From positions 24,908-88,907 of the forward strand of contig SORU01000001.1 in the NCBI GenBank assembly GCA_004402915.1: a DNA stretch of 64,000 nucleotides, read 5' to 3'. The notes under the pieces are model-generated. The model made no database searches. It saw only the letters and a program-made list of their open reading frames with translations, and was not told the DNA's origin. The position numbers and the translations under genes were made by a program. This DNA comes from Fidelibacterota bacterium MT.SAG.2 (GTDB taxonomy: Bacteria > Fidelibacterota > SORT01). This document shows, one piece after another, positions 1 through 64,000 of the stretch; positions within the stretch are counted from its first letter, which is position 1; each line of letters begins with the position of its first letter.

Positions 1-278
1 CACCGGCAACCACAGAGATATACAATAAAATGATTAAATCTGGGCTTTCTTTGAAATTCTCGGAAGCGGGAGCCGCTATAACTACACCTGGATGCGGAGC
101 GTGTATCGGCGCTCATCTTGGCGTTATGGGTGAAAATGAAGTGGGCGTTTTCACTACAAATAGGAATTTCCCCGGCAGAACAGGAGCAAGGAGTGCGGAA
201 ATCTATCTGACGAACCCTGCTGTCGCCGCCGCGACGGCGATTATGGGTCGCATAACCGATCCGAGGGAGTTAGACTGA
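1..278 (+). CDS. leuC: aconitase-family 3-isopropylmalate dehydratase large subunit, C-terminal fragment (gene begins upstream of window)
   Basis: Frame continuing from position 3 reads ...TPGCGACIGAHLGVMG...TTNRNFPGRTGARSAEIYLTNPAVAAATAIMG. This matches the conserved C-terminal motifs of LeuC/aconitase large subunits (SNRNFEGRxG ... SPAMAAAAA). Confidence 0.7.
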   Translation, partial: PATTEIYNKMIKSGLSLKFSEAGAAITTPGCGACIGAHLGVMGENEVGVFTTNRNFPGRTGARSAEIYLTNPAVAAATAIMGRITDPRELD

Positions 279-339
279 AACCTGCCGAAGCCTTGTTATT
301 ATTAGTTTATAAATGCTGACCAGCGGGTCGGAACTGAAG

Positions 340-1113
340 CTATCTCCCGTTCAACCCGATTAGTTCACGAACCGTAAGAAACCGGTAACCCTGATCTCTA
401 AGCCGGTCAATTATAATAGAAACCGCCTCAATTGTCTGGCTACGGTCTACTTTTCCGAATGTGCCGCTGTCGTGCAGTATAATGATAGAACCGGGTTCGA
501 TACGGCTCATAACTCGTTCAACGATCTTGTCTGTCCCGGGATTGTATGGATCGCGGGGATATACTTCACCTACGACAGCCGTCATGCCGCTTTCGCTGAT
601 CGCGTCTAACATAGAAGGGGTGAAAAGTCCCATTGGAGGTCTAAAATAAATAGGCATCGTGCCGACAGTTTTTTCGATCAGAGCGGAAGTTGATTCAATC
701 TGACGTTTGACATAACTTTTGGTGTAAAGGGGGAGGAAAGAATGTTTGAACGAGTGGTTTCCTATTTCATGTCCCTCCGAGTGAATACGTTTAACAATTT
801 CGGGATACTTCTCCACATGTTTGCCGAGCAGGAAAAACGTTGCCTTGGCTTCTTTGTGTGCAAGAATGTCAAGCAGCTGAGGAGTATATGTTTCGTTCGG
901 ACCGTCATCAAAGGTAAACGCCACAACTTTTTCATCTGTGTCAACAGACCAGACGACGCGATTTGAAATTAGATGCCCGTACTTTTCAAACATTATTATG
1001 TCCGTATAATATGACAGAGCGTAAAAAGTTGTTGGGAATGCAACTATAGCGGAGATCAGAAATAAAGTTCTGATTTTCCACCTCTTCCAATTTTGAAATG
1101 GTATCAGACGCAC
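340..1113 (-). CDS. polysaccharide deacetylase (NodB/CE4 domain), N-terminal membrane anchor
   Basis: Motifs FTFDDGPNETYTP...ATFFLLGKHVEKYPEIVKRIHSEGHEIGNHSFKH are typical of the NodB homology domain. One hydrophobic helix near the N-terminus. Confidence 0.8.
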   Translation of the reverse strand: MRLIPFQNWKRWKIRTLFLISAIVAFPTTFYALSYYTDIIMFEKYGHLISNRVVWSVDTDEKVVAFTFDDGPNETYTPQLLDILAHKEAKATFFLLGKHVEKYPEIVKRIHSEGHEIGNHSFKHSFLPLYTKSYVKRQIESTSALIEKTVGTMPIYFRPPMGLFTPSMLDAISESGMTAVVGEVYPRDPYNPGTDKIVERVMSRIEPGSIIILHDSGTFGKVDRSQTIEAVSIIIDRLRDQGYRFLTVRELIGLNGR

Positions 1114-1116
1114 TTT

Positions 1117-2541
1117 TCAACCCGCTTGATTAATCACTTTCAGATAGTCTTCCTTAAAGAGATCCAAACGTCTGATAATACTCCTCCGCTCAAGTTGCAG
1201 TTTTTTAACAATATTCTTATTTGTAAGAAGCGTAAGAGATAAATTCCACATCCGCCAGCGGTATCTCAATTTTTTCATGTAAGCGAGAGCCGCAAACCCT
1301 ATAAACGGGAGTGTAAGGAGGAACGAGAGAGCTATGAATGCGGTGAAATATGTATAAACAAGGAGAGTTTCAAGGGAGTAGTAAAATAAAAATCCAATTC
1401 CGCCGCCTATCATAAGTGCTGATGAAGTTTTTGTTTCATCGTAGCCGGATTTCTTACCAATATACTCGGCGAATTTGTACGGAATGTAATTAGTCAGCAA
1501 ACCTGTAACCCAAATAGGGAAACCGATGATACTCCAAAAAATAATCTTCCAACTTCGTCTGCCTACGTTTGCCTTATTCAGATCGCGCTGAAGTTGTGAA
1601 TCATGCAAATTAAGTCTGTCTATTTTTAGTATATAATTTTTTACATCTTTCATGAGAGCGTTCACGCCGTCAGGGTTTTTCTCCATATAATAAGTCACTG
1701 CATCAGCAAGTTGTTGACTAAGAAACATATCCTTGAAGATATCACTTTTTGACTGAAGTTGCTCATCCTCGTCAAGATCCACTTTTAAATTTGCCTTATA
1801 AATTTTTTCGAGGTCGGTGACAAAGTCATTATATTCACTCTTTTTTACGTTCACGGTGAGTTTAACAAGTTCATCGGAAATCCTGTCATTTAGCTTATGA
1901 ACGCCCTCATACTCGTCTTTTTCATAGCTGTCCTTAAATTCGGAAATAGGAATCGGTCTTCCGAAATTTAGCAATACTTTGCTCCTGAATCGATGACGGG
2001 CTGTAAAATATAGTCCAAGTGGAATGATAGAGAGATCAAGATTGAAATCATTTTGTTTTTCAGCGCCGAGCGCGATTCGCGCAGTCCCGGTTTTAAGTTT
2101 GAGAATCTTCCGATCGGTCTGACTCGTACCTTCGGGGAAGATCCCGATACATTTACCATCCTCTAATATTTTATACGCCGCCCGGAACATATCTTCATTA
2201 TCTTCCATCTTTTCGGGATTGTCCTCGCGCCGATAAACAGGAATAATTCCCATCGCAAATAGGAATCTCGATTTTATGCTGTTGGAGAAAAGGCCCGAAT
2301 GACCGATATAATGTATCTTGCGAGGCGTCTTTACCGCTACGACCAAGGCGTCCATGATACTCGATGGATGGTTTGCCGCAATTATAAGAGGACCTTCCTT
2401 CGGAATATACTCATCACGATGAACTTCTACTTCGTCAAAGAACAATTCGATGGCGAATTTGATTATAAGTTTTATGAGATTGTAAAATATCATTTTTAAA
2501 ATGGTGTAGCGTGAATATAAGCAGGAAGCGAAGTATTTCAA
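1117..2541 (-). CDS. PlsC-type lysophospholipid/glycerol-3-phosphate acyltransferase with extended C-terminal multi-TM region
   Basis: HX4D acyltransferase motif (AANHPSSIMDAL) and the FPEGT motif. The C-terminal ~150 aa are hydrophobic. The gene sits 3 nt from the downstream deacetylase gene. Confidence 0.65.
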   Translation of the reverse strand: MKYFASCLYSRYTILKMIFYNLIKLIIKFAIELFFDEVEVHRDEYIPKEGPLIIAANHPSSIMDALVVAVKTPRKIHYIGHSGLFSNSIKSRFLFAMGIIPVYRREDNPEKMEDNEDMFRAAYKILEDGKCIGIFPEGTSQTDRKILKLKTGTARIALGAEKQNDFNLDLSIIPLGLYFTARHRFRSKVLLNFGRPIPISEFKDSYEKDEYEGVHKLNDRISDELVKLTVNVKKSEYNDFVTDLEKIYKANLKVDLDEDEQLQSKSDIFKDMFLSQQLADAVTYYMEKNPDGVNALMKDVKNYILKIDRLNLHDSQLQRDLNKANVGRRSWKIIFWSIIGFPIWVTGLLTNYIPYKFAEYIGKKSGYDETKTSSALMIGGGIGFLFYYSLETLLVYTYFTAFIALSFLLTLPFIGFAALAYMKKLRYRWRMWNLSLTLLTNKNIVKKLQLERRSIIRRLDLFKEDYLKVINQAG

Positions 2542-2841
2542 AACACCTTTAATTAATTAATATTATACGGTAAAGAAAACGTAAAAATATCGAATCACAA
2601 AAGCATTGACACTTTTCGGCTTGGGTTTTACTTTTACGGCGTTCTGATGCAATAAAGGTGACGAAAAAGGATGGAGAGACATATAAAATATCGATTAGGA
2701 AACGCGCTTGAGAAAAGCTACGCAGTTGTATTTATAGGAATAAAGAAGATAAACAGTGTTATACATTTCAGGATTGCCTCACGCAGTCTATAATCAGGAA
2801 ACTATTACAACATTAATTAGTAAAAGAAGAGTAGTTTAAGA

Positions 2842-3435
2842 ATGAAACTCGTTATAGCTACCAGAAATGAAGATAAACTTATGGAAATTAAGGAAATATT
2901 TGAAGGGAGCAGTTTTGAACTCAGTTCGTTGAATGAGTTTCCTCAAGCGCCTGAAGTTGAAGAAACCGGAGATACTTTATTAGAGAATGCTTTATTGAAA
3001 GCAGAAAGTGCCGCAAAAGCAACGGGGCTACCGGCATTAGCGGATGATACGGGTCTTTTCGTTGAAGCATTGGATGGAGAGCCGGGTGTGTGGTCTTCAC
3101 GTTATGCGGGAGAAAATGTATCATACGAAGAAAACCGCGAATTGCTTTTGAAGAACTTGAATAACGTCCCTGAAGCGGAGCGCACGGCGAAGTTTGTAAC
3201 GGTTGCCGTATTTGTAGATGAGATTGGACATTTCAAAGCAGAGGGAGAAGTGGAGGGATTGATAACAAGCGAACCGAGGGGGACCAACGGATTTGGCTAT
3301 GATCCACTCTTCCAATCAATATATTCGGAGAAGACGTTCGGAGAATTGACGCGATCAGAAAAAAGGGCATTTAGCCACAGAGGAAAAGCGTTCGAGGAAA
3401 TACTGCGAATATTGGATACCAAGTTTTTAAAATAA
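2842..3435 (+). CDS. rdgB: non-canonical purine NTP pyrophosphatase (RdgB/Ham1 family)
   Basis: MKLVIATRNEDKLMEIKEIF, EPGVWSSRYAG and GTNGFGYDPLF are hallmark Ham1/RdgB motifs. Length 197 aa. Confidence 0.9.
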   Translation: MKLVIATRNEDKLMEIKEIFEGSSFELSSLNEFPQAPEVEETGDTLLENALLKAESAAKATGLPALADDTGLFVEALDGEPGVWSSRYAGENVSYEENRELLLKNLNNVPEAERTAKFVTVAVFVDEIGHFKAEGEVEGLITSEPRGTNGFGYDPLFQSIYSEKTFGELTRSEKRAFSHRGKAFEEILRILDTKFLK

Positions 3436-3502
3436 TAATAGGAGGGACTTATAGAGAAATAATGATACGATGATTGCGTCATAAAAGCCGCATTCAAAAA
3501 AA

Positions 3503-6500
3503 ATGAATAAAAATATTAAAAACAACAACAAAAGCGACAAGCGGCGGTTCTTAACTGAGTGTCGCTGTTATATAACAGTGTTTGTTCTGTCCATGCTTCA
3601 GGTTCCGGCGCTTTTTGCGCAGGAAAATGAACAGTTGTCGATCTATCCTATTCCCGGATTTGTTCCGCTGTTCGAAGGGAGTTTTCAAGCGCTATATTGG
3701 TCTCCTCACGATTCTAATATTGTGATAGATGGCGCGGTACTGCCTTTAAAATCACCCTTGATCAAATCAACAGTAAAAATGGATTCTTCCGGAACATATT
3801 TTATATTTCGAAGAACGTATCGGGGGAAAGATATTCAAGCTCCGACCATCATAAGCCGATCGGATTATTATTTGCTCGCCAAGGATCATAGTTTTTTAGA
3901 ATTTTGGACGGAAAGATTAGAGGAAGTGATAAAACGAGAGAGAGAAGCAGGACGTGGAGGGGCTATCGAAATCGTCGGCGGAACGATTGCGGGACAGGAC
4001 GTAGCGCTTCGGGTGACCGGTAATATCAATATAAAGGGTGGTATTCGAAACGAAAGCAGGAGTACGGTCGCCCTTAATTTTGCAGAGAACCAAAGCACTT
4101 CCTTCAAGCTTGACCAAAAGCAGCGATTCAACATTGAAGGAACTATCGGTGATAAGATTAGTTTGCTTGTCGACCAGGATTCCGAAAGGGATTTTGAGTT
4201 TGAGAATGCGTTAAAAATTCATTACGTGGGAAATGAAGATGAAATCATTAAACGCATAGACGCAGGCAACATCGATCTCACCCTTCCGGGAACTAAGTTC
4301 GCCGTATCAGGCGGGCGCAATCAAGGGTTATTCGGGTTAAAATCACTAATGAAGATTGGTGGTATGGAAATTACGTCAATTGCGAGCGTTGAAAGAGGGA
4401 AAAAAGCAAAGCTGACATTGGATGGTGGAGCAACTTCACAGGTGAAAAGGATAAACGATTACGGTTATTTGAGAAACACATATTTTTTTCTCGATGATTA
4501 CTATAAAAATAGTTTCTATCCAACTATAGAAACTTTATTTCGCGCTAAACCTGCGAACAGGAGGATTCAAAATATAGAGGTTTATCTGACTGCCGGCGGC
4601 ACTGAAACCGGAAGCTTCGAGGCGATAGCCGTGCCCGATCCGAATTCCCCTGAGCAAATTGAAAATTTTACAGATTTCGGAGGAATAAAGCAGCGATTCA
4701 AACGATTGATAAAAAATATAGATTACGAAGTGAGCGAAAATCATGGATTCATCAGGATGAATACATACATGAGTAAGAATGATGTTCTTGCGATAAGCTA
4801 TATCGATTTTGGAGGAGATGTCTTCGGCGGACAAAGTGTGACTCTTGAAGGAGACAGTGCCGAATTGGCTGTATTGAAACTCATAAAGGGACGGAATCCA
4901 TTTCCGACAGATCTGACATGGAATTTGGAATTCAAAAATGTCTATTATCTTGGAGCAACAAATATAAACAGTGAGGGATTCGAATTAAAGATAGTTGATG
5001 ATCGTTCCTCAGGAGAGCCGCAGGAGAGAAATTCGAACGGCATAAATTTTCTTCAGTTATTCGGACTTGACTCCCTTGATGTTAACGGTAAATCACAACC
5101 TGACGAAATTTTCGATATAGACAGTGACGCTATAATCAATTTACAACGAGGAGAGTTATGGTTTCCGGCTTTGAGACCGTTTTATACTCCAAAGGCATTA
5201 GACTCGAGTTTTTACAGTCAGGCTATTTATGACAACACCATACCGACAGAACGGCAAGCGGCAAGCAAATTCAAAATTATTGTCTCTTATAAAAATCGGT
5301 CATCTACAATAAGCCTCGGTTTAAACTTTATTGAGGGAAGCGAAGAGGTTACATTGGACGGTGTAGTGCTCAATAGAGGATCAGACTATACTATAGATAC
5401 TTTCACGGGGCAGTTGACACTTCTAAAGGAAGGCGCCACCGATCCGGGAGCCAACTTAGAAATAAAATACGAAAATAATCAGCTCTTTCAATTGGACAAA
5501 AAATCGCTTTTGGGAACGAGAGCGGAGTATCGCTTTGGAGAAAATTCATTTTTCGGCGGAACATTTCTTTATTACAGCAAGAGTACAATAGACCGGAAGG
5601 TGAGAGTCGGTGAAGAACCGATACGAAATATGCTGTGGGATTTTAACGGTAAATATTCGGCGAAACCTAATTTTATTTCAAGGGGCGTGAATGCTCTTCC
5701 CTTAATTAAAACTGATCAACCTTCTTCGTTCAGCATGGAAGGCGAGATCGCAAGGATAATTCCGAATCCTAACACACTGAACAGTTCTGAAACGGGCGAC
5801 AATCAGGGAGTAGCATATTTAGATGATTTCGAAGCAAGTAAGAGAGTCACATCTCTGACTATAACCCGAAAGCATTGGTATAAAGCATCTCCTCCGGATT
5901 TTAAGATGGATGATGAGAGAGCATTTACATACTGGTACAATCCATTTGATCGTGTGTTAACAACAAATATTTGGAAGGACAGGGATACTGGGAATCAGGC
6001 AGGTAATCTTTTTACTGACGTGCTGAACATAGTAATCGATACAGAAAAAAACCAGAGAGATGTAGCCGACAGCACTATCGCACAGGAGCAACGATGGGGA
6101 GGCGTAATGAGAGCGCTGCCAGCAAGCTTTTTCGATCAAACCCAGACCAAATTTATTGAGATATGGATTAGGGGAAGCGAAGGACAGATTAATTTAGATA
6201 TTGGTCATATTAGCGAAGACGCAAATGATGACAATGTGTACAATACGGAAGATATACCTGTGGCTGGGACTATCGGCAACAATATAGTTGATGAAGGTGA
6301 GGATACGGGAATTGACGGATTGGATGACGAGGATGAGGAGGGCTATGATCCGAACTCCAATCCGGATCCAAATGCGGATAATTGGGAATTTGATTCGAAC
6401 GTCAGACCGCTCAATTATCGTAGAATAAACGGAACAGAGGGTAACCAGAATGATGAAGGCGGGAGAATCCCTGATAGTGAGGATCTCAACAGGAACACAT

Positions 6501-9500
6501 TTCTTGACACGAGAAGCGATTACTTTGAGTACTCGTTCTGGCTGGATGGCAGAGATGATCATCTCGTTGCAGGAGGAGATAAGAATGCCTGGCGCCTTTT
6601 CCGGCTACCGATAAATTCATATAATTATAAATCAGGTGCGAACGTTAATTTCCAAGATATACAATATGTTAGAGTTTGGATAACAGGTCTAACAGGTGAG
6701 AAAGTTGTTCAGATAGCGACTATTGAAATGGTCGCGAACGAGTGGCAGGAGTTAGGAGTAAAACGCAAAGGTTTTGCCGAGTTTGACAAGGAAGATTCCT
6801 CCTTTGCGATTACAATTGTGAATACGGAAGATAACAGCGATATCTATGACGGCAAGAGGGAGAATGGCGATCCGAGTCTTCAACCGCCTCCCGGAGTTGA
6901 GGGAGTTGAAGACCGGATAACAAGGGTAAGAGCGAAAGAACAATCGTTAGTTCTTAAATTTGACGATCTGCCTCCGGGAGCTATCGGAGCAGCAAGGAAG
7001 GTATTTTTCAACGAGCAGGATATAATAAGATACGGAAAGCTCAAGATGTTTGTGCATGGAGATAAACATTTCGGCAAAGACAGTTCTTCGGTAGAGTTTT
7101 TCATGAGGTTAGGCAGAAATGATGACAGTTACTACGAGATATCGGAACCGGTTTATCCCGGGTGGGACGAACGGAATTTTATCGAGATCGACTTAGATCT
7201 ACTGACGCAGCTGAAATTGCGAGAAGGAGACTCCTTCAACATCGGGCAAGGGAAAAAAGTGCGAATAGTGAATTCTCCGTCATTAACGAGACTTAAGCAG
7301 ATTGTAATCGGGATCAAAAATAAGCACAAGGTGGCGCCGATTTCAGGTCAGATCTGGCTTGACGAACTTCGTGTGTCTGAAATCAGCAGGGAGGGAGGAA
7401 TCGCGGCGCGCGCAAGCGCATCACTTAAAATAGCCGACATCGGAAACGTGAACTTTAGTGTGACGAAGCAGGATGCCGATTTTCATCGAATCCAGGAAAA
7501 AATCGGTAAAGCGGGTGGAAGCGCTGAAAATTTTTCGTACAGGTTCAACAATACATTTCAGTCAAACAAACTATTGCCGCCTCGATGGGGGCTTTCAATT
7601 CCGATATCCTTTAATATAAACCGTTCGGTTAGGACTCCCAAATATTTTCCGGGGACAGATATTAGGGTACAGGGAGCTGCTCCCGATTCTATTAAAAATC
7701 TTAATCTCCAAAAGATCTTTAAAATATCTTTTAAGAAGAACAGTAAATCACGCTCAAAGTTCATAAAATACAGTTTGGATAAATCTTCGGCGAATTTGAA
7801 TATCGTAAATCAAAACGGGAGCAGCAACCAAATTGCAAAGAAATTTTCCACTGCATACAATGGTGGCTATGCTTATAATTTACCTATAAAGCGTAAATCA
7901 AAGATAAAGCCGTTTTTCTGGGTTAGACCCGTCCCCTGGCTTGGCAAGAAAATAGGAGATGAAAAATTTAATTATTATCCGAATTCGTTCAACTGGAATA
8001 TAAAAGCGACCGAATCGAAGAGTAACAATATTCCTCGTCGCGGAGTTCCGACAGAATCTTACAAATTTAACATGGTAAGGAACTTTAAAACCGGCTTTCC
8101 TATATTTAAATCGGTAACTCTCGATTATGGAAGAGGCTGGACAAACGATCTAAGTGAATTGAGGCAGAGAAAATCTGACCTGTATTCAGGGGATTTCGGA
8201 ATTCTCACGAATGGAAATGAAAATTTTTCGACCAAGTGGAACCCCAGAATTTTCGACTTTATGTCAACAAGCTTTGGCTACAGCAGCACGTATCGGCTCC
8301 AGATTCAGAGGGTAGACACATTGAGTAGAAACAATGTGAGCAATCAAAATCAGTTTAACGCTAATTTAAATTTCAATCTGAAGAAATTCATGTCAATTTT
8401 CGCCAAAGAAGATACTAAGCCTAAAAAAGGAAAGAGTAAAAAACGGTCAAGCCGCCGCTCGACGAGAGGTAGGGGGAAGAAAAAACAAAAAGATGAAATA
8501 ATTAAAAAGGAAAAAAATAATCCTACTGTCGGTGAACTCTTAACATCACTTTCGAAAAAATTACAACCGGTGAATTTTACTTATTCCAAAAACAAAAATA
8601 TATCGAACCCCGCCTTGTTAGGAGAACCGGGATATGCATATAAATTAGGGTTCACCGAGGATCCGAATGTAGAAAGAGATCCACGTGTTGTTGCTGAAAA
8701 CAGAAAAGGGGAAACAACTAATTTTTCTACTCGAAGCGGACTGAATATAAGCCGGAATTTTACTGTAAATTTTTCCTATAGTCAGAACGAACGAAGAAAT
8801 AGAACCTCTTCGAGCAATTTGAACATAACAAAGACGAGAGATTTTTTCCCGATAGGCGTAACAGGAAGAGACGGCTTCCCCTTTCCAAACTGGAACTTTC
8901 GATTGTCGGGTCTTGAGAAACTGCCGATATTTACTAAGTTTACCAAAAGTGTGAGTCTTGAGCATGGGTTCGGAGGAAAGGAGAATGAAAAGGGATTGGA
9001 GACCATCAGGTTTATACAAGAAACAAATACGGATTCTATATCGAAGGAGATAACTGGTGTGGATTATTCTAAATCATGGCAACCGCTTGTGGGTATGACC
9101 TTTAATTTCAAAAAGAATATTTCTGCTACATTCAGGTTTAACAAATCATCATCAATATCAAATTTCTTCGGTGGAATAAGAGAAGGCACTCAACTTCAGA
9201 ATACATCTAATATTTCTTTAACCGCAAACTACTCAAGACGTGGAGGGCTCAATATTCCTCTTGTTTTCTTAAAGGATTTGAAACTCGATAACCAGGTATC
9301 GTTCTCCCTGACCTATGATAACGGTAAGAGTGAAACGCTTACGAGAACAGGTACAACTGAAGGAGAATTCGCTCCTATTAATCTCTCCAGAAGATGGAGC
9401 TTAAATCCGCAGATGACTTACTCTTTCAGCTCTAAATTGAATGGAGGTGTATTCTTTGAATTCGGAAAGACAGAGACAATACAAGGCTCTACAAGTTTCA

Positions 9501-9541
9501 GGGATTTTGGCGTCACGGTAAACATTGCTATTAGGGGGTAA
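3503..9541 (+). CDS. sprA: giant cell-surface/outer-membrane protein, SprA/Sov-like type IX secretion translocon candidate
   Basis: 2012-aa ORF with a signal peptide ending ALFA|QENE and beta-rich composition with low-complexity loops. It lies in a genome region full of T9SS cargo and PorV-like genes. Size and context fit SprA, but no specific SprA motif could be verified by eye. Confidence 0.55.
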   Translation: MNKNIKNNNKSDKRRFLTECRCYITVFVLSMLQVPALFAQENEQLSIYPIPGFVPLFEGSFQALYWSPHDSNIVIDGAVLPLKSPLIKSTVKMDSSGTYFIFRRTYRGKDIQAPTIISRSDYYLLAKDHSFLEFWTERLEEVIKREREAGRGGAIEIVGGTIAGQDVALRVTGNINIKGGIRNESRSTVALNFAENQSTSFKLDQKQRFNIEGTIGDKISLLVDQDSERDFEFENALKIHYVGNEDEIIKRIDAGNIDLTLPGTKFAVSGGRNQGLFGLKSLMKIGGMEITSIASVERGKKAKLTLDGGATSQVKRINDYGYLRNTYFFLDDYYKNSFYPTIETLFRAKPANRRIQNIEVYLTAGGTETGSFEAIAVPDPNSPEQIENFTDFGGIKQRFKRLIKNIDYEVSENHGFIRMNTYMSKNDVLAISYIDFGGDVFGGQSVTLEGDSAELAVLKLIKGRNPFPTDLTWNLEFKNVYYLGATNINSEGFELKIVDDRSSGEPQERNSNGINFLQLFGLDSLDVNGKSQPDEIFDIDSDAIINLQRGELWFPALRPFYTPKALDSSFYSQAIYDNTIPTERQAASKFKIIVSYKNRSSTISLGLNFIEGSEEVTLDGVVLNRGSDYTIDTFTGQLTLLKEGATDPGANLEIKYENNQLFQLDKKSLLGTRAEYRFGENSFFGGTFLYYSKSTIDRKVRVGEEPIRNMLWDFNGKYSAKPNFISRGVNALPLIKTDQPSSFSMEGEIARIIPNPNTLNSSETGDNQGVAYLDDFEASKRVTSLTITRKHWYKASPPDFKMDDERAFTYWYNPFDRVLTTNIWKDRDTGNQAGNLFTDVLNIVIDTEKNQRDVADSTIAQEQRWGGVMRALPASFFDQTQTKFIEIWIRGSEGQINLDIGHISEDANDDNVYNTEDIPVAGTIGNNIVDEGEDTGIDGLDDEDEEGYDPNSNPDPNADNWEFDSNVRPLNYRRINGTEGNQNDEGGRIPDSEDLNRNTFLDTRSDYFEYSFWLDGRDDHLVAGGDKNAWRLFRLPINSYNYKSGANVNFQDIQYVRVWITGLTGEKVVQIATIEMVANEWQELGVKRKGFAEFDKEDSSFAITIVNTEDNSDIYDGKRENGDPSLQPPPGVEGVEDRITRVRAKEQSLVLKFDDLPPGAIGAARKVFFNEQDIIRYGKLKMFVHGDKHFGKDSSSVEFFMRLGRNDDSYYEISEPVYPGWDERNFIEIDLDLLTQLKLREGDSFNIGQGKKVRIVNSPSLTRLKQIVIGIKNKHKVAPISGQIWLDELRVSEISREGGIAARASASLKIADIGNVNFSVTKQDADFHRIQEKIGKAGGSAENFSYRFNNTFQSNKLLPPRWGLSIPISFNINRSVRTPKYFPGTDIRVQGAAPDSIKNLNLQKIFKISFKKNSKSRSKFIKYSLDKSSANLNIVNQNGSSNQIAKKFSTAYNGGYAYNLPIKRKSKIKPFFWVRPVPWLGKKIGDEKFNYYPNSFNWNIKATESKSNNIPRRGVPTESYKFNMVRNFKTGFPIFKSVTLDYGRGWTNDLSELRQRKSDLYSGDFGILTNGNENFSTKWNPRIFDFMSTSFGYSSTYRLQIQRVDTLSRNNVSNQNQFNANLNFNLKKFMSIFAKEDTKPKKGKSKKRSSRRSTRGRGKKKQKDEIIKKEKNNPTVGELLTSLSKKLQPVNFTYSKNKNISNPALLGEPGYAYKLGFTEDPNVERDPRVVAENRKGETTNFSTRSGLNISRNFTVNFSYSQNERRNRTSSSNLNITKTRDFFPIGVTGRDGFPFPNWNFRLSGLEKLPIFTKFTKSVSLEHGFGGKENEKGLETIRFIQETNTDSISKEITGVDYSKSWQPLVGMTFNFKKNISATFRFNKSSSISNFFGGIREGTQLQNTSNISLTANYSRRGGLNIPLVFLKDLKLDNQVSFSLTYDNGKSETLTRTGTTEGEFAPINLSRRWSLNPQMTYSFSSKLNGGVFFEFGKTETIQGSTSFRDFGVTVNIAIRG

Positions 9542-9545
9542 TTAA

Positions 9546-10460
9546 TTGAAGTTATCAGTCTCGGCAATGCTTAGTTTTCTATTTGTTCTGACCCTGTTTT
9601 CCTGCGGCGGGAATAAACCGGATTTTGATGGAGACAGCGCATTTGGCTATCTCGTCAAACAGTGTGATTTCGGTCCTCGAAATCCCGGTTCGAGGGGTCA
9701 TAAAAATACGCTTAATTATCTGTTAACTGAAATGAGAACTTTTGCGGACAGTGTAAAGGTGCAAAAATTCAGCCATTTTGATAAAAGGACGGGCATATCG
9801 CTCGACTTGACAAATATCATTGCCTCATTTAAAGTTTCTGATGCTAATCGAGTTTTGTTAGCGGCTCATTGGGATACGAGACCGCGTTCGGATCAGGATA
9901 AAATGCCATCGAAACGAAATCAACCGCTACTTGGCGCAAACGACGGTGCAAGCGGAGTAGCTGTGTTATTAGAGTTGGCGAAAGTATTTAGCGAAAACCC
10001 CCCTCCTGTCGGTGTTGATCTGATTCTCTTTGATGGTGAAGATTTCGGCGAAGAGGGTGACTTGGACAGGTACTTTCTCGGTTCGAGACATTTCGCAAAG
10101 AACTTCACAGGGCAAAAACCAAAGTGGGCGATTATAATAGATATGGTCGGAGATGCTGAACTCGAGCTGCCGATAGAACGGTATTCTTTTGAGCGAAATA
10201 AGAAATTGGTAGAAAAAGTGTGGGATGCAGCAGAGAGAGCAGGAGCATCACAATTCAAGCGAAGATTGGGAAGCTATGTTCAAGATGATCATCTTATGTT
10301 ATACGAATATGCCGGTATCGAAGCGATAGATATTATTGATTTTGATTACACCCGCGGCGGCATAAATCTCTGGCATACATCCCTTGATACCCCCGAGATG
10401 TGCAGTCCTGCAAGCCTCGCCGCAGTCGGAAGAACGCTGATAGAGCTTATTTATGAATAG
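9546..10460 (+). CDS. M28-family zinc peptidase-fold lipoprotein, glutaminyl-peptide cyclotransferase (QC)-like
   Basis: Lipobox LTLFSCGG. M28 motifs AAHWDTRP, GANDGASGVAVLLELAKVF (compare human QC ...MLELARAL), LILFDGEDFGEEG and HTSLD. Length 304 aa, as in Bacteroidetes lipoprotein QCs. The gene starts 4 bp after sprA. Confidence 0.5.
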   Translation: MKLSVSAMLSFLFVLTLFSCGGNKPDFDGDSAFGYLVKQCDFGPRNPGSRGHKNTLNYLLTEMRTFADSVKVQKFSHFDKRTGISLDLTNIIASFKVSDANRVLLAAHWDTRPRSDQDKMPSKRNQPLLGANDGASGVAVLLELAKVFSENPPPVGVDLILFDGEDFGEEGDLDRYFLGSRHFAKNFTGQKPKWAIIIDMVGDAELELPIERYSFERNKKLVEKVWDAAERAGASQFKRRLGSYVQDDHLMLYEYAGIEAIDIIDFDYTRGGINLWHTSLDTPEMCSPASLAAVGRTLIELIYE

Positions 10461-10544
10461 TCGAGTAATCATCACAATTTCATCTGAAAAAATAAATCAG
10501 TATATTACCGCTTGTTGATTTATTAAAATTGAGTATTAAAACAG

Positions 10545-11126
10545 ATGTCATTGAGAGAAGATATAGCAGGTTATGCGCTTACAATATTTTCCCGTACTGA
10601 AGGGAAGAAGAGATCTCAACTCTCTATCGGCAGAAGCATAGAGCAGAGTTCAGGCGTTTTACTCTGCATGCCGGAAGATCACAATCAATTCAGGATTGCG
10701 AGGTATGTGTTCAGGGGGGTATTGGAATCCCCCGTTTCAAAACGCATAACCGTGCTAATGCATGAAAGCGTTGAAGCGGATTATCGAATAAAAAGTAACG
10801 CTCGGAAAATCGTGATAAAAGAGACCGATCTCGGATTTTGGAAAATTCCCAAACCTTCATGGATAATTGAACAGGGGTTTTCTACCTATGACCTGATAGT
10901 GGACCTTAACACAAATTATCATTTATACGCAGCATATCTGTCGATGAAATTGGGAGACGGGCTGATCATAGGCTTTGCATGGGAAGGCGCGGATGAGTTT
11001 TATAATGTGCTGCTTGAAATGAATGAAACCAATTCGAGTTTAGAGAATACTTACAGAACCATAAGGGATGAATATACGAACCTGATACCGCTTGAAAATC
11101 TGAAACTCTCGAGCAGGGCAAAATAG
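10545..11126 (+). CDS. hypothetical cytoplasmic protein (no signal peptide)
   Basis: ORF of 193 aa in the same-strand gene string after the QC-like gene. No recognisable motif. Confidence 0.4.
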   Translation: MSLREDIAGYALTIFSRTEGKKRSQLSIGRSIEQSSGVLLCMPEDHNQFRIARYVFRGVLESPVSKRITVLMHESVEADYRIKSNARKIVIKETDLGFWKIPKPSWIIEQGFSTYDLIVDLNTNYHLYAAYLSMKLGDGLIIGFAWEGADEFYNVLLEMNETNSSLENTYRTIRDEYTNLIPLENLKLSSRAK

Positions 11127-11134
11127 ATGAACGG

Positions 11135-12404
11135 ATGCAAGGACCCGGCAAAGGAGTTATTGTGAATTCTATGATATTGGCGTTGTTTGAAGATGAATTT
11201 GCAGGGAACTTGAATCCCTTGGCGCATCTACGCCCTGTATACGATTTGAAGTTCGGAATTCGTTCGATCAGAGAAAAATATCTGCGGATTTTTGGAGATG
11301 AGTTCATATCTTTGCACTGTCGCGCTGAATTAGCTTCCGTGATGGCGGACCGAAATCCAAAAGCCGAAATAAATACATACTCGGCAGATAAATATATTTT
11401 CATTAACGGACGTTCTGTTATTCCGGAAAAAGAGTTAGAAAAAATCAGTTCCGATGAAGACTTGCTTTATACTAATAACGGGAAAATTGCGGCAGCTGTT
11501 TTGACCGGCGATAATCTTAAAAAAATCAGAGCAGCGGGAGGCAAATTACTAAGCAGAGAAGATTTTCCAGACCTAAATGAAAAGGCAATAAAATGCTTAT
11601 GGCTGGATTATCCATGGGAGCTGTTTCTTGAAAATGGAAATGAGATAGAAAGAGAATTTGAAGGTCCGAAGATGGAGGGTAATCTTTACGACAGCGCTGT
11701 TGTCTTGAACAGCGACATGATATCGGTTAGTGAGGGAGTTAAAATTAAACCTGGAACCGTTCTCGATGCAGAGGAGGGACCAATCATAATTGCTCCGGGC
11801 GTTCATATCATGTCGAATTCCGTCATACAGGGACCTGTCTATATCCGGGGAGAACTCTGTTATAAAAGCGGGAGCGAGAATTTACGGAAGTACATCTATC
11901 GGCGAGGAATGTAAGGTCGGCGGGGAAGTCAGTAATTCAATAATTCACTCCTACTCGAATAAGCAGCATGATGGCTATCTGGGAAATTCTTATATAGGCA
12001 AGTGGGTTAACTTGGGCGCCGACAGCAACAATAGCGATCTTAAGAATAATTATCGGAAGGTGAAATTTTATGTCGATGGAAAATTCATAGACACGGGCAC
12101 AATACATTGCGGACTGATCATGGGTGATCATACCAAAGTAGGGATCAATACTATGTTCAACACGGGAACTAACGTTGGAACCGCGTGTAATATTTATGGA
12201 GGAGGATTTCCACCTAAGTTTATTCCTTCATTTTCTTGGGGAGGCGCTGACGGTATGACAGAGCACATCTTGGAGAAAGCCATCGATACGGCAGCGCGGG
12301 TGATGGAGAGGCGAGAAGTTACGCTGGCTTCATCAGAGATCGATTTACTTAATAGCCTGTTTGATAGAACTGCGGCGGAACGCAATAAGGCATTTTCAGG
12401 CTAA
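11135..12404 (+). pseudogene. frameshifted putative sugar nucleotidyltransferase with C-terminal left-handed beta-helix (GlmU-like) domain
   Basis: ORF 11135..11914 (nucleotidyltransferase-like N-terminus leading into hexapeptide repeats) and ORF 11790..12404 (continuing hexapeptide/LbH repeats: IGEECKVGGEVSNSIIH..., IGKWVNLGADS...) are the same protein in frames offset by -1. The frame change maps to the ccgggg run near 11835-11850. This could be a true pseudogene, a homopolymer sequencing error, or a programmed frameshift. Confidence 0.55.
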
Positions 12405-13060
12405 TGGAGTTACCTGACGCGGGAATAGTCCTCATAGCATCGGCTTCTGCTACAGCGTTTTTGCATGCCGTAATTCCGGATCATTGGCTGCCCTTCGTAC
12501 TCGTCGGCAAGGCACAAGGTTGGTCAAAGGGAAAGACTCTCTCCTATTCCGCTCTATCTGCCACCTTGCATGTAGTAGTATCGATCGGATTGGGCACATT
12601 AGGTTATATAATCGGAATAGCGTCGGCTTCCTCAATTGGAGAAAATATAGAATCGGTCATAGGTATAAGTCTTTTATTATTCGGAATATTTTACTCCGTC
12701 TGGGGATTGAAGTCACAAGGAGGATCTCTTCACATCGGGCACTCTCACGGACCACACTCGCATGAAGATAACCTGAAGGGAAAGAAAGGAAATATAACCG
12801 GTTGGGGATTGGCATTGGTCATGGGTCTTAATCCATGTGTTGTGGCGCTGCCGGTGATTTCTGCTACAGTGTCTAAAGGATTAATCGTAATGTTGCTCGC
12901 TTCAGCGGCGTTTGCCTTAACAACGATTCTTCTGCTTGTCGGGCTTACCTCTTTGGGGCTTCTGACTTCTTACAAATTTAAATTTAAATTCCTTGAGAAA
13001 TACGGAGAGGTTCTGTCAGGGATAATTCTGTCTCTTACCGGCATAGCGTTTTTAATCTGA
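12404..13060 (+). CDS. NicO/HoxN-like metal (Ni/Co) transporter-type membrane protein with His-rich loop
   Basis: Six predicted TM helices. LHAVIPDHWLPF resembles the HAxDADH motif of nickel/cobalt transporters. Central loop HIGHSHGPHSHED. Confidence 0.4.
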   Translation: MELPDAGIVLIASASATAFLHAVIPDHWLPFVLVGKAQGWSKGKTLSYSALSATLHVVVSIGLGTLGYIIGIASASSIGENIESVIGISLLLFGIFYSVWGLKSQGGSLHIGHSHGPHSHEDNLKGKKGNITGWGLALVMGLNPCVVALPVISATVSKGLIVMLLASAAFALTTILLLVGLTSLGLLTSYKFKFKFLEKYGEVLSGIILSLTGIAFLI

Positions 13061-13174
13061 TGGGAATCAATTGCTGTATTGTAAAACAGTATATGAACTA
13101 ACTATCTGAATTTGAAATAAAATAAGTCAAAACATTTATTCAAAAATTTCGTAATTATTTAGGTTGCATAAATT

Positions 13175-15493
13175 ATGGTGAAAGTTTTAATGAAATCTGT
13201 CAATGATGGTGGAGTTACTAAGAGAATTGCTTCAGATCTATTAAAAGCAAAGATCCCCCTATTACTGTCAATGATGCTGTCATCGTACGCTTTTGGGAAC
13301 AATCCTGTAGAATCCACAACCGTGCATGGTACAATTACAGACGCTTCTACGGGTGAATACGTCTATGGCGCAAATATCTTTTTGAGAGGTACTACAATAG
13401 GTACGGTAAGTAACATCGAAGGGTTCTATTCGATGCCTAATCTACCACCGGGGGAATATACGCTTATAGTCACCTTCATAGGATTCTCGAAACATGAAGA
13501 GAGTTTTGAGCTTAGAAAAGGAAAATCTTTACGCATGGACGTTGATCTCTCCCCCGTTGATATAGAGGGTGAAACTGTAATTGTGACAGACGAGCTCTCA
13601 AAATTCGAACATAATATCAATATATCAACAATTTCAATTAGTCCGAGGCAGATAAAATCACTTCCCAGTATTGGAGAGGTCGATCTGTTCAGGGCGCTGC
13701 AATTTCTGCCCGGCGTCGCGGCGCAAAACGATTATTCATCAGGATTGATAGTGAGAGGCGGAAACACCGATCAGAATCTGATTTTGTTGGATGGAATAAC
13801 AGTATACAATCCTTCTCACTTGGGCGGGTTTTTCTCGACATTCATCACGGAGGGGCTTCGCGAAGCGGAACTGATGAAGGGAGGATACTCTGCGGAATAC
13901 GGGGGCAGGCTTTCATCTGTGCTCGATATTAAAACGAAGGACGGCAATAATAAACGGTTCGCCGGCTCTGCGGAAATTAGTCTCGTCTCTTCAAAGTTAT
14001 TGCTTGAAGCGCCGATCGGGAATGGAGGATGGCTATTCGCGGGCAGGAGAACTTATATCGATAAGGCATTGGACGCCTCAAGAAAGCTGGGGATAAGTGA
14101 TTTTGAATTTCCTTATTATTTTTATGATCTGCAGGCAAATATTTATCAGGATCTGTCGCCTAACGACCGGTTGCGGATATCCGCGTACTATGGAAATGAT
14201 GTGCTTGATTGGAAAGAAGCAACGGCGAATATTAATTGGGGAAACAGAACGATCTCTACACGTTGGAGACATCTGTTCAGCGACCAGTTGTTTTCAACGT
14301 TTATGATAGCCCGAAGTAAGTTTTCCGCTCACTTCAATTTTGGGGGAGAAGATGCTTTCCGTGGGGTCGACAGAGTTCGGGACTGGACGGCAAAGGGCGA
14401 CTTAACATATTTTAGAACTGAGGATCATGAGATAAGCTTCGGAACAGAACTCAAAGATCTGAAAGTGGAATTTTTTCAGAGTTTTGATAGTAGAGAACTT
14501 ATACGAATAGACCAAAGTCCTAAATTCTTTGCGTTTTATGTAAATTCCAGATTGTCTCTTCCGGGTTGGGTCATACAGACAGGGTTAAGGTCAACCTACT
14601 ATAATGATTCAACCGATAGATTGACATTCTCTCCGAGAGTGTCAATAAAAAAAGTTATTAGTAATTTCAATGCGTTCAATTTTTCGATAGGCAGGTATTA
14701 TCAATATATCTATACTTTCAACGATGAATTTTCGTTCAACATAATCAACCAATGGTTCGCGATAGATAAGTCAGTGCCCAATCAGTATGCAGACCAGATA
14801 ATGTTCGGCTATGAGACTACTTTTTCCGGTTTTGACCGGGTGACTATTGAATCTTATTACAAGAAGATGAATAATCTGTTGGTCGGAAGGCCGGAGTTTG
14901 CAACGTTTGATGAACAGTTGATCAATCCTGCTGTGGCAGATATATTTGCTGTAACGGAAGCAGATGCATTCGGGGTTGAACTGTTTTTTGAAAAAAAGGT
15001 GGGTGCGATGAACGGAAATTTTTCATATGCCCATTCTTATGTCATAAAGCAGATTGAAGATGAACCGAAGTATTGGGCAAATTGGGACAGAAGGCATACA
15101 CTTAAGGGTGTAATGAATTATCATAAATCCAAATCGACTCAGTTCGGATTTAGCTGGGTATACACCACGGGGTTTCCGTTTACTCAGCAGTTAGGATCTT
15201 ACGCATACTGGGAACCTGAATACCGGCAACCTGATTATGACCTTATACCGGGTTCGAGAAATAATTCGAGGCTGCCGTATAATAACAGAATCGACTTCAG
15301 TATTACTAAGCATAAGAAAATTAAGGGGGCTAAGGTAGATTATTATTTACAGATAATTAACGTTTTAAATAGAAAAAACTTATTCGCTGTCAGCTGGGAT
15401 ATTGAGGATACCGAGAATGGAAAGGTTGTTGAACGAAATGATCTTAGGGGAATTCCATTGTTTCCCACTATCGGAATTAGGATGGAATTTTGA
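13175..15493 (+). CDS. TonB-dependent outer-membrane receptor with N-terminal carboxypeptidase-regulatory-like domain
   Basis: CarbopepD_reg-like segment GTITDASTGEYVYGANIFLRG...PGEYTLIVTFIGFS. Plug motifs DLFRALQFLPGVAAQ and GLIVRGGNTDQNLILLDGITVYNP. C-terminus ends in an aromatic residue (RMEF). Confidence 0.8.
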   Translation: MVKVLMKSVNDGGVTKRIASDLLKAKIPLLLSMMLSSYAFGNNPVESTTVHGTITDASTGEYVYGANIFLRGTTIGTVSNIEGFYSMPNLPPGEYTLIVTFIGFSKHEESFELRKGKSLRMDVDLSPVDIEGETVIVTDELSKFEHNINISTISISPRQIKSLPSIGEVDLFRALQFLPGVAAQNDYSSGLIVRGGNTDQNLILLDGITVYNPSHLGGFFSTFITEGLREAELMKGGYSAEYGGRLSSVLDIKTKDGNNKRFAGSAEISLVSSKLLLEAPIGNGGWLFAGRRTYIDKALDASRKLGISDFEFPYYFYDLQANIYQDLSPNDRLRISAYYGNDVLDWKEATANINWGNRTISTRWRHLFSDQLFSTFMIARSKFSAHFNFGGEDAFRGVDRVRDWTAKGDLTYFRTEDHEISFGTELKDLKVEFFQSFDSRELIRIDQSPKFFAFYVNSRLSLPGWVIQTGLRSTYYNDSTDRLTFSPRVSIKKVISNFNAFNFSIGRYYQYIYTFNDEFSFNIINQWFAIDKSVPNQYADQIMFGYETTFSGFDRVTIESYYKKMNNLLVGRPEFATFDEQLINPAVADIFAVTEADAFGVELFFEKKVGAMNGNFSYAHSYVIKQIEDEPKYWANWDRRHTLKGVMNYHKSKSTQFGFSWVYTTGFPFTQQLGSYAYWEPEYRQPDYDLIPGSRNNSRLPYNNRIDFSITKHKKIKGAKVDYYLQIINVLNRKNLFAVSWDIEDTENGKVVERNDLRGIPLFPTIGIRMEF

Positions 15494-16422
15494 GTAGAAA
15501 TAGAATAATGGTCTTGATTTTTTTATTCGTCGGTTCAATCGGTCTGCTCTCATGTGATTCGATAATAGACTTGCCAGATCCCATGCAATTCGAAGAGAAA
15601 ATCGTGCTTAACGGGAACCTCGAATGGGGAAGCACCGAAGTTCTTATCAGATTGGATGTTGCTACTGCGATAGAAGATAATTTTGACACACTAAGCACGG
15701 CGCTGAGTGGCGCGACCGTGATATTAAAGTACGATTCTGCCGAGATCATGCTTACCGAGACTACACCGGGCAAGTATGAATATTCGAGTAGTTCATTCCT
15801 GATAAGGAGCGGAAAATCATATACGATAGAAGCATCATATGGCGATCTCCCCCCGATATCAGCGACTACAACAGTACCCTATCCTATATATTTAGTTGAT
15901 ATGACACCGGAACTTAACGAGGGTGATTCTCTTACTTATATACCGGCAGGCGACGATGCGCAATTTTTAGATCCTTACCTTTTCTCCTTTAAGATAGACT
16001 CGAAGGTTGGAGGAAGATTTCCTCCTATTATACGATTTGTAAACAGGGCATTGGAGCCAAGTAAGGAAACTATGATCACCGAAGACAATGATCTGAAAGC
16101 TTTTCTTTTCAAATGGAACGGTATCGGAGATGACAGCGATAAGGATATTAACGAAAGAATACGCACTCGCAGCCGTATAATCTTCAACAGTGTGGATCCC
16201 GATTCGGAACAAAAGATGGGTTGGATCTTTTACACTTTTTACGGTCGGCAGTCTTTTGAGGTCTACGCCCTCGACCAGGCATATTATAATTATCATATTG
16301 GGAACATAGAGGACGCTCCTACCGATCCGAACTATCTTCCGGAAAGCAACGTGATTGGAGGATATGGGCTGCTGTTTTCGTCCTATCAGGTAAAAATCGG
16401 CTTTTTTCTTAAACGTCCGTAA
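15490..16422 (+). CDS. lipoprotein partnered with the TonB-dependent receptor (possibly DUF4249-like)
   Basis: Lipobox GLLSCDS. Overlaps the upstream TBDR stop by 4 nt. In Bacteroidetes such ~300-aa lipoproteins commonly follow CarbopepD-type TBDRs. Confidence 0.45.
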   Translation: MSRNRIMVLIFLFVGSIGLLSCDSIIDLPDPMQFEEKIVLNGNLEWGSTEVLIRLDVATAIEDNFDTLSTALSGATVILKYDSAEIMLTETTPGKYEYSSSSFLIRSGKSYTIEASYGDLPPISATTTVPYPIYLVDMTPELNEGDSLTYIPAGDDAQFLDPYLFSFKIDSKVGGRFPPIIRFVNRALEPSKETMITEDNDLKAFLFKWNGIGDDSDKDINERIRTRSRIIFNSVDPDSEQKMGWIFYTFYGRQSFEVYALDQAYYNYHIGNIEDAPTDPNYLPESNVIGGYGLLFSSYQVKIGFFLKRP

Positions 16423-16611
16423 AGCTGCCTCAGCTGGCATACTACTCGAAAAACATTAACAAAATTATCTAAACTTTCAAAACTGCCTAAAATAGCCGTA
16501 TTTAGGGGCTTTTAACGCCAATTCGGCGATATTTCTTATCAATTTTAGGCTGTCTCCTCAATAATGTTCAGTTTAATATTACCTGTCCGATAATTTACTA
16601 TAAGAGATGAG

Positions 16612-16881
16612 ATGAATAAAATGGCGAAAAACAAAAATATAATGATATTGATGGCAAACCCAGAGGGCGATGAGTTTCCATTGATTATCGAGGATCTAAT
16701 TCCCGTACACAGTTCATCAACGAAGATAAAAAATGAGATTGAAGAACCAAGCCGGGAGGATTTTGACAGGGCTGTTGCATTGATTTGGATGACTCTGATA
16801 GAGGATTCGGAGAACTCTGAAGTGGATACACCTTCAAATTCGATTAAATTATGGGAACCAAAACAGGTATCAGATGCATGA
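16612..16881 (+). CDS. small acidic hypothetical ORF (doubtful)
   Basis: 89-aa ORF in an otherwise ORF-poor 680-bp gap. No motif. An overlapping minus-strand ORF is equally weak. Confidence 0.15.
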   Translation: MNKMAKNKNIMILMANPEGDEFPLIIEDLIPVHSSSTKIKNEIEEPSREDFDRAVALIWMTLIEDSENSEVDTPSNSIKLWEPKQVSDA

Positions 16882-17100
16882 GGGTACCAAAAGGATTTGT
16901 TACCTTTACCATGTTTTGGGGCCCTCACTAAGCGCTCTCATTGAAAATATTCAATGGGAGCGTTGCCCTTTTATTGAACGCTTTTCCGCTGCTCACTTAT
17001 AAAATACAGCAGTATTCTGAGCTTGCATTTCACTGAGATCAAAGAGTAATTTCAACCCGAATTTTAAGTTACAGAAGAATGAAAATCTATGGAGAGATAG

Positions 17101-17853
17101 TTGAATATAGTAGTATGCATGAAATCCGTTCCGAGCAGTGAAACAAAGGTCAAGATCAATTCTGACGGAGTGACCATAGAGCAGACAGATGTAGTGTTTG
17201 AGATAAATCCATATGACGAATATGCAATAGAGGAGGCTATAAGAGCCAAAGAAGCCCACGGCGGGAAGGTGACCATTCTAACTTTGGGAGCGGCTACCGC
17301 TACTCAGAATATAAGAAAAGCTCTCGCAATGGGCGCTGACGAGGCGCTGCATCTTATCTGTGAAAATGCGGAATTAGCGGATTCTTCGACAATCGCCGAG
17401 CTATTATATTCGGCGATCAAGGAAATAGAATTTGACGTCATTTTCTGCGGTAAGAAAGCCATAGACTGCGATAATCATCAGCTGCCTAACAGGCTCGCGC
17501 AGCTATTGGATATTCCCGCCGTAACGGCAATATCAAACCTTGAATTGACTACAGAAAGCGGAAGCGCTAAAAGGAATATAGAAGGGGGAACAGAGCTGAT
17601 AACCGTGAATCTTCCTGCACTTTTCTCTGCTGAAAAAGGGTTGAACGAACCGAGGTACGCGTCACTTCCGGGTATTATGGCTGCTAAAAAGAAACCGCTT
17701 GAAGAACGGCAAGTTTCTATGAGCAATGAAAAATTAACGATCCTCTCTCTCGAGCTTCCGCCGCCAAAGCCGAAAGGAAGAATAGTCGGCGAAGGACCGG
17801 AAGCCGCAGGCGAATTAGTACGTATACTGAGGGAAGAAGCGAAAGTTATCTGA
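17101..17853 (+). CDS. etfB: electron transfer flavoprotein beta subunit
   Basis: MNIVVCMKSVPSSETKVKINSDG...EINPYDEYAIEEAIRAKEAHGGKVTILTLG matches EtfB. Apparent TTG start. Confidence 0.85.
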   Translation: MNIVVCMKSVPSSETKVKINSDGVTIEQTDVVFEINPYDEYAIEEAIRAKEAHGGKVTILTLGAATATQNIRKALAMGADEALHLICENAELADSSTIAELLYSAIKEIEFDVIFCGKKAIDCDNHQLPNRLAQLLDIPAVTAISNLELTTESGSAKRNIEGGTELITVNLPALFSAEKGLNEPRYASLPGIMAAKKKPLEERQVSMSNEKLTILSLELPPPKPKGRIVGEGPEAAGELVRILREEAKVI

Positions 17854-17867
17854 TAAGGAGTGGTAAG

Positions 17868-18836
17868 TTGGCACAAGGAGTACTCATATTTGCCGAACAA
17901 AGAGAAGGAGTATTAAAGCCTTCCTCATTGGAAGCGGCTACACTTGGAAGAGAACTAAAAAAAGAGATTGGTGGAGAGCTAAGTGTTGCTATTATCGGTG
18001 CAAACAGTTCAAGTTTATCTTCTGAATTCAAACAATATGGTGTTGATAAAGTGTACCTTGCCGATAGCGAGGAGCTGAATCAGTATGACGGGGAACGGTA
18101 TACAGCTCTCTTAGCGGAAGCTGTTTCAAAAGCGCAACCCTCCGTACTGATCATTGTTGCCTCTGCAATGGGAAAGGATATCGCCCCGAGGGCGGCATCA
18201 TCTCTTGGCGCAGGCTTGGCAACAGATTGTACGGGTGTGAAAGTTATAGACGGAAAAATAATTATTACGCGACCGGTGTATGCGGGAAAGGCACTCATAA
18301 AGTTAAGAATTGACTCCGAACTTCAAATCCTTTCCATAAGACCTAACGTGTTTCCAAAAAAAGCGGAGGGTGATACAGATCCGGAAGTTATTGAATTACA
18401 AATCGGTGAGAAGAAAAATCCTGTATCAGAGGTGCAGCATGTTAAAAGCGAGAGACCGGAACTCACGGAAGCTTCAATAATAGTTTCCGGCGGGCGTGGA
18501 ATGGGGGGACCGGAAAATTTTCATTTGACGGAAGAGTTAGCCGATGTGCTCGGCGCAGCAGTCGGCGCGAGTAGGGCGGTGGTTGACGCAGGATGGAGAC
18601 CTCATACAGAGCAAGTAGGTCAAACCGGTAAGACCGTCTCGCCTAATCTGTATATCGCTTGCGGAATTTCCGGCGCTATACAACACTTAGCGGGGATGTC
18701 TTCTTCAAAGGTGATAGTAGCCATTAATAAAGATGCCGATGCTCCAATTTTCAAAGTTGCTACATATGGTATTGTTGGAGACTTATTTGAAGTGGTACCC
18801 AAAATGATTAAAGAAATTAAAGCTCTTAACAGTTAA
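17868..18836 (+). CDS. etfA: electron transfer flavoprotein alpha subunit
   Basis: C-terminal FAD-binding motifs [13 protein letters not shown]...[45 protein letters not shown] start. Confidence 0.85.
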
Positions 18837-18869
18837 ACACCGTGAAATCCGAACTAAGGACATATCGAT

Positions 18870-19208
18870 ATGGAATATAGCCATGATCAAGTAGAAGATA
18901 CTCTGATTTTCAGAATAGAAGAACACAGACTTCACACTGCGTTGTCAGTTGAAGTAAAGGAAAAGTTAGATGAGCTATTACGAAATAAAGAAGTAAAAAA
19001 TTTGCTGTTCAATTTAGCGATGGTAAAATCAATAGACAGCAGTGGACTGAGTTCTTTACTTTTTGGCAGGAGGTTGATCGCCGACCGGGAAGGTAAATGT
19101 CTTATAATAAATCCCCAACCCAAGGTAACCTCACTTATGCGAATCGCCCGTCTCGATAAAGTTTTCATTATTTACGATGACGAAGGCAGCGCTTTGAAGT
19201 CACTTTAA
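18870..19208 (+). CDS. STAS-domain anti-sigma-factor antagonist (SpoIIAA-like)
   Basis: Length 112 aa. SIDSSGLSSLLFGRRL...KCLIINPQPKVTSLMRIARLDKVFIIYDDEGSALKSL is a typical STAS fold with the Ser phosphorylation-site motif SxDSSG. Confidence 0.7.
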   Translation: MEYSHDQVEDTLIFRIEEHRLHTALSVEVKEKLDELLRNKEVKNLLFNLAMVKSIDSSGLSSLLFGRRLIADREGKCLIINPQPKVTSLMRIARLDKVFIIYDDEGSALKSL

Positions 19209-19232
19209 GAAGAGTCAGTAGTTTGAAGTAAA

Positions 19233-19267
19233 GAAGCCTTCTTATATAAGAAGGCTTCTTTCGTTTC
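19233..19267 (+). terminator. rho-independent terminator of the etfBA-STAS operon
   Basis: Perfect 11-bp stem GAAGCCTTCTT/AAGAAGGCTTC with loop ATAT, followed by TTTCGTTTC. Confidence 0.6.
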
Positions 19268-19443
19268 AAAGGGGGCAGGAGCACGTATCGAAATAAGTGC
19301 GGGGGAAACACATATTTCACGTTGCCCCTGCTGTAAATAACTGTATTGGTAGCAAATATATACGCACTCTTTTCGTATGTCAAGAAGTTTTTTGTTGACC
19401 ATTTTATACAATGAAACAGCCATTTTCATCAAATATTTCGATT

Positions 19444-20724
19444 TTAATATTCTGTATAGCCTATCTTTTTGAAAAAATCTTCTTTAGAAATTCGTCCTGA
19501 ATTGTACCTGTCAACGTCTCTTTTTAAGACTTTCATGATAAGAGCGTTATTTCTTCCTGAATTGTGATCATGTCTATTCGAATTTTGCCAGTTAGTCAAA
19601 ACTCCTATCCATTCGGTGTCGTTCACTAATCGAAGCGTATGTCCGTAATTTCCGAGGAGTGTAGAAAAGGATAATTTGTATTCCTCTATAGATTTTCTAT
19701 ACTCTTCCATCTCCTTTTGCATAGCTTTTTTTCGAGCTGACACTCTCTCCTTTTTTCTCGCGGAGGCGCTCGTCTTAGGAGCTTTTTTAGCGGAATATAT
19801 TTCACGGCCAGAGTTAAATAAATCAAGTTCATTAATTCTTGCGAGCTCTTCATTTGCATAATTCAATTGGGACTCTATAACATAAAAACTATTTCTGGAT
19901 GAAATTTGATGTCTGTTTACTATGAACAATGCCCCGAAACCGTCAAGATAGAGACCATTAACGCCATTATCTCTCATTCGGAAGCTATACGCTCCGGACA
20001 ATGGAGTATTCAAAGATGTATTCAAGACGTAAGCCATAATATCGATTTGAGAGCTCATATCATCGTTTTTTAGCAGCGACGAGTATTTGATCTTTTTATT
20101 AAAAGTTTTTGACTTAATCTTGCCCGATCTAAACGCGATTATATCTTTCTTCAGTACGTAGAAAAGATGTTCCGGCGATTGATTCGAGGAGTTGAAAAGA
20201 TAGATAGCTATCCTGTCTCTCTCATTTAACTGACCGATCGCATCCGCATAAATTCCGAGAAAATCACTGACCTTAGATGAAATCCGCTCGAGCTCCTTTT
20301 TCTCTTTCTCTTCTTTTCTTTTGGCTCGTTCCTCATCTTCTTCGCTTTCATCAAAACCAAAGGAAATTCTAAAAGAATCATCATTTTTGTCATCATTTCC
20401 TGAAGCCGTTGGAACCCGTAAAACTCGAGCAATCCTTGGCAAAACGAATAGAGATTCCGAGAACGGTTTTGAAATAGGAACTGCGAATATTACGCCATAA
20501 TCAGGCAAATAAAAACCCTGGCTGCCACTCTCGGATGAAAAAAAGGCATTTCCGGATGGAGTAAGGAGTTTGTCTATTATTCCTTCCATAATTCGAAGAT
20601 CGTTTACCAAGCGTTCCTGATCTAATTCACGATTGTTCTGCGCTTTTAAAGCATTAGATGAAAATCCCAAAACAAGCGATAATAAAAACATACAAAATAT
20701 TTTTTTCATAATTTCCTCTTTCAT
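19444..20724 (-). CDS. secreted hypothetical protein with charged coiled-coil segment, co-operonic with ECF sigma/anti-sigma
   Basis: Signal peptide ...NALKA|QNNR. EEDEERAKRKEEKEKKELER low-complexity segment. Overlaps the anti-sigma gene by 4 nt (ATGA). Confidence 0.5.
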   Translation of the reverse strand: MKEEIMKKIFCMFLLSLVLGFSSNALKAQNNRELDQERLVNDLRIMEGIIDKLLTPSGNAFFSSESGSQGFYLPDYGVIFAVPISKPFSESLFVLPRIARVLRVPTASGNDDKNDDSFRISFGFDESEEDEERAKRKEEKEKKELERISSKVSDFLGIYADAIGQLNERDRIAIYLFNSSNQSPEHLFYVLKKDIIAFRSGKIKSKTFNKKIKYSSLLKNDDMSSQIDIMAYVLNTSLNTPLSGAYSFRMRDNGVNGLYLDGFGALFIVNRHQISSRNSFYVIESQLNYANEELARINELDLFNSGREIYSAKKAPKTSASARKKERVSARKKAMQKEMEEYRKSIEEYKLSFSTLLGNYGHTLRLVNDTEWIGVLTNWQNSNRHDHNSGRNNALIMKVLKRDVDRYNSGRISKEDFFKKIGYTEY

Positions 20725-21425
20725 TTTCCTTCGACACTTCTTGTGCCGCTTAATCCTCCCGGTTGATATGCGGATAGCCTATAGAGACCATCAAGGAGTT
20801 GATTTGTTCTGACGTAACGTCCCTCACTCCGTTGTGACATCTCGTTGATAGACCGTCCTATAAGAGTTAGATCCTGTCTCCTTAACAGCGCAAACTGATT
20901 AGCCAGGTCATTTACCACGGCAATATTTTCGTTTCTAGTACGCTCTTCGCTGGCAAGAAGAAGTCGATTCGTAAATACAAGATTTTCCTGCTGCAATCGT
21001 TTGATATCGGCGATCAGTGTGCTCTCTTCCATTTGGTTTTCCATCTTAGCGTTGCTGCCGAATGAAATATACCAGGAGCCGTTACGATAAATCGCCTCAG
21101 TTCGCAATATACCGGTAAACAGAACTACAAGAAGAAGCGTAGTGATCATTCCAAATACAAGTTGTCTTGGACTGATTCCGATCAGATCGAGTTTTCCGAA
21201 GAGTCTTTCAAAGAAGGGTATTTTTTCCTCAATGAAAACCAAATTCATCTCTGCATCTTCTTCTTTCCACCTGCCGAGAGCTGCGGATGTTTCCCGCAGG
21301 TTTTTATATTTTACTTCGCATGATTTGCACGTAGATATATGCTCAAACGCAAATTCCTTCTCCCCTTCGTTCAGCTCATTGTAAAGTAGATCGGCAAACA
21401 GCAACTCCATTTTATCACACTTCAT
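20721..21425 (-). CDS. zinc-finger (HC2-type) anti-sigma factor with one transmembrane helix
   Basis: N-terminus MKCDKMELLFADLLYNELNEGEKEFAFEHISTCKSCEVKYKNL has the HxxxCxxC motif. TM helix MITTLLLVVLFTGIL. Lies immediately downstream of the ECF sigma gene. Start chosen at the MKCDK Met; the ORF extends to 21452. Confidence 0.55.
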   Translation of the reverse strand: MKCDKMELLFADLLYNELNEGEKEFAFEHISTCKSCEVKYKNLRETSAALGRWKEEDAEMNLVFIEEKIPFFERLFGKLDLIGISPRQLVFGMITTLLLVVLFTGILRTEAIYRNGSWYISFGSNAKMENQMEESTLIADIKRLQQENLVFTNRLLLASEERTRNENIAVVNDLANQFALLRRQDLTLIGRSINEMSQRSEGRYVRTNQLLDGLYRLSAYQPGGLSGTRSVEGK

Positions 21426-22017
21426 ATTGAAATACCTCCTTATCGATCTCAAGCTCTGCTAACGCTTTCCTGAGAGCGTTTAATCCGTAATACATTCTTG
21501 ACTTAATAGTGTTGAGCGGTTCTTGTAATATTTCAGAAATCTCTCTGAATTTTAACCCCTGATATTCTTTCATTATAATAACTATTCGTTGCTCCTCCGG
21601 TATCATTTTCAGACCCTTACGGATTATTTCCGCTACTTCCCCCTGACATAGCTCGTCGGCTATATCGCTTGAACCGTCTGAAAGAAAATCTTTCAGTTCC
21701 ATCTCCTCTCCGGTGCTGGTTCTGATCTTTTCATGTATAGAAATAGTCGGCGAGCGTTTATTTTTTCTCATTTCGTCACGGCAATGGTTCATCGCAATTT
21801 GATGGATCCATGCCGAAAATTTCTGCTTATCTTTTAGCTTCCTCAAATTTTTATAAACTTTTATAAATGTTTTTTGTGTAACGTCCTTAGCGTCTTCTCT
21901 CTTGCCAAGTACTTTAAAAACAAAGTTATAGATTCTGTTCTGCCAACGGTTCACCAAGACGTTGAACGCCTGAACGTCTCCGTCAATGAACTTCAGTATA
22001 AGTTGGCTATCTTCCAT
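21415..22017 (-). CDS. RNA polymerase ECF-type sigma-70 factor
   Basis: Region 2 FIKVYKNLRKLKDKQKFSAWIHQIAMNHCRDEMRK and region 4 EQRIVIIMKEYQGLKFREISEILQEPLNTIKSRMYYGLNALR. Confidence 0.85.
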   Translation of the reverse strand: MEDSQLILKFIDGDVQAFNVLVNRWQNRIYNFVFKVLGKREDAKDVTQKTFIKVYKNLRKLKDKQKFSAWIHQIAMNHCRDEMRKNKRSPTISIHEKIRTSTGEEMELKDFLSDGSSDIADELCQGEVAEIIRKGLKMIPEEQRIVIIMKEYQGLKFREISEILQEPLNTIKSRMYYGLNALRKALAELEIDKEVFQYEV

Positions 22018-22190
22018 ATCTTCCTATTCTACACTATTAATGACTCAATTCCCGCTTGTAAAGTTGCAATTATAAACAAGATATTCTATTCAGTCAAAAA
22101 TGAGCAAGAATTATTGAAATGTTGTTATTGAACAAATTTTATCATGAAGTAAGACATAATGTTCTCAACACTCTTAGAGATTTCGTGGCA

Positions 22191-22253
22191 GTCAGGACTT
22201 GTCCTGACGCTTTTGGAAAAGAGTTTCGCGGTCAGGATAAATCCTGACTCGCA
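22191..22253. repeat. pair of 18-bp perfect palindromes GTCAGGAC-TT-GTCCTGAC and GTCAGGAT-AA-ATCCTGAC, 40 bp centre to centre, in a divergent promoter region
   Basis: Read directly at 22191-22208 and 22231-22248. The second is followed by CGCAC, as in related elements at 32876 and 33458. Confidence 0.6.
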
Positions 22254-22381
22254 CACTAAATAATAATAATCGAAAACAATTTTATCGTTTTTAATATCTT
22301 ATACATTGAAATAACTTTTATGGAAACAACGTAAATAGTGAAAAAGGGAGCTTGAATTAAATATGCCAACGGAGGTAAAAA

Positions 22382-22783
22382 ATGAAACGCGCAATATTAA
22401 CCACACTGATGTCAGCCGTATTAGCGGCGGGATTGACAGTGGGAGCGGTCAACCTTGCGACGGCAGAAGAAAACAATACAAAAAAGCTCATCAAGGCGCT
22501 GACTTCCGATAACCTCGGATGGAGAGTCAGCGCAGCACAAATTCTCGGCGACAATCAGGAAGAAAGAGCGGTGAAACCGCTTATTAGGATGTTGAACAAT
22601 GATTTTTCTTATGCTGCACGACTATCCGCGGCAGTAGCTCTTGCGAAGATAGGCGATAAAAAGGCGTTAAGAGCGCTGAAAAAAGTATCTAAACACGATC
22701 GGAATCAAACGGTTAGGACTGTTGCTTTAGGAGCTCATGAGATGTTAGAGAATAGCAACGCACAGCTTGCATCAGAAAAATAA
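22382..22783 (+). CDS. secreted HEAT-repeat protein
   Basis: Signal peptide. Repeats WRVSAAQILGDNQEERAVKPLIRML... and ARLSAAVALAKIGDKKALRALKKV are typical of HEAT/PBS-lyase repeats. Confidence 0.6.
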   Translation: MKRAILTTLMSAVLAAGLTVGAVNLATAEENNTKKLIKALTSDNLGWRVSAAQILGDNQEERAVKPLIRMLNNDFSYAARLSAAVALAKIGDKKALRALKKVSKHDRNQTVRTVALGAHEMLENSNAQLASEK

Positions 22784-22804
22784 TCTGCTGTAAAAAAGTC
22801 ATTC

Positions 22805-22844
22805 AGCCCGCTTTCTATTCTAAGCGGGCTTTTTATTTCTTTTG
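22805..22844 (+). terminator. rho-independent terminator
   Basis: Stem AGCCCGCTT/AAGCGGGCT with 8-nt loop, followed by TTTTTATTTCTTTTG. Confidence 0.65.
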
Positions 22845-22877
22845 ATTGAACTTTGAATTCCATAATATTTCCCGATC

Positions 22878-23294
22878 ATGGATTCAGGTAAATCTAATTA
22901 CAAAGAAAACAAATCAGATTTCTCCGAAAGCGTGGAAAGATTGAATCGGAGGGCGATTTTCGATTTCTCTGTTTTAACGATAGTTACACAGCTGGTTCTC
23001 GCTTTTCTGTATCCGGACAATTCTGATGTTTTTCTTTTGCTCTCTCTGCCGTATTTGATTCCGGCAATACTCTCAAAGTCCAATAAAGGCGCAGTTTATC
23101 CTGTCACATTAGCTATAGCCGTTATTTCAATCTTTATTGGTCTACTAAACGGATATTTCCTGATTTCTTTAAAAGAATGGGTCGTGTTCTTCAAAAAAGG
23201 CTACACTCTTCGCTTCTTGGAACTGTCATACCTTATTTTACTTACGGGCTATATAGGTATGGTATACTTTTCGGTGAGGAAATATTTTTTTTAG
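22878..23294 (+). CDS. hypothetical multi-pass membrane protein
   Basis: 138-aa ORF with three hydrophobic helices. No motif. Confidence 0.3.
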   Translation: MDSGKSNYKENKSDFSESVERLNRRAIFDFSVLTIVTQLVLAFLYPDNSDVFLLLSLPYLIPAILSKSNKGAVYPVTLAIAVISIFIGLLNGYFLISLKEWVVFFKKGYTLRFLELSYLILLTGYIGMVYFSVRKYFF

Positions 23295-23307
23295 CAATTA
23301 GTTTGAA

Positions 23308-24216
23308 TCAGATACCTATCCCGAAGCTTATCTGGTGCGTATCGCCGAGGTTGAAATCGAAGGGGAGGTAGGCGTAATCAAAAGAGTATCGGTTTAGTCT
23401 GATGCCGATACCTGCCGTGATGCCGGAGGAATTTTCGGAGTTGCGTCTATAGCCGCCCCGCAAGCTGAGCATATCGTTGTGAATCAGTTCTCCGCCGAGC
23501 CGAACAAATGAATCGGATTCTAAATATTTACCGATGTCAAATGCCCAATTGAATCTGAGAGAAGTTGTCGGATCAAAACCGCTGCTCAGACCACCCGTAA
23601 TTCGTGTCGGCAGCGATGTTGATTCGTTACTCAGCGTTGACATGCTTCCGAGGTCTTTCAGAACTAAGGCGGATTTAAGATTAAAGAAATTGAGATTTTT
23701 AATCAGACCGAAATCAAGAGCAAACCCGTTTGCGGAGTAAATATGGATTTTTTCGTAGAGAAACTTTGCGGTAGCTCCTATCTTCAAATTACCATTCACA
23801 GCTGTCGCGGCACTGAATGCCATTGCCAATGAATTCGAGCTGAAATAACCCAACGGTTCCACAGTGGGACGTTCATCCCGCCTTTCGATATCGCCCACAC
23901 CGGATAGAGCAACACTTAGCCCGAAGTTCAGTTTATCTGAAGGAATATTCAGACCGAGAAATTGATTGTTGGAGCCGGCAAGCCACTCTTGATTAGAAAA
24001 GATGACGTTCATCCTGTCGGAAACGGCTATTCCGGCTGGATTCCAGTACGCCGCCGATGCGTCTGAAGCGTTGGCGACCGCCGCCCCGCCCATTGCCGAA
24101 GAGGCTGCATCCACACCGATTTTAAGGAACGACATACCGGTTGCAGCGCCGTCTCCGGCATAGAGGAAAGTTTGGAACAGCAGAAAAGCAACCGAAATGT
24201 TAATAAAATTTCTCAT
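23308..24216 (-). CDS. PorV/PorQ-family T9SS-associated outer-membrane beta-barrel protein (paralog 1)
   Basis: Signal peptide. N-terminal motif LKIGVDAASSAMGGAAVANASDASAAYWNPAGI, C-terminal ...SFGIGI. The motif is shared with ORFs 24217..25140 and 46437..47429. Confidence 0.55.
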   Translation of the reverse strand: MRNFINISVAFLLFQTFLYAGDGAATGMSFLKIGVDAASSAMGGAAVANASDASAAYWNPAGIAVSDRMNVIFSNQEWLAGSNNQFLGLNIPSDKLNFGLSVALSGVGDIERRDERPTVEPLGYFSSNSLAMAFSAATAVNGNLKIGATAKFLYEKIHIYSANGFALDFGLIKNLNFFNLKSALVLKDLGSMSTLSNESTSLPTRITGGLSSGFDPTTSLRFNWAFDIGKYLESDSFVRLGGELIHNDMLSLRGGYRRNSENSSGITAGIGIRLNRYSFDYAYLPFDFNLGDTHQISFGIGI

Positions 24217-25140
24217 TTAGAATATAAACTCCCAACTGAACAAATGAGTTCCCCCTTCGCCGACAAATTCCGGCTGAAAAGCATAATCTATGTTCGTATA
24301 AATTCCTTCAGATACAAAATAATACAGCCCGCCACCAAATGAGACAGAGGCGTCATCAATGCCGAATCTCAGCGAATAGAGTTCATTTCGTTGATACTCT
24401 ACGCCGAAACGGAAACGTTCCTCCTGCCGTTGGTTAAACTCCAAAGAGGATGCGATCAATAACCGGTTATCAAGCAAGTACGAACCGCCAATGTGAACGC
24501 TGTAGGGGATCTCATCGGTTGATTTTGTTCCGAATTCAAAAATCTTTTGGGTGTCCCATGTCAACCCGCCGTTATAATCCTTTAAGGTCACGCCCAAGCG
24601 CAGCGCGTCGAATGGAATAACCATAATACCGAAATCGAAAGCCAAGTCGTTTGCGTTGAGTTTTTCATCAACCAGGTCAAGTGATTGAGTCAGAATTTTC
24701 ATCGTGAGACCTAATGCCAACTTTTCGTGAAATTTATTCGAGAATGATATTCCAAATGCGTTCATGTTTTCGCTGTAATCGAACGTATGATTCCCCGACA
24801 GGTCCCGCCCGTCAATATTATCCGTGCCCGCGCCAAGCCAATATATCGAAAGCCCCGCAGTCGGTTTCAGGTTCTGGGAGTAAGAGATAAAATGGAACTG
24901 CCTGTGGAGCGTTAGGAACGAGTAAGTCGTAACAAAATGTCTCTTGGTTAAGAATGGGAGACCCGCCGGATTGTAGTACGCCGCGAATCCATCGTCAGCC
25001 ACTGCCGTGTGCGCTCCGCCCATCGATATTCCTCTCGCGCCGAGACCCATTCGCAGGAACGGAGCGGCAAAGCCGCCGTCACCCTGAGCAAATAGCGTAG
25101 CTGGCAGAAGAAGCAAAAATAGTGAAAATATTTTTATCAT
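24217..25140 (-). CDS. PorV/PorQ-family T9SS-associated outer-membrane beta-barrel protein (paralog 2)
   Basis: Signal peptide ending LFA|QGDG. Motif LRMGLGARGISMGGAHTAVADDGFAAYYNPAGL. Ends in WEFIF. Stop is adjacent to the start of paralog 1. Confidence 0.55.
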   Translation of the reverse strand: MIKIFSLFLLLLPATLFAQGDGGFAAPFLRMGLGARGISMGGAHTAVADDGFAAYYNPAGLPFLTKRHFVTTYSFLTLHRQFHFISYSQNLKPTAGLSIYWLGAGTDNIDGRDLSGNHTFDYSENMNAFGISFSNKFHEKLALGLTMKILTQSLDLVDEKLNANDLAFDFGIMVIPFDALRLGVTLKDYNGGLTWDTQKIFEFGTKSTDEIPYSVHIGGSYLLDNRLLIASSLEFNQRQEERFRFGVEYQRNELYSLRFGIDDASVSFGGGLYYFVSEGIYTNIDYAFQPEFVGEGGTHLFSWEFIF

Positions 25141-25141
25141 A

Positions 25142-26740
25142 TTATTCGATCACCATAACTTTACCCCAAAGCGCTTCTTCTCTGCCGGAGACGCTTCTGA
25201 TGGATATTTTGTAAAAATAAGTGCCGTTGGCAACGATATTCCCGAATCCGTTCCTGCCTGTCCAAACCTCATCCCATTCGCTCGCATTGCGCAGGACTCC
25301 CTTCACGGGTTCGGCTACCAATGTCATTGAAAAATCATACACGCTTATAGATACGGTGGATTCTTCGGAAAGTGAATAATGAAACCGGACGTGACCATCT
25401 CCTCCAAATGTGTTATGCCTTGCCGGAGAAAACGGATTAGGATATGAATACGTGCGTACGCTTCCCGGTTCGGATGTTGATTTTTGAGCACGAAGAATAG
25501 TCCATGTGAAACCGTCATTATCGGTATGAACGAGTCCGTCCGCTGTTCCAGCCCATAATCTTTTATCGGGCATTACGATTGCGGAATAGACCGTTTGAGT
25601 ATAGAGGGGAGTATCAGTTTCCCGGTCTGTTATATCCGAGAAAGATGCCCATGTGATACCGCCGTCAACAGACTTGAAAAGACCGCTGTCCGCCGCGGCA
25701 TATAGAACAGAATCATCTGAGGCGAAATTCCAAACCCTTTGACCGCGCAAAACAGTTCGCCATGATATGCCTCCGTCTTTGGTAAGCGAGACACCGAGAA
25801 ATTCACCTGCGACTGTGGGTCGAGTTGCCGCAAGAATAGTCTCTTCACCATTCCATTGGTGCCGGTGAAGAGAAACTGCCCAATCTCCGCTTATTCCGCT
25901 TCTGTTCCGGCTTGTAAATTTATACCATGAAACGCCGCCGTCGATAGAACGGTTGATGCCTCCCGCCGTTCCTACTATTACGGTATCACCCCACGCTATG
26001 ACGGAAAAGGGCCGATGATTAAAGCTGCCCGTAACGCCGAAAAAAGTGTTATTTACAGGGCTGAGGTCGAAATCGTGAATCGAAGAATCGGTCAGCACAT
26101 CTTCCTCGTCAGGAGGAAGCACGATCCGTTTCCATGTAGCGCCGAAGTCGGTTGAAGAACGAACGCCGCCTGCGAACGAAGTTATATAAATCGTTGTATC
26201 TTCCGTAATTGCTATCGCTATATCAAATGTAACGTTATCAACGTCAATGACGATCGGGAGCGCGTCAATCGTATCACCGAATATAATTTCAAACAGTGCG
26301 TCATCCGCATCTTTAGGCTGATCGATATGAGTCCAGCTGAATCCGTTGTCCATAGAAATGGTTAAACCGCTTCCAGTGCCGTTAGATTCCTCTACATCAG
26401 GATCGTCAAATGCATTTGCGACGATCACTATATCTCCCATAACGGCGAGAGCTGAAACTCCTCCCTTTCCAATGTCGAGTTCATCACGAGGAATGTATTC
26501 TTCAAATGTTGTTCCGTTGTCAGACGTAAAATTCAGACCTTTGCCTGTCCCGATCCAGATGGAATTAAGGTTTCCCATTTTCAAGTCGGTTACCGAGTTG
26601 CCGAGCAAACGCGCGCTTTTGTGGAGAGTCGAATGCCCATCTAAATTAAAGTCCCTTATCTGCTGCGCAAAAGAGAGACGGCTCAAAGAGAAAAGAATTA
26701 AGAGAGACGTGAGCAGAGTTGTTTTCGTAAACAGCTTCAT
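25142..26740 (-). CDS. BNR/Asp-box repeat protein with T9SS type-A C-terminal sorting domain
   Basis: Signal peptide SFA|QQIR. Six Asp-box motifs (SMDNGFSW, STDFGATW, SIDGGVSW, TKDGGISW, SVDGGITW, TDNDGFTW). C-terminal domain YSYPNPFSP...GTYFYKISIRS...GKVMVIE. Confidence 0.7.
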   Translation of the reverse strand: MKLFTKTTLLTSLLILFSLSRLSFAQQIRDFNLDGHSTLHKSARLLGNSVTDLKMGNLNSIWIGTGKGLNFTSDNGTTFEEYIPRDELDIGKGGVSALAVMGDIVIVANAFDDPDVEESNGTGSGLTISMDNGFSWTHIDQPKDADDALFEIIFGDTIDALPIVIDVDNVTFDIAIAITEDTTIYITSFAGGVRSSTDFGATWKRIVLPPDEEDVLTDSSIHDFDLSPVNNTFFGVTGSFNHRPFSVIAWGDTVIVGTAGGINRSIDGGVSWYKFTSRNRSGISGDWAVSLHRHQWNGEETILAATRPTVAGEFLGVSLTKDGGISWRTVLRGQRVWNFASDDSVLYAAADSGLFKSVDGGITWASFSDITDRETDTPLYTQTVYSAIVMPDKRLWAGTADGLVHTDNDGFTWTILRAQKSTSEPGSVRTYSYPNPFSPARHNTFGGDGHVRFHYSLSEESTVSISVYDFSMTLVAEPVKGVLRNASEWDEVWTGRNGFGNIVANGTYFYKISIRSVSGREEALWGKVMVIE

Positions 26741-26741
26741 G

Positions 26742-27569
26742 CTAGTCTATCAGTGTTACGGTTACTTTGAGTGTATCACTTTTCAGACCTGCAAAATCTT
26801 CGGCTTTTATCAAGAAATCGAAAATTCCCGTCTTTCCATCTTCATTGGCTGGATTGGTAGGCTGCGTAACGGAGTAAATTCCGTTACCGGCGATTTTATC
26901 ACCAAACAATCCGTCATCCCTCATAACGAAAGTAACATCTTGTTTGAGGGTAGAGTCGTTATGGATAAATACATCGTAAGTGACTTTCCGAATATCCGAT
27001 AAACCGTTTGAATCTGAGACGGCAACTTCTATGAATATGTTGTCGCCAAGAGCTACAGAATCTGTCATTGAGAATAAGGCAATTTTAGGCGGATAGTTCG
27101 TGATATCCAAGAGTAGTTCGAAATTATCAGCCGCATTTGAATCAAAATCAAAGGCGGAAATCAGAAACCGGAAACTTCCAAGCCCTGAATCAGTGAGTGA
27201 ATGGGAGAGAAGAGCTGAAAATCTCCCGTCTCCGCGGATAATGTCGCCGTTGATCCCACTGTCATTCAGCGCGCCTGTAAGAGAATCGACCCGCCCAGTC
27301 TTGAACGCTTTAAATGTTACCGAGGCAACAGTTGGCAGACCCTGTGGATCCGATAAAAGAGCTTCCAAGAAAAAACGTTGCGTGATATCATTATATTCTG
27401 CCCGAACACTATCAATAGACGGCGAAACTGATAGAGTGTCGGTGTCGTCTGTTTCGATGGGGAAATTCTCTTCGCAGGAACTGACCAACACAAAAAGTGA
27501 AATCAGCACGACGAGTGTTCGCGCCTGAGTATAAAAATATGTTTTATTCATCGTAAAAATTTCGGGCAA
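26742..27569 (-). CDS. hypothetical lipoprotein with Ig-like repeats
   Basis: Lipobox LVSSCEEN. Beta-rich repeated segments. Stop is 1 nt from the start of the BNR cargo gene. Confidence 0.45.
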   Translation of the reverse strand: MPEIFTMNKTYFYTQARTLVVLISLFVLVSSCEENFPIETDDTDTLSVSPSIDSVRAEYNDITQRFFLEALLSDPQGLPTVASVTFKAFKTGRVDSLTGALNDSGINGDIIRGDGRFSALLSHSLTDSGLGSFRFLISAFDFDSNAADNFELLLDITNYPPKIALFSMTDSVALGDNIFIEVAVSDSNGLSDIRKVTYDVFIHNDSTLKQDVTFVMRDDGLFGDKIAGNGIYSVTQPTNPANEDGKTGIFDFLIKAEDFAGLKSDTLKVTVTLID

Positions 27570-27712
27570 ATATACATGGAGTTAATGGATTTGTCAAGCC
27601 GAATAAGAATTGCAGATGGATTGTCCCTCAAATATCTTAAATAATGCCGATTTCATTAAAGCTTGCGAAATGCAACCTAAAGGTTTAAACTCTCGTAACT
27701 GGTTTTATAAAA

Positions 27713-28039
27713 TTGTTAATAATGAAAAATTTTATGCACATACTTCTTATTCTGATAATCACTGCAATGGGCGCATTACAGTTTCTCGACCATCATTCAC
27801 TATGGGGGAATAATGAGCTTACGCTCTCCTCATGTGAAGAAGAGGAGCATAGTCATTCCAACAGCGTGAGAGACCATGTTTGCTTGTCGGCAAGAAGACA
27901 TCAATCAGACGCAATTCTCATTTCGGAACAATTTACGCATCGGCACGCTGAATTATCTCAACCGGTCTATTCAGAAAAGCTGATCCTGAACGACCGATAT
28001 TTTGCATCTCTCTTTGTTGAGAGAGCTCCCCCAGCTTAG
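27713..28039 (+). CDS. small His/Cys-rich membrane-anchored hypothetical protein
   Basis: One TM helix followed by HHSLW...CEEEEHSHSNSVRDHVC...RRHQSD...HRH. Lies upstream of the metal-uptake genes. Confidence 0.25.
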   Translation: MLIMKNFMHILLILIITAMGALQFLDHHSLWGNNELTLSSCEEEEHSHSNSVRDHVCLSARRHQSDAILISEQFTHRHAELSQPVYSEKLILNDRYFASLFVERAPPA

Positions 28040-28120
28040 AACTACTCTAATATCTTCCAAATAAATAATTGATTTTCTAATTGTCCGCAGGAAGCATCGC
28101 GGATTAAACGGAGTAATATT

Positions 28121-29323
28121 TTGAAACTATTATCTTTGATTTTATTAGTACTCAGCTTGAGCTCGGTAACACTGTTTGGTCAGGAAAATGAAACTGAAAG
28201 TTCCGCGGCTGACAGCGCAGATGCCGCCTTAGAAGCGGAATTAGCTAAAATGATGCTCGGAGATAAAGGCTCATCAAAACCGGTTCTGCGATCGTCTGTG
28301 CAGATTCCGACTGCAGTGGTCGGCGGCATAAGCAATATGAACCCGAATATCGGATTGATCAGCAAATTCAGCGCAGATGCTTTGGCAAATGGTGAAGCAG
28401 AGATCGGCGAAGGAAAGCGCTCGCCGGAAGGGTTTAGCTTTCACGAAGTCGAGCTTTCTTTTCAGATGGTAATTGACCCCTACGCCCGCGCGGATTTCTT
28501 TATAGCGTTCCTTCCCGAAGAAGGAGAGGTAGAATTGGAGGAGGCGTTTATCACGGTTTTTTCTCTGCCGTTTGACCTGAGAGCAAAAGCGGGAATAATT
28601 CGGACGAAGTTTGGCAGATTGAATCCGATCCATCCGCCTGAAGTAGTCTTTGTAGACTATCCGCTGCCGCTGGAAATGTATTTCGGCGGAGAAGGTTTGG
28701 TCGGCACAGGAGTTTCCATGAGCTACCTCATACCAAATAAGTGGGACCTCTTTTTGGAGGCGACATTTGAGGTGACAAACGGCGACAACGAAATGATATT
28801 CAACGGAAATTCAACGAACGATATGGCGTATAACGGACATTTCAGTTCTTTCTTCGATTTAGGTGATAACTCCGCATTATTGCTCGGCGGCACTGCCATG
28901 ACCGGCATTAATGACGATTTAGGGCTGTATAGAACGAAAGTTTACGGGATAGACCTTACATACAAATGGAAACCGCTACGGAGACAGCTTTACAAGTCTT
29001 TTACCTGGCAGACAGAATTCTTTTTCCTGGACAGGGAGGAAGCAGCACCTGAAAACCTGAAAGCAACCGGTTTTTATTCGTATATGAAATATCAACTCGG
29101 AAGACGATGGTTTGTCCTCGGACGGTATGACAGGGCTGAATTAACGGATAACCCGGGGAATGCCGATGAGAAATATGTAGCGGCATTGACCTACTTCCCG
29201 AGCAATTTTCAGACTATTAGATTGCAATCAACAACAAGTAAAGATTTTACCGGAGAGAGCAGCACGCTTGTGTCTCTGCAGTGGAATTTCGTAATCGGCG
29301 CTCACGGCGCACATATATATTAA
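28121..29323 (+). CDS. putative outer-membrane beta-barrel/porin-like protein
   Basis: Signal peptide TLFG|QENE. 400 aa with alternating amphipathic composition. Sits directly upstream of the ZnuA-like gene. Confidence 0.4.
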   Translation: MKLLSLILLVLSLSSVTLFGQENETESSAADSADAALEAELAKMMLGDKGSSKPVLRSSVQIPTAVVGGISNMNPNIGLISKFSADALANGEAEIGEGKRSPEGFSFHEVELSFQMVIDPYARADFFIAFLPEEGEVELEEAFITVFSLPFDLRAKAGIIRTKFGRLNPIHPPEVVFVDYPLPLEMYFGGEGLVGTGVSMSYLIPNKWDLFLEATFEVTNGDNEMIFNGNSTNDMAYNGHFSSFFDLGDNSALLLGGTAMTGINDDLGLYRTKVYGIDLTYKWKPLRRQLYKSFTWQTEFFFLDREEAAPENLKATGFYSYMKYQLGRRWFVLGRYDRAELTDNPGNADEKYVAALTYFPSNFQTIRLQSTTSKDFTGESSTLVSLQWNFVIGAHGAHIY

Positions 29324-29334
29324 ACGGAGTATTA

Positions 29335-30270
29335 ATGATGAATAGAATTAAAAAATTACTGTTTTCGATTATCCTGCTGATGTCAGTTTCAAATGTAGAA
29401 GCAAAGATACGCGTAGTCTCCACTTTGCCGAACTTCAGTGCGATAGCCAAAGAGATAGGCGGCGATAAAATAGAGGTGACAACTATTGCAAAAGGATATC
29501 AAAATCCTCACTTTATCGATCCGAAGCCAAGTTTCATAATTAAGATGAAAAAAACTGATATATTGGTTTGGGCCGGCTTGGACCTTGAAATATATTGGCT
29601 GACGCCGCTGCTTGAAAACTCTCGTAATTCGAATATTATGTGGGGTGCGCCGGGAAATGTTGATGCCTCAAAGGGTGTATCCCTTCTTGAAATACCCAAC
29701 ATCCCTGCCGCACAACTGAGAGCCGGGGGCGATATACATGTATACGGCAATCCACATTACTGGCACGATCCGCAGAACGGAAAGATTATTGCACGGAATA
29801 TCTACGATGCTTTCGTAAATGCATCTCCAAAGGATGCGGAATATTTTAAACGGAATTTAGAGGATTTTAACTCGAGATTGGATACGTCCATCAAAAAATG
29901 GCTGAAATTGATGGAACCGTTTAAGGGATGGAAAATAATTGCCTACCACAATTCGTGGCCATATTTGGAAGATCGGTTCGGTTTTGTGATCGTCGATTTC
30001 GTAGAGCCGAAACCCGGAATACCACCGAGTCCGAATCATTTAGTGAAATTAATTAAAAAGATGCGAAATCAGAATATTAAAATAATTATCATCTCACCGT
30101 ATTTCAGTGATAAGCCGGCGAAGGTTCTTGCCGACAAAGTGGGTGGGCAAGTTGTTTTGGTAGCCCCAAGCGTCGGTGCATTTGAAGGCGTGGATAGCTA
30201 CTTTGATCTGTTCGATTATAATTTGGGATCATTGGTAGACGCCTTCAAGTCTATGGATTCGAAGAATTAA
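29335..30270 (+). CDS. znuA: metal (Zn/Mn) ABC transporter substrate-binding protein, TroA/ZnuA cluster-9 family
   Basis: IRVVSTLPNFSAIAKEIGGDKIEVTTIAKGYQNPHFIDPKPS...DILVWAGLDLE...YHNSWPYL are characteristic of ZnuA/TroA. GGAG precedes the ATG at 29335. Confidence 0.75.
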   Translation: MMNRIKKLLFSIILLMSVSNVEAKIRVVSTLPNFSAIAKEIGGDKIEVTTIAKGYQNPHFIDPKPSFIIKMKKTDILVWAGLDLEIYWLTPLLENSRNSNIMWGAPGNVDASKGVSLLEIPNIPAAQLRAGGDIHVYGNPHYWHDPQNGKIIARNIYDAFVNASPKDAEYFKRNLEDFNSRLDTSIKKWLKLMEPFKGWKIIAYHNSWPYLEDRFGFVIVDFVEPKPGIPPSPNHLVKLIKKMRNQNIKIIIISPYFSDKPAKVLADKVGGQVVLVAPSVGAFEGVDSYFDLFDYNLGSLVDAFKSMDSKN

Positions 30271-30316
30271 ACAGTCGTATCATAACATGAAACAGCTTTA
30301 AATAGGAGATAAAAAG

Positions 30317-31141
30317 GTGCTCGAACTAATTTCATTACCATTATTAGCCGGATTTATTCTGGTTGCCATTCACTCATATCTCGGGATTCATATCGTTGAG
30401 CGAAAAGTAATATTCGTGGATCTTGCGCTCGCCCAAATCGCAGCAGCCGGGGCCGGTATCGGTGTGCTGTTAGGATATGATTTAGGCGGAATAGAGACCT
30501 TCTTTACGGCTCTGTTTTTCACATTCATCGGAGCGGGGATATTCGCTGCAACCAGGATGCGCAAGGAAGTGGTTCCGCAGGAAGCGATAATAGGAATAGT
30601 ATATGCCGTTTCAGCCGCCGCCTTCATTTTACTAATGGACAGAGCCCCGAATGGGGCAGAGGAAGTGAAAGGAATGCTTGTCGGCTATATTCTTCTCGTA
30701 AACTGGGATGATATAATCAGATTGGCTTCTCTTTATACTATAATCGGAGTATTCCATTATTTTGTTCGCAATCGAATGATAAAAATATCACAAGATCCTG
30801 AAGGGGCTTTCAAAGAAGGCATTAACGTCCGATTATGGGATTTTATATTTTACATTTCGTTCGGTTTTGTGGTAACAACTGCCGTGCAGGTTGCCGGAGT
30901 ATTGCTCGTTTTCGCTTACTTGGTCGTTCCGGCAGTTAGCGCGATGTTGTTTACAAGCGATTTCAAGAAACGACTTATCATCGGGTGGTCGCTCGGATTA
31001 TTGGGAAATTTTCTTGGTATGTTTTTTTCGGTGCAGTTTGACCTGCCGACTGGTGCGGCGATTGTGACCACATTCGGGCTGATAATAGCGGCCGCGGGGT
31101 TGTTCAAGTATTTGAGAGATCGGTTTTTGTTGAAGATGTGA
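30317..31141 (+). CDS. znuB: metal ABC transporter permease (ABC-3/ZnuB family)
   Basis: Eight TM helices. Composition matches ZnuB/TroCD-type permeases. GTG start preceded by AGGAG. Confidence 0.75.
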   Translation: MLELISLPLLAGFILVAIHSYLGIHIVERKVIFVDLALAQIAAAGAGIGVLLGYDLGGIETFFTALFFTFIGAGIFAATRMRKEVVPQEAIIGIVYAVSAAAFILLMDRAPNGAEEVKGMLVGYILLVNWDDIIRLASLYTIIGVFHYFVRNRMIKISQDPEGAFKEGINVRLWDFIFYISFGFVVTTAVQVAGVLLVFAYLVVPAVSAMLFTSDFKKRLIIGWSLGLLGNFLGMFFSVQFDLPTGAAIVTTFGLIIAAAGLFKYLRDRFLLKM

Positions 31142-31164
31142 CGAAAAGGTTTAAAAATATAAAA

Positions 31165-31186
31165 GGGTAATGCTGGATCCATTACC
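31165..31186 (+). terminator. possible terminator hairpin after the permease gene
   Basis: Stem GGTAATG/CATTACC with 7-nt loop CTGGATC. No clear U tract follows. Confidence 0.3.
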
Positions 31187-31227
31187 ACTTGATGTTATGT
31201 GACTTCGGCTCTTAAGTTTGAAGCTGA

Positions 31228-31677
31228 ATGAATTTTCAGCTGATTAGATCAAAATTGTTTTCACATCGATTTTTTAAGTTTAGCGCTGTAGGGTTTTCAG
31301 GTCTAATAGTTAACATGTCTTTACTCTGGTTTTTTACAGAACTGATCGGTTTGTATTATCTATTTGCGTCCCTGCTATCAATCGAGTTGTCGGTAATAAA
31401 TAACTTCATCTGGAACGATCTGTGGACTTGGGGCGATAGACCAAAATCGGGGGGCTGGGGATACTTTAAACGATTGCTGAAGTATAATCTTTCTGCGAGT
31501 GTTGCCGCTGTTATCGGGAATTTATTAGTTCTTGTGGTTCTTAAGGAGCAATTCGGCTGGAATTATTTACTGGCTAATTTGGTAGGAATAGGCGTAGCTG
31601 TAGTGATAAATTATGTCGTGAATGATCGCTGGACATTCCGTGATAAGCAGGAAGAGATAGAAGCAGTAAATTTCTGA
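31228..31677 (+). CDS. GtrA-family membrane protein
   Basis: Four TM helices. FFKFSAVGFSGLIVNMSLLWFFTE and VINNFIWNDLWTW are typical of the GtrA family. Confidence 0.7.
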   Translation: MNFQLIRSKLFSHRFFKFSAVGFSGLIVNMSLLWFFTELIGLYYLFASLLSIELSVINNFIWNDLWTWGDRPKSGGWGYFKRLLKYNLSASVAAVIGNLLVLVVLKEQFGWNYLLANLVGIGVAVVINYVVNDRWTFRDKQEEIEAVNF

Positions 31678-31724
31678 GAATGAAACTTAGTATCGCAAAT
31701 TTTTTAATATGAGGAAACAATTTT

Positions 31725-32876
31725 ATGGATTTTAGATTGCCCGAAGAAATCGAGATGCTTCGAGAGATGGCTAAGAAATTTACCGACAAAGAAATTCGCC
31801 CGTTAGCGGATCAGATCGACCGTGAAGAGAAGATTCCGAAAGAGTTGATAAAGAAATTGAGCAAAACAGGATTAATGAGCGTTATTATTCCACCGGAATA
31901 CGGCGGAGGCGGATTCGGGGAACTCGGTTATTGCGCCATGCAGGAGGAGATCGCTCAAGGGTGCGCTTCTACTGCCACTTTCCTCGGAGCGCATCTGTCC
32001 ATTGGAGCGCAGACTATCATTCTATTCGGCTCCGAAGAAACAAAGAAAAAATATCTGCCGAGCCTTGCGACAGGCGAGTTTATTGCGGCTTATTCTCTGA
32101 CTGAAGCGGGTTCCGGTTCAGACGCGGCAGCTATGAAGGCAAAGGCGGTATTCGACGGCAGCGATTGGGTTTTAAACGGTACGAAGATTTGGGTGACCAA
32201 TGGGTCTATTGCCGACGTCATAGTCGTTTATGCTAAAATGGAAAAAGATGGAGAGGATTTGGGACCGGGCGCATTCGTGATAGAGACGAGTAAAGAAGGA
32301 TTTAAGGTAGACAAGAAGGAAGAGAAGATGGGGATAAGGGGTTCGGAAACCGCAGCCATAAGCTTCCACGATTACCATATCCCAAAGCAAAATCTTTTAG
32401 GTGACCCTGGGCAGGGTTTTAAGATTGCTCTTACTATTCTCGATGTCGGCAGGCTCGGGTTAGGAGCTACTACTCTCGGACAGGCTAAGGAATCGCTGAG
32501 GCTGAGTACGGAATACGCAAAACAACGTGAACAATTCGGCCAGCCGATAGCAGAATTTCAGGCTATACAATGGAAATTAGCGGACATGACAACCGACATA
32601 TATGCGATGGAGAGCATGCTCTACAGGACTGCCGCCGACTATGACGCGGGAAAAAGAGTTACGAGAGAAGCTTCGATAGTTAAACTATATTGCTCAGAGG
32701 CGCTCGACAGGATAGTTGACCATGCAGTCCAGATACACGGCGGTATGGGTTACTCACGCGAGTTGAAGATAGAGCGGATGTATCGTGACGCCCGTATCAA
32801 TAAGATATTCGAAGGAACAAACGAGATACAGCGTATAGTCATAGCCCGCGAGACGCTCAATAAGGGTGGGTATTAG
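31725..32876 (+). CDS. acyl-CoA dehydrogenase
   Basis: Length 383 aa. N-terminal LPEEIEMLREMAKKFTDKEIRPLADQIDREEKIP. FAD and substrate motifs (YSLTEAGSGSDAAAM; QIHGGMGYSRE). Confidence 0.85.
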   Translation: MDFRLPEEIEMLREMAKKFTDKEIRPLADQIDREEKIPKELIKKLSKTGLMSVIIPPEYGGGGFGELGYCAMQEEIAQGCASTATFLGAHLSIGAQTIILFGSEETKKKYLPSLATGEFIAAYSLTEAGSGSDAAAMKAKAVFDGSDWVLNGTKIWVTNGSIADVIVVYAKMEKDGEDLGPGAFVIETSKEGFKVDKKEEKMGIRGSETAAISFHDYHIPKQNLLGDPGQGFKIALTILDVGRLGLGATTLGQAKESLRLSTEYAKQREQFGQPIAEFQAIQWKLADMTTDIYAMESMLYRTAADYDAGKRVTREASIVKLYCSEALDRIVDHAVQIHGGMGYSRELKIERMYRDARINKIFEGTNEIQRIVIARETLNKGGY

Positions 32877-32898
32877 GGCTTTGGAGCCCTGACAGCAC
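32876..32898. repeat. GC-rich hairpin element GGGCT-TTGG-AGCCC followed by TGACAGCAC, between convergent genes
   Basis: Read directly. Shares the CCCTGAC(N)GCAC core with the elements at 33458-33518 and 22191-22253. Probably also a bidirectional terminator. Confidence 0.5.
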
Positions 32899-32915
32899 AA
32901 ACATTTATTTCTAAA

Positions 32916-33377
32916 TTACCTCGAAAAAGTCCCCATGAGCTTCGCTTCGGCGAGAATATGTTCCTGCATCTCGTTTTCGAGAGTACTTTTGTCAGCATCG
33001 CCCGTGAGTGTCAACATTGTGTCGAGCGCGTAAAGTTTGAAGAAGTAGCGATGCGGGTCTCCGGGCGGCGGGCACGGACCGCCGTAGCTTTTTTTCTCCC
33101 ACGAGTTAAGCCCCTGTTTTGAACCGTCGGTCAGTGACTCGTCGGTCGGAACAGCTTCGGATAACCCTTCGGAGTCTGCCGGAATGTTAAAGATAAGCCA
33201 ATGATCCCACGTACCCATAGGCGCGTCTGGGTCATCGCAAATGAGGGTAAAGCTCTTCGTTCCTTTGGGCGTATCGCTCCAGATGAGCTGCGGCGAGATG
33301 TCCTCACCTTCGCAAGTGTATTTATCGGGAATTCTATCCCCTTCGTTGAAAGCGCTGCTTGATATTGAAAGGCTCAT
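32916..33377 (-). CDS. YbhB/YbcL-type phosphatidylethanolamine-binding protein (PEBP) family
   Basis: ISPQLIWSDTPKGTKSFTLICDDPDAP...GGPCPPPGDPHRYFFKLYALD are classic bacterial PEBP motifs. Confidence 0.8.
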   Translation of the reverse strand: MSLSISSSAFNEGDRIPDKYTCEGEDISPQLIWSDTPKGTKSFTLICDDPDAPMGTWDHWLIFNIPADSEGLSEAVPTDESLTDGSKQGLNSWEKKSYGGPCPPPGDPHRYFFKLYALDTMLTLTGDADKSTLENEMQEHILAEAKLMGTFSR

Positions 33378-33457
33378 TGTTTAATCCTCCGAATCGTTGT
33401 TACAACCGAATATACGAATTAGAAGTATAAATAATCGAATATTCATATATTAGTGCG

Positions 33458-33518
33458 AGTCGGGGCTTGCCCTGACCGCACGGTTATTTCTGTTTAGGCA
33501 TCAGGGCAAGCCCCGACT
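33458..33518. repeat. 18-bp perfect inverted repeat AGTCGGGGCTTGCCCTGA ... TCAGGGCAAGCCCCGACT around a 25-nt loop (REP-like element)
   Basis: Read directly. Lies about 80 bp upstream of the PEBP gene start, in a divergent intergenic region. Confidence 0.6.
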
Positions 33519-33605
33519 GCCACAGAAAAATTGATACTTCTTTCGCGATTTAAGAGCCAAGTCTGATTCGTTGACATTCGGCAGCTGCTTACGTAAGTTT
33601 TACAA

Positions 33606-34217
33606 ATGAAAAAGCTCTTTTGCTTATTAATACCACTATTACTAACGGGTTGCGACGCTATTTTCGGTACGAGGGAGCCGGAGGAACCGGACGAAAACAT
33701 CAGCAGAAGTCTGTGGCAGCAGCCGACCTCTCCGGGAATTGTATTGGAAAATCTTAAAAACGCATTCTCAGAACGGAACGAGGAGAACTATCTTCGTTCT
33801 CTTGCCGATTCTACGAGTTCCGAGAGAGTGTTCCTATTTATTCCCAGCCAGGAAGCAGCGGTAAACAATCCGGGCGCTTTTGAAGGTTGGGGGTTAAACG
33901 AAGAGAGAGTATATATCAACTTGCTTTTTTCCGAATCCTCTCTTCCGGAGGGAGTAATATCGTCGTTGGAATTCACCCGTTTTGAAGAACCTTCCATACC
34001 GTCGGATAGCGCTCTATTTGAAGAGATCTATGAACTCGAACTTGAGCATACTCTGGAAAACGTTCCTCCTAAGATGATGGGAATCGCTAAGTTCAGGATG
34101 GCGCGAAGCGATGACGGAAATTGGTCTATATACAGATGGGAGGATCTTGCTTTCAGCAATGACAATGACACGTTAGACCTGCCTACGTGGAGTGAACTGA
34201 AGGCTCGTGTACAGTGA
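33606..34217 (+). CDS. hypothetical lipoprotein
   Basis: Lipobox LLTGCDA. 203 aa, acidic. No motif. Confidence 0.45.
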   Translation: MKKLFCLLIPLLLTGCDAIFGTREPEEPDENISRSLWQQPTSPGIVLENLKNAFSERNEENYLRSLADSTSSERVFLFIPSQEAAVNNPGAFEGWGLNEERVYINLLFSESSLPEGVISSLEFTRFEEPSIPSDSALFEEIYELELEHTLENVPPKMMGIAKFRMARSDDGNWSIYRWEDLAFSNDNDTLDLPTWSELKARVQ

Positions 34218-34765
34218 AACAATTTTTTTTATTTGGAATGATGCTCTTCTCTCTGACCTATGGATGCGCAAATCCCTTTGCGCCGAAATTAGGCGAGGTG
34301 GAAAAGGGAACCGCAGCCATATTAACAGAACGTCTCAGCCCGAACGAGGTCTTGGAAAACTTTAGATTTGCTTACATCTTCGGTGACTCTCTTGTTTACA
34401 GCGAGTTGATTGATACAGCATTCTTATTCCTTTACTTCGACCCCAATGTGGAGGGTACAGGCAGATTCGACAGTTGGGGAAGGGATATAGAATTGAGGGC
34501 AACGGGCGGTCTATTCCGGGCAGTCCGCAATATTACACTTGAATGGAACAGCACGATCGAAGAGAAATATTGGTCACCCTCTCCCGATTCGGTTTTAGCG
34601 AGTGTAGAATTTGAAGGAGCAATAAGCGCGAAAATATCCAAAGGATTCCAACTGAAACTCGGCTCTGAAATTCAGCTTGCCGGCACGGCGGTTTTTTCCT
34701 TTGAAAAGGAAAACAGGGGAGATGGTTGGAGGATAGTGAGGTGGGTCGATGAATCGATCTTCTAA
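34214..34765 (+). CDS. hypothetical lipoprotein
   Basis: Lipobox LTYGCAN. 183 aa. 4-nt overlap with the upstream gene. Confidence 0.45.
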   Translation: MKQFFLFGMMLFSLTYGCANPFAPKLGEVEKGTAAILTERLSPNEVLENFRFAYIFGDSLVYSELIDTAFLFLYFDPNVEGTGRFDSWGRDIELRATGGLFRAVRNITLEWNSTIEEKYWSPSPDSVLASVEFEGAISAKISKGFQLKLGSEIQLAGTAVFSFEKENRGDGWRIVRWVDESIF

Positions 34766-35804
34766 GAAACGAATACTCATCTTGGTTGTTCTGTTTTTGA
34801 TAATAGACGCAGCTATCATTTTCCGCATATATTTTAGAGATGAGACTTCTCCTTTCAGAGGTTTTGCAAATTTGGATAGTTATCTGCAAGGGGAATTCAG
34901 CTCGTCATTGAAGGAGAAGGGTCTGATTATCAATCAAGAATCAACCGATGGAAATCTCTACATGAGATACAGAAAAGGTTACGGCAAATATTGGCTGGAA
35001 AGGGTGATCAGACAATCATTGTCGCCTTCAGGTTTAATATCGGAATTTGATTGGAATGTAAATAACGGGTTTAACGTTATATTGACCCATCCTATAGAGG
35101 GAAATCGAACTCTGAAATTCAGAGAGGATGAAAGAAAAAAAGGCGGCTTAATTTGTATAATCATTGATGATTTCGGATATTTTTGGGATGAGCGCGTAGA
35201 TGAGCTGATGAGTTTTGATATTCCGATGGCATTTGCCGTGATCCCCGGCCATGAATACTCGGAGCGGATAGCGAAAAGCGCTGATTCAAACGGGAAAGAG
35301 CTGCTGCTGCATCTTCCGATGGAGGCGTTTGAGCATCAGGGCGGTGAGGATGAATATATAATTAAGTATAATATGGATATCGAGGAGATAGAATCGCGCG
35401 TTTCAAAGGCATTAGAGACAGTCCCGGGCGCATCCGGAATAAATAATCATCAAGGTTCAAGGGTGACGGCGGATTCTGAAACATTTCAGAGATTTCTTGC
35501 CGTAATAAGTCCGTATAACTTATATTTTATCGACAGCGTGACCCACTCTTCAAGTGTGGCGTTCAGGGATGCGCAAAATGCAGGTGTGCCTGCAGGAAGA
35601 CGGACTGTTTTTTTAGATGATTCAGAGGATGAAAAAACTATCGATTACAGAATCGAGCAATTAAAAAATAGAGCTCACAAAAATGGTAATGCCATCGGTA
35701 TAGGTCATATTAATAGTGAAACCATCATGGCATTGAAAAACCGAATTCCATTTTTGATTGAAGAGGGATATCTGTTTGTATATCCTTCACAATTAGTGAA
35801 CTAA
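34749..35804 (+). CDS. divergent polysaccharide deacetylase (YibQ family), membrane anchored
   Basis: N-terminal TM helix. GGLICIIIDDFGY...MAFAVIPGHEYSERIAKSADSNGKELLLHLPME is typical of the YibQ-type family. Confidence 0.7.
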   Translation: MNRSSKKRILILVVLFLIIDAAIIFRIYFRDETSPFRGFANLDSYLQGEFSSSLKEKGLIINQESTDGNLYMRYRKGYGKYWLERVIRQSLSPSGLISEFDWNVNNGFNVILTHPIEGNRTLKFREDERKKGGLICIIIDDFGYFWDERVDELMSFDIPMAFAVIPGHEYSERIAKSADSNGKELLLHLPMEAFEHQGGEDEYIIKYNMDIEEIESRVSKALETVPGASGINNHQGSRVTADSETFQRFLAVISPYNLYFIDSVTHSSSVAFRDAQNAGVPAGRRTVFLDDSEDEKTIDYRIEQLKNRAHKNGNAIGIGHINSETIMALKNRIPFLIEEGYLFVYPSQLVN

Positions 35805-35825
35805 CAGATCTATTAGAGGTATAAT

Positions 35826-36515
35826 ATGGCATTATTAGAGGTAAGGTTGGATGCAGTGGCGGCGATGAGGGACCTGATAGGTGACTCGATCGACCCGGTA
35901 AAATCGGCTGTGGTTGCTGAACTCGCAGGCGCCGACGGGGTGGGGATAAAACTCACCGATGATAGAGAAGAAGAACGGATGAGAGATCTTTCTCTGTTAC
36001 AGGAAATAGTGAATTCACGGCTGAACTTAATTATAAATTCATCGAAGAGACAGGTAGATAAAGCACTTGCCGTTTCAGCTGCCATGGTTACTTTGTATGA
36101 CGATGTGGGCTTAGCGGATTCTAAGGTCATCGCCTCAATGAAAGAAGCAATATCTGTATTGAAAAATAACAAGAATCTTGCAATATCGATCAAGATTAAC
36201 CCTGAAGTCACGGAAGCAAAAGCGGCATCCCGGTTAGGCGCGGATTATGTTGAAATAGATACATCAAGATTCGCGTTGACCAAAGATTATCATGACAGAA
36301 CGATGGAGTTGGAACGGATCGCCGCGGTCGCTCGGGCAGCGTTCAAATTTGATCTTATGGTCTCCGCCGGAGGTGATCTCTCATATCAGAATGCAGCTTA
36401 TATAGCTGAGATTGAACAGGTTGACAGCGTTTCAATTGGAAAAGCCATTATCAGCCGAGGTCTGCTTGTCGGATTGGAAAATGCCGTCCGAGATGCTCTT
36501 GATCTCGTGAAATGA
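35826..36515 (+). CDS. PdxJ (pyridoxine 5'-phosphate synthase) family protein with active-site histidines substituted
   Basis: Aligns with PdxJ throughout (LEVRLDAVAAMRD vs LGVNIDHIATLRN; AELAGADGVGIKLTDDREE vs AEQAGADGITVHLREDRRH; VSAGGDLSYQN vs VNAGHGLTYHN; SIGKAIISRGL vs NIGHAIIGRAV). The conserved His residues are replaced by A, T, G and K. Confidence 0.6.
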   Translation: MALLEVRLDAVAAMRDLIGDSIDPVKSAVVAELAGADGVGIKLTDDREEERMRDLSLLQEIVNSRLNLIINSSKRQVDKALAVSAAMVTLYDDVGLADSKVIASMKEAISVLKNNKNLAISIKINPEVTEAKAASRLGADYVEIDTSRFALTKDYHDRTMELERIAAVARAAFKFDLMVSAGGDLSYQNAAYIAEIEQVDSVSIGKAIISRGLLVGLENAVRDALDLVK

Positions 36516-36581
36516 GCTAGATAAAAATTCCTGTCAAAGAGTAATCCCATTCTGACCATTAACGTATATCGCAATGATGTA

Positions 36582-37511
36582 GTGGAGAGTAGTCACTCCG
36601 CAAGCGCAGTGATTATCGATCCAAGTGGTGAGATTCTTGCGGAGTACGGCGATAGTCAGATGCGTACATATATTCGATCAGCTGCAAAACCATTCCAGAT
36701 CATGCCGGCGCTTGAATTAGGTTTTCAATCGAAATTCGGTTTGAGTGATGAGGAGATAGCCGTTTGTTGTTCTTCGCATTCCGGAGAAACTGTCCATATA
36801 GAGAGAGTGCAGAGTGTTTTGCAAAAAACAGAAATAGATCCCTCTTCACTCAGGTGCGGAATACATCCTCCTTTGGGAGTGGAAGTGAGGCGAATGTTAA
36901 GAGTCTCCGGTGAGACTCCTACCGTGCTTCATAACAATTGCTCCGGTAAGCACTCGGCAATGCTCGCGACTGCAAAGATCAAAGGAGAGTCCCTTGAAGA
37001 TTATCTGAATCCTGATCATCCTGTCCAGCAGAGGATATTAGAAGTAATTGAAGAATTTTCAGAGGAAGAAAACATACATATAGGAGTCGATGGATGTTCA
37101 GCGCCCGTATATTATCTTCAAATTAAAAGTATTGCGATGATGTATCAAAAATTAGCTTCGGATAATGATAATGTGACCGTCAGCGATGTATGGGAGAAGA
37201 TGACATCAAATCCGCTTATGATAGCGGGAAGTGGACGGTTCGACAGCATACTGATGGAGGACGGGAAGGGAACTTTGTTGTCGAAGATGGGAGCTGAGGG
37301 AGTACAGTGCATGTCGCTTAAAACTCCGGCGGGTCCGGTAGGCTTGGCAGTGAAGGTGCATGACGGTACGCGCAGGGCTGTTCTTCCGGCTGTGTTATAC
37401 TTATTGGACAAATTCGGTTTTACTCCTGACGGCAACTATGATAGATTTAGAAAGCCTGAACTAAAAAACCATATGGGACTCATAGTAGGCAGGATAGAAG
37501 TCAGTGAGTAA
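36582..37511 (+). CDS. asparaginase-II family (Rhizobium-type) protein
   Basis: TYIRSAAKPFQIMPALELG and later GCSAP motifs fit the L-asparaginase II family. GTG start. Confidence 0.6.
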   Translation: MESSHSASAVIIDPSGEILAEYGDSQMRTYIRSAAKPFQIMPALELGFQSKFGLSDEEIAVCCSSHSGETVHIERVQSVLQKTEIDPSSLRCGIHPPLGVEVRRMLRVSGETPTVLHNNCSGKHSAMLATAKIKGESLEDYLNPDHPVQQRILEVIEEFSEEENIHIGVDGCSAPVYYLQIKSIAMMYQKLASDNDNVTVSDVWEKMTSNPLMIAGSGRFDSILMEDGKGTLLSKMGAEGVQCMSLKTPAGPVGLAVKVHDGTRRAVLPAVLYLLDKFGFTPDGNYDRFRKPELKNHMGLIVGRIEVSE

Positions 37512-37554
37512 TGGTCGGCGCAAAATTTTGCGATCTGATTCTTTAATATTCGTA

Positions 37555-37585
37555 TTGACAAGCATGTAGAACATGATTAGATTTG
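37555..37585 (+). promoter_or_regulatory. Bacteroidetes-type sigma-A promoter (TTG ... 20 nt ... TAGATTTG)
   Basis: TTGACA at 37555 and TAnnTTTG-like -7 box TAGATTTG at 37578-37585, about 50 nt upstream of the 37638 start. The spacing fits the Bacteroidetes consensus. Confidence 0.35.
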
Positions 37586-37637
37586 TGAGCCGGAAATATG
37601 GATTATATGAATTCAAGCATAGGATAACTACGAGTAA

Positions 37638-39881
37638 ATGATTCGTTATAGTAATTTTGTTCTGCTTTTTTTATTGTTTTTTGCGCAAACTTTAGAACTT
37701 AAAGCGCAACAGAGAGATAGAGCATCACGTCTTAGAAAAGCGGCGGTAGAACAAGCAAGGGCAACTGATATCGGAGCATTGGGTCTCACCATTACAAATT
37801 ACGGTACTTTAGGTGACGCATTTGTAGTACAACCTCTGAAAGACCTGCCATCGGCTGAATATCCGCTCGGTTCCGGGATTGAACATATGTTTGCCGGAGG
37901 ATTATGGGTAGGAGCGAAAACTTCATTAGGACAACTATTGGTAACAACGGGCGCGGTAGATGTCTCAAGTGCTGCTACACGTGTCACATCAGGTTTTGAA
38001 TTCACCAATACGGCAGATCCTGCAGATAAGCTGTTGGAACGTTCTACGATTATTGAATCACCCTTTTTTAGCCTTGACGCGATCAGTCACCAAGATTTTA
38101 TAGGCGATTTTGCAGACACAAATAAGACCATACCTGTCGTCGGTCTTGATCCGAACGAATGGGAGACTATCGCTGATCATAATCCTTTAGGAATTGACGT
38201 GCACTTAGAAACTTATGCTTGGAATTTTCCATTTGCTGATGCATTTGTAATACTGAACTATAGGATACGGAATGTCCGGGCGGATAGAACTCCTCTCGAA
38301 GATATTTATGTCGGGATTTGGGCTGATCTCGTTGTTAGAAATGTAAATGTCGCAGGATCAAAAAATGCCGATTTTTACAGTCATGTCGCCAGCGGATATA
38401 TTGATTCTCTTCAAATGGCTTATGCTTTCGATTACGATGGCGATCCCGGATTTACCGATGACGGTCTGTATATTGCGTTGAAGTTGATAGGCGCAACCGC
38501 ACAACCGACCGATGACGTTTATCGGTTTAAAACAAGGTACAACACCTGGTTCTTTAGGAATAACGATGATCCGTTTTTCTTTTCTCCTACGACAGATTCG
38601 TGGAACGGACCGGTACAGGGTCGCTATCAGAAAATGTCTATAGATAGTTTAATTACTGCGAATGATATTGTCCCGCTATTGGGAGGTCCGGGCAATTTTA
38701 TGACGCTCATTACTACGGGTCCGTTTGATTCTTTAGCTTGGGGTCTTGGAGAGGACTTGAACGGCAACTGGATTCTTGATTATGAATATGATGCCACCAC
38801 AGGTGAATTGATATTTACGGAGGATGCAAATGGAAACGGTTATTTGGATTCCGGTATCAACGTTGTATTTGTAATGGTAGCGGCATCAAAAGCAGGTACT
38901 GATGATAGAACGGAAGATACAATGGCGTCAAAAGCCAATCTTTTTACGAATGCATCATGGGCGACGAGGGCTTATGATGGCGAGGACAAGAACAAAAACA
39001 ACAGACTCGATGAGGGAGAAGATATCATCAACCCCGGTATTCTCGACCGTTATCTCCTTCCGACTCCACCGCTCTCTCCGAAGGTAAAAATTATACCGGG
39101 CGACGGTGAGGTGGATATTTATTGGAATAATAAATCTAAATTTTCAGTTGATCTGCTTTCGGGAGAAAAGGATTTTGAGGGCTACAGGGTATATAGAACA
39201 ATAGTTGCCGCAGATGGAGCGGGTAGTAATCTCTTAGGAACATTTTCGCCGATTTTACAAGTTGATAAAATTAATTTGATCGGATATGATACGGGCTTTG
39301 ATGTTATCGAGTTGAAGGAGCCTATTACATTTCCGGGAGATACAACCGCTTATCAATACTGGATAAAAGACACAAACCTTAATAACGGTTGGCAGTATGC
39401 GTACGCCGTTACCGCTTTTGACAGAGGGGATGCAGCGAATAATCTGGGCAGCTTGGAGACTTCCAAAAGACCGACAACCGTGAACGTGTTCCCCGGCGCT
39501 GCGCCGACTTCGACGAGGACTGATTCAAAAGTCGGAGTATATCCCAATCCATATAGGGTCAATGCCAGGTGGGATGGGTCTTTAGAACGCGATAGGAAGC
39601 TGTATTTCTTCGATCTTCCGGCGGAATGTGAAATACGAATTTATACAATGACCGGTGATCTTGTGGATAGAATAGAACATAGTGCCGCTACATACGCCGG
39701 TGAGGACATACAATGGTTTGAATCCTTTGCAACGGGAACGCCCAAATTTTCAGGCGGAGAACATGCATGGAATCTTGTAAGCAAAGATGATCAGGCTATC
39801 GCAACGGGATTGTATATTTATACCGTTAAGGACCATTCCAACGGTAATATACAGCGAGGCAAGTTTTTAGTTATTAAATAA
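37638..39881 (+). CDS. secreted protein with T9SS type-A C-terminal sorting domain, function unknown
   Basis: Signal peptide ELKA|QQRD. C-terminus VYPNPYRVNARWDG...GLYIYTVKDHSNGNIQRGKFLVIK matches the T9SS CTD pattern. Confidence 0.6.
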   Translation: MIRYSNFVLLFLLFFAQTLELKAQQRDRASRLRKAAVEQARATDIGALGLTITNYGTLGDAFVVQPLKDLPSAEYPLGSGIEHMFAGGLWVGAKTSLGQLLVTTGAVDVSSAATRVTSGFEFTNTADPADKLLERSTIIESPFFSLDAISHQDFIGDFADTNKTIPVVGLDPNEWETIADHNPLGIDVHLETYAWNFPFADAFVILNYRIRNVRADRTPLEDIYVGIWADLVVRNVNVAGSKNADFYSHVASGYIDSLQMAYAFDYDGDPGFTDDGLYIALKLIGATAQPTDDVYRFKTRYNTWFFRNNDDPFFFSPTTDSWNGPVQGRYQKMSIDSLITANDIVPLLGGPGNFMTLITTGPFDSLAWGLGEDLNGNWILDYEYDATTGELIFTEDANGNGYLDSGINVVFVMVAASKAGTDDRTEDTMASKANLFTNASWATRAYDGEDKNKNNRLDEGEDIINPGILDRYLLPTPPLSPKVKIIPGDGEVDIYWNNKSKFSVDLLSGEKDFEGYRVYRTIVAADGAGSNLLGTFSPILQVDKINLIGYDTGFDVIELKEPITFPGDTTAYQYWIKDTNLNNGWQYAYAVTAFDRGDAANNLGSLETSKRPTTVNVFPGAAPTSTRTDSKVGVYPNPYRVNARWDGSLERDRKLYFFDLPAECEIRIYTMTGDLVDRIEHSAATYAGEDIQWFESFATGTPKFSGGEHAWNLVSKDDQAIATGLYIYTVKDHSNGNIQRGKFLVIK

Positions 39882-39926
39882 GTAACGCAAGGATTTATAA
39901 TTATAATAAAAATCGGAGGCAACAAG

Positions 39927-41960
39927 ATGAAATCGCTACAGTTAATATTATTATGCGGAGTTATACTAAGCACATCCATTGCATTTTCGCAAACATATCC
40001 GCTAAAAACATTTAGAGAGGTACAGGAACCTACTGATATGAGCGTCACCGATGCTTCTCCTCTCTTGGGAGATACAATACGTGTAAGCGGTGTAGCCGCC
40101 ACCGGTCCCCGTGATATCTGGATCGGAGCACGGTGGTCTTTTTTTCTTGTAGATACGGCTGGCGGTCCCTGGAGCAGCTTGCAAATTGTACAGCATGACT
40201 CTTTTGCGACAGATACAGATGTCGGGTTAGTAGAGCCGGGATTCGGTATCATAGTGACGGGAATAGTAGAAGAATTTCAAAGTGCCACGCAGCTGGCAGT
40301 TCTTACGAACCCGGTTGTGGCGGTGGAATTCATAGATCAGATCACATTGGGAACATTTCCACAGAGACCGGTTGAGATTAGCATGGAGCTGTTGCAAGAT
40401 ACATCAACAGGTGAACAGTATGAGGAGGTATTGGTAAAGCTCTCAAACGTGATCATGCTAAATAACGATGTAGGTAGTGGTGAAGCGTTGATAGGATCAT
40501 CCGACGGCGCTTTTCAGATATCGTTAGAGGATTGGAATAGAGAGATCTATGATTGTTTTCAAGCCAATAGCTGCAGCTGGCCGCCAAACAGCTTTCCGAT
40601 GGATGTTGTCGGGTACATAAGAGATAAGACTAATGATGCACCGGGAGCCAGATTTATGATAGCCCCATGGAGCTTAGATCTGCCTTATATTGATGTGCTT
40701 GCCAAGCCGCCTATAATTTCCAATATACTTCGTGATCCGGCCGTGCCTTCAAGTACAGATGCAGTTACAGTTACCGCCGGTATTCTCGACGATGGGGCTG
40801 TTGAGGCTGCTTCACTCCATTACAGCGTTGACAATGGAGCGTATGTGGAAGTGCCTATGTCTTCACCGAGTCCTGACTTTTATTCCGGGACCGTTCCGGC
40901 GCAAAGTGAAAACTCATTGGTAAAATATTATATAAACTCGATCGATGATGAAGAGTTTGGTTCGATCTCTCCCGGAGATACTGCACGGGCGCCATTGTTT
41001 TACATAGTTCGTGACGGCGCTCTCACTATTCATGACATACAGTATAATCCGTTCGGCAGCAGCAATTCCGGTTATGAGAATATGGAAGTAACAACGACTG
41101 GAATCGTCACATCCGATTCCATACAATATGGGAACTATTGGATTCAGGATGGTAATGGAGCCTGGAGCGGTCTTCAAATAAATGATTTCCTGAATAATCC
41201 GAGCCCGGGAGATTTGGTTCAAGTGACAGGCATTGTGAATGAAAATTTCGGGTTCACTCGATTGGATGCCATCGTCAGCGGCAGCTATTCTGTCCTGAGC
41301 ACAGGCAATCCAGTTCCTGAACCGAGGGTTTTCAGTACGGGAGATATAAACACTAACGCCGATAGCGCTGAGGCATATGAGAGTGTTTTAATTGAGGTTC
41401 GTGATGTCATCGTAAGTAATGAGTTACCCGATGATCCGGGTAATTTCGGTGAGTTTTCAGTGGATGACGGTTCCGGAGAGATACGAGTCGATGATCTCTC
41501 TCCTGTCTTCGACGGAAACAATAATCTTGAATACTCAAACGGTGACACCATAATATATTTACGCGGATACCTGCTTTGGTCGTTCGGTAACTTTAAAATA
41601 GTACCAAGAGATACAAATGATGTGGAAAGGGGCGGCAAATTTATTTCAGTGAAAGACGAAGGCGGTATAATGCCCGAAGAGTATATGCTCTCGCAAAACT
41701 ATCCGAATCCGTTCAACCCTCAGACCGAAATAAACTATTCACTTCCGGTGACGGGTGAAGTGAGGCTGACAGTCTATAATCTACTTGGTCAGAGGGTAGT
41801 GACCATTGTTAATGAGATTCAGCAAGCCGGTAATTACAGGGCTTCATGGAATGGACATGATGAATTCGGAAAGTCAGTTTCAAGTGGAATTTACCTGTAT
41901 AACCTGAATGTGAGTAACGGTAAATTCTCCGAGACCAAAAAAATGTTGCTGTTAAAGTAA
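39927..41960 (+). CDS. secreted protein with canonical T9SS type-A C-terminal sorting domain, function unknown
   Basis: Signal peptide IAFS|QTYP. C-terminus LSQNYPNPFNPQTEINYSLPVTGEVRLTVYNLLGQRVVTIVNE...GNYRASWNG...SSGIYLYNLNVSNGKFSETKKMLLLK. Confidence 0.7.
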   Translation: MKSLQLILLCGVILSTSIAFSQTYPLKTFREVQEPTDMSVTDASPLLGDTIRVSGVAATGPRDIWIGARWSFFLVDTAGGPWSSLQIVQHDSFATDTDVGLVEPGFGIIVTGIVEEFQSATQLAVLTNPVVAVEFIDQITLGTFPQRPVEISMELLQDTSTGEQYEEVLVKLSNVIMLNNDVGSGEALIGSSDGAFQISLEDWNREIYDCFQANSCSWPPNSFPMDVVGYIRDKTNDAPGARFMIAPWSLDLPYIDVLAKPPIISNILRDPAVPSSTDAVTVTAGILDDGAVEAASLHYSVDNGAYVEVPMSSPSPDFYSGTVPAQSENSLVKYYINSIDDEEFGSISPGDTARAPLFYIVRDGALTIHDIQYNPFGSSNSGYENMEVTTTGIVTSDSIQYGNYWIQDGNGAWSGLQINDFLNNPSPGDLVQVTGIVNENFGFTRLDAIVSGSYSVLSTGNPVPEPRVFSTGDINTNADSAEAYESVLIEVRDVIVSNELPDDPGNFGEFSVDDGSGEIRVDDLSPVFDGNNNLEYSNGDTIIYLRGYLLWSFGNFKIVPRDTNDVERGGKFISVKDEGGIMPEEYMLSQNYPNPFNPQTEINYSLPVTGEVRLTVYNLLGQRVVTIVNEIQQAGNYRASWNGHDEFGKSVSSGIYLYNLNVSNGKFSETKKMLLLK

Positions 41961-41977
41961 AAGAATATGACCATTAT

Positions 41978-42001
41978 CCCCTCCTTTGATAAAAGGAGGG
42001 G
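41978..42001 (+). terminator. hairpin CCCCTCCTTT-GATA-AAAGGAGGGG after the cargo gene (possible terminator)
   Basis: 10-bp perfect stem read directly. No strong U tract follows. Confidence 0.3.
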
Positions 42002-42028
42002 AAGGTGGGCTTACCTTTATAACAATAA

Positions 42029-43591
42029 ATGATAGATAAAAAATATAAAATGAAACGAGTTTTACTTCTCGCAGCGCTGGCTATGGTGACACTCTCCTGT
42101 GATGACAGCATTGTGGATGTTCTAAAAGAAAACAAAGCTCCCGTAGTTTCTGTTTTTCTGTCGGCAGACTCGGTTGAATCGCTCAACAGAACTTCGAGCA
42201 ATCAGATATTGTATTGGGACGGAAAAGACCCTGATGGATTGGTTGTCGGGTTTTATTACACTTTTGGAAATACAGATAATCCTTCTAATTGGGTTTTTCT
42301 TGATGATTCGACAGCTGAAGGACCTGAGTTAATGAATAGCGACAGCGCCAATTGGCGGTTCACGACAGCCCGATCCGACACGTTTTCATTGGAGATACTT
42401 ACAGACACAGTCACCTACACATTCAGCGTTCTTGCAGTTGATGATCAAAATAAATTGAGCGATGAACCGGCGAGTATAAAACTGCCGATCAAAAATTCCA
42501 GACCGGAGCTCTTCTTCTTAAACGAAGTAGATTTTTCAAGCTCGACGGTGAAGATCCCGGACAGAACCTTTACAATCGCTTCATTCGCATGGGTTGTCAC
42601 GGACCTGGACGGCGAAGATACCATAGACAAATTTCAATATGCTATAACCGACAGTGGATCTACGGCTGATACAATATGGGTCGACATTAGTCCGACTAAA
42701 AGATCGATAATACTATCGGGTACACAATATGAAACCGATGCGGATGTGACATTCGATGACAGGATGACTGAGGGTCTTCACGCTTTCCACCTACGTGCTG
42801 TAGATGTTGCCGGCGCCGCGAGCGATACCAAAAGACTTCCGGAAGATGAGGAAGAATATTGGTACGTCGAAGAGCCTGCGAGAGACATACTGCTCGTTGA
42901 TGATTGGGCTACAAACTCGTCTGACGGAAGAGCGCTTTATACGCAAATATTGGACTCTCTGCGCAGCATAAAGGCGGGAAGAGAATATTCGATCTTAAAC
43001 CTCAAGCCTCAAAATTCAGAATATTTACTCTCTAAATCCGCGTTGAGGGAGACGATAAAACTATTTAAAGCGGTCATTTGGTATTCGGATGTCAATCCGA
43101 AATTAGATGAAGCATCTGTAGCGCTCGGTGATTACAGTAAAAATGGCGGGAAAGTTATATTCTCCACCCTGTTCTCTCAATTCGGAAGCAACAGGGGTGA
43201 CCCGCTTGAATTCACGCCTGTAGACAGTTTTGATGTTATAAGGGACACTACTTCAAATGCACGGGAAGTGGGATTAATATTTCGAAGCTGGAATGTTGCT
43301 GTTTGGCCTGATACATTGATTACCGCTGAATTTCCGGATACTTTGCTTCCCGATTTTGCCCAATTTGCATCAATAATTCCGTCACCGAAAATGCTTGTAC
43401 CAAAATCCTCTTCACGGGTCTTATACCGGTATCAGGCATTACCACGGAGATATGCCGGAATGCCGGCTGTGATTGTTGAGGATGCTAATAAGTCGTTCAT
43501 TCTCTGCAGCATTCCGCTGCACTATTTTAACGGCGGTAAGAACTTAGGTAAATTGATAGATCTCTTTCTAACAACAGAGTTTGGATTGTAG
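42029..43591 (+). CDS. hypothetical lipoprotein (Ig-like N-terminal repeats, alpha/beta C-terminal part)
   Basis: Lipobox VTLSCDDS. 520 aa. Stop is 10 nt before the TBDR start. The true start is probably the MKRVLLL Met at 42050. Confidence 0.45.
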   Translation: MIDKKYKMKRVLLLAALAMVTLSCDDSIVDVLKENKAPVVSVFLSADSVESLNRTSSNQILYWDGKDPDGLVVGFYYTFGNTDNPSNWVFLDDSTAEGPELMNSDSANWRFTTARSDTFSLEILTDTVTYTFSVLAVDDQNKLSDEPASIKLPIKNSRPELFFLNEVDFSSSTVKIPDRTFTIASFAWVVTDLDGEDTIDKFQYAITDSGSTADTIWVDISPTKRSIILSGTQYETDADVTFDDRMTEGLHAFHLRAVDVAGAASDTKRLPEDEEEYWYVEEPARDILLVDDWATNSSDGRALYTQILDSLRSIKAGREYSILNLKPQNSEYLLSKSALRETIKLFKAVIWYSDVNPKLDEASVALGDYSKNGGKVIFSTLFSQFGSNRGDPLEFTPVDSFDVIRDTTSNAREVGLIFRSWNVAVWPDTLITAEFPDTLLPDFAQFASIIPSPKMLVPKSSSRVLYRYQALPRRYAGMPAVIVEDANKSFILCSIPLHYFNGGKNLGKLIDLFLTTEFGL

Positions 43592-43600
43592 GATCAGGGA

Positions 43601-46447
43601 GTGAAAATAAATTTCTTAAATCTGGAAATCAGTTTGACAGCAATTCTGCTGCTGACATTTTTAATCGGCGGAGATCTTCTCGCTCAACCGAGGGGGCAGC
43701 TAAGCGGACGGGTTATTGACTCCGAGAACGGAGAACCGATGCCGGGAGTAAATATAGTTTTGCCGGGAACCTATCACGGCGCCGCTTCCGGTCTCGACGG
43801 TGAATTTTCGATTAGAGGTGTCAGCGCCGGCGAGTATACCGTGAGATTTCAGTTTATCGGTTATACAACAGTCGAGGTAACCGGTGTGAAGATAACCGCG
43901 GGTCTGACTCGGACTCTTAACGCAGAAATGAACCAGACCGTGTTAGCGGCGGGACAGGAAATAGTGGTTATAGGAAAGAAAGCCCTCTTTGACATTGAAG
44001 AGACAGCAAGCCGCAGGGCGATCTCTGCGGATGAAATTGCCAATTCGGTAGTTGAAAGCACGCAAGATATTGTAGGAAATCAGGTCGGCGTTGTGATGTC
44101 TGATAATGAAATTCATATCAGAGGAGGTAGGTCGTATGAAAACGCGTATCTGCTCGACGGAATATCTATTCAGGACCCCCTGTCGGGAACAGGATTCGGA
44201 CTGCAGCTCAGCACAAATGCGATTGAAGAGATTGAAATTATAACGGGTGGATTCGCCGCAGAATATGGGCAGGCGATGTCAGGAATCATCAACGTTAAAA
44301 CAAAACAAGGCACGGATATATATCACGGATCCCTTTCTTATAAAACGGATAACTTTGGATTGTATGACAGCAGTTCACAATTCAATTTTAACACGGATGT
44401 TGTTGAAATGAGCATTGACGGACCCGATCCTTTTTTCGGAGTTTTGTTCCCGATGTTAGGGTTTGATCTCCCCGGCAAGCAGACTTTCTTCGCAAACAGT
44501 TACATGTTCATTTCAGATGACTTTACGAAATTCTCAGCGGATACGCTGATTTCTTCCACATTTCATGGTATAAAATACGCGCCACGGCAAAATAATAATT
44601 GGTCCGCAATGCTCAAGTACACCTGGACCATTACGCCTAAGCACAAATTGCAATATACTTATAATGCTTCTGTGAGCATAAATCAGAATACACAGAGCCT
44701 GCAATCAAATTTGGAATTTGTCCCGCCGGGTCCCGGCTATCCGTATCGGTTCCAAAACAATCTGAATAATTTTAATACATTCACCCATTTGAATCGTCAA
44801 ACCGGGTTGGGGTGGACACATACGTTAGGCTCAAGAACATTTTATGAGGTAAAGCTCAGTAATTTCTTCACTAATCTTCGAAGTGACGTTGGCGGAAAGC
44901 TCTGGAATGAGTTTATCGAACCGAAGGATATCGTCACATTTCCTATAGTGTATATAGACACTGATACAAATAGGATATTGGTATTTCCCGGAGATGGTTT
45001 TTACGATTTCGGGAACGGAGACACTTGGCACGACCATTGGGTGGACGAGTATACGCTAAAAGCGGACATTACTCACCAGAAGAACGAACGTCAGGAGATC
45101 AAGGCGGGAGTGGAGCTTTCATATCAGGAGATGCAGCTATTCGATATCCTGAATCCCTGGGAAGGACCGTTAGGAAAGAACAACGATTTTTATAAGGTTT
45201 ACCCAAGCTTCGGCGGAATTTATATTCAGGAAAAAATAGTGATGCAGGGACTTGTAGCGAATATAGGTCTTAGATTTGATTATTGGTTTCCCGGCAAATA
45301 TGTGGAACGCGCCGTAGCTGATACCAATATCGTTACGATCTCACCCGGTACGAGAACAGCTTTTGAAAATGATACCTTCGGTCTGTTCGGAAGACGATGG
45401 AAAGGGCGTATAAGCCCGAGATTAGGGATCTCTCATCCGGTGTCGGATAAACAGGTACTCTTCTTTAGTTATGGGCATTTCTCCAAAAGACCGAAACCAC
45501 AATTTGTGTACGCAAAACTCGGCAAAATTTCATCCAAAACTTCATCCCCTGTCTTCGGCAATCCGAATCTTGATCCTGAGACTACCGTTTCCTATGAACT
45601 TGGAGTGAAGAATCGCTTTACCGAAGATGACGTGCTTACAATTACAGCGTTTTACAAGGATATCTTTGATTACATCACTACCATTCCTGTACCCGGAACC
45701 GGCAGATTCAGGAAGCAGACATTCATTACATATTTAAACCTTGATTACTCCAGGGTCAGGGGCATAGAGATGGAATATAGAACGAGGGCGGGCACTCATC
45801 TCTCGGGTTCTGTAAACGGTTCATATTCTATCTCTACAGGTAAAAGCTCCTCTCCCGATGATGCCGCTCTTGTCCAGCGGGGCGATCGACCGGAGAGAAG
45901 GATCACCGAGGATTTTCTAATATGGGACAGACCTTGGCAAGGATCTATAAATTTGAATTACCGTATTACAGAAGGGAATAATCCCGAACTGTTCGGCATA
46001 AAACTGCCGGATAAATGGAATCTGAACTTCCGTTACTTTGCTCAGGCAGGCAAGCGTTACAGACCTATAGTGGCTACCGGCGATTCTCTTCGAAACAACA
46101 GACCTATATATACGCGTGATATAGATGGTGATGGTTACGATGATGATATTTACGCTAATGTTGCCGAACATTGGGCTTGGGCAAATCTAAATATCGAGAA
46201 ATGGTATAACGTCGGCGGAAAAGAGGTTTCCATATTTTTGGAAGTGCTGAATCTTTTCAACAGGAAAAATTCAAATATTATTAATCCTGTTACAGGAAGA
46301 GCATATGAATTAGGAGATCCGACACCAACAAGCTGGAACGATCCATTATTCCCTGAAACCCAAGCGCCGGTTTCTCCGTTTCCGTTTAACCCCGCCCGGT
46401 ACCTAAACCAAAGAAACTTGAAGGTCGGAGTTAGATTTGTCTGGTAA
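43601..46447 (+). CDS. TonB-dependent receptor-type outer-membrane barrel with N-terminal CarbopepD-regulatory-like domain
   Basis: Signal DLLA|QPRG. GRVIDSENGEPMPGVNIVLPGTYHGAASGLDGEFSIRGVSAGEYTVRFQFIGY is CarbopepD_reg. Plug motif EIHIRGGRSYENAYLLDGISIQDPLSG. C-terminal GVRFVW. Confidence 0.75.
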   Translation: MKINFLNLEISLTAILLLTFLIGGDLLAQPRGQLSGRVIDSENGEPMPGVNIVLPGTYHGAASGLDGEFSIRGVSAGEYTVRFQFIGYTTVEVTGVKITAGLTRTLNAEMNQTVLAAGQEIVVIGKKALFDIEETASRRAISADEIANSVVESTQDIVGNQVGVVMSDNEIHIRGGRSYENAYLLDGISIQDPLSGTGFGLQLSTNAIEEIEIITGGFAAEYGQAMSGIINVKTKQGTDIYHGSLSYKTDNFGLYDSSSQFNFNTDVVEMSIDGPDPFFGVLFPMLGFDLPGKQTFFANSYMFISDDFTKFSADTLISSTFHGIKYAPRQNNNWSAMLKYTWTITPKHKLQYTYNASVSINQNTQSLQSNLEFVPPGPGYPYRFQNNLNNFNTFTHLNRQTGLGWTHTLGSRTFYEVKLSNFFTNLRSDVGGKLWNEFIEPKDIVTFPIVYIDTDTNRILVFPGDGFYDFGNGDTWHDHWVDEYTLKADITHQKNERQEIKAGVELSYQEMQLFDILNPWEGPLGKNNDFYKVYPSFGGIYIQEKIVMQGLVANIGLRFDYWFPGKYVERAVADTNIVTISPGTRTAFENDTFGLFGRRWKGRISPRLGISHPVSDKQVLFFSYGHFSKRPKPQFVYAKLGKISSKTSSPVFGNPNLDPETTVSYELGVKNRFTEDDVLTITAFYKDIFDYITTIPVPGTGRFRKQTFITYLNLDYSRVRGIEMEYRTRAGTHLSGSVNGSYSISTGKSSSPDDAALVQRGDRPERRITEDFLIWDRPWQGSINLNYRITEGNNPELFGIKLPDKWNLNFRYFAQAGKRYRPIVATGDSLRNNRPIYTRDIDGDGYDDDIYANVAEHWAWANLNIEKWYNVGGKEVSIFLEVLNLFNRKNSNIINPVTGRAYELGDPTPTSWNDPLFPETQAPVSPFPFNPARYLNQRNLKVGVRFVW

Positions 46448-47429
46448 AATTTTCAAACAGATTTTTATTTCAGCTTTTATTCTGTTATCGGTTGAACAGT
46501 CCGTAGCGCAATTGGTACCGGTTCTTGGCGGTCAGCGCGCAGGCACGGCAGCAGCCCAATTTCTTAAGATAGGTGTAGGAGCTCGGGCTACCGCTATGGG
46601 AGATGCTTTTGTTGCTGTGGCGGATGATGCCACAGCTCTATATTGGAATCCCGCGGGAATCGTTCAGTTCGAGAATAACCAAATTACCCTGAGCCATATT
46701 GACTGGCTTGTAGATATGAAGCACGAATTTATCGGTTACGTACACAAACTCAATTCCGCAAGCAGCATAGGTTTTCAATTCACTTCCCTGCACATGGAAG
46801 ATATGCCGGTTACAACTGAATTTCAGCAGCGTGGTACAGGTGAATATTTCACATTTAGCGATATCCTTTTGGGAGTCACATTTGCGTCCAGGCTTACGGA
46901 CAAATTCAGTTTCGGAGCTACGCTAAAATATTTCGATGAAACGTTGGATGTCCTGTCTATGAATGGAGTTCTTGTAGATCTCGGCACATACTATAAAGTA
47001 GGCATAGGTTCTGCCCGATTTGCCGTTGCAGTAACCAATTTCGGCGGTCAGGTGGAGCCGAGCGGAAGTATAAGGCAGAATGACGGGACGGAAATAACAG
47101 AATTTCAATCTTTTAATCCACCCACCCTGTTTAGAATTGCATACGCGCAAGAACTGTTCGAAAATGAGAAAAACAAGTTGACCTCCTCGATACAGCTGAG
47201 TCATCCGAATGATAATTCAGAAAACATAAATATCGGACTCGAATATTGGTGGGATAAACAAATAGCGCTCCGGGGCGGATACAAACTGAACGTAGATGAA
47301 GAAAGTCTCTCTTTGGGCGCAGGTGTGAATACATCCGTCGCCGGTTATAGCGTTGCCATAGATTATTCCTATTCGAATTTCAGTATTCTCGGCGATGTGA
47401 ACCGCTTCTCCTTTAACATAGGTTTTTAG
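46437..47429 (+). CDS. PorV/PorQ-family T9SS-associated outer-membrane beta-barrel protein (paralog 3)
   Basis: Signal SVA|QLVP. Motif LKIGVGARATAMGDAFVAVADDATALYWNPAGI. Ends in FNIGF. TTG start overlaps the TBDR stop by 11 nt. Confidence 0.55.
   Translation: MSGKIFKQIFISAFILLSVEQSVAQLVPVLGGQRAGTAAAQFLKIGVGARATAMGDAFVAVADDATALYWNPAGIVQFENNQITLSHIDWLVDMKHEFIGYVHKLNSASSIGFQFTSLHMEDMPVTTEFQQRGTGEYFTFSDILLGVTFASRLTDKFSFGATLKYFDETLDVLSMNGVLVDLGTYYKVGIGSARFAVAVTNFGGQVEPSGSIRQNDGTEITEFQSFNPPTLFRIAYAQELFENEKNKLTSSIQLSHPNDNSENINIGLEYWWDKQIALRGGYKLNVDEESLSLGAGVNTSVAGYSVAIDYSYSNFSILGDVNRFSFNIGF

Positions 47430-64000: not shown

What the first reader, a model, noticed from the sequence alone, without database searches (positions are those of the whole stretch)
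3503..10460. SprA-like T9SS translocon gene is followed after 4 bp by a glutaminyl-cyclase-like M28 lipoprotein gene
The 2012-aa SprA/Sov-like gene and the 304-aa M28-fold lipoprotein are separated by only 4 bp. They sit in a same-strand gene string (rdgB-sprA-QC-hyp-NTase/LbH-NicO) with gaps of 0-114 bp. In Bacteroidetes, mammalian-type QC lipoproteins pyroglutamylate the N-terminal Gln left after signal peptidase I cleavage. Nearly every exported protein in this window, including SprA itself and its cargo, is predicted to expose Gln at +1. Physical coupling of the translocon gene with the N-terminal-processing enzyme gene is, to my knowledge, not a described arrangement. It suggests co-regulation of translocon supply and cargo N-terminal maturation.
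Basis: partly seen in the sequence, partly recalled or inferred. Interest (0 to 1): 0.6.

Follow-up and report, generated by a model that had tools for sequence, protein, structure and literature searches.

The report
Conserved sprA–glutaminyl cyclase operon
In this Marinimicrobia genome the gene for the type IX secretion pore (SprA) is followed after 4 bases by the gene for the enzyme that caps exported proteins with pyroglutamate, and the same gene pair turns up in at least eight bacterial phyla, though not in the Bacteroidota sampled here.

Summary
Window 3503-9541 encodes a 2012-aa SprA/Sov translocon (TIGR04189, 839 bits against a cutoff of 200). Window 9546-10460 encodes a 304-aa lipoprotein that is a bacterial type II glutaminyl cyclase (QC). 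Its nearest solved structures, by sequence and by fold, are the Bacteroides, Porphyromonas and Tannerella QCs, and the PgQC zinc triad, catalytic Glu, Asp-Gly and Trp are all present. The 4-nt gap and the start codon are conserved in close relatives.

The adjacency is not chance. Of 80 QC loci fetched from other genomes, 77 had enough upstream sequence to test. In 43 of those a SprA gene ends right at the QC start, and 26 of 42 measurable gaps lie within ±10 nt, many of them overlaps. These loci come from Marinimicrobia (18 of 18 testable), Calditrichota, KSB1, Zixibacteria, Ignavibacteria, Zhuqueibacter and Gemmatimonadota. None of nine loci labelled Bacteroidota or Bacteroidetes has the pair. 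The flanking genes differ between phyla, and SprA and QC divergence co-vary (Mantel r=0.79).

In the window, 13 of 17 signal-peptidase-I substrates expose Gln at +1. I found no paper describing the arrangement. Co-transcription and any functional coupling are inferred, not shown. An equally deep QC-prmA synteny warns that conserved adjacency alone does not prove a shared function.

The parts
2842..3435 (+). rdgB/HAM1 non-canonical NTP pyrophosphatase, the gene upstream of sprA
   Evidence: PF01725 at 2.7e-62 and TIGR00042 at 185 bits. It lies directly upstream of sprA in 15 related loci, ten labelled Marinimicrobia or Neomarinimicrobiota and five unlabelled, and not in other phyla.
3503..9541 (+). 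sprA/sov, the T9SS outer-membrane translocon (2012 aa). Predicted signal peptide with cleavage ALFA|QENEQ
   Evidence: TIGR04189 at 838.9 bits (cutoff 200) and PF14349 at 4e-44. N-terminal sequence.
9533..9538 (+). Shine-Dalgarno-like AGGGGG inside the last sprA codons, 7 nt before the QC start
   Evidence: Sequence. The AGGGG core is conserved in relatives. SD-like motifs precede 28 of 49 window genes, against 23% for random positions in the window.
9542..9545 (+). 4-nt spacer (TTAA) between the sprA stop and the QC start
   Evidence: L081, L082 and L083 have the same 4-nt spacing.
9546..10460 (+). Type II (mammalian-like, PgQC-like) glutaminyl cyclase lipoprotein, 304 aa. Lipobox Cys20, Zn ligands D133/D166/H277, catalytic E165, W276
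   Evidence: PF04389. PDB sequence hits. AF2 model and Foldseek search. Residue mapping to PgQC. The residues are invariant in 74 homologues.
23308..27569 (-). Displaced T9SS-related block: a lipoprotein (F6, 26742-27569), a 532-aa family F3 protein with weak PorU-tail and PorZ hits (25142-26740), and two PorV/PorQ-family barrels (24217-25140 and 23308-24216). In most related Marinimicrobia this block follows QC directly on the same strand
   Evidence: NCBIfam PorV_fam at 154.9 and 97.5 bits, with weak PorU-tail and PorZ hits on the 532-aa protein. Family assignment by BLASTP against the neighbours in 80 loci.

Best explanation
sprA and the QC gene form an ancient, tightly linked and probably translationally coupled two-gene unit.

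SprA is the outer-membrane T9SS translocon. The downstream protein is a catalytically competent mono-zinc type II glutaminyl cyclase, tethered as a lipoprotein on the periplasmic side. It converts the N-terminal Gln left by signal peptidase I into pyroglutamate.

This organism follows the Q-rule. SprA itself, two of the three PorV/PorQ-family proteins and the CTD-bearing T9SS cargo in the window are all predicted QC substrates. Expressing QC from the sprA transcript would tie capping capacity to production of the secretion apparatus.

The pair was most likely already linked in a common ancestor of the FCB-group phyla and Gemmatimonadota. It was later separated in Bacteroidota, Chlorobi, Kryptonia and Balneolales.

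Shown here: the gene identities, the active-site residues, the adjacency and its spacing, its conservation, the co-divergence of the two genes, and the Gln bias. Inferred: co-transcription, translational coupling, QC activity and localisation, and any selective advantage of the linkage.
For: Identity of the two genes.

PgQC hallmarks (Zn ligands Asp149/Asp183/His299, Glu182, Asp149-Gly150, Trp298; PMC7948796) map to D133/D166/H277, E165, D133-G134 and W276. Most are invariant in 74 homologues, whether or not the QC is sprA-adjacent (G134, D166 and W276 each vary in 1-3 sequences).

Synteny: 43 of 77 testable QC loci have SprA ending at the QC start on the same strand. All 18 testable Marinimicrobia loci do. 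So do loci from Caldithrix/Calditrichota, KSB1, Zixibacteria, Ignavibacteria, Zhuqueibacter and Gemmatimonadota. The SprA ORFs in the distant phyla pass the TIGR04189 cutoff at 452-656 bits.

Spacing: 26 of 42 gaps are within ±10 nt. Ten of these are -1 or -4 overlaps.

Flanks differ by lineage: rdgB, lptFG or murB upstream, and prmA, F6, a comEA-like gene or nucleases downstream. Only the pair is constant.

The pair survived a rearrangement in the window's own lineage that moved the neighbouring block (F6, F3, two PorV/PorQ-family genes) 13 kb away and inverted it.

SprA and QC pairwise identities co-vary (Mantel r=0.79, 0 of 2000 permutations). Median identities are 31% for SprA and 44% for QC.

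There is no terminator-like site between the genes, and an SD-like AGGGGG lies 7 nt before the QC start.

Q-rule: 13 of 17 SPI-type proteins in the window show AXA|Q, against 2.6% Gln overall. T9SS context: three PorV/PorQ-family proteins and CTD cargo.

In P. gingivalis, pGlu stabilises periplasmic and T9SS proteins, and 86% of T9SS proteins follow the Q-rule (PMC10653852).
Against: There are no transcript or protein data.

QC-prmA is also conserved (prmA follows QC in 26 loci across several phyla), although a ribosomal L11 methyltransferase has no obvious link to QC. Deep synteny can therefore persist without shared function.

In Bacteroidota, the only phylum where both systems have been studied experimentally, the genes are unlinked. 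PgQC is first in a PG_2157-2159 operon, and 0 of 9 Bacteroidota-labelled loci show adjacency. Bochtler et al. concluded that pGlu does not control T9SS targeting.

QC also occurs with no SprA gene within the 10 kb flanks fetched on either side of it, in Poribacteria and Planctomycetales loci.

The 80 loci were the ones most similar to the window's QC, so 43 of 77 is not an unbiased frequency.

The PgQC Phe294 position lies in a loop that is two residues shorter here and is modelled with low confidence.
Confidence: 0.6

Rival explanations
1. QC is a dedicated T9SS biogenesis factor in these lineages. SprA, PorV/PorQ or cargo would specifically need N-terminal pyroglutamate for stability while in the periplasm or for assembly. 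The Q-rule would then have arisen together with the T9SS.
For: The operon is conserved across phyla with overlapping stop and start codons. In most Marinimicrobia the operon runs on into a block holding a family F3 protein (weak PorU-tail and PorZ hits) and two PorV/PorQ-family genes. SprA and QC co-diverge. T9SS and high Q-values co-occur phylogenetically (PMC5837995). Gingipains held in the periplasm are less stable when Gln+1 is mutated (PMC10653852).
Against: QC has homologues in lineages where no SprA gene lies within 10 kb of it (Poribacteria, Planctomycetales). In the window, Gln+1 is also found on proteins that are not obviously T9SS-related, such as a TonB-dependent receptor and a TPR protein. 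Only about half of the SprA homologues show an AXA|Q site by a crude scan. P. gingivalis experiments argued against a role in T9SS targeting.
Confidence: 0.17
2. The adjacency is a frozen remnant of ancestral gene order with no present functional meaning. QC is a general housekeeping enzyme that happens to sit after sprA.
For: QC-prmA adjacency is comparably widespread without an evident functional link. Several major lineages have lost the sprA link without losing either gene.
Against: The pair outlasts repeated turnover of both flanks and a local inversion. Near-zero or overlapping spacing is kept in most lineages, which is not expected for neutral neighbours at about 31-44% protein identity.
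Confidence: 0.2
3. The 304-aa protein is an M28 aminopeptidase, not a cyclase.
For: The only Pfam hit is Peptidase_M28, and NCBIfam gives weak aminopeptidase and DapE hits. His108 and Asp199 occupy the positions of the second zinc-site ligands of the aminopeptidases (plus my own knowledge). Many database names say 'M28 family peptidase'.
Against: All top sequence and fold matches are biochemically characterised or reannotated QCs (PMC7948796). The protein has the bacterial-QC-specific Asp in place of Glu at the second ligand, Asp-Gly instead of the cis Asp-Asn of aminopeptidases, and Trp instead of Tyr before the His ligand. The NCBIfam aminopeptidase scores are about 10 times below their cutoffs.
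Confidence: 0.03

Closest known systems
Porphyromonas gingivalis PgQC (PG_2157) and other Bacteroidota type II glutaminyl cyclases (TfQC 6qro, BtQC 7d1d/4fuu, PdQC 3tc8)
   Same: Same fold (TM about 0.81-0.90) and 34-38% identity over the structural alignments. Same Zn triad Asp/Asp/His, catalytic Glu, Asp-Gly and Trp-His motif, and the same lipoprotein signal. The host organism follows the Q-rule, as Bacteroidota do.
   Different: The host is a Marinimicrobia, outside the phylum for which the Q-rule was named. The loop before Trp-His is two residues shorter and lacks the aligned Phe294. The gene sits 4 nt after sprA, whereas PgQC heads an operon with an Fe-S protein gene and hemG.
SprA/Sov T9SS translocon of Flavobacterium johnsoniae and P. 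gingivalis (TIGR04189)
   Same: Passes the equivalog model. It is a large protein of about 2000 aa with an N-terminal signal peptide, and it co-occurs with PorV/PorQ-family proteins and CTD cargo.
   Different: It is 2012 aa against a model length of 2319, and the best matched stretch covers residues 396-1760. It is translationally linked to QC. No such partner is reported in the T9SS interactome paper or the review I checked.
Phylogenetic co-occurrence of T9SS and the Q-rule (Bochtler et al. 2018, PMC5837995)
   Same: The same two systems are associated.
   Different: That paper noted co-occurrence at the level of species and argued against a mechanistic link. Here the link is physical: an operon-like gene pair conserved across phyla. 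The paper's text contains no occurrence of 'operon', and none of the other papers I checked describes such a pair.

Membership tests
T9SS translocon SprA/Sov (TIGR04189) | Scores above the curated equivalog cutoff | tested here: met
   838.9 bits against a cutoff of 200. PF14349 SprA_N at 151.8 bits.
T9SS translocon SprA/Sov (TIGR04189) | Very large exported outer-membrane protein with a Sec signal peptide | tested here: met
   2012 aa. The N-terminus has a charged n-region, a hydrophobic core and ALFA|QENEQ. This is a heuristic reading, as no SignalP was available.
T9SS translocon SprA/Sov (TIGR04189) | Genome encodes other T9SS parts and CTD-bearing cargo | tested here: met
   Three PorV/PorQ-family proteins score above the PorV_fam cutoff. 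Two proteins match TIGR04183 Por_Secre_tail above its cutoff. PorK/L/M/N were not seen within the 64 kb.
T9SS translocon SprA/Sov (TIGR04189) | 36-strand barrel that translocates CTD cargo | not tested
   No structure prediction or experiment was done for the 2012-aa protein.
Bacterial type II (PgQC-like) glutaminyl cyclase | M28 alpha/beta fold closest to solved QCs rather than to aminopeptidases | tested here: met
   phmmer gives QCs at 1e-48 to 3e-54 and the aminopeptidase 6hc6 at 2.5e-7. The top 13 Foldseek hits are bacterial QCs, with TM up to 0.87-0.90.
Bacterial type II (PgQC-like) glutaminyl cyclase | Mono-zinc triad Asp149/Asp183/His299 with catalytic Glu182 (PgQC numbering) | tested here: met
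   These map to D133, D166, H277 and E165. D133, E165 and H277 are invariant in 74 homologues and D166 is replaced by Glu in one.
Bacterial type II (PgQC-like) glutaminyl cyclase | Asp-Gly after the first ligand (a trans peptide that abolishes the second zinc site) and Trp before the His ligand | tested here: met
   D133-G134 and W276-H277 are present. The peptide geometry itself cannot be judged from sequence.
Bacterial type II (PgQC-like) glutaminyl cyclase | Phe294 (hQC Phe325) lining the substrate pocket | tested here: inconclusive
   In the profile alignment, Phe294 falls in a two-residue insertion that this family lacks. The corresponding loop 269-275 has pLDDT below 50.
Bacterial type II (PgQC-like) glutaminyl cyclase | Lipoprotein signal peptide with lipobox Cys | tested here: met
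   MKLSVSAMLSFLFVLTLFS-C20. Cys sits at this column in 55 of 74 homologues.
Bacterial type II (PgQC-like) glutaminyl cyclase | Cyclises N-terminal Gln to pGlu, and is anchored on the periplasmic face of the inner membrane | not testable with these tools
   Needs an enzyme assay and cell fractionation.
Di-zinc M28 aminopeptidase | Tyr before the His ligand, a cis Asp-Asn/Asp peptide, Glu as second ligand, and closest relatives being aminopeptidases | tested here: not met
   The protein has Trp276, Asp-Gly and Asp166. NCBIfam aminopeptidase and DapE hits score 32-34 bits against cutoffs near 300.
Q-rule organism (Bochtler et al. 2018) | Most signal-peptidase-I substrates expose Gln at +1 (Bacteroidetes above 48%, mean 71%) | tested here: met
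   13 of 17 (76%) in the window by manual -3/-1 reading. Gln follows an AXA-type site in more of the 17 proteins (13) than any other residue (next is Asp, 7), and Gln is 2.6% of residues overall. The sample is small and the method heuristic.

The most novel reading that the evidence does not exclude
The sprA-QC pair marks QC as an original component of the T9SS gene set. N-terminal pyroglutamylation (the 'Q-rule') would have evolved together with the type IX secretion system in the common ancestor of the FCB-group phyla and Gemmatimonadota, because the translocon, its PorV/PorQ partners or cargo waiting in the periplasm need the cap. Bacteroidota, where the two have been studied and judged independent, would be the derived state in which the genes drifted apart.
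Probability: 0.2. Interest if true: 0.75.

Novelty: new variant of a known kind. Interest (0 to 1): 0.55.

Why it matters
Both parts are known families, but their linkage appears to be undescribed. The T9SS and the Q-rule have been noted to co-occur, and a mechanistic link was considered and set aside on P. gingivalis data. A near-zero-spacing gene pair kept across at least eight phylum-level lineages, despite turnover of everything around it, is independent genomic evidence that the two systems are tied. It also places the Q-rule and a type II QC well outside Bacteroidota, in Marinimicrobia (SAR406), an abundant uncultured ocean lineage. It offers concrete experiments: test QC dependence of SprA, PorV and cargo stability in organisms that keep the operon. 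Bacterial QC is already a drug target in periodontitis, so a wider view of what it is coupled to has some practical interest.

Tried and rejected
(1) My own crude, Gln-blind signal-peptide and cleavage predictor misplaced several sites. For SprA it chose VPA|LFAQ instead of LFA|Q. It still gave 8 of 26 Gln, against 2.6% Gln overall. I replaced it with a count of which residue follows any AXA-type site.

(2) The same crude approach on all 80 loci, grouped by phylum, is diluted by membrane proteins. The Bacteroidota positive control reached only 31%. I use it only as a hint.

(3) I tested whether SprA homologues themselves always start with Gln. Only 15 of 32 have an AXA|Q site in the first 90 residues, so it is not a general rule.

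(4) The literature search for 'SprA' by word start matched 'Sprague' and was useless. Whole-word searches found nothing on the arrangement. The paper behind PDB entries 7d1b and 7d18 was not in the library.

(5) The sigma-70 promoter and intrinsic-terminator scans of 2400-13300 gave counts (32 and 14) somewhat above the shuffle means (24.3 and 9.0) and were not informative on operon boundaries. They did show that no terminator-like site lies between sprA and QC.

(6) I considered a reciprocal survey from the sprA side.

(7) I rejected the aminopeptidase reading (see rivals).
Full report
**1. The observation**

The ORF list shows 3503..9541 + (2012 aa, ATG) and 9546..10460 + (304 aa, TTG). Both lie in a same-strand run that starts with a gene at 2842..3435 and continues to 16422. 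The sequence reads ...AGG GGG TAA TTAA TTG AAG..., so the two ORFs are 4 nt apart.

The mechanical TTG start is probably the real one, for three reasons.
- In an 84%-identical relative (L081/L082) the aligned codon is ATG.
- In a 71% relative (L083) it is TTG, with a 4-nt spacer in each case.
- It yields a normal lipoprotein signal, MKLSVSAMLSFLFVLTLFS-C20. The internal ATG at 9567 would leave no charged n-region.

An SD-like AGGGGG (9533-9538) lies 7 nt before the start. SD-like motifs precede 28 of 49 genes in the window, against 23% of random positions, so this genome appears to use them. No terminator-like site lies between the two genes.

**2. What the two genes are**

The 2012-aa protein scores 838.9 bits on the NCBIfam equivalog TIGR04189 'T9SS outer membrane translocon Sov/SprA' (cutoff 200). 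It also matches Pfam SprA_N.

The 304-aa protein matches Pfam Peptidase_M28. Its closest solved relatives by sequence are the Bacteroidota type II glutaminyl cyclases:
- 3tc8 at 3e-54 and 4fuu/7d1d (BtQC) at 1e-53;
- TfQC 6qro at 1e-49 and PgQC 6qql at 6e-48;
- by contrast, an aminopeptidase (6hc6) at 2.5e-7 and human QC at about 1e-4.

An AlphaFold2 model built on 25 homologues (mean pLDDT 87.3) finds bacterial QC structures as its top 13 Foldseek matches. These include BtQC, PdQC, PgQC, TfQC, Fimbriiglobus QC and Acidobacteriales QC, with TM up to 0.87-0.90. Animal QCs follow.

The JBC paper on PgQC and TfQC (PMC7948796) lists the marks that separate these enzymes from di-zinc aminopeptidases:
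- Zn ligands Asp149, Asp183 (bacterial-QC-specific) and His299;
- a trans Asp149-Gly150 peptide;
- Trp298 and Phe294.

Through the HMM alignment to 6qql, these map to D133, D166, H277, D133-G134 and W276, with the catalytic Glu at E165. Nearly all are invariant in 74 homologues (D166, G134 and W276 vary in one to three sequences). The one exception is Phe294. It sits in a two-residue loop insertion that this family lacks, and that loop (269-275) is poorly modelled.

I conclude that this is a PgQC-like QC lipoprotein. Activity and membrane location are inferred.

**3. Source organism and context**

The nearest database protein (97% identical) is from 'Candidatus Marinimicrobia bacterium'. The window also encodes:
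- three PorV/PorQ-family proteins (23308-24216 on the minus strand, 24217-25140 on the minus strand, and 46437-47429 on the plus strand);
- proteins with a T9SS type A sorting domain (39927-41960 and 48836-51157).

A T9SS is therefore plausibly functional.

I found 17 proteins with a signal-peptidase-I type N-terminus. Of these, 13 have Gln directly after a canonical -3/-1 site. They include SprA (ALFA|QENEQ), two of the three PorV/PorQ-family proteins and both clear CTD cargo proteins. Gln follows such a site in more of these proteins (13) than any other residue (Asp is next with 7), although Gln is only 2.6% of all residues. That 76% sits within the Bacteroidetes range reported by Bochtler et al. 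(above 48%, mean 71%). This Marinimicrobia genome therefore follows the Q-rule.

**4. Is the adjacency conserved?**

This was the decisive test. A scan of one genome per GTDB species, using a QC alignment, returned 80 loci with 41-52% identity to the window QC and 10-kb flanks. I then ran tblastn with the window SprA.
- 43 loci have a SprA homologue immediately upstream on the same strand, ending at the QC start.
- 3 loci have too little upstream sequence to test.
- 34 have no SprA in the flanks.

By record title, the positive loci are:
- all 18 testable Marinimicrobia/Neomarinimicrobiota loci;
- Caldithrix and Calditrichaeota (L013, L064);
- KSB1 (L025);
- Zixibacteria (L024, L034, L046);
- Ignavibacteria (L022, L057, L058, L075);
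- Zhuqueibacter (L056);
- Gemmatimonadota (L062, L068, L079);
- one 'uncultured Cytophagia' MAG (L038);
- eleven loci labelled only 'bacterium' or 'uncultured bacterium' (L002, L007, L014, L020, L035, L036, L037, L053, L065, L067 among them).

The SprA ORFs from Gemmatimonadota, Zixibacteria and an unclassified locus pass the TIGR04189 cutoff at 452-656 bits. Contigs holding closer relatives (84% and 71%), and a Calditrichaeota contig, show the same pair with Pfam SprA_N followed by Peptidase_M28.

The negative loci are nine labelled Bacteroidota or Bacteroidetes, six Poribacteria, and Kryptonia, Fibrobacteres, Cloacimonadota, Balneolales, Chlorobiaceae, Kapaibacteriota and Planctomycetales. 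One KSB1 locus, one Calditrichaeota locus, three Ignavibacteria loci and a few unlabelled loci are also negative.

Choosing QC starts that give a signal peptide, 26 of 42 measurable gaps lie within ±10 nt. Ten of these are -1 or -4 overlaps. In all, 34 gaps are at most 60 nt. The eight larger ones (77-303 nt) are in Ignavibacteria, Zixibacteria, Zhuqueibacter and Gemmatimonadota.

**5. Is only the pair conserved?**

I clustered all ORFs of the 80 loci. The results by position:
- Upstream of sprA: rdgB in 15 Marinimicrobia-type loci, divergent lptF/lptG in KSB1-like and Gemmatimonadota-like loci, and murB in Ignavibacteria and Zixibacteria.
- Downstream of QC: prmA, a lipoprotein family (F6), a comEA-like HhH protein, or nucleases.

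In most Marinimicrobia and in Caldithrix the string is rdgB-sprA-QC-(prmA)-F6-F3-F4-F4, often continuing into F9 and F16 in the Marinimicrobia-type loci.
- F3 is a family of about 540 aa. Its window member has weak PorU-tail and PorZ hits.
- F4 is the PorV/PorQ family.
- F9 is a polysaccharide deacetylase and F16 an asparaginase II.

In the window's own lineage, the F6-F3-F4-F4 block lies inverted at 27569..23308, and F9 and F16 lie at 34749-37511. Yet rdgB-sprA-QC is intact. The pair has therefore outlasted both flank turnover between phyla and a local rearrangement.

Pairwise identities of SprA and QC among 30 complete pairs co-vary (Mantel r=0.79, 0 of 2000 permutations), with medians of 31% and 44%. 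This fits long joint inheritance or joint transfer.

A hybrid arrangement in Zhuqueibacter (sprA-QC-x-prmA-x-ppx) bridges the two common types. One is the sprA-QC-prmA type. The other is the type seen in Bacteroidota, Kryptonia and Balneolales, with prmA and ppx following QC (often preceded by family F11). This is consistent with an ancestral sprA-QC-prmA order from which sprA was later detached.

**6. Caveats**
- The loci were the 80 most similar to the window's QC out of at least 597, so 43 of 77 is not a population frequency.
- Taxon labels are those on MAG records.
- prmA follows QC in 26 loci from many phyla, though no functional tie is apparent. Conserved adjacency alone therefore does not prove shared function.
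- In P. gingivalis the QC gene heads a different operon, PG_2157-2159 (PMC10653852).
- Bochtler et al. argued that pGlu formation does not control T9SS targeting (PMC5837995 section 27).
- QC homologues also occur with no SprA gene within the 10 kb flanks fetched (Poribacteria, Planctomycetales).
- Co-transcription is inferred from spacing only.

**7. Mechanism**

The most likely reading (about 0.6) runs as follows.
- One transcript carries sprA and QC, with QC translation initiated at or overlapping the sprA stop.
- QC, as a periplasm-facing lipoprotein, cyclises the Gln exposed by signal peptidase I on the bulk of exported proteins.
- Those substrates include SprA, PorV/PorQ-family barrels and CTD cargo. 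pGlu protects them from periplasmic exopeptidases, as shown for P. gingivalis proteins.
- Linkage to sprA scales capping capacity with the secretion apparatus.

The rivals are a dedicated T9SS role for QC (about 0.17), a functionless frozen synteny (about 0.2), and an aminopeptidase rather than a cyclase (about 0.03).

**8. Novelty**

The held library has only seven papers that mention both 'glutaminyl cyclase' and T9SS. The main ones I checked do not report a sprA/sov-QC gene pair. The T9SS interactome paper and a recent review do not mention a glutaminyl cyclase at all. Within the limits of that library, the arrangement is undescribed. Both genes are ordinary members of known families. What is new is their deep, tight linkage and the extension of the Q-rule with a type II QC to Marinimicrobia. 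I therefore rate it a new variant of a known kind, of moderate interest.

Noticed in passing
window 11135-12404 (indel near 11845): The alternative GlmU-like gene (TIGR03991; NTP_transf_4 plus Hexapep) is split into two overlapping ORFs, 11135-11914 and 11790-12404. Close relatives have a single 410-411-aa ORF. An alignment shows one extra base (CC against C, before GGGG) in the window. This is either a sequencing or assembly error or a real frameshift.
   Followed up: partly
window 23308-27569 (minus strand), 34749-35804 and 36582-37511: In most related Marinimicrobia, four genes directly follow QC: a lipoprotein, a 532-aa family F3 protein (weak PorU-tail and PorZ hits) and two PorV/PorQ-family genes. 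In this window that block is inverted about 13 kb downstream. The deacetylase and asparaginase II genes that normally come next are 24-27 kb away. This is a lineage-specific rearrangement that spared rdgB-sprA-QC.
   Followed up: yes
26 of loci L001-L080, e.g. L012:965-1834, L017, L021, L027, L033, L071, L077: prmA (ribosomal protein L11 methyltransferase, PF06325) follows QC, directly or one ORF further on, in 26 loci. These include Bacteroidota, Kryptonia, Balneolales, Kapaibacteriota, Ignavibacteria and some Marinimicrobia. This is a second deep synteny around QC with no obvious functional rationale.
   Followed up: partly
L043, L045, L049, L050, L051, L061 (Poribacteria) and L080 (Planctomycetales): These loci encode QC homologues with all catalytic residues. 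None has a SprA neighbour, and 0 of 17 crude signal-peptide candidates show AXA|Q. QC may serve a narrower substrate set there. The sample is tiny and the predictor crude.
   Followed up: no
L028:6027, L029:6048, L038:10001, L046:10007, L063:1396: Some sprA-adjacent QC homologues lack the lipobox Cys. They have a signal-peptidase-I type signal instead, in several cases ending in A|Q (for example ...LMAQTGF and ...VAGQNPPEF). The cyclase would then be soluble in the periplasm and could be its own substrate.
   Followed up: no
L022, about 13-16 kb (downstream of QC): A second SprA-like segment lies a few kb downstream of the sprA-QC pair in one Ignavibacteria locus. It could be a paralogue or a fragment.
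   Followed up: no
window-wide, the 20 nt upstream of each gene: Shine-Dalgarno-like motifs precede 28 of 49 genes, against 23% of random positions in the window. From my own knowledge, Bacteroidota largely lack SD-led initiation, so this differs from them even though the organism shares the T9SS and the Q-rule.
   Followed up: partly
window 43601-47429 and 13175-16422: A TonB-dependent receptor (43601-46447) is followed, with an 11-nt overlap, by a PorV/PorQ-family barrel (46437-47429). A second CarboxypepD_reg/Plug receptor (13175-15493) is followed by a DUF4249 lipoprotein (15490-16422).
   Followed up: no
window 10545-11126: The 193-aa ORF directly after QC has no Pfam or NCBIfam match and no signal peptide. 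An ORF of identical length occupies the same position in the 84%-identical relative (L081, L082), and tblastn finds no match to it in any of the 80 genome loci.
   Followed up: partly

What the first reader, a model, noticed from the sequence alone, without database searches (positions are those of the whole stretch)
23308..27569. Minus-strand operon: lipoprotein, BNR/Asp-box T9SS cargo, then two tandem PorV/PorQ-family barrel paralogs
Four genes with 0-2 nt spacing. A CTD-bearing cargo with six Asp-box repeats is immediately followed by two adjacent paralogous PorV/PorQ-like outer-membrane proteins. Both carry the motif G-A-R/A-x-x-x-M-G-G-A-x-x-A-x-x-D-x-x-A-A-Y-x-N-P-A-G. A third paralog lies at 46437. 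PorV is normally a single shared shuttle for type-A CTD cargo. Cargo-linked, duplicated PorV-like genes suggest dedicated, cargo-specific shuttle or anchor proteins. This would be a variation on the SprB/SprF-type pairing known for type-B cargo.
Basis: partly seen in the sequence, partly recalled or inferred. Interest (0 to 1): 0.6.

Follow-up and report, generated by a model that had tools for sequence, protein, structure and literature searches.

The report
Conserved PorV-like barrel pair with surface partners
This Marinimicrobia operon is one copy of an undescribed four-gene outer-membrane module, kept in the same order across several Bacteroidota-related phyla, that most likely anchors a type IX-secreted propeller protein and a lipoprotein on two dedicated PorV-like barrels.

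Summary
Four minus-strand genes spaced 1, 1 and 0 nt apart encode a lipoprotein, a 532-aa Asp-box beta-propeller with a C-terminal T9SS-type domain, and two PorV/PorQ-family barrels, B2 and B1. A third paralog lies at 46437.

The interpretation needs revision. The barrels are not a local duplication. They are 27% identical, no closer to each other than to the third paralog, and form two distinct orthogroups. LIPO-BNR-B2-B1 occurs in exactly that order in 57 of 64 informative loci from Marinimicrobia, KSB1, Calditrichota, Ignavibacteria and related MAGs. Both barrels are present in 62 of 64. Flanking genes are housekeeping genes.

Neither barrel reaches the PorV, PorQ, PorV2, PorP/SprF, FadL or BamG cut-offs. 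The propeller protein is conserved throughout, including its CTD, so it looks like a component rather than ordinary cargo. Its nearest solved relatives are BT4663-type sensors and PorZ.

The closest precedent is PorQ-PorZ and PorV-PorU, not SprB-SprF. Rate co-variation suggests the CTD docks on B2, B2 contacts B1, and the lipoprotein contacts the propeller. Function is inferred only. I rate it a new variant of a known kind.

The parts
27569..27597 (-). Promoter-like site (TTGACA-17-TATATT) directly upstream of the operon
   Evidence: 11 of 12 consensus matches, the best site in 22300-28200. It is a consensus match only, not proof of function.
26742..27551 (-). LIPO: a 269-aa lipoprotein (lipobox LVSS|C) with two tandem ~105-aa Ig-like repeats carrying the motif DDG-x(3-4)-GD-x2-AGDG-x-YS. 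The mechanical ORF extends to a TTG at 27569.
   Evidence: There is a weak hit to choice-of-anchor X (24.1 bits, cut-off 25). Orthologs have 2-4 repeats. LIPO is present in 75 of 76 loci with enough upstream sequence.
25142..26740 (-). [quoted passage not shown]
   Evidence: AF2 model pLDDT 83.8, pTM 0.83. Nearest PDB folds are BT4663-type sensor ectodomains and PorZ 5m11. The family profile hits BT4663 at 4e-18.
25481..26608 (-). Beta-propeller region of BNR (residues ~45-420) with seven Asp-box-like motifs
   Evidence: Weak Sortilin-Vps10, BNR and Reg_prop hits. All 30 aligned family members hit F510_1955 weakly.
25145..25459 (-). T9SS-type C-terminal domain of BNR (residues ~428-532) with motifs YPNPFSP, HVRFHY, VANGTYFY and WGKVMVIE
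   Evidence: Homologous to the window's TIGR04183-positive CTDs (E 4e-10 and 6e-10). PorU C-terminal region hit in 28 of 30 members, PorZ model in 20 of 30, TIGR04183 in 2 of 30. Conservation is at least that of the propeller.
24217..25140 (-). B2: a 307-aa PorV/PorQ-family outer-membrane barrel with an N-terminal hatch bearing the NPAG motif; the more divergent of the two orthogroups
   Evidence: NF033709 97.5 bits, cut-off 90. 39 of 39 orthologs hit the family. The profile hits F. johnsoniae PorV at 7.6e-15. AF2 pLDDT 89.8. Best TM-score is to PorV 6h3i_F, 0.70/0.63. Its evolutionary rate co-varies with the BNR CTD.
23308..24216 (-). B1: a 302-aa PorV/PorQ-family outer-membrane barrel; the orthogroup closest to PorQ and PorV
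   Evidence: NF033709 154.9 bits. 37 of 39 orthologs hit the family. The profile hits PorV 6h3i_F at 6.8e-31. It co-varies with B2 but not with the CTD.
46437..47429 (+). B3: the third PorV/PorQ-family paralog (330 aa). It lies in a separate cluster and is not part of the module.
   Evidence: NF033709 221.7 bits. 30% identity to B1 and 25% to B2. It sits between a TonB-dependent receptor-like gene and an NHL lipoprotein gene.
3503..9541 (+). SprA/Sov T9SS translocon (2012 aa). This is context showing that the genome has a T9SS.
   Evidence: SprA_N 151.8 bits, E 4.1e-44.

Best explanation
The operon encodes a self-contained, vertically inherited four-protein outer-membrane and cell-surface complex that depends on the T9SS for assembly.

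Shown:
- It comprises two anciently diverged PorV/PorQ-family barrels (B2 and B1), a signal-peptide-bearing single beta-propeller protein with a T9SS-type CTD, and a lipoprotein built of Ig-like repeats.
- All four are co-encoded in the same order across Marinimicrobia, KSB1, Calditrichota, Ignavibacteria and related MAGs.

Inferred mechanism:
- All four proteins cross the inner membrane by Sec, and the barrels are inserted into the outer membrane.
- The propeller protein crosses the outer membrane through SprA by means of its CTD.
- It is then captured by a dedicated PorV-family barrel instead of being passed to a sortase and stripped of its CTD. It stays anchored through the retained CTD, as PorZ is on PorQ and PorU on PorV.
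- Rate co-variation and gene adjacency point to B2 as the CTD dock, B1 as B2's barrel partner, and the lipoprotein as a partner of the propeller.

Likely activity: the propeller's closest relatives are the glycan-binding sensor propellers that PorZ also resembles. The most likely activity is therefore binding a cell-surface glycan or glycolipid, in a housekeeping envelope role. That role may be part of T9SS cargo attachment.
For: - Conservation: the exact order LIPO-BNR-B2-B1 occurs in 57 of 64 informative loci. Both barrels are present in 62 of 64, and LIPO in 75 of 76. Contexts called independently show the same layout.
- Breadth: at least 388 related loci were confirmed in species-representative genomes. 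About 1,034 clusters at 50% identity match at E <= 1e-30.
- Barrels: both pass NF033709, as do 39 of 39 and 37 of 39 orthologs. The profiles hit PorV 6h3i_F at 6.8e-31 and 7.6e-15, with FadL-type channels only marginal. The B2 model is closest to PorV by TM-score and rmsd.
- CTD: it is homologous to type A CTDs in the same window. It is as conserved as the propeller. A pTM of 0.83 suggests the CTD is packed against the propeller.
- Propeller: its nearest relatives are BT4663/BT3049 and PorZ. PorZ itself is described as resembling BT4663 and as being exported with its CTD intact.
- Precedent: PorU and PorZ are anchored through PorV and PorQ, and the PorQ-PorZ subcomplex forms without PorU or PorV.
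- Co-variation (partial r): CTD-B2 0.39 [0.29-0.48], B1-B2 0.50, propeller-LIPO 0.36, CTD-B1 0.00. For each of the four coupled pairs tested, 0 of 500 permutations reached the observed value.
- Neighbours are housekeeping genes (M50 protease, HAD, PdxJ, S41, ExbBD, IDH), not cargo islands. The window also encodes SprA.
Against: - Nothing here shows a physical interaction, surface exposure or CTD retention.
- The CTD fails TIGR04183 in 28 of 30 members.
- PorZ is not recovered by the family's sequence profile. Hits to the PorZ model are weak and, where the matched region was shown, mostly in the CTD.
- Foldseek TM-scores to PorZ and BT4663 are low, at 0.17-0.29. This protein has one propeller where PorZ has two.
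- No T9SS gene recurs next to the cassette.
- The PorV/PorQ family label also occurs in Elusimicrobiota, Lindowbacteria and Terriglobales. The label alone therefore does not imply T9SS involvement.
- Sequence similarity makes B1 the more PorQ/PorV-like barrel, whereas co-variation links the CTD to B2. The two lines of evidence do not agree on which barrel is the dock.
- Mirror-tree correlations are exploratory and can be inflated by shared phylogeny.
- Lipoprotein surface exposure is unresolved. Acidic LES-like residues follow the Cys in only 20 of the 49 orthologs where a lipobox was detected.
Confidence: 0.55

Rival explanations
1. B1 and B2 are cargo-specific transient shuttles, like SprF for SprB. 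They collect the BNR cargo at the translocon and deliver or release it. BNR is an ordinary effector such as a glycosidase.
For: There is tight gene linkage between a CTD protein and PorV-like barrels. Cognate shuttle-cargo gene pairs are established for type B cargo in F. johnsoniae. All 30 aligned BNR family members hit the F510_1955 glycosylhydrolase model weakly.
Against: The barrels are not PorP/SprF: there is no hit for the window proteins, and only 9 of 39 B1 orthologs hit weakly. The CTD is type A-like, not type B. The 'cargo' is a conserved housekeeping-context component whose CTD is as conserved as its body. A conserved lipoprotein and a second barrel are not explained. F510_1955 scores (54 bits) are far below the 175-bit cut-off.
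Confidence: 0.12
2. B1 and B2 are simply these phyla's general PorV and PorQ. The cassette is then the orthologous core attachment machinery serving all T9SS cargo, with BNR as the PorZ ortholog.
For: One locus was found per genome among the 80 retained loci, and the synteny is housekeeping-type. The B1 family's best specific models are PorQ (7.7e-35) and PorV (2.5e-26). BNR family members hit the PorZ model in 20 of 30 cases. PorZ and BNR share BT4663-like relatives.
Against: All equivalog cut-offs are missed by wide margins. PorV scores are 61 and 34 against 250, PorQ 97 and 50 against 220, and PorZ 14.7 against 260. The same genome has a third paralog that scores higher on the family and PorV models (221.7 and 88 bits). 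There is no PorU-like sortase in the cassette or the window. BNR has one propeller, not two.
Confidence: 0.15
3. The cassette encodes accessory subunits of the beta-barrel assembly machinery, analogous to Bacteroidota BamG (a FadL-like barrel), BamH (a surface lipoprotein) and BamI (a propeller lipoprotein).
For: The architectures are parallel. There are weak NCBIfam hits: BamG for B2 (E 0.0035) and for 3 and 6 of 39 orthologs, and BamI for 5 of 30 BNR members. The gene neighbourhood is housekeeping and envelope-related.
Against: The hits are marginal (16 bits against a cut-off of 250). The B2 model is closer to PorV (TM 0.70) than to BamG (0.55-0.59). No bamA or bamD appears among the recurrent neighbours. 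BNR has a signal peptide plus a CTD, not a lipobox.
Confidence: 0.07
4. The barrels are FadL-type uptake channels for hydrophobic or amphipathic substrates. BNR and the lipoprotein act as surface capture proteins, and the module has no relation to T9SS function.
For: The fold is FadL-superfamily, with TM 0.58-0.68 to FadL, TodX and CymD. The NPA(G) hatch motif is retained. The PorV/PorQ family label also occurs in Elusimicrobiota, Lindowbacteria and Terriglobales.
Against: Sequence profiles favour PorV over FadL-type channels by more than 10 orders of magnitude. Toluene_X scores are below cut-off (about 15 against 29.7). The partner carries a T9SS CTD homologous to local type A CTDs. All hosts identified in the survey belong to the FCB group.
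Confidence: 0.06

Closest known systems
PorQ-PorZ subcomplex (and PorV-PorU) of the Porphyromonas gingivalis T9SS attachment complex
   Same: A PorV-family barrel holds a T9SS-exported beta-propeller protein through a CTD that is not removed. Two barrels and two surface proteins make up one complex. BNR shares PorZ's nearest structural relatives, the BT4663-type sensors.
   Different: BNR has one propeller, not two. No sortase is present; the fourth member is an Ig-repeat lipoprotein. All four genes form one operon, whereas to my recollection porQ and porZ are unlinked in P. gingivalis (not checked here). PorQ, PorV and PorZ equivalog cut-offs are all missed. The hosts are Marinimicrobia, KSB1, Calditrichota and Ignavibacteria rather than Bacteroidia. 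CTD retention is untested.
PorV (LptO), the general type A cargo shuttle (F. johnsoniae 6h3i chain F)
   Same: It is the closest solved structure and sequence relative of both barrels. It has the same N-terminal hatch motif.
   Different: B1 and B2 are about 300 aa against about 400 aa for PorV. They fall far below the PorV equivalog cut-off. They are genetically dedicated to one conserved partner instead of serving many cargoes.
SprF/PorP-like carriers paired with type B CTD cargo (SprB-SprF; Fjoh_1677 and others)
   Same: The principle of a cognate barrel encoded next to the CTD protein it carries or anchors.
   Different: The barrel family is different: there is no PorP/SprF membership. The CTD class is different: type A-like, not CHU_C/type B. 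SprF cargoes are variable adhesins, whereas here the partner is a conserved core protein.
Bacteroidota BAM canopy subunits BamG, BamH and BamI
   Same: A 14-stranded FadL-like barrel anchors surface proteins, including a lipoprotein and a beta-propeller protein.
   Different: Only marginal sequence hits. B2's fold is closer to PorV. There is no linkage to bamA or bamD. The propeller protein is a CTD protein, not a lipoprotein.
Periplasmic sensor domains of Bacteroides hybrid two-component systems (BT4663, BT3049; Reg_prop propellers plus Y_Y_Y domain)
   Same: They are the best sequence-profile and fold matches of the BNR protein. Both have a propeller followed by an Ig-like beta-sandwich, and the sensors bind glycans.
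   Different: The sensors have two propellers, a transmembrane segment and kinase modules, and they face the periplasm. BNR is a stand-alone secreted protein with a T9SS CTD.

Membership tests
PorV/PorQ family (NCBIfam NF033709) | Whole-protein HMM score above the curated cut-off of 90 bits | tested here: met
   B1 154.9, B2 97.5 and B3 221.7 bits. 37 of 39 B1 orthologs and 39 of 39 B2 orthologs match.
PorV/PorQ family (NCBIfam NF033709) | FadL-superfamily beta-barrel with an N-terminal hatch, closest to PorV | tested here: met
   B2 AF2 model pLDDT 89.8, with a ~65-residue N-terminal helical/coil segment followed by a barrel. Best TM-score is to PorV 6h3i_F, 0.70/0.63 with rmsd 5.8. B1 was not modelled, but its profile hits PorV at 6.8e-31.
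PorV equivalog (NF033710) | Score of at least 250 bits | tested here: not met
   B1 61.1, B2 34.2 and B3 88.0 bits.
PorQ equivalog (NF033711) | Score of at least 220 bits | tested here: not met
   B1 97.5, B2 50.3 and B3 94.7 bits.
PorV2 equivalog (NF052325) | Score of at least 325 bits | tested here: not met
   B1 74.9, B2 52.7 and B3 73.4 bits.
PorP/SprF family (TIGR03519) | HMM match | tested here: not met
   No hit at E <= 1 for the window's barrels. Only 9 of 39 B1 orthologs hit weakly, best E 9.4e-7. PorP/SprF is not among the six families that B2 orthologs matched.
FadL/OmpP1/TodX transporters (PF03349 Toluene_X) | Pfam gathering score of 29.7 bits | tested here: not met
   14.5 and 15.0 bits. 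Profile hits to TbuX, TodX and CymD have E between 1e-3 and 2e-2. The similarity is at fold level only.
BamG (NF053685) | Score of at least 250 bits; association with BamA | tested here: not met
   B2 scores 16.4 bits. 3 and 6 of 39 orthologs hit marginally. TM to BamG chains is 0.55-0.59, lower than to PorV. Association with BamA is not testable here.
T9SS type A CTD (TIGR04183 Por_Secre_tail) | HMM score of at least 23 bits | tested here: not met
   No hit at E <= 1 for the window protein. Only 2 of 30 family members hit.
T9SS type A CTD (TIGR04183 Por_Secre_tail) | C-terminal ~80-100-aa beta-sandwich homologous to bona fide type A CTDs | tested here: met
   BLASTP against the CTDs of two TIGR04183-positive proteins of the same window gives E 4e-10 and 6e-10. 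The PorU CTD region is hit in 28 of 30 members. PorU 6za2 residues 1071-1143 are hit at E 0.007. Residues 430-530 of the model are beta strands.
T9SS type B CTD (CHU_C PF13585) | Pfam gathering score of 27 bits | tested here: not met
   14.6 bits, E 0.037.
PorZ (NF052228) | Score of at least 260 bits | tested here: not met
   14.7 bits for the window protein. The best score among family relatives scanned individually is 32 bits, and those hits are CTD-confined. 20 of 30 aligned members hit the model, best E 1.6e-7. The family profile does not recover the PorZ 5m11 sequence.
PorZ (NF052228) | Two beta-propellers followed by a CTD | tested here: not met
   The model shows one propeller plus a CTD. 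The 791-aa form in L064 is the same propeller with an inserted domain, not a second propeller.
PorZ (NF052228) | Exported by the T9SS with the CTD retained and anchored on a PorV-family barrel | not testable with these tools
   Only indirect support: CTD conservation at least equal to the propeller's, gene linkage and CTD-B2 rate co-variation.
BNR/Asp-box propeller | Repeated S/T-x-D-x-G-x-x-W/F motifs on a beta-propeller | tested here: met
   Seven motifs. The fold is a propeller. The Pfam BNR and Sortilin-Vps10 scores are below gathering (19.3 against 27, and 28.5 against 33).
SprB/SprF-type cognate pair | Type B CTD cargo plus an adjacent PorP/SprF-family carrier | tested here: not met
   Neither component belongs to the required family. 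Only the principle of gene linkage is shared.

The most novel reading that the evidence does not exclude
The cassette is the attachment or anchoring module of the T9SS in the non-Bacteroidia FCB phyla. It would be a compact, operon-encoded counterpart or ancestor of the PorQ-PorZ/PorV-PorU attachment complex. In this reading a single-propeller PorZ analogue, docked by its retained CTD on one of two dedicated PorV-family barrels and assisted by an Ig-repeat lipoprotein, binds a surface glycolipid and is needed to fix type A cargo to the cell surface.
Probability: 0.2. Interest if true: 0.8.

Novelty: new variant of a known kind. Interest (0 to 1): 0.55.

Why it matters
T9SS mechanism is known almost entirely from two Bacteroidota models. 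How cargo is attached in the many other T9SS-bearing FCB phyla is unstudied. I found no paper in the searchable library linking T9SS to KSB1, Calditrichota, Ignavibacteria or Marinisomatota.

A four-gene module conserved across these phyla pairs PorV-family barrels with a PorZ-like CTD protein. That gives a concrete and testable candidate for the missing machinery.

It also adds to a wider pattern in which small FadL/PorV-like barrels act as membrane sockets for surface proteins. PorV-PorU, PorQ-PorZ and BamG-BamH are the established examples.

The operon arrangement makes co-expression, structure prediction of the complex and genetics straightforward.

Tried and rejected
1. BamG/BamI lead. 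Weak NCBIfam hits prompted reading of the two 2025 Bacteroidota BAM papers. Family-wide scans and the fold comparison showed the hits are marginal and that PorV is closer. I kept this only as a low-probability rival.

2. Double-propeller (true PorZ architecture) variants. The ~780-880-aa relatives found do not pass the PorZ model, and their PorZ hits are confined to the CTD. The 791-aa cassette member in L064 is the same propeller with a ~250-aa insertion.

3. Surface-export (LES-like) signal in the lipoprotein. Acidic residues follow the Cys in only 20 of the 49 orthologs where a lipobox was detected. This is inconclusive.

4. T9SS or LPS genes as conserved neighbours. None recur. The recurrent neighbours are housekeeping genes.

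5. My initial guess that B1 docks the CTD and B2 the lipoprotein. Co-variation does not support it.

6. A structure prediction of the lipoprotein was dropped once the alignment showed simple tandem Ig-like repeats.

8. Literature searches for 'PorV2' and for T9SS in these phyla found nothing relevant.

9. A genome-wide census of PorU, PorZ, PorQ and PorV in cassette-bearing genomes could not be done.

Full report
**1. What is in the sequence**

The minus strand between 23308 and 27569 carries four back-to-back ORFs, separated by 1, 1 and 0 nt. A strong sigma70-like site, TTGACA-17-TATATT, ends at 27569. Database homologs of the first protein are 265-269 aa. The first gene therefore most likely starts at the ATG at 27551.

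- LIPO (269 aa) has a lipobox, LVSS|C. It contains two ~105-aa Ig-like repeats with a DDG-x(3-4)-GD-x2-AGDG-x-YS motif.
- BNR (532 aa) has a signal peptide and seven Asp-box-like motifs. It ends in a ~105-aa C-terminal domain.
- B2 (307 aa) and B1 (302 aa) both have signal peptides. They share the N-terminal motif M-G-G-A-x2-A-x3-D-x2-A-A-Y-x-N-P-A-G.

The window closely matches Candidatus Marinimicrobia MT.SAG.3, with 92% amino-acid identity for BNR. It also encodes the T9SS translocon SprA/Sov at 3503-9541. Two further proteins in the window carry canonical type A CTDs.

**2. Classification of the barrels**

Both barrels pass the NCBIfam PorV/PorQ family model, at 154.9 and 97.5 bits against a cut-off of 90. 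Both fall far short of the PorV, PorQ and PorV2 equivalog cut-offs. Neither has a PorP/SprF hit. Pfam Toluene_X (FadL) scores are below gathering.

I built orthogroup profiles from syntenic loci.
- They are homologous to each other (hhalign E 1.7e-40, 24% identity).
- They hit F. johnsoniae PorV (6h3i_F) at 6.8e-31 for B1 and 7.6e-15 for B2.
- FadL-type channels appear only at E above 1e-3.

Family-wide scans agree. 37 of 39 B1 orthologs and 39 of 39 B2 orthologs match the PorV/PorQ family. B1 leans towards PorQ and B2 towards the 'PorV2' model. BamG is hit by only 6 and 3 orthologs respectively.

An AF2 model of B2 (pLDDT 89.8) is a FadL-superfamily barrel. Its best TM-score and rmsd are to PorV (0.70/0.63, 5.8 A). 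FadL and TodX follow at TMq 0.58-0.68, and BamG at 0.55-0.59.

One caveat applies. Proteins given the same family label by NCBI also occur in Elusimicrobiota, Lindowbacteria and Terriglobales. I am not aware of a T9SS in those groups and did not check. The label alone therefore does not prove a T9SS role.

**3. The barrels are not a local duplication**

B1 and B2 are 27% identical. B1 and the distant third paralog B3 (46437-47429) are 30% identical, and B2 and B3 are 25% identical.

Across 85 loci, the gene after BNR always best-matches B2. The following gene best-matches B1, except in L022, where it best-matches B3. Each barrel ORF scores at least 84 bits better against its own orthogroup HMM than against the other. 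This margin is partly circular, because the HMMs were trained on a subset of the same loci. The split therefore predates the divergence of the lineages carrying the cassette.

**4. The cassette is a conserved module**

BNR has hundreds of homologs at 35-45% identity. Labelled hosts include Marinimicrobia/Neomarinimicrobiota/Fidelibacterota, KSB1, Calditrichota and Ignavibacteria. There are also many loosely labelled MAGs, whose names are unreliable. About 1,034 clusters at 50% identity match the family profile at E <= 1e-30.

Among 64 loci with at least 2.1 kb downstream of BNR:
- 57 show exactly LIPO-BNR-B2-B1.
- 62 contain both barrels.
- The exceptions are L062 (no barrels within 6 kb), L072 (no B1) and L019 (rearranged to B2-LIPO-BNR-B1).
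- LIPO is present in 75 of 76 loci with enough upstream sequence.

In L086, an S8 peptidase with a type A CTD occupies the LIPO position.

Flanking genes differ between lineages. The recurrent ones are housekeeping or envelope genes: M50 protease in 27 loci, HAD hydrolase in 17, Polysacc_deac_2 in 16, IDH in 15, PdxJ in 15, S41 protease in 14, and ExbB/ExbD. None is a T9SS gene. Polysacc_deac_2 and PdxJ also lie 7-9 kb from the cassette in this window.

This is the signature of a vertically inherited core module, not of an accessory cargo island.

**5. The BNR protein**

The AF2 model (pLDDT 83.8, pTM 0.83) shows one beta-propeller followed by a beta-sandwich.

Foldseek ranks the BT4663-type hybrid two-component sensor ectodomains first (E 1.6e-15) and PorZ (5m11) tenth (E 4.6e-14). 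GH74 enzymes, sortilin and Ycf48 follow. TM-scores to the two-propeller proteins are low.

The family's sequence profile also hits BT4663 (4.2e-18) and BT3049 (3.8e-16) best. It touches the PorU CTD (6za2, E 0.007) but does not recover PorZ. The original PorZ paper names BT4663 as PorZ's architectural relative. It also shows that PorZ reaches the surface by the T9SS with its CTD intact.

The C-terminal domain misses TIGR04183, which only 2 of 30 family members hit. It nevertheless aligns with the TIGR04183-positive CTDs of two proteins in the same window, at E 4e-10 and 6e-10. It differs from them by a 10-residue insertion after PNPFSP. 28 of 30 members hit the PorU C-terminal region, and 20 of 30 hit the PorZ model. 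Where the matched region was shown for relatives, the PorZ hit lay in the CTD.

The CTD is as conserved as the propeller (0.59 vs 0.57). That would be unusual for a signal that is cleaved and discarded. It fits a domain that stays in use.

**6. Mechanism**

The literature gives two precedents.

First, PorU and PorZ are T9SS substrates whose CTDs are not cleaved. They are anchored on the PorV and PorQ barrels respectively. The PorQ-PorZ subcomplex forms without PorU or PorV, and PorQ is proposed to collect PorZ at the translocon.

Second, in the Bacteroidota BAM complex, the FadL-like barrel BamG holds the surface lipoprotein BamH by its N-terminus. BamI is a surface lipoprotein with a propeller.

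I therefore propose that the four proteins form one surface complex. BNR would be exported through SprA, captured by a dedicated PorV-family barrel, and held by its retained CTD.

An exploratory mirror-tree analysis over 56 taxa, reported as partial correlations, supports a specific wiring:
- CTD-B2: 0.39 [0.29-0.48]
- propeller-B2: 0.31
- B1-B2: 0.50
- propeller-LIPO: 0.36
- CTD-B1: 0.00
- LIPO with either barrel: about 0.04-0.10
- For each of the four coupled pairs tested, 0 of 500 permutations reached the observed value.

This suggests that the CTD docks on B2, whose gene is also adjacent to BNR. It also suggests that B2 contacts B1 and that the lipoprotein contacts the propeller.

These steps are inferred, not shown. 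Sequence similarity would instead have nominated B1, the more PorQ-like barrel, as the dock.

Given the propeller's relatives, the biochemical role is most likely binding of a surface glycan or glycolipid. Whether that serves T9SS cargo attachment, as in PorZ, is open.

**7. Rivals**

- A SprF-like transient shuttle for an ordinary cargo. This fails on barrel family, CTD class and the core-gene behaviour of BNR.
- The general PorV and PorQ of these phyla. This is weakened by the missed equivalog cut-offs, by a third and more PorV-like paralog in the same genome, and by the absence of a sortase.
- BAM accessory subunits. Only marginal hits support this, and there is no bamA linkage.
- FadL-type uptake channels. 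This is contradicted by the profile preference for PorV and by the CTD partner.

**8. Novelty and verdict**

I found no description of this cassette. I also found no paper on T9SS attachment components in these phyla in the searchable literature. NCBI's models name the barrels only at family level and leave BNR and LIPO unnamed.

The principle, a PorV-family barrel anchoring a CTD protein, is known. The composition, operon organisation and phyletic range are new. I rate it a new variant of a known kind.

The main limits are these:
- There is no interaction or localisation evidence.
- MAG taxonomy labels are unreliable.
- I could not run a genome-wide census of canonical attachment genes in cassette-bearing genomes.

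Noticed in passing
window 42029-51157 (+), with 37638-41960 upstream: A second cluster is linked to a PorV-family barrel. Its gene order is: lipoprotein (520 aa), TonB-dependent receptor-like protein (948 aa), barrel B3 (overlapping the receptor gene by 11 nt), NHL-repeat lipoprotein (466 aa), then a PLD/NucT-like nuclease with a type A CTD. Upstream lie an ExeM/NucH-like nuclease with a CTD and a 747-aa protein with a weak hit to the PorZ CTD. This again pairs a PorV-like barrel with a propeller-type surface protein, possibly in a nucleic-acid scavenging locus. The receptor-B3-NHL gene core, followed by a fourth gene, recurs on three metagenome contigs that carry the identical B3 protein.
   Followed up: partly
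window 3503-10460 (+): SprA/Sov T9SS translocon (2012 aa; SprA_N E 4e-44), followed by an M28 peptidase.
   Followed up: partly
window 19444-22017 (-): An operon of an ECF sigma factor, a zf-HC2 anti-sigma-like protein and a 426-aa unknown protein lies about 1.3 kb beyond the end of the cassette on the same strand. An ECF sigma factor also lies near the cassette in L001. No link between the two was established.
   Followed up: no
window 34749-36515 (+): Polysacc_deac_2 and PdxJ are two of the families that recur beside the cassette in the other genomes surveyed. Here they lie 7-9 kb away, which suggests a remnant of an old synteny block.
   Followed up: partly
L086:4382-6196: In one genome an S8 peptidase with a Por_Secre_tail CTD occupies the position normally held by the lipoprotein gene, directly upstream of BNR-B2-B1.
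   Followed up: no
L064:5998-8373: A 791-aa cassette BNR protein carries a ~250-residue domain inserted into the propeller at the family's variable loop. It is not a second propeller. Separately, ~780-880-aa relatives matched in three stretches exist in the representative database and are not PorZ.
   Followed up: partly
window 13175-16422 (+): A TonB-dependent receptor-like protein with CarboxypepD_reg and Plug domains is followed by a DUF4249 protein.
   Followed up: no
window 54865-55956 (+): An IS481-like transposase (HTH and rve_3 domains) lies next to uvrA.
   Followed up: no
P0254, P0255, P0235, P0200: Proteins that NCBI labels, or that match, 'PorV/PorQ family' occur in Elusimicrobiota, Lindowbacteria and Terriglobales MAGs. 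I am not aware of a T9SS in these groups and did not check. The family may be broader than the T9SS.
   Followed up: no

What the first reader, a model, noticed from the sequence alone, without database searches (positions are those of the whole stretch)
35826..36515. PdxJ-family protein lacking the conserved catalytic histidines (possible pseudoenzyme or neofunctionalised paralog)
The ORF aligns along its full length with pyridoxine-5'-phosphate synthase. Every conserved His I can place from the E. coli enzyme is substituted: NIDHIATLRN becomes RLDAVAAMRD, ITVHLREDRRH becomes IKLTDDREE, NAGHGLTYHN becomes SAGGDLSYQN, and NIGHAIIGRA becomes SIGKAIISRG. The TIM-barrel scaffold and the Gly-rich phosphate-binding stretches are kept. 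This points to a PdxJ-derived protein that no longer makes PNP. It sits between a YibQ-type deacetylase and an asparaginase-II-family gene.
Basis: partly seen in the sequence, partly recalled or inferred. Interest (0 to 1): 0.55.

Follow-up and report, generated by a model that had tools for sequence, protein, structure and literature searches.

The report
Catalytically stripped PdxJ-fold protein in Marinimicrobia
This gene encodes a well-folded, strongly conserved relative of the vitamin-B6 enzyme PdxJ that has lost almost every residue needed to make the vitamin, belongs to an old family spread through the marine phylum Marinimicrobia, always travels with a cell-wall deacetylase gene, and is widely mislabelled in databases as a working B6 synthase.

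Summary
ORF 35826-36515(+) (229 aa) is a full-length PdxJ-family protein: Pfam E=4e-43, and the AlphaFold2 model matches PdxJ crystal structures at TM 0.94. It fails every NCBIfam PdxJ equivalog cutoff. Only 2 of 11 canonical active-site residues survive (D11, E153); H12, H45, H52, H193, H216, E72, R20, R47 and N9 are replaced and the T102/T103 loop is deleted. The protein has a single histidine, outside the pocket, so no realignment can rescue it.

It is not a pseudogene: dN/dS is 0.02-0.08 and there are no indels down to 50% identity. It belongs to an ancient PdxJ-like family with at least three deep lineages, two of them labelled Marinimicrobia, that share F133->R/K, H193->G and a shortened loop 4. 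In the two lineages whose context I could check, the gene lies directly downstream of a YibQ/SddA-type peptidoglycan deacetylase, usually followed by an asparaginase-II-like gene.

In the window's clade the former active-site columns are less conserved than the rest of the protein, which favours a scaffold or pseudoenzyme role over a new enzyme, though only modestly. I found no published description. I could not check whole genomes for a canonical pdxJ/pdxA or pdxST. Verdict: new variant of a known kind; interest about 0.55.

The parts
33606..34217 (+). Lipoprotein gene 'lipoA' (203 aa, lipobox LLTGC). First gene of the conserved cassette.
   Evidence: ORF; lipobox; no Pfam or NCBIfam match. 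Homologue in the same position in L015 (43% identity), L001, L012, L014 and L026.
34214..34765 (+). Lipoprotein gene 'lipoB' (183 aa, lipobox LTYGC). It overlaps lipoA by 4 nt.
   Evidence: homologues in L015 (47% identity), L001, L012, L014, L023 and L026.
34749..35804 (+). YibQ/SddA-type divergent polysaccharide deacetylase (351 aa). It has an N-terminal membrane anchor, and the aligned Zn-ligand positions (DD...H...H) are kept.
   Evidence: PF04748, E=1e-64; matches 2nly at E=2e-27 with IIIDDFG / LHLPME / NNHQGS aligned. E. coli YibQ=SddA is a periplasmic GlcNAc deacetylase of denuded glycan strands with Zn ligands D31, D32, H78, H123 (PMC12440217). It lies immediately upstream of the PdxJ-like gene in every lineage A and B locus that extends upstream, except L026.
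35815..35819 (+). Shine-Dalgarno-like AGAGG, 6 nt before the ATG. The gap to the YibQ stop codon is only 21 nt.
   Evidence: Sequence read. Promoter-like and terminator-like sites in 33300-37800 are no more frequent than in shuffled sequence.
35826..36515 (+). PdxJ-fold protein (229 aa) lacking the PNP-synthase active site. This is the finding.
   Evidence: Pfam PF03740, E=4e-43; below all NCBIfam equivalog cutoffs. AlphaFold2 pLDDT 91.9; TM 0.94 and rmsd 1.8 A to PdxJ 3f4n, 5dlc, 1ho1. dN/dS 0.016-0.082.
35844..35879 (+). beta1/loop-1 segment: R7 (E. coli N9), D9 (D11, kept), A10 (H12), R15 (R17, kept), I18 (R20).
   Evidence: Alignments; codon positions checked.
35949..35972 (+). beta2 and first phosphate site: K42 (H45), T44 (R47), E48 (R51), E49 (H52). 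Position 42 varies K/R/S/E/T/A within the clade.
36024..36032 (+). beta3: N67 (N70, kept in all lineages) and I69 in place of the general acid/base E72. This position is R in lineages B and C and in P0019.
36099..36119 (+). Shortened loop 4 (residues 92-98, DDVGLAD). The canonical PEKRQEVTTEGGL loop with T102/T103 is about 8 residues longer.
   Evidence: Alignments; G105-L107 are deleted in all three lineages.
36192..36194 (+). K123 at the position of F133, which is invariant in canonical PdxJ. R/K here is a shared derived character of the family.
   Evidence: F in 100% of 42 canonical sequences; R in 100% of lineages B and C; R/K in lineage A except P0019.
36252..36263 (+). beta6: E143 (E153, kept as E or D), D145 (H155), T146 (T156, kept).
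36291..36293 (+). H156, the only histidine in the protein. It lies in helix alpha6 and aligns to E. coli A166, outside the catalytic face.
36372..36377 (+). beta7 loop: G183 in place of H193 (Gly in 100% of all three lineages) and D184 in place of G194.
36438..36443 (+). beta8 loop: G205 (G215, kept) and K206 in place of H216. This position is R in lineages B and C.
36582..37511 (+). Asparaginase-II (class 3) family gene, 309 aa from the first available start codon. SAAKP, CSGKH and DGC motifs are matched in the alignment. It is a frequent but not obligatory member of the cassette.
   Evidence: PF06089, E=6e-104. Matches R. etli ReAV 7os3 at E=1e-46 with these motifs matched in the alignment. 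Present in L001-4, L007, L008, L012-16, L020-22, L024 and L027-29; absent in L006 and L017.

Best explanation
The gene encodes a cytoplasmic protein derived from PdxJ. It keeps the PdxJ (beta/alpha)8 barrel but cannot make pyridoxine 5'-phosphate. It is retained as a non-catalytic (pseudoenzyme-type) scaffold or binding protein.

Shown:
- The fold is PdxJ.
- Nine of eleven canonical active-site residues are replaced, and the T102/T103 lid loop is deleted. The replaced residues include the acid/base E72, H45 and H193, and the whole first phosphate site (R20, R47, H52, H12).
- The protein is under strong purifying selection.
- It belongs to an ancient family with at least three deep lineages, two of them labelled Marinimicrobia. 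The lineages share F133->R/K, H193->G and a short loop 4, while keeping D11, N70 and E153.
- In lineages A and B the gene sits in a conserved same-strand cassette: lipoprotein, lipoprotein, YibQ/SddA peptidoglycan deacetylase, PdxJ-like, and usually an asparaginase-II-like gene.
- In the window's own clade the former active-site columns are less conserved than the rest of the protein.

Inferred:
- An ancestor of the family lost PNP-synthase chemistry and remodelled the barrel mouth into an Arg-rich pocket (R72, R133, R216, with T45, D11, N70, E153). Lineages B and C still keep this pocket.
- The window's clade then let much of that pocket drift (I/V69, variable 42 and 206). Selection there now acts mainly on the scaffold and surfaces.
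- The likely function is oligomeric or partner binding, or low-specificity anion binding, co-expressed with envelope and cell-wall remodelling genes. It is not catalysis.
For: Family and fold: Pfam PF03740 E=4e-43 over the full length. AlphaFold2 pLDDT 91.9, pTM 0.88. Foldseek top hits are all PdxJ at TM 0.94, rmsd 1.8 A; the next TIM barrels (ThiE, TrpC) reach only about TM 0.7.

Loss of the active site. The protein has one His in total. All six NCBIfam PdxJ equivalogs are below cutoff, best 135.5 against 190. The same positions are 100% conserved in 42 canonical cluster representatives.

Functional constraint: dN/dS is 0.016-0.082 wherever dS is unsaturated. All clade members are exactly 229 aa down to 50% identity, and 78 of 229 positions are invariant.

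Family: lineage A, lineage B and lineage C (21 clusters, several named Marinimicrobia or Neomarinimicrobiota) share the signature.

Cassette: YibQ lies directly upstream in the window, L001-4, L006-8, L010, L012-18, L020-23, L025 and L027-29, with the PdxJ-like protein only 31-32% identical in the most distant of these.

Pocket relaxation in lineage A: mean conservation of the 15 a-priori active-site columns is 0.68 against 0.80 for all columns (lower tail about 0.01). With a reduced alphabet it is 0.80 against 0.88 (P=0.03). Canonical PdxJ gives 0.99 against 0.61 (P<1e-4). Position 42 (H45) varies K/R/S/E/T/A within the clade.
Against: No activity or binding was measured.

D9, N67, E/D143, T146, G183, G205, a basic residue at position 7 and a basic residue at position 123 are conserved in the clade. 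A reduced functional pocket is therefore not excluded.

The pocket-relaxation test is modest. It rests on 15-19 columns, and P rises to 0.07-0.10 if the outlier P0019 is removed.

Lineages B and C keep their pocket columns at or above the protein average. That suggests the family as a whole still uses the pocket.

I have no evidence for any physical partner. The cassette mixes compartments: lipoproteins and YibQ are exported, while the PdxJ-like and asparaginase-like proteins are cytoplasmic. Conserved gene order may therefore reflect co-regulation only, as with gpmM in the E. coli gpmM-envC-sddA operon.

Pseudoenzymes can have migrated catalytic residues (PMC10211241).
Confidence: 0.5

Rival explanations
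1. Neofunctionalised barrel. The protein still uses the barrel mouth to bind, and perhaps transform, an anionic or phosphorylated small molecule other than DXP/AHAP. It would use the retained D9, N67, E/D143 and T146, the Gly loops (G182-G183, G205) and the new basic residues (R/K7, K/R123, K206). The step could be a cytoplasmic one linked to cell-wall or amino-sugar turnover, alongside the SddA-type deacetylase and the asparaginase-like amidohydrolase.
For: D11, N70 and E153 are kept in all three lineages. F133->R/K and H193->G are fixed. In lineages B and C the pocket residues T45, R72, R133, E153, G193 and R216 are 92-100% conserved down to 41% identity, and the pocket columns are at or above the protein average. 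In lineage A a basic residue at position 7 appears where R72 is lost, and P0019 has both, which may be charge relocation. The operon with two hydrolases is conserved.
Against: In the window's clade the pocket columns are less conserved than the rest of the protein. Positions 42, 69 and 206 vary non-conservatively. In part of lineage B even G215 and R17 are lost. YibQ is predicted to be periplasmic while this protein has no signal peptide, so a shared substrate is not obvious. No candidate chemistry can be named.
Confidence: 0.3
2. Regulatory pseudoenzyme partner of a real PdxJ encoded elsewhere in the genome. It would form hetero-oligomers with the active enzyme, by analogy with plant PDX1.2 and PDX1.
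For: PdxJ is oligomeric (established knowledge from the crystal structures). The C-terminal GLENAVRD helix and other scaffold helices are conserved between the canonical and degenerate forms. PDX1.2 is a precedent in the other B6 pathway.
Against: There is no canonical pdxJ in the 64 kb window. None appears next to any family member in 30 loci. No canonical PdxJ labelled Marinimicrobia surfaced in any search. Identity to canonical PdxJ is only about 30-40%, so interface conservation is doubtful.
Confidence: 0.1
3. It is still a genuine PNP synthase and the organism's only one. It would use a different constellation of residues, that is, migrated catalytic residues.
For: NCBI and JGI pipelines annotate many members as 'pyridoxine 5'-phosphate synthase'. 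D11 and E153 are kept. The window encodes IspD, a MEP-pathway gene, so DXP is probably made (by homology with the window's 62840-63532). Migration of catalytic residues is known in some apparent pseudoenzymes.
Against: Nine of eleven residues are lost, including both phosphate-binding arginines, all five histidines and E72, and the lid loop is deleted. The replacements are not conserved within the clade, so they cannot be substitute catalysts. All NCBIfam equivalog scores are far below cutoff. No pdxA or pdxH is nearby.
Confidence: 0.05
4. A decaying relic: a pseudogene in the making after loss of the DXP-dependent pathway, with no function.
For: Catalytic residues have been lost wholesale, and the pocket columns are more variable than average.
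Against: dN/dS is 0.016-0.082. There are no frameshifts, stops or indels across members down to 50% identity. Length is preserved (229-232 aa) across lineages that are about 30% identical. A good ribosome-binding site is present. The AlphaFold2 model is confident.
Confidence: 0.02

Closest known systems
Pyridoxine 5'-phosphate synthase PdxJ (E. coli P0A794; PDB 1ho1, 1m5w; Pfam PF03740; TIGR00559)
   Same: Same fold and family: full-length Pfam match, TM 0.94 and rmsd 1.8 A, 29-32% identity. The scaffold residues D11, R17, P27, G38, N70, E153, T156, L195, N199, G215, R221 and G226 are kept in the window protein.
   Different: It lacks N9, H12, R20, H45, R47, H52, E72, H193 and H216 and the T102/T103 loop. 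F133 is replaced by Lys. It falls below all curated equivalog cutoffs. Its gene context is different: yibQ/sddA rather than acpS, glmM or pdxA. It almost certainly does not catalyse the PdxJ reaction.
Plant PDX1.2, the non-catalytic homologue of PLP synthase PDX1/PdxS
   Same: It is a homologue of a vitamin-B6 biosynthetic TIM-barrel enzyme that has lost catalytic residues yet is conserved. It is therefore a precedent for a pseudoenzyme in B6 metabolism (mentioned in the papers found).
   Different: It comes from an unrelated family (PdxS of the DXP-independent route, not PdxJ) and is eukaryotic. It works by hetero-oligomerising with active PDX1. No active PdxJ partner is known here.
Other degenerate PdxJ-family proteins in metagenomes (for example Zixibacteria P0020, P0031, P0038)
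   Same: They are PF03740 members lacking many catalytic residues. Of the 140 nearest 50%-identity cluster representatives, 79 keep 6 or fewer of the 11. E72->R and H193->G recur among them.
   Different: They sit in other contexts: after ksgA, after glmM, or after cdaA-ybbR. In a rough NJ tree they do not group with the Marinimicrobia clade. None has been characterised either.
E. coli gpmM-envC-sddA (yibQ) operon
   Same: An SddA/YibQ-type peptidoglycan deacetylase gene is co-transcribed with a gene for a cytoplasmic protein from a metabolic-enzyme family (PMC12440217).
   Different: There the cytoplasmic partner is an active phosphoglycerate mutase, and EnvC is present. Here the partner is a stripped PdxJ homologue, and no EnvC/M23 gene is in the cassette.

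Membership tests
PdxJ (PNP synthase, EC 2.6.99.2) | PdxJ-type (beta/alpha)8 barrel fold | tested here: met
   AlphaFold2 pLDDT 91.9. Foldseek top 16 hits are all PdxJ structures, TM 0.84-0.95.
PdxJ (PNP synthase, EC 2.6.99.2) | Pfam PF03740 match above the gathering score | tested here: met
   147.7 bits against a cutoff of 24.5, covering profile positions 2-233 of 234.
PdxJ (PNP synthase, EC 2.6.99.2) | Score above the curated equivalog (same-function) cutoff of NCBIfam TIGR00559 / NF003623-NF003627 | tested here: not met
   Best score 135.5 against 190; TIGR00559 scores 107.4 against 192.75. All six models are below cutoff.
PdxJ (PNP synthase, EC 2.6.99.2) | Catalytic acid/base and imine-chemistry residues E72, H45 and H193. 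The residue roles come from the E. coli PdxJ structure literature and rest on my own knowledge. | tested here: not met
   They are I69, K42 and G183. These positions are 100% conserved in 42 canonical representatives.
PdxJ (PNP synthase, EC 2.6.99.2) | First phosphate site: R20', R47, H52, D11/H12 | tested here: not met
   They are I18, T44, E49 and A10. Only D9 (D11) is kept.
PdxJ (PNP synthase, EC 2.6.99.2) | Second (standard TIM-barrel) phosphate site: G194, G215, H216 | tested here: inconclusive
   G205 (G215) is kept, G194->D184 and H216->K206. Backbone-amide binding might survive. In part of lineage B, G215 is N or D.
PdxJ (PNP synthase, EC 2.6.99.2) | Active-site lid loop 4 with T102/T103 | tested here: not met
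   The loop is about 8 residues shorter, and G105-L107 are deleted in all three lineages.
PdxJ (PNP synthase, EC 2.6.99.2) | Co-occurrence with pdxA and pdxH in the genome (DXP-dependent pathway) | not testable with these tools
   None is present in the 64 kb window or in the 20 kb flanks of relatives. Whole genomes could not be scanned.
PdxJ (PNP synthase, EC 2.6.99.2) | PNP synthase activity, or complementation of a pdxJ mutant | not testable with these tools
   Needs an experiment.
Pseudoenzyme (a conserved homologue of an enzyme that lacks the catalytic motifs) | Catalytic motifs are absent while the protein is under purifying selection | tested here: met
   2 of 11 catalytic residues are kept. 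dN/dS is 0.016-0.082 with no indels.
Pseudoenzyme (a conserved homologue of an enzyme that lacks the catalytic motifs) | No special constraint on the former active site | tested here: inconclusive
   In lineage A the pocket scores 0.68 against 0.80 overall (lower tail about 0.01). With a reduced alphabet P=0.03, and without P0019 P=0.07-0.10. Lineages B and C show the opposite trend.
Marinimicrobia PdxJ-like family (a grouping proposed here) | Shared derived characters F133->R/K, H193->G and a shortened loop 4, with D11, N70 and E153 retained | tested here: met
   The window protein has K123, G183, the short loop, D9, N67 and E143.
Marinimicrobia PdxJ-like family (a grouping proposed here) | Gene immediately downstream of a yibQ/sddA-type deacetylase gene | tested here: met
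   In the window there is a 21 nt gap. The same arrangement holds in lineages A and B.

The most novel reading that the evidence does not exclude
Marinimicrobia (SAR406), one of the most abundant deep-ocean bacterial phyla, and some related uncultured lineages may have no functional PdxJ at all. What databases call their 'pyridoxine 5'-phosphate synthase' would then be an ancient PdxJ-derived protein family with a remodelled Arg-rich pocket. That family would have acquired a new, still unknown role tied to the SddA-type peptidoglycan deacetylase and to cell-envelope remodelling. It would follow that these organisms are B6 auxotrophs or use another route. It would also follow that pdxJ, currently used as the clean signature gene of the DXP-dependent pathway, hides a large uncharacterised non-catalytic radiation.
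Probability: 0.3. Interest if true: 0.7.

Novelty: new variant of a known kind. Interest (0 to 1): 0.55.

Why it matters
(1) Annotation and ecology. Members of this family are labelled 'pyridoxine 5'-phosphate synthase' in NCBI and JGI records. A recent pathway survey uses the presence of pdxJ alone as the signature of de novo B6 synthesis (PMC9997740). If the family is inactive, B6 prototrophy of Marinimicrobia is being over-predicted. That affects models of vitamin cross-feeding in the dark ocean.

(2) Protein evolution. This is a clean, ancient example of a TIM-barrel biosynthetic enzyme stripped of its chemistry yet kept under strong selection for a very long time. The pocket was first remodelled (lineages B and C) and then relaxed (the window's clade). 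This is a natural series for studying how pseudoenzymes arise.

(3) Cell envelope. The tight and long-lived linkage to an SddA/YibQ-type peptidoglycan deacetylase offers a concrete handle for finding the new function.

(4) Scope. Of the 140 nearest PdxJ-family cluster representatives, 79 lack most catalytic residues. The phenomenon therefore reaches well beyond this gene.

Tried and rejected
- Realignment to rescue the histidines: impossible, because the protein has one His in total.
- Pseudogene: rejected by dN/dS and the absence of indels.
- A catalytic Lys at the H45 position (a Schiff-base idea): rejected, because position 42 varies K/R/S/E/T/A within the clade.
- Asparaginase-II as the obligate partner: rejected, because it is absent in L006 and L017 while YibQ is kept.
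- Ancestral synteny with a real pdxJ next to yibQ: not found. The two canonical contexts I could retrieve were glmM-pdxJ-pgpA and pdxJ-acpS. The sample is too small to exclude it.
- PLP-pathway genes in the window: none among the roughly 50 ORFs scanned.
- Domain fusions as a functional clue: the long hits are canonical YbeY-PdxJ fusions and are irrelevant here.
- Literature on PdxJ pseudoenzymes or paralogues, or on Marinimicrobia B6 metabolism: nothing relevant.
- Taxon names for degenerate representatives through cluster look-up: none carried a taxon name; two carried only a product name.
- AFDB fold search: library unavailable.
It was repeated with 7 sequences.
- Curated families for the two lipoproteins and the 251-aa protein: none.
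- Whole-genome search for canonical pdxJ, pdxA, pdxH or pdxST in the source genomes: not possible with these tools.
Full report
**1. The observation**

The ORF at 35826-36515(+) is real. It has an ATG start, an AGAGG ribosome-binding site 6 nt upstream, and a TGA stop. It begins 21 nt after the stop of the upstream gene.

It matches Pfam PdxJ (PF03740) from end to end at E=4e-43, 147.7 bits. It aligns with E. coli PdxJ crystal-structure sequences (1ho1, 1m5w) over residues 3-224 at E=2e-26. An AlphaFold2 model built on a 22-sequence alignment is confident (pLDDT 91.9, pTM 0.88) and shows a regular eight-fold beta/alpha barrel. Foldseek places it on PdxJ structures at TM 0.94 and rmsd 1.8 A. 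The next TIM-barrel families (ThiE, TrpC) reach only about TM 0.7.

**2. The substitutions**

HMMER and three independent MAFFT alignments agree on the mapping below. Window coordinates were verified.

| E. coli residue | Window residue | State |
|---|---|---|
| N9 | R7 | replaced |
| D11 | D9 | kept |
| H12 | A10 | replaced |
| R17 | R15 | kept |
| R20 | I18 | replaced |
| H45 | K42 | replaced |
| R47 | T44 | replaced |
| H52 | E49 | replaced |
| N70 | N67 | kept |
| E72 | I69 | replaced |
| F133 | K123 | replaced |
| E153 | E143 | kept |
| H155 | D145 | replaced |
| H193 | G183 | replaced |
| G194 | D184 | replaced |
| G215 | G205 | kept |
| H216 | K206 | replaced |

The loop that carries T102/T103 is about eight residues shorter.

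The roles of these residues come from the E. coli PdxJ structural literature and rest on my own knowledge: acid/base E72, H45 and H193, the two phosphate sites, and lid loop 4. Their importance is independently supported here. All of them are 100% conserved in 42 canonical PdxJ cluster representatives.

Only 2 of 11 core residues survive. The protein contains a single histidine (H156, in helix alpha6, aligned to E. coli A166), no cysteine and no tryptophan. The proposed refutation by a better alignment is therefore impossible. The protein also falls below the curated same-function cutoffs of all six NCBIfam PdxJ models, with a best score of 135.5 against 190.

**3. It is not a dying gene**

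The source is Candidatus Marinimicrobia. A 100% identical protein is recorded from MT.SAG.2, and 99% identity is found in MT.SAG.3.

Nineteen clusters, all exactly 229 aa long, span 50-100% identity. Pairwise dN/dS is 0.016-0.082 wherever dS is not saturated. No indels, frameshifts or stop codons occur. In total 78 of 229 positions are invariant. Between the window and a relative at about 80% nucleotide identity, the protein is as conserved (88%) as its neighbours (79-88%).

**4. It belongs to an old family**

An exhaustive HMMER search of 1.84 billion cluster representatives found one close cluster, followed by a drop to 40% identity or less.

Among the 140 nearest full-length representatives, 48 keep at least 10 of 11 catalytic residues and 79 keep 6 or fewer. 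Degenerate PdxJ-family proteins are therefore common in metagenomes. This sample is biased towards the query and is not a population estimate.

Two further lineages turned out to be relatives of the window clade:
- Lineage B: P0062, P0111 and P0191-195, all 229 aa, about 31% identical to the window protein.
- Lineage C: P0196-P0216, 230-232 aa, 21 clusters on contigs up to 1.1 Mb. Several are named Candidatus Marinimicrobia or Neomarinimicrobiota.

All three lineages keep D11, N70 and E153. All have Gly at H193, and a basic residue at the canonically invariant F133 (except P0019, which has Gly). All lack G105-L107 of loop 4. Lineages B and C, and the most divergent member of the window clade (P0019), have Arg at E72. 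Lineages B and C also have Thr at H45 and Arg at H216.

The simplest reading is a single ancient loss of PdxJ chemistry with remodelling into an Arg-rich pocket. The window's clade then changed further (E72 position I/V; H216 position K/G/T; H45 position variable). This is an inference. A rough neighbour-joining tree groups lineage A with lineage B and sets the canonical enzymes apart as a compact cluster. The tree is not robust enough to prove monophyly.

**5. Context**

The window cassette is arranged as follows:

| Coordinates | Gene |
|---|---|
| 33606-34217 | lipoprotein (lipoA) |
| 34214-34765 | lipoprotein (lipoB) |
| 34749-35804 | YibQ-type deacetylase |
| 35826-36515 | PdxJ-like |
| 36582-37511 | Asparaginase_II |

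All five genes lie on the + strand with overlaps or short gaps. Promoter-like and terminator-like signals are no more frequent than in shuffled sequence.

The same order recurs in close relatives. It also recurs in loci where the PdxJ-like protein is only 31-32% identical: L015/L016 and L027-L029.

The YibQ gene lies directly upstream in every lineage A or B locus long enough to show it, with one exception. L026 keeps the two lipoprotein genes instead. The asparaginase gene is missing in L006 and L017.

E. coli YibQ was recently characterised as SddA. It is a periplasmic Zn-dependent GlcNAc deacetylase of denuded peptidoglycan strands, encoded in the gpmM-envC-sddA operon (PMC12440217). The window's YibQ keeps the aligned DD/H/H ligand positions and has an N-terminal membrane anchor. 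The asparaginase-like protein has the SAAKP, CSGKH and DGC motifs matched in its alignment to R. etli ReAV.

The PdxJ-like protein has no signal peptide. The cassette therefore mixes exported and cytoplasmic products. Conserved order argues for co-expression, not necessarily for a shared substrate. The E. coli operon, which carries a cytoplasmic glycolytic gene, is a precedent.

Other degenerate PdxJ-likes sit elsewhere: after ksgA in a complete Zixibacteria genome, after glmM, or after cdaA-ybbR. The two canonical genes I could place sit in glmM-pdxJ-pgpA and pdxJ-acpS.

**6. Pocket or scaffold?**

I compared the conservation of the 15 a-priori active-site columns with that of all columns, within each group.

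| Group | Pocket columns | All columns | Result |
|---|---|---|---|
| Canonical PdxJ | 0.99 | 0.61 | P<1e-4 that a random set is as high |
| Lineage B | 0.78 | 0.64 | P=0.018 |
| Lineage C | 0.78-0.82 | 0.70 | P=0.06 (15 columns), 0.002 (19 columns) |
| Lineage A (window) | 0.68-0.71 | 0.80 | lower tail about 0.01 |

With a reduced amino-acid alphabet the directions hold but the significance weakens. Lineage A gives 0.80 against 0.88 (P=0.03), and P=0.07-0.10 without P0019. Lineages B and C give P of about 0.1-0.4.

The family has clearly lost the extreme pocket constraint of the enzyme. In the window's clade, selection falls at least as much on the rest of the protein as on the pocket. This tips the balance towards a non-catalytic scaffold or binding role for this clade, at a confidence of about 0.5. 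It leaves a reduced anion-binding or catalytic pocket (D9, N67, E/D143, T146, R/K7, K/R123, Gly loops) as a serious rival at about 0.3.

**7. What could not be done**

It needs whole genomes, which the tools do not expose. No PLP-pathway gene lies in the window or in the 20 kb flanks of relatives. No canonical PdxJ labelled Marinimicrobia appeared in any search. This absence is weak evidence. 'Paralogue' is therefore unproven, and the gene may be the lineage's only pdxJ descendant.

**8. Comparison with what is known, and novelty**

It is a member of the PdxJ fold and Pfam family. It is not a member of the PdxJ functional (equivalog) family. The defining catalytic residues, the first phosphate site, the lid loop and the curated cutoffs were all tested and not met.

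I found no description of PdxJ pseudoenzymes or paralogues. A 2023 survey calls pdxJ 'well annotated' and uses it as the signature of the DXP-dependent pathway (PMC9997740). The nearest conceptual analogue is plant PDX1.2, in the unrelated PdxS family.

Public annotation of the family is inconsistent, with both 'pyridoxine 5'-phosphate synthase' and 'hypothetical protein' in use.

I rate it a new variant of a known kind, with interest 0.55. It is a solid, extensible lead with ecological relevance (B6 auxotrophy predictions for SAR406) and evolutionary relevance (a staged pseudoenzyme series). Its function remains unknown, and no experiment has been done.

Noticed in passing
window 37503-50846: About 13.3 kb lies directly downstream of the cassette. 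It holds large secreted T9SS-cargo-like proteins, a PorV-like gene (46437-47429) and an NHL-repeat protein. It is present in the window but absent from the 92-97% nucleotide-identical relative MT.SAG.3 (L012) and from L001, so it is a strain-variable island.
   Followed up: partly
window 54693-55944: An IS481-like transposase gene (HTH_32 / LZ_Tnp_IS481 / rve_3; ORF 54865-55956) is inserted here relative to L012.
   Followed up: partly
proteins P0032-P0179, not in the window: Of the 140 PdxJ-family 50%-identity cluster representatives nearest the query, 79 keep 6 or fewer of 11 catalytic residues. They occur in several different gene contexts (yibQ-, glmM-, ybbR- and ksgA-linked). This looks like a large uncharacterised non-catalytic radiation of the PdxJ family.
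   Followed up: partly
L005 (Zixibacteria CP070796.1) 1722-14540: The degenerate PdxJ-like P0020 follows ksgA. ftsE-ftsX and an M23 (EnvC-like) peptidase gene lie 6-8 kb upstream, and an iPGM gene lies 2 kb downstream. The gene set echoes the E. coli gpmM-envC-sddA neighbourhood. This may be coincidence.
   Followed up: no
protein P0025: This is a 131-aa 'Marinimicrobia PNP synthase'. Its last 58 residues are identical to the C-terminus of P0009, but its first roughly 70 residues are unrelated (by eye they resemble ribulose-phosphate 3-epimerase). It is probably a chimeric contig or a truncated fusion.
   Followed up: no
proteins P0048, P0055, P0072, P0114: These are YbeY endoribonuclease-PdxJ fusion proteins of about 400 aa with high-scoring PdxJ halves.
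   Followed up: partly
window 3503-10460 and L015 1-1223: A 2012-aa ORF followed by a Peptidase_M28 gene is also found near the cassette in the distant relative L015, where the large protein is annotated SprA_N (a T9SS component). This is long-range synteny around the cassette.
   Followed up: no
window 36516-36581; L001 10687-10690: In the 88%-identical relatives the asparaginase-II gene is called with a start that overlaps the PdxJ-like stop by 4 nt (328 aa). In the window the first available start is a GTG 66 nt downstream (309 aa). The coupling between the two genes therefore varies between strains.
   Followed up: partly
window 58915-60739: A split transketolase is present: an N-terminal half of 283 aa and a C-terminal half of 333 aa as two overlapping ORFs. 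The split is conserved in the relatives L001-L004.
   Followed up: no
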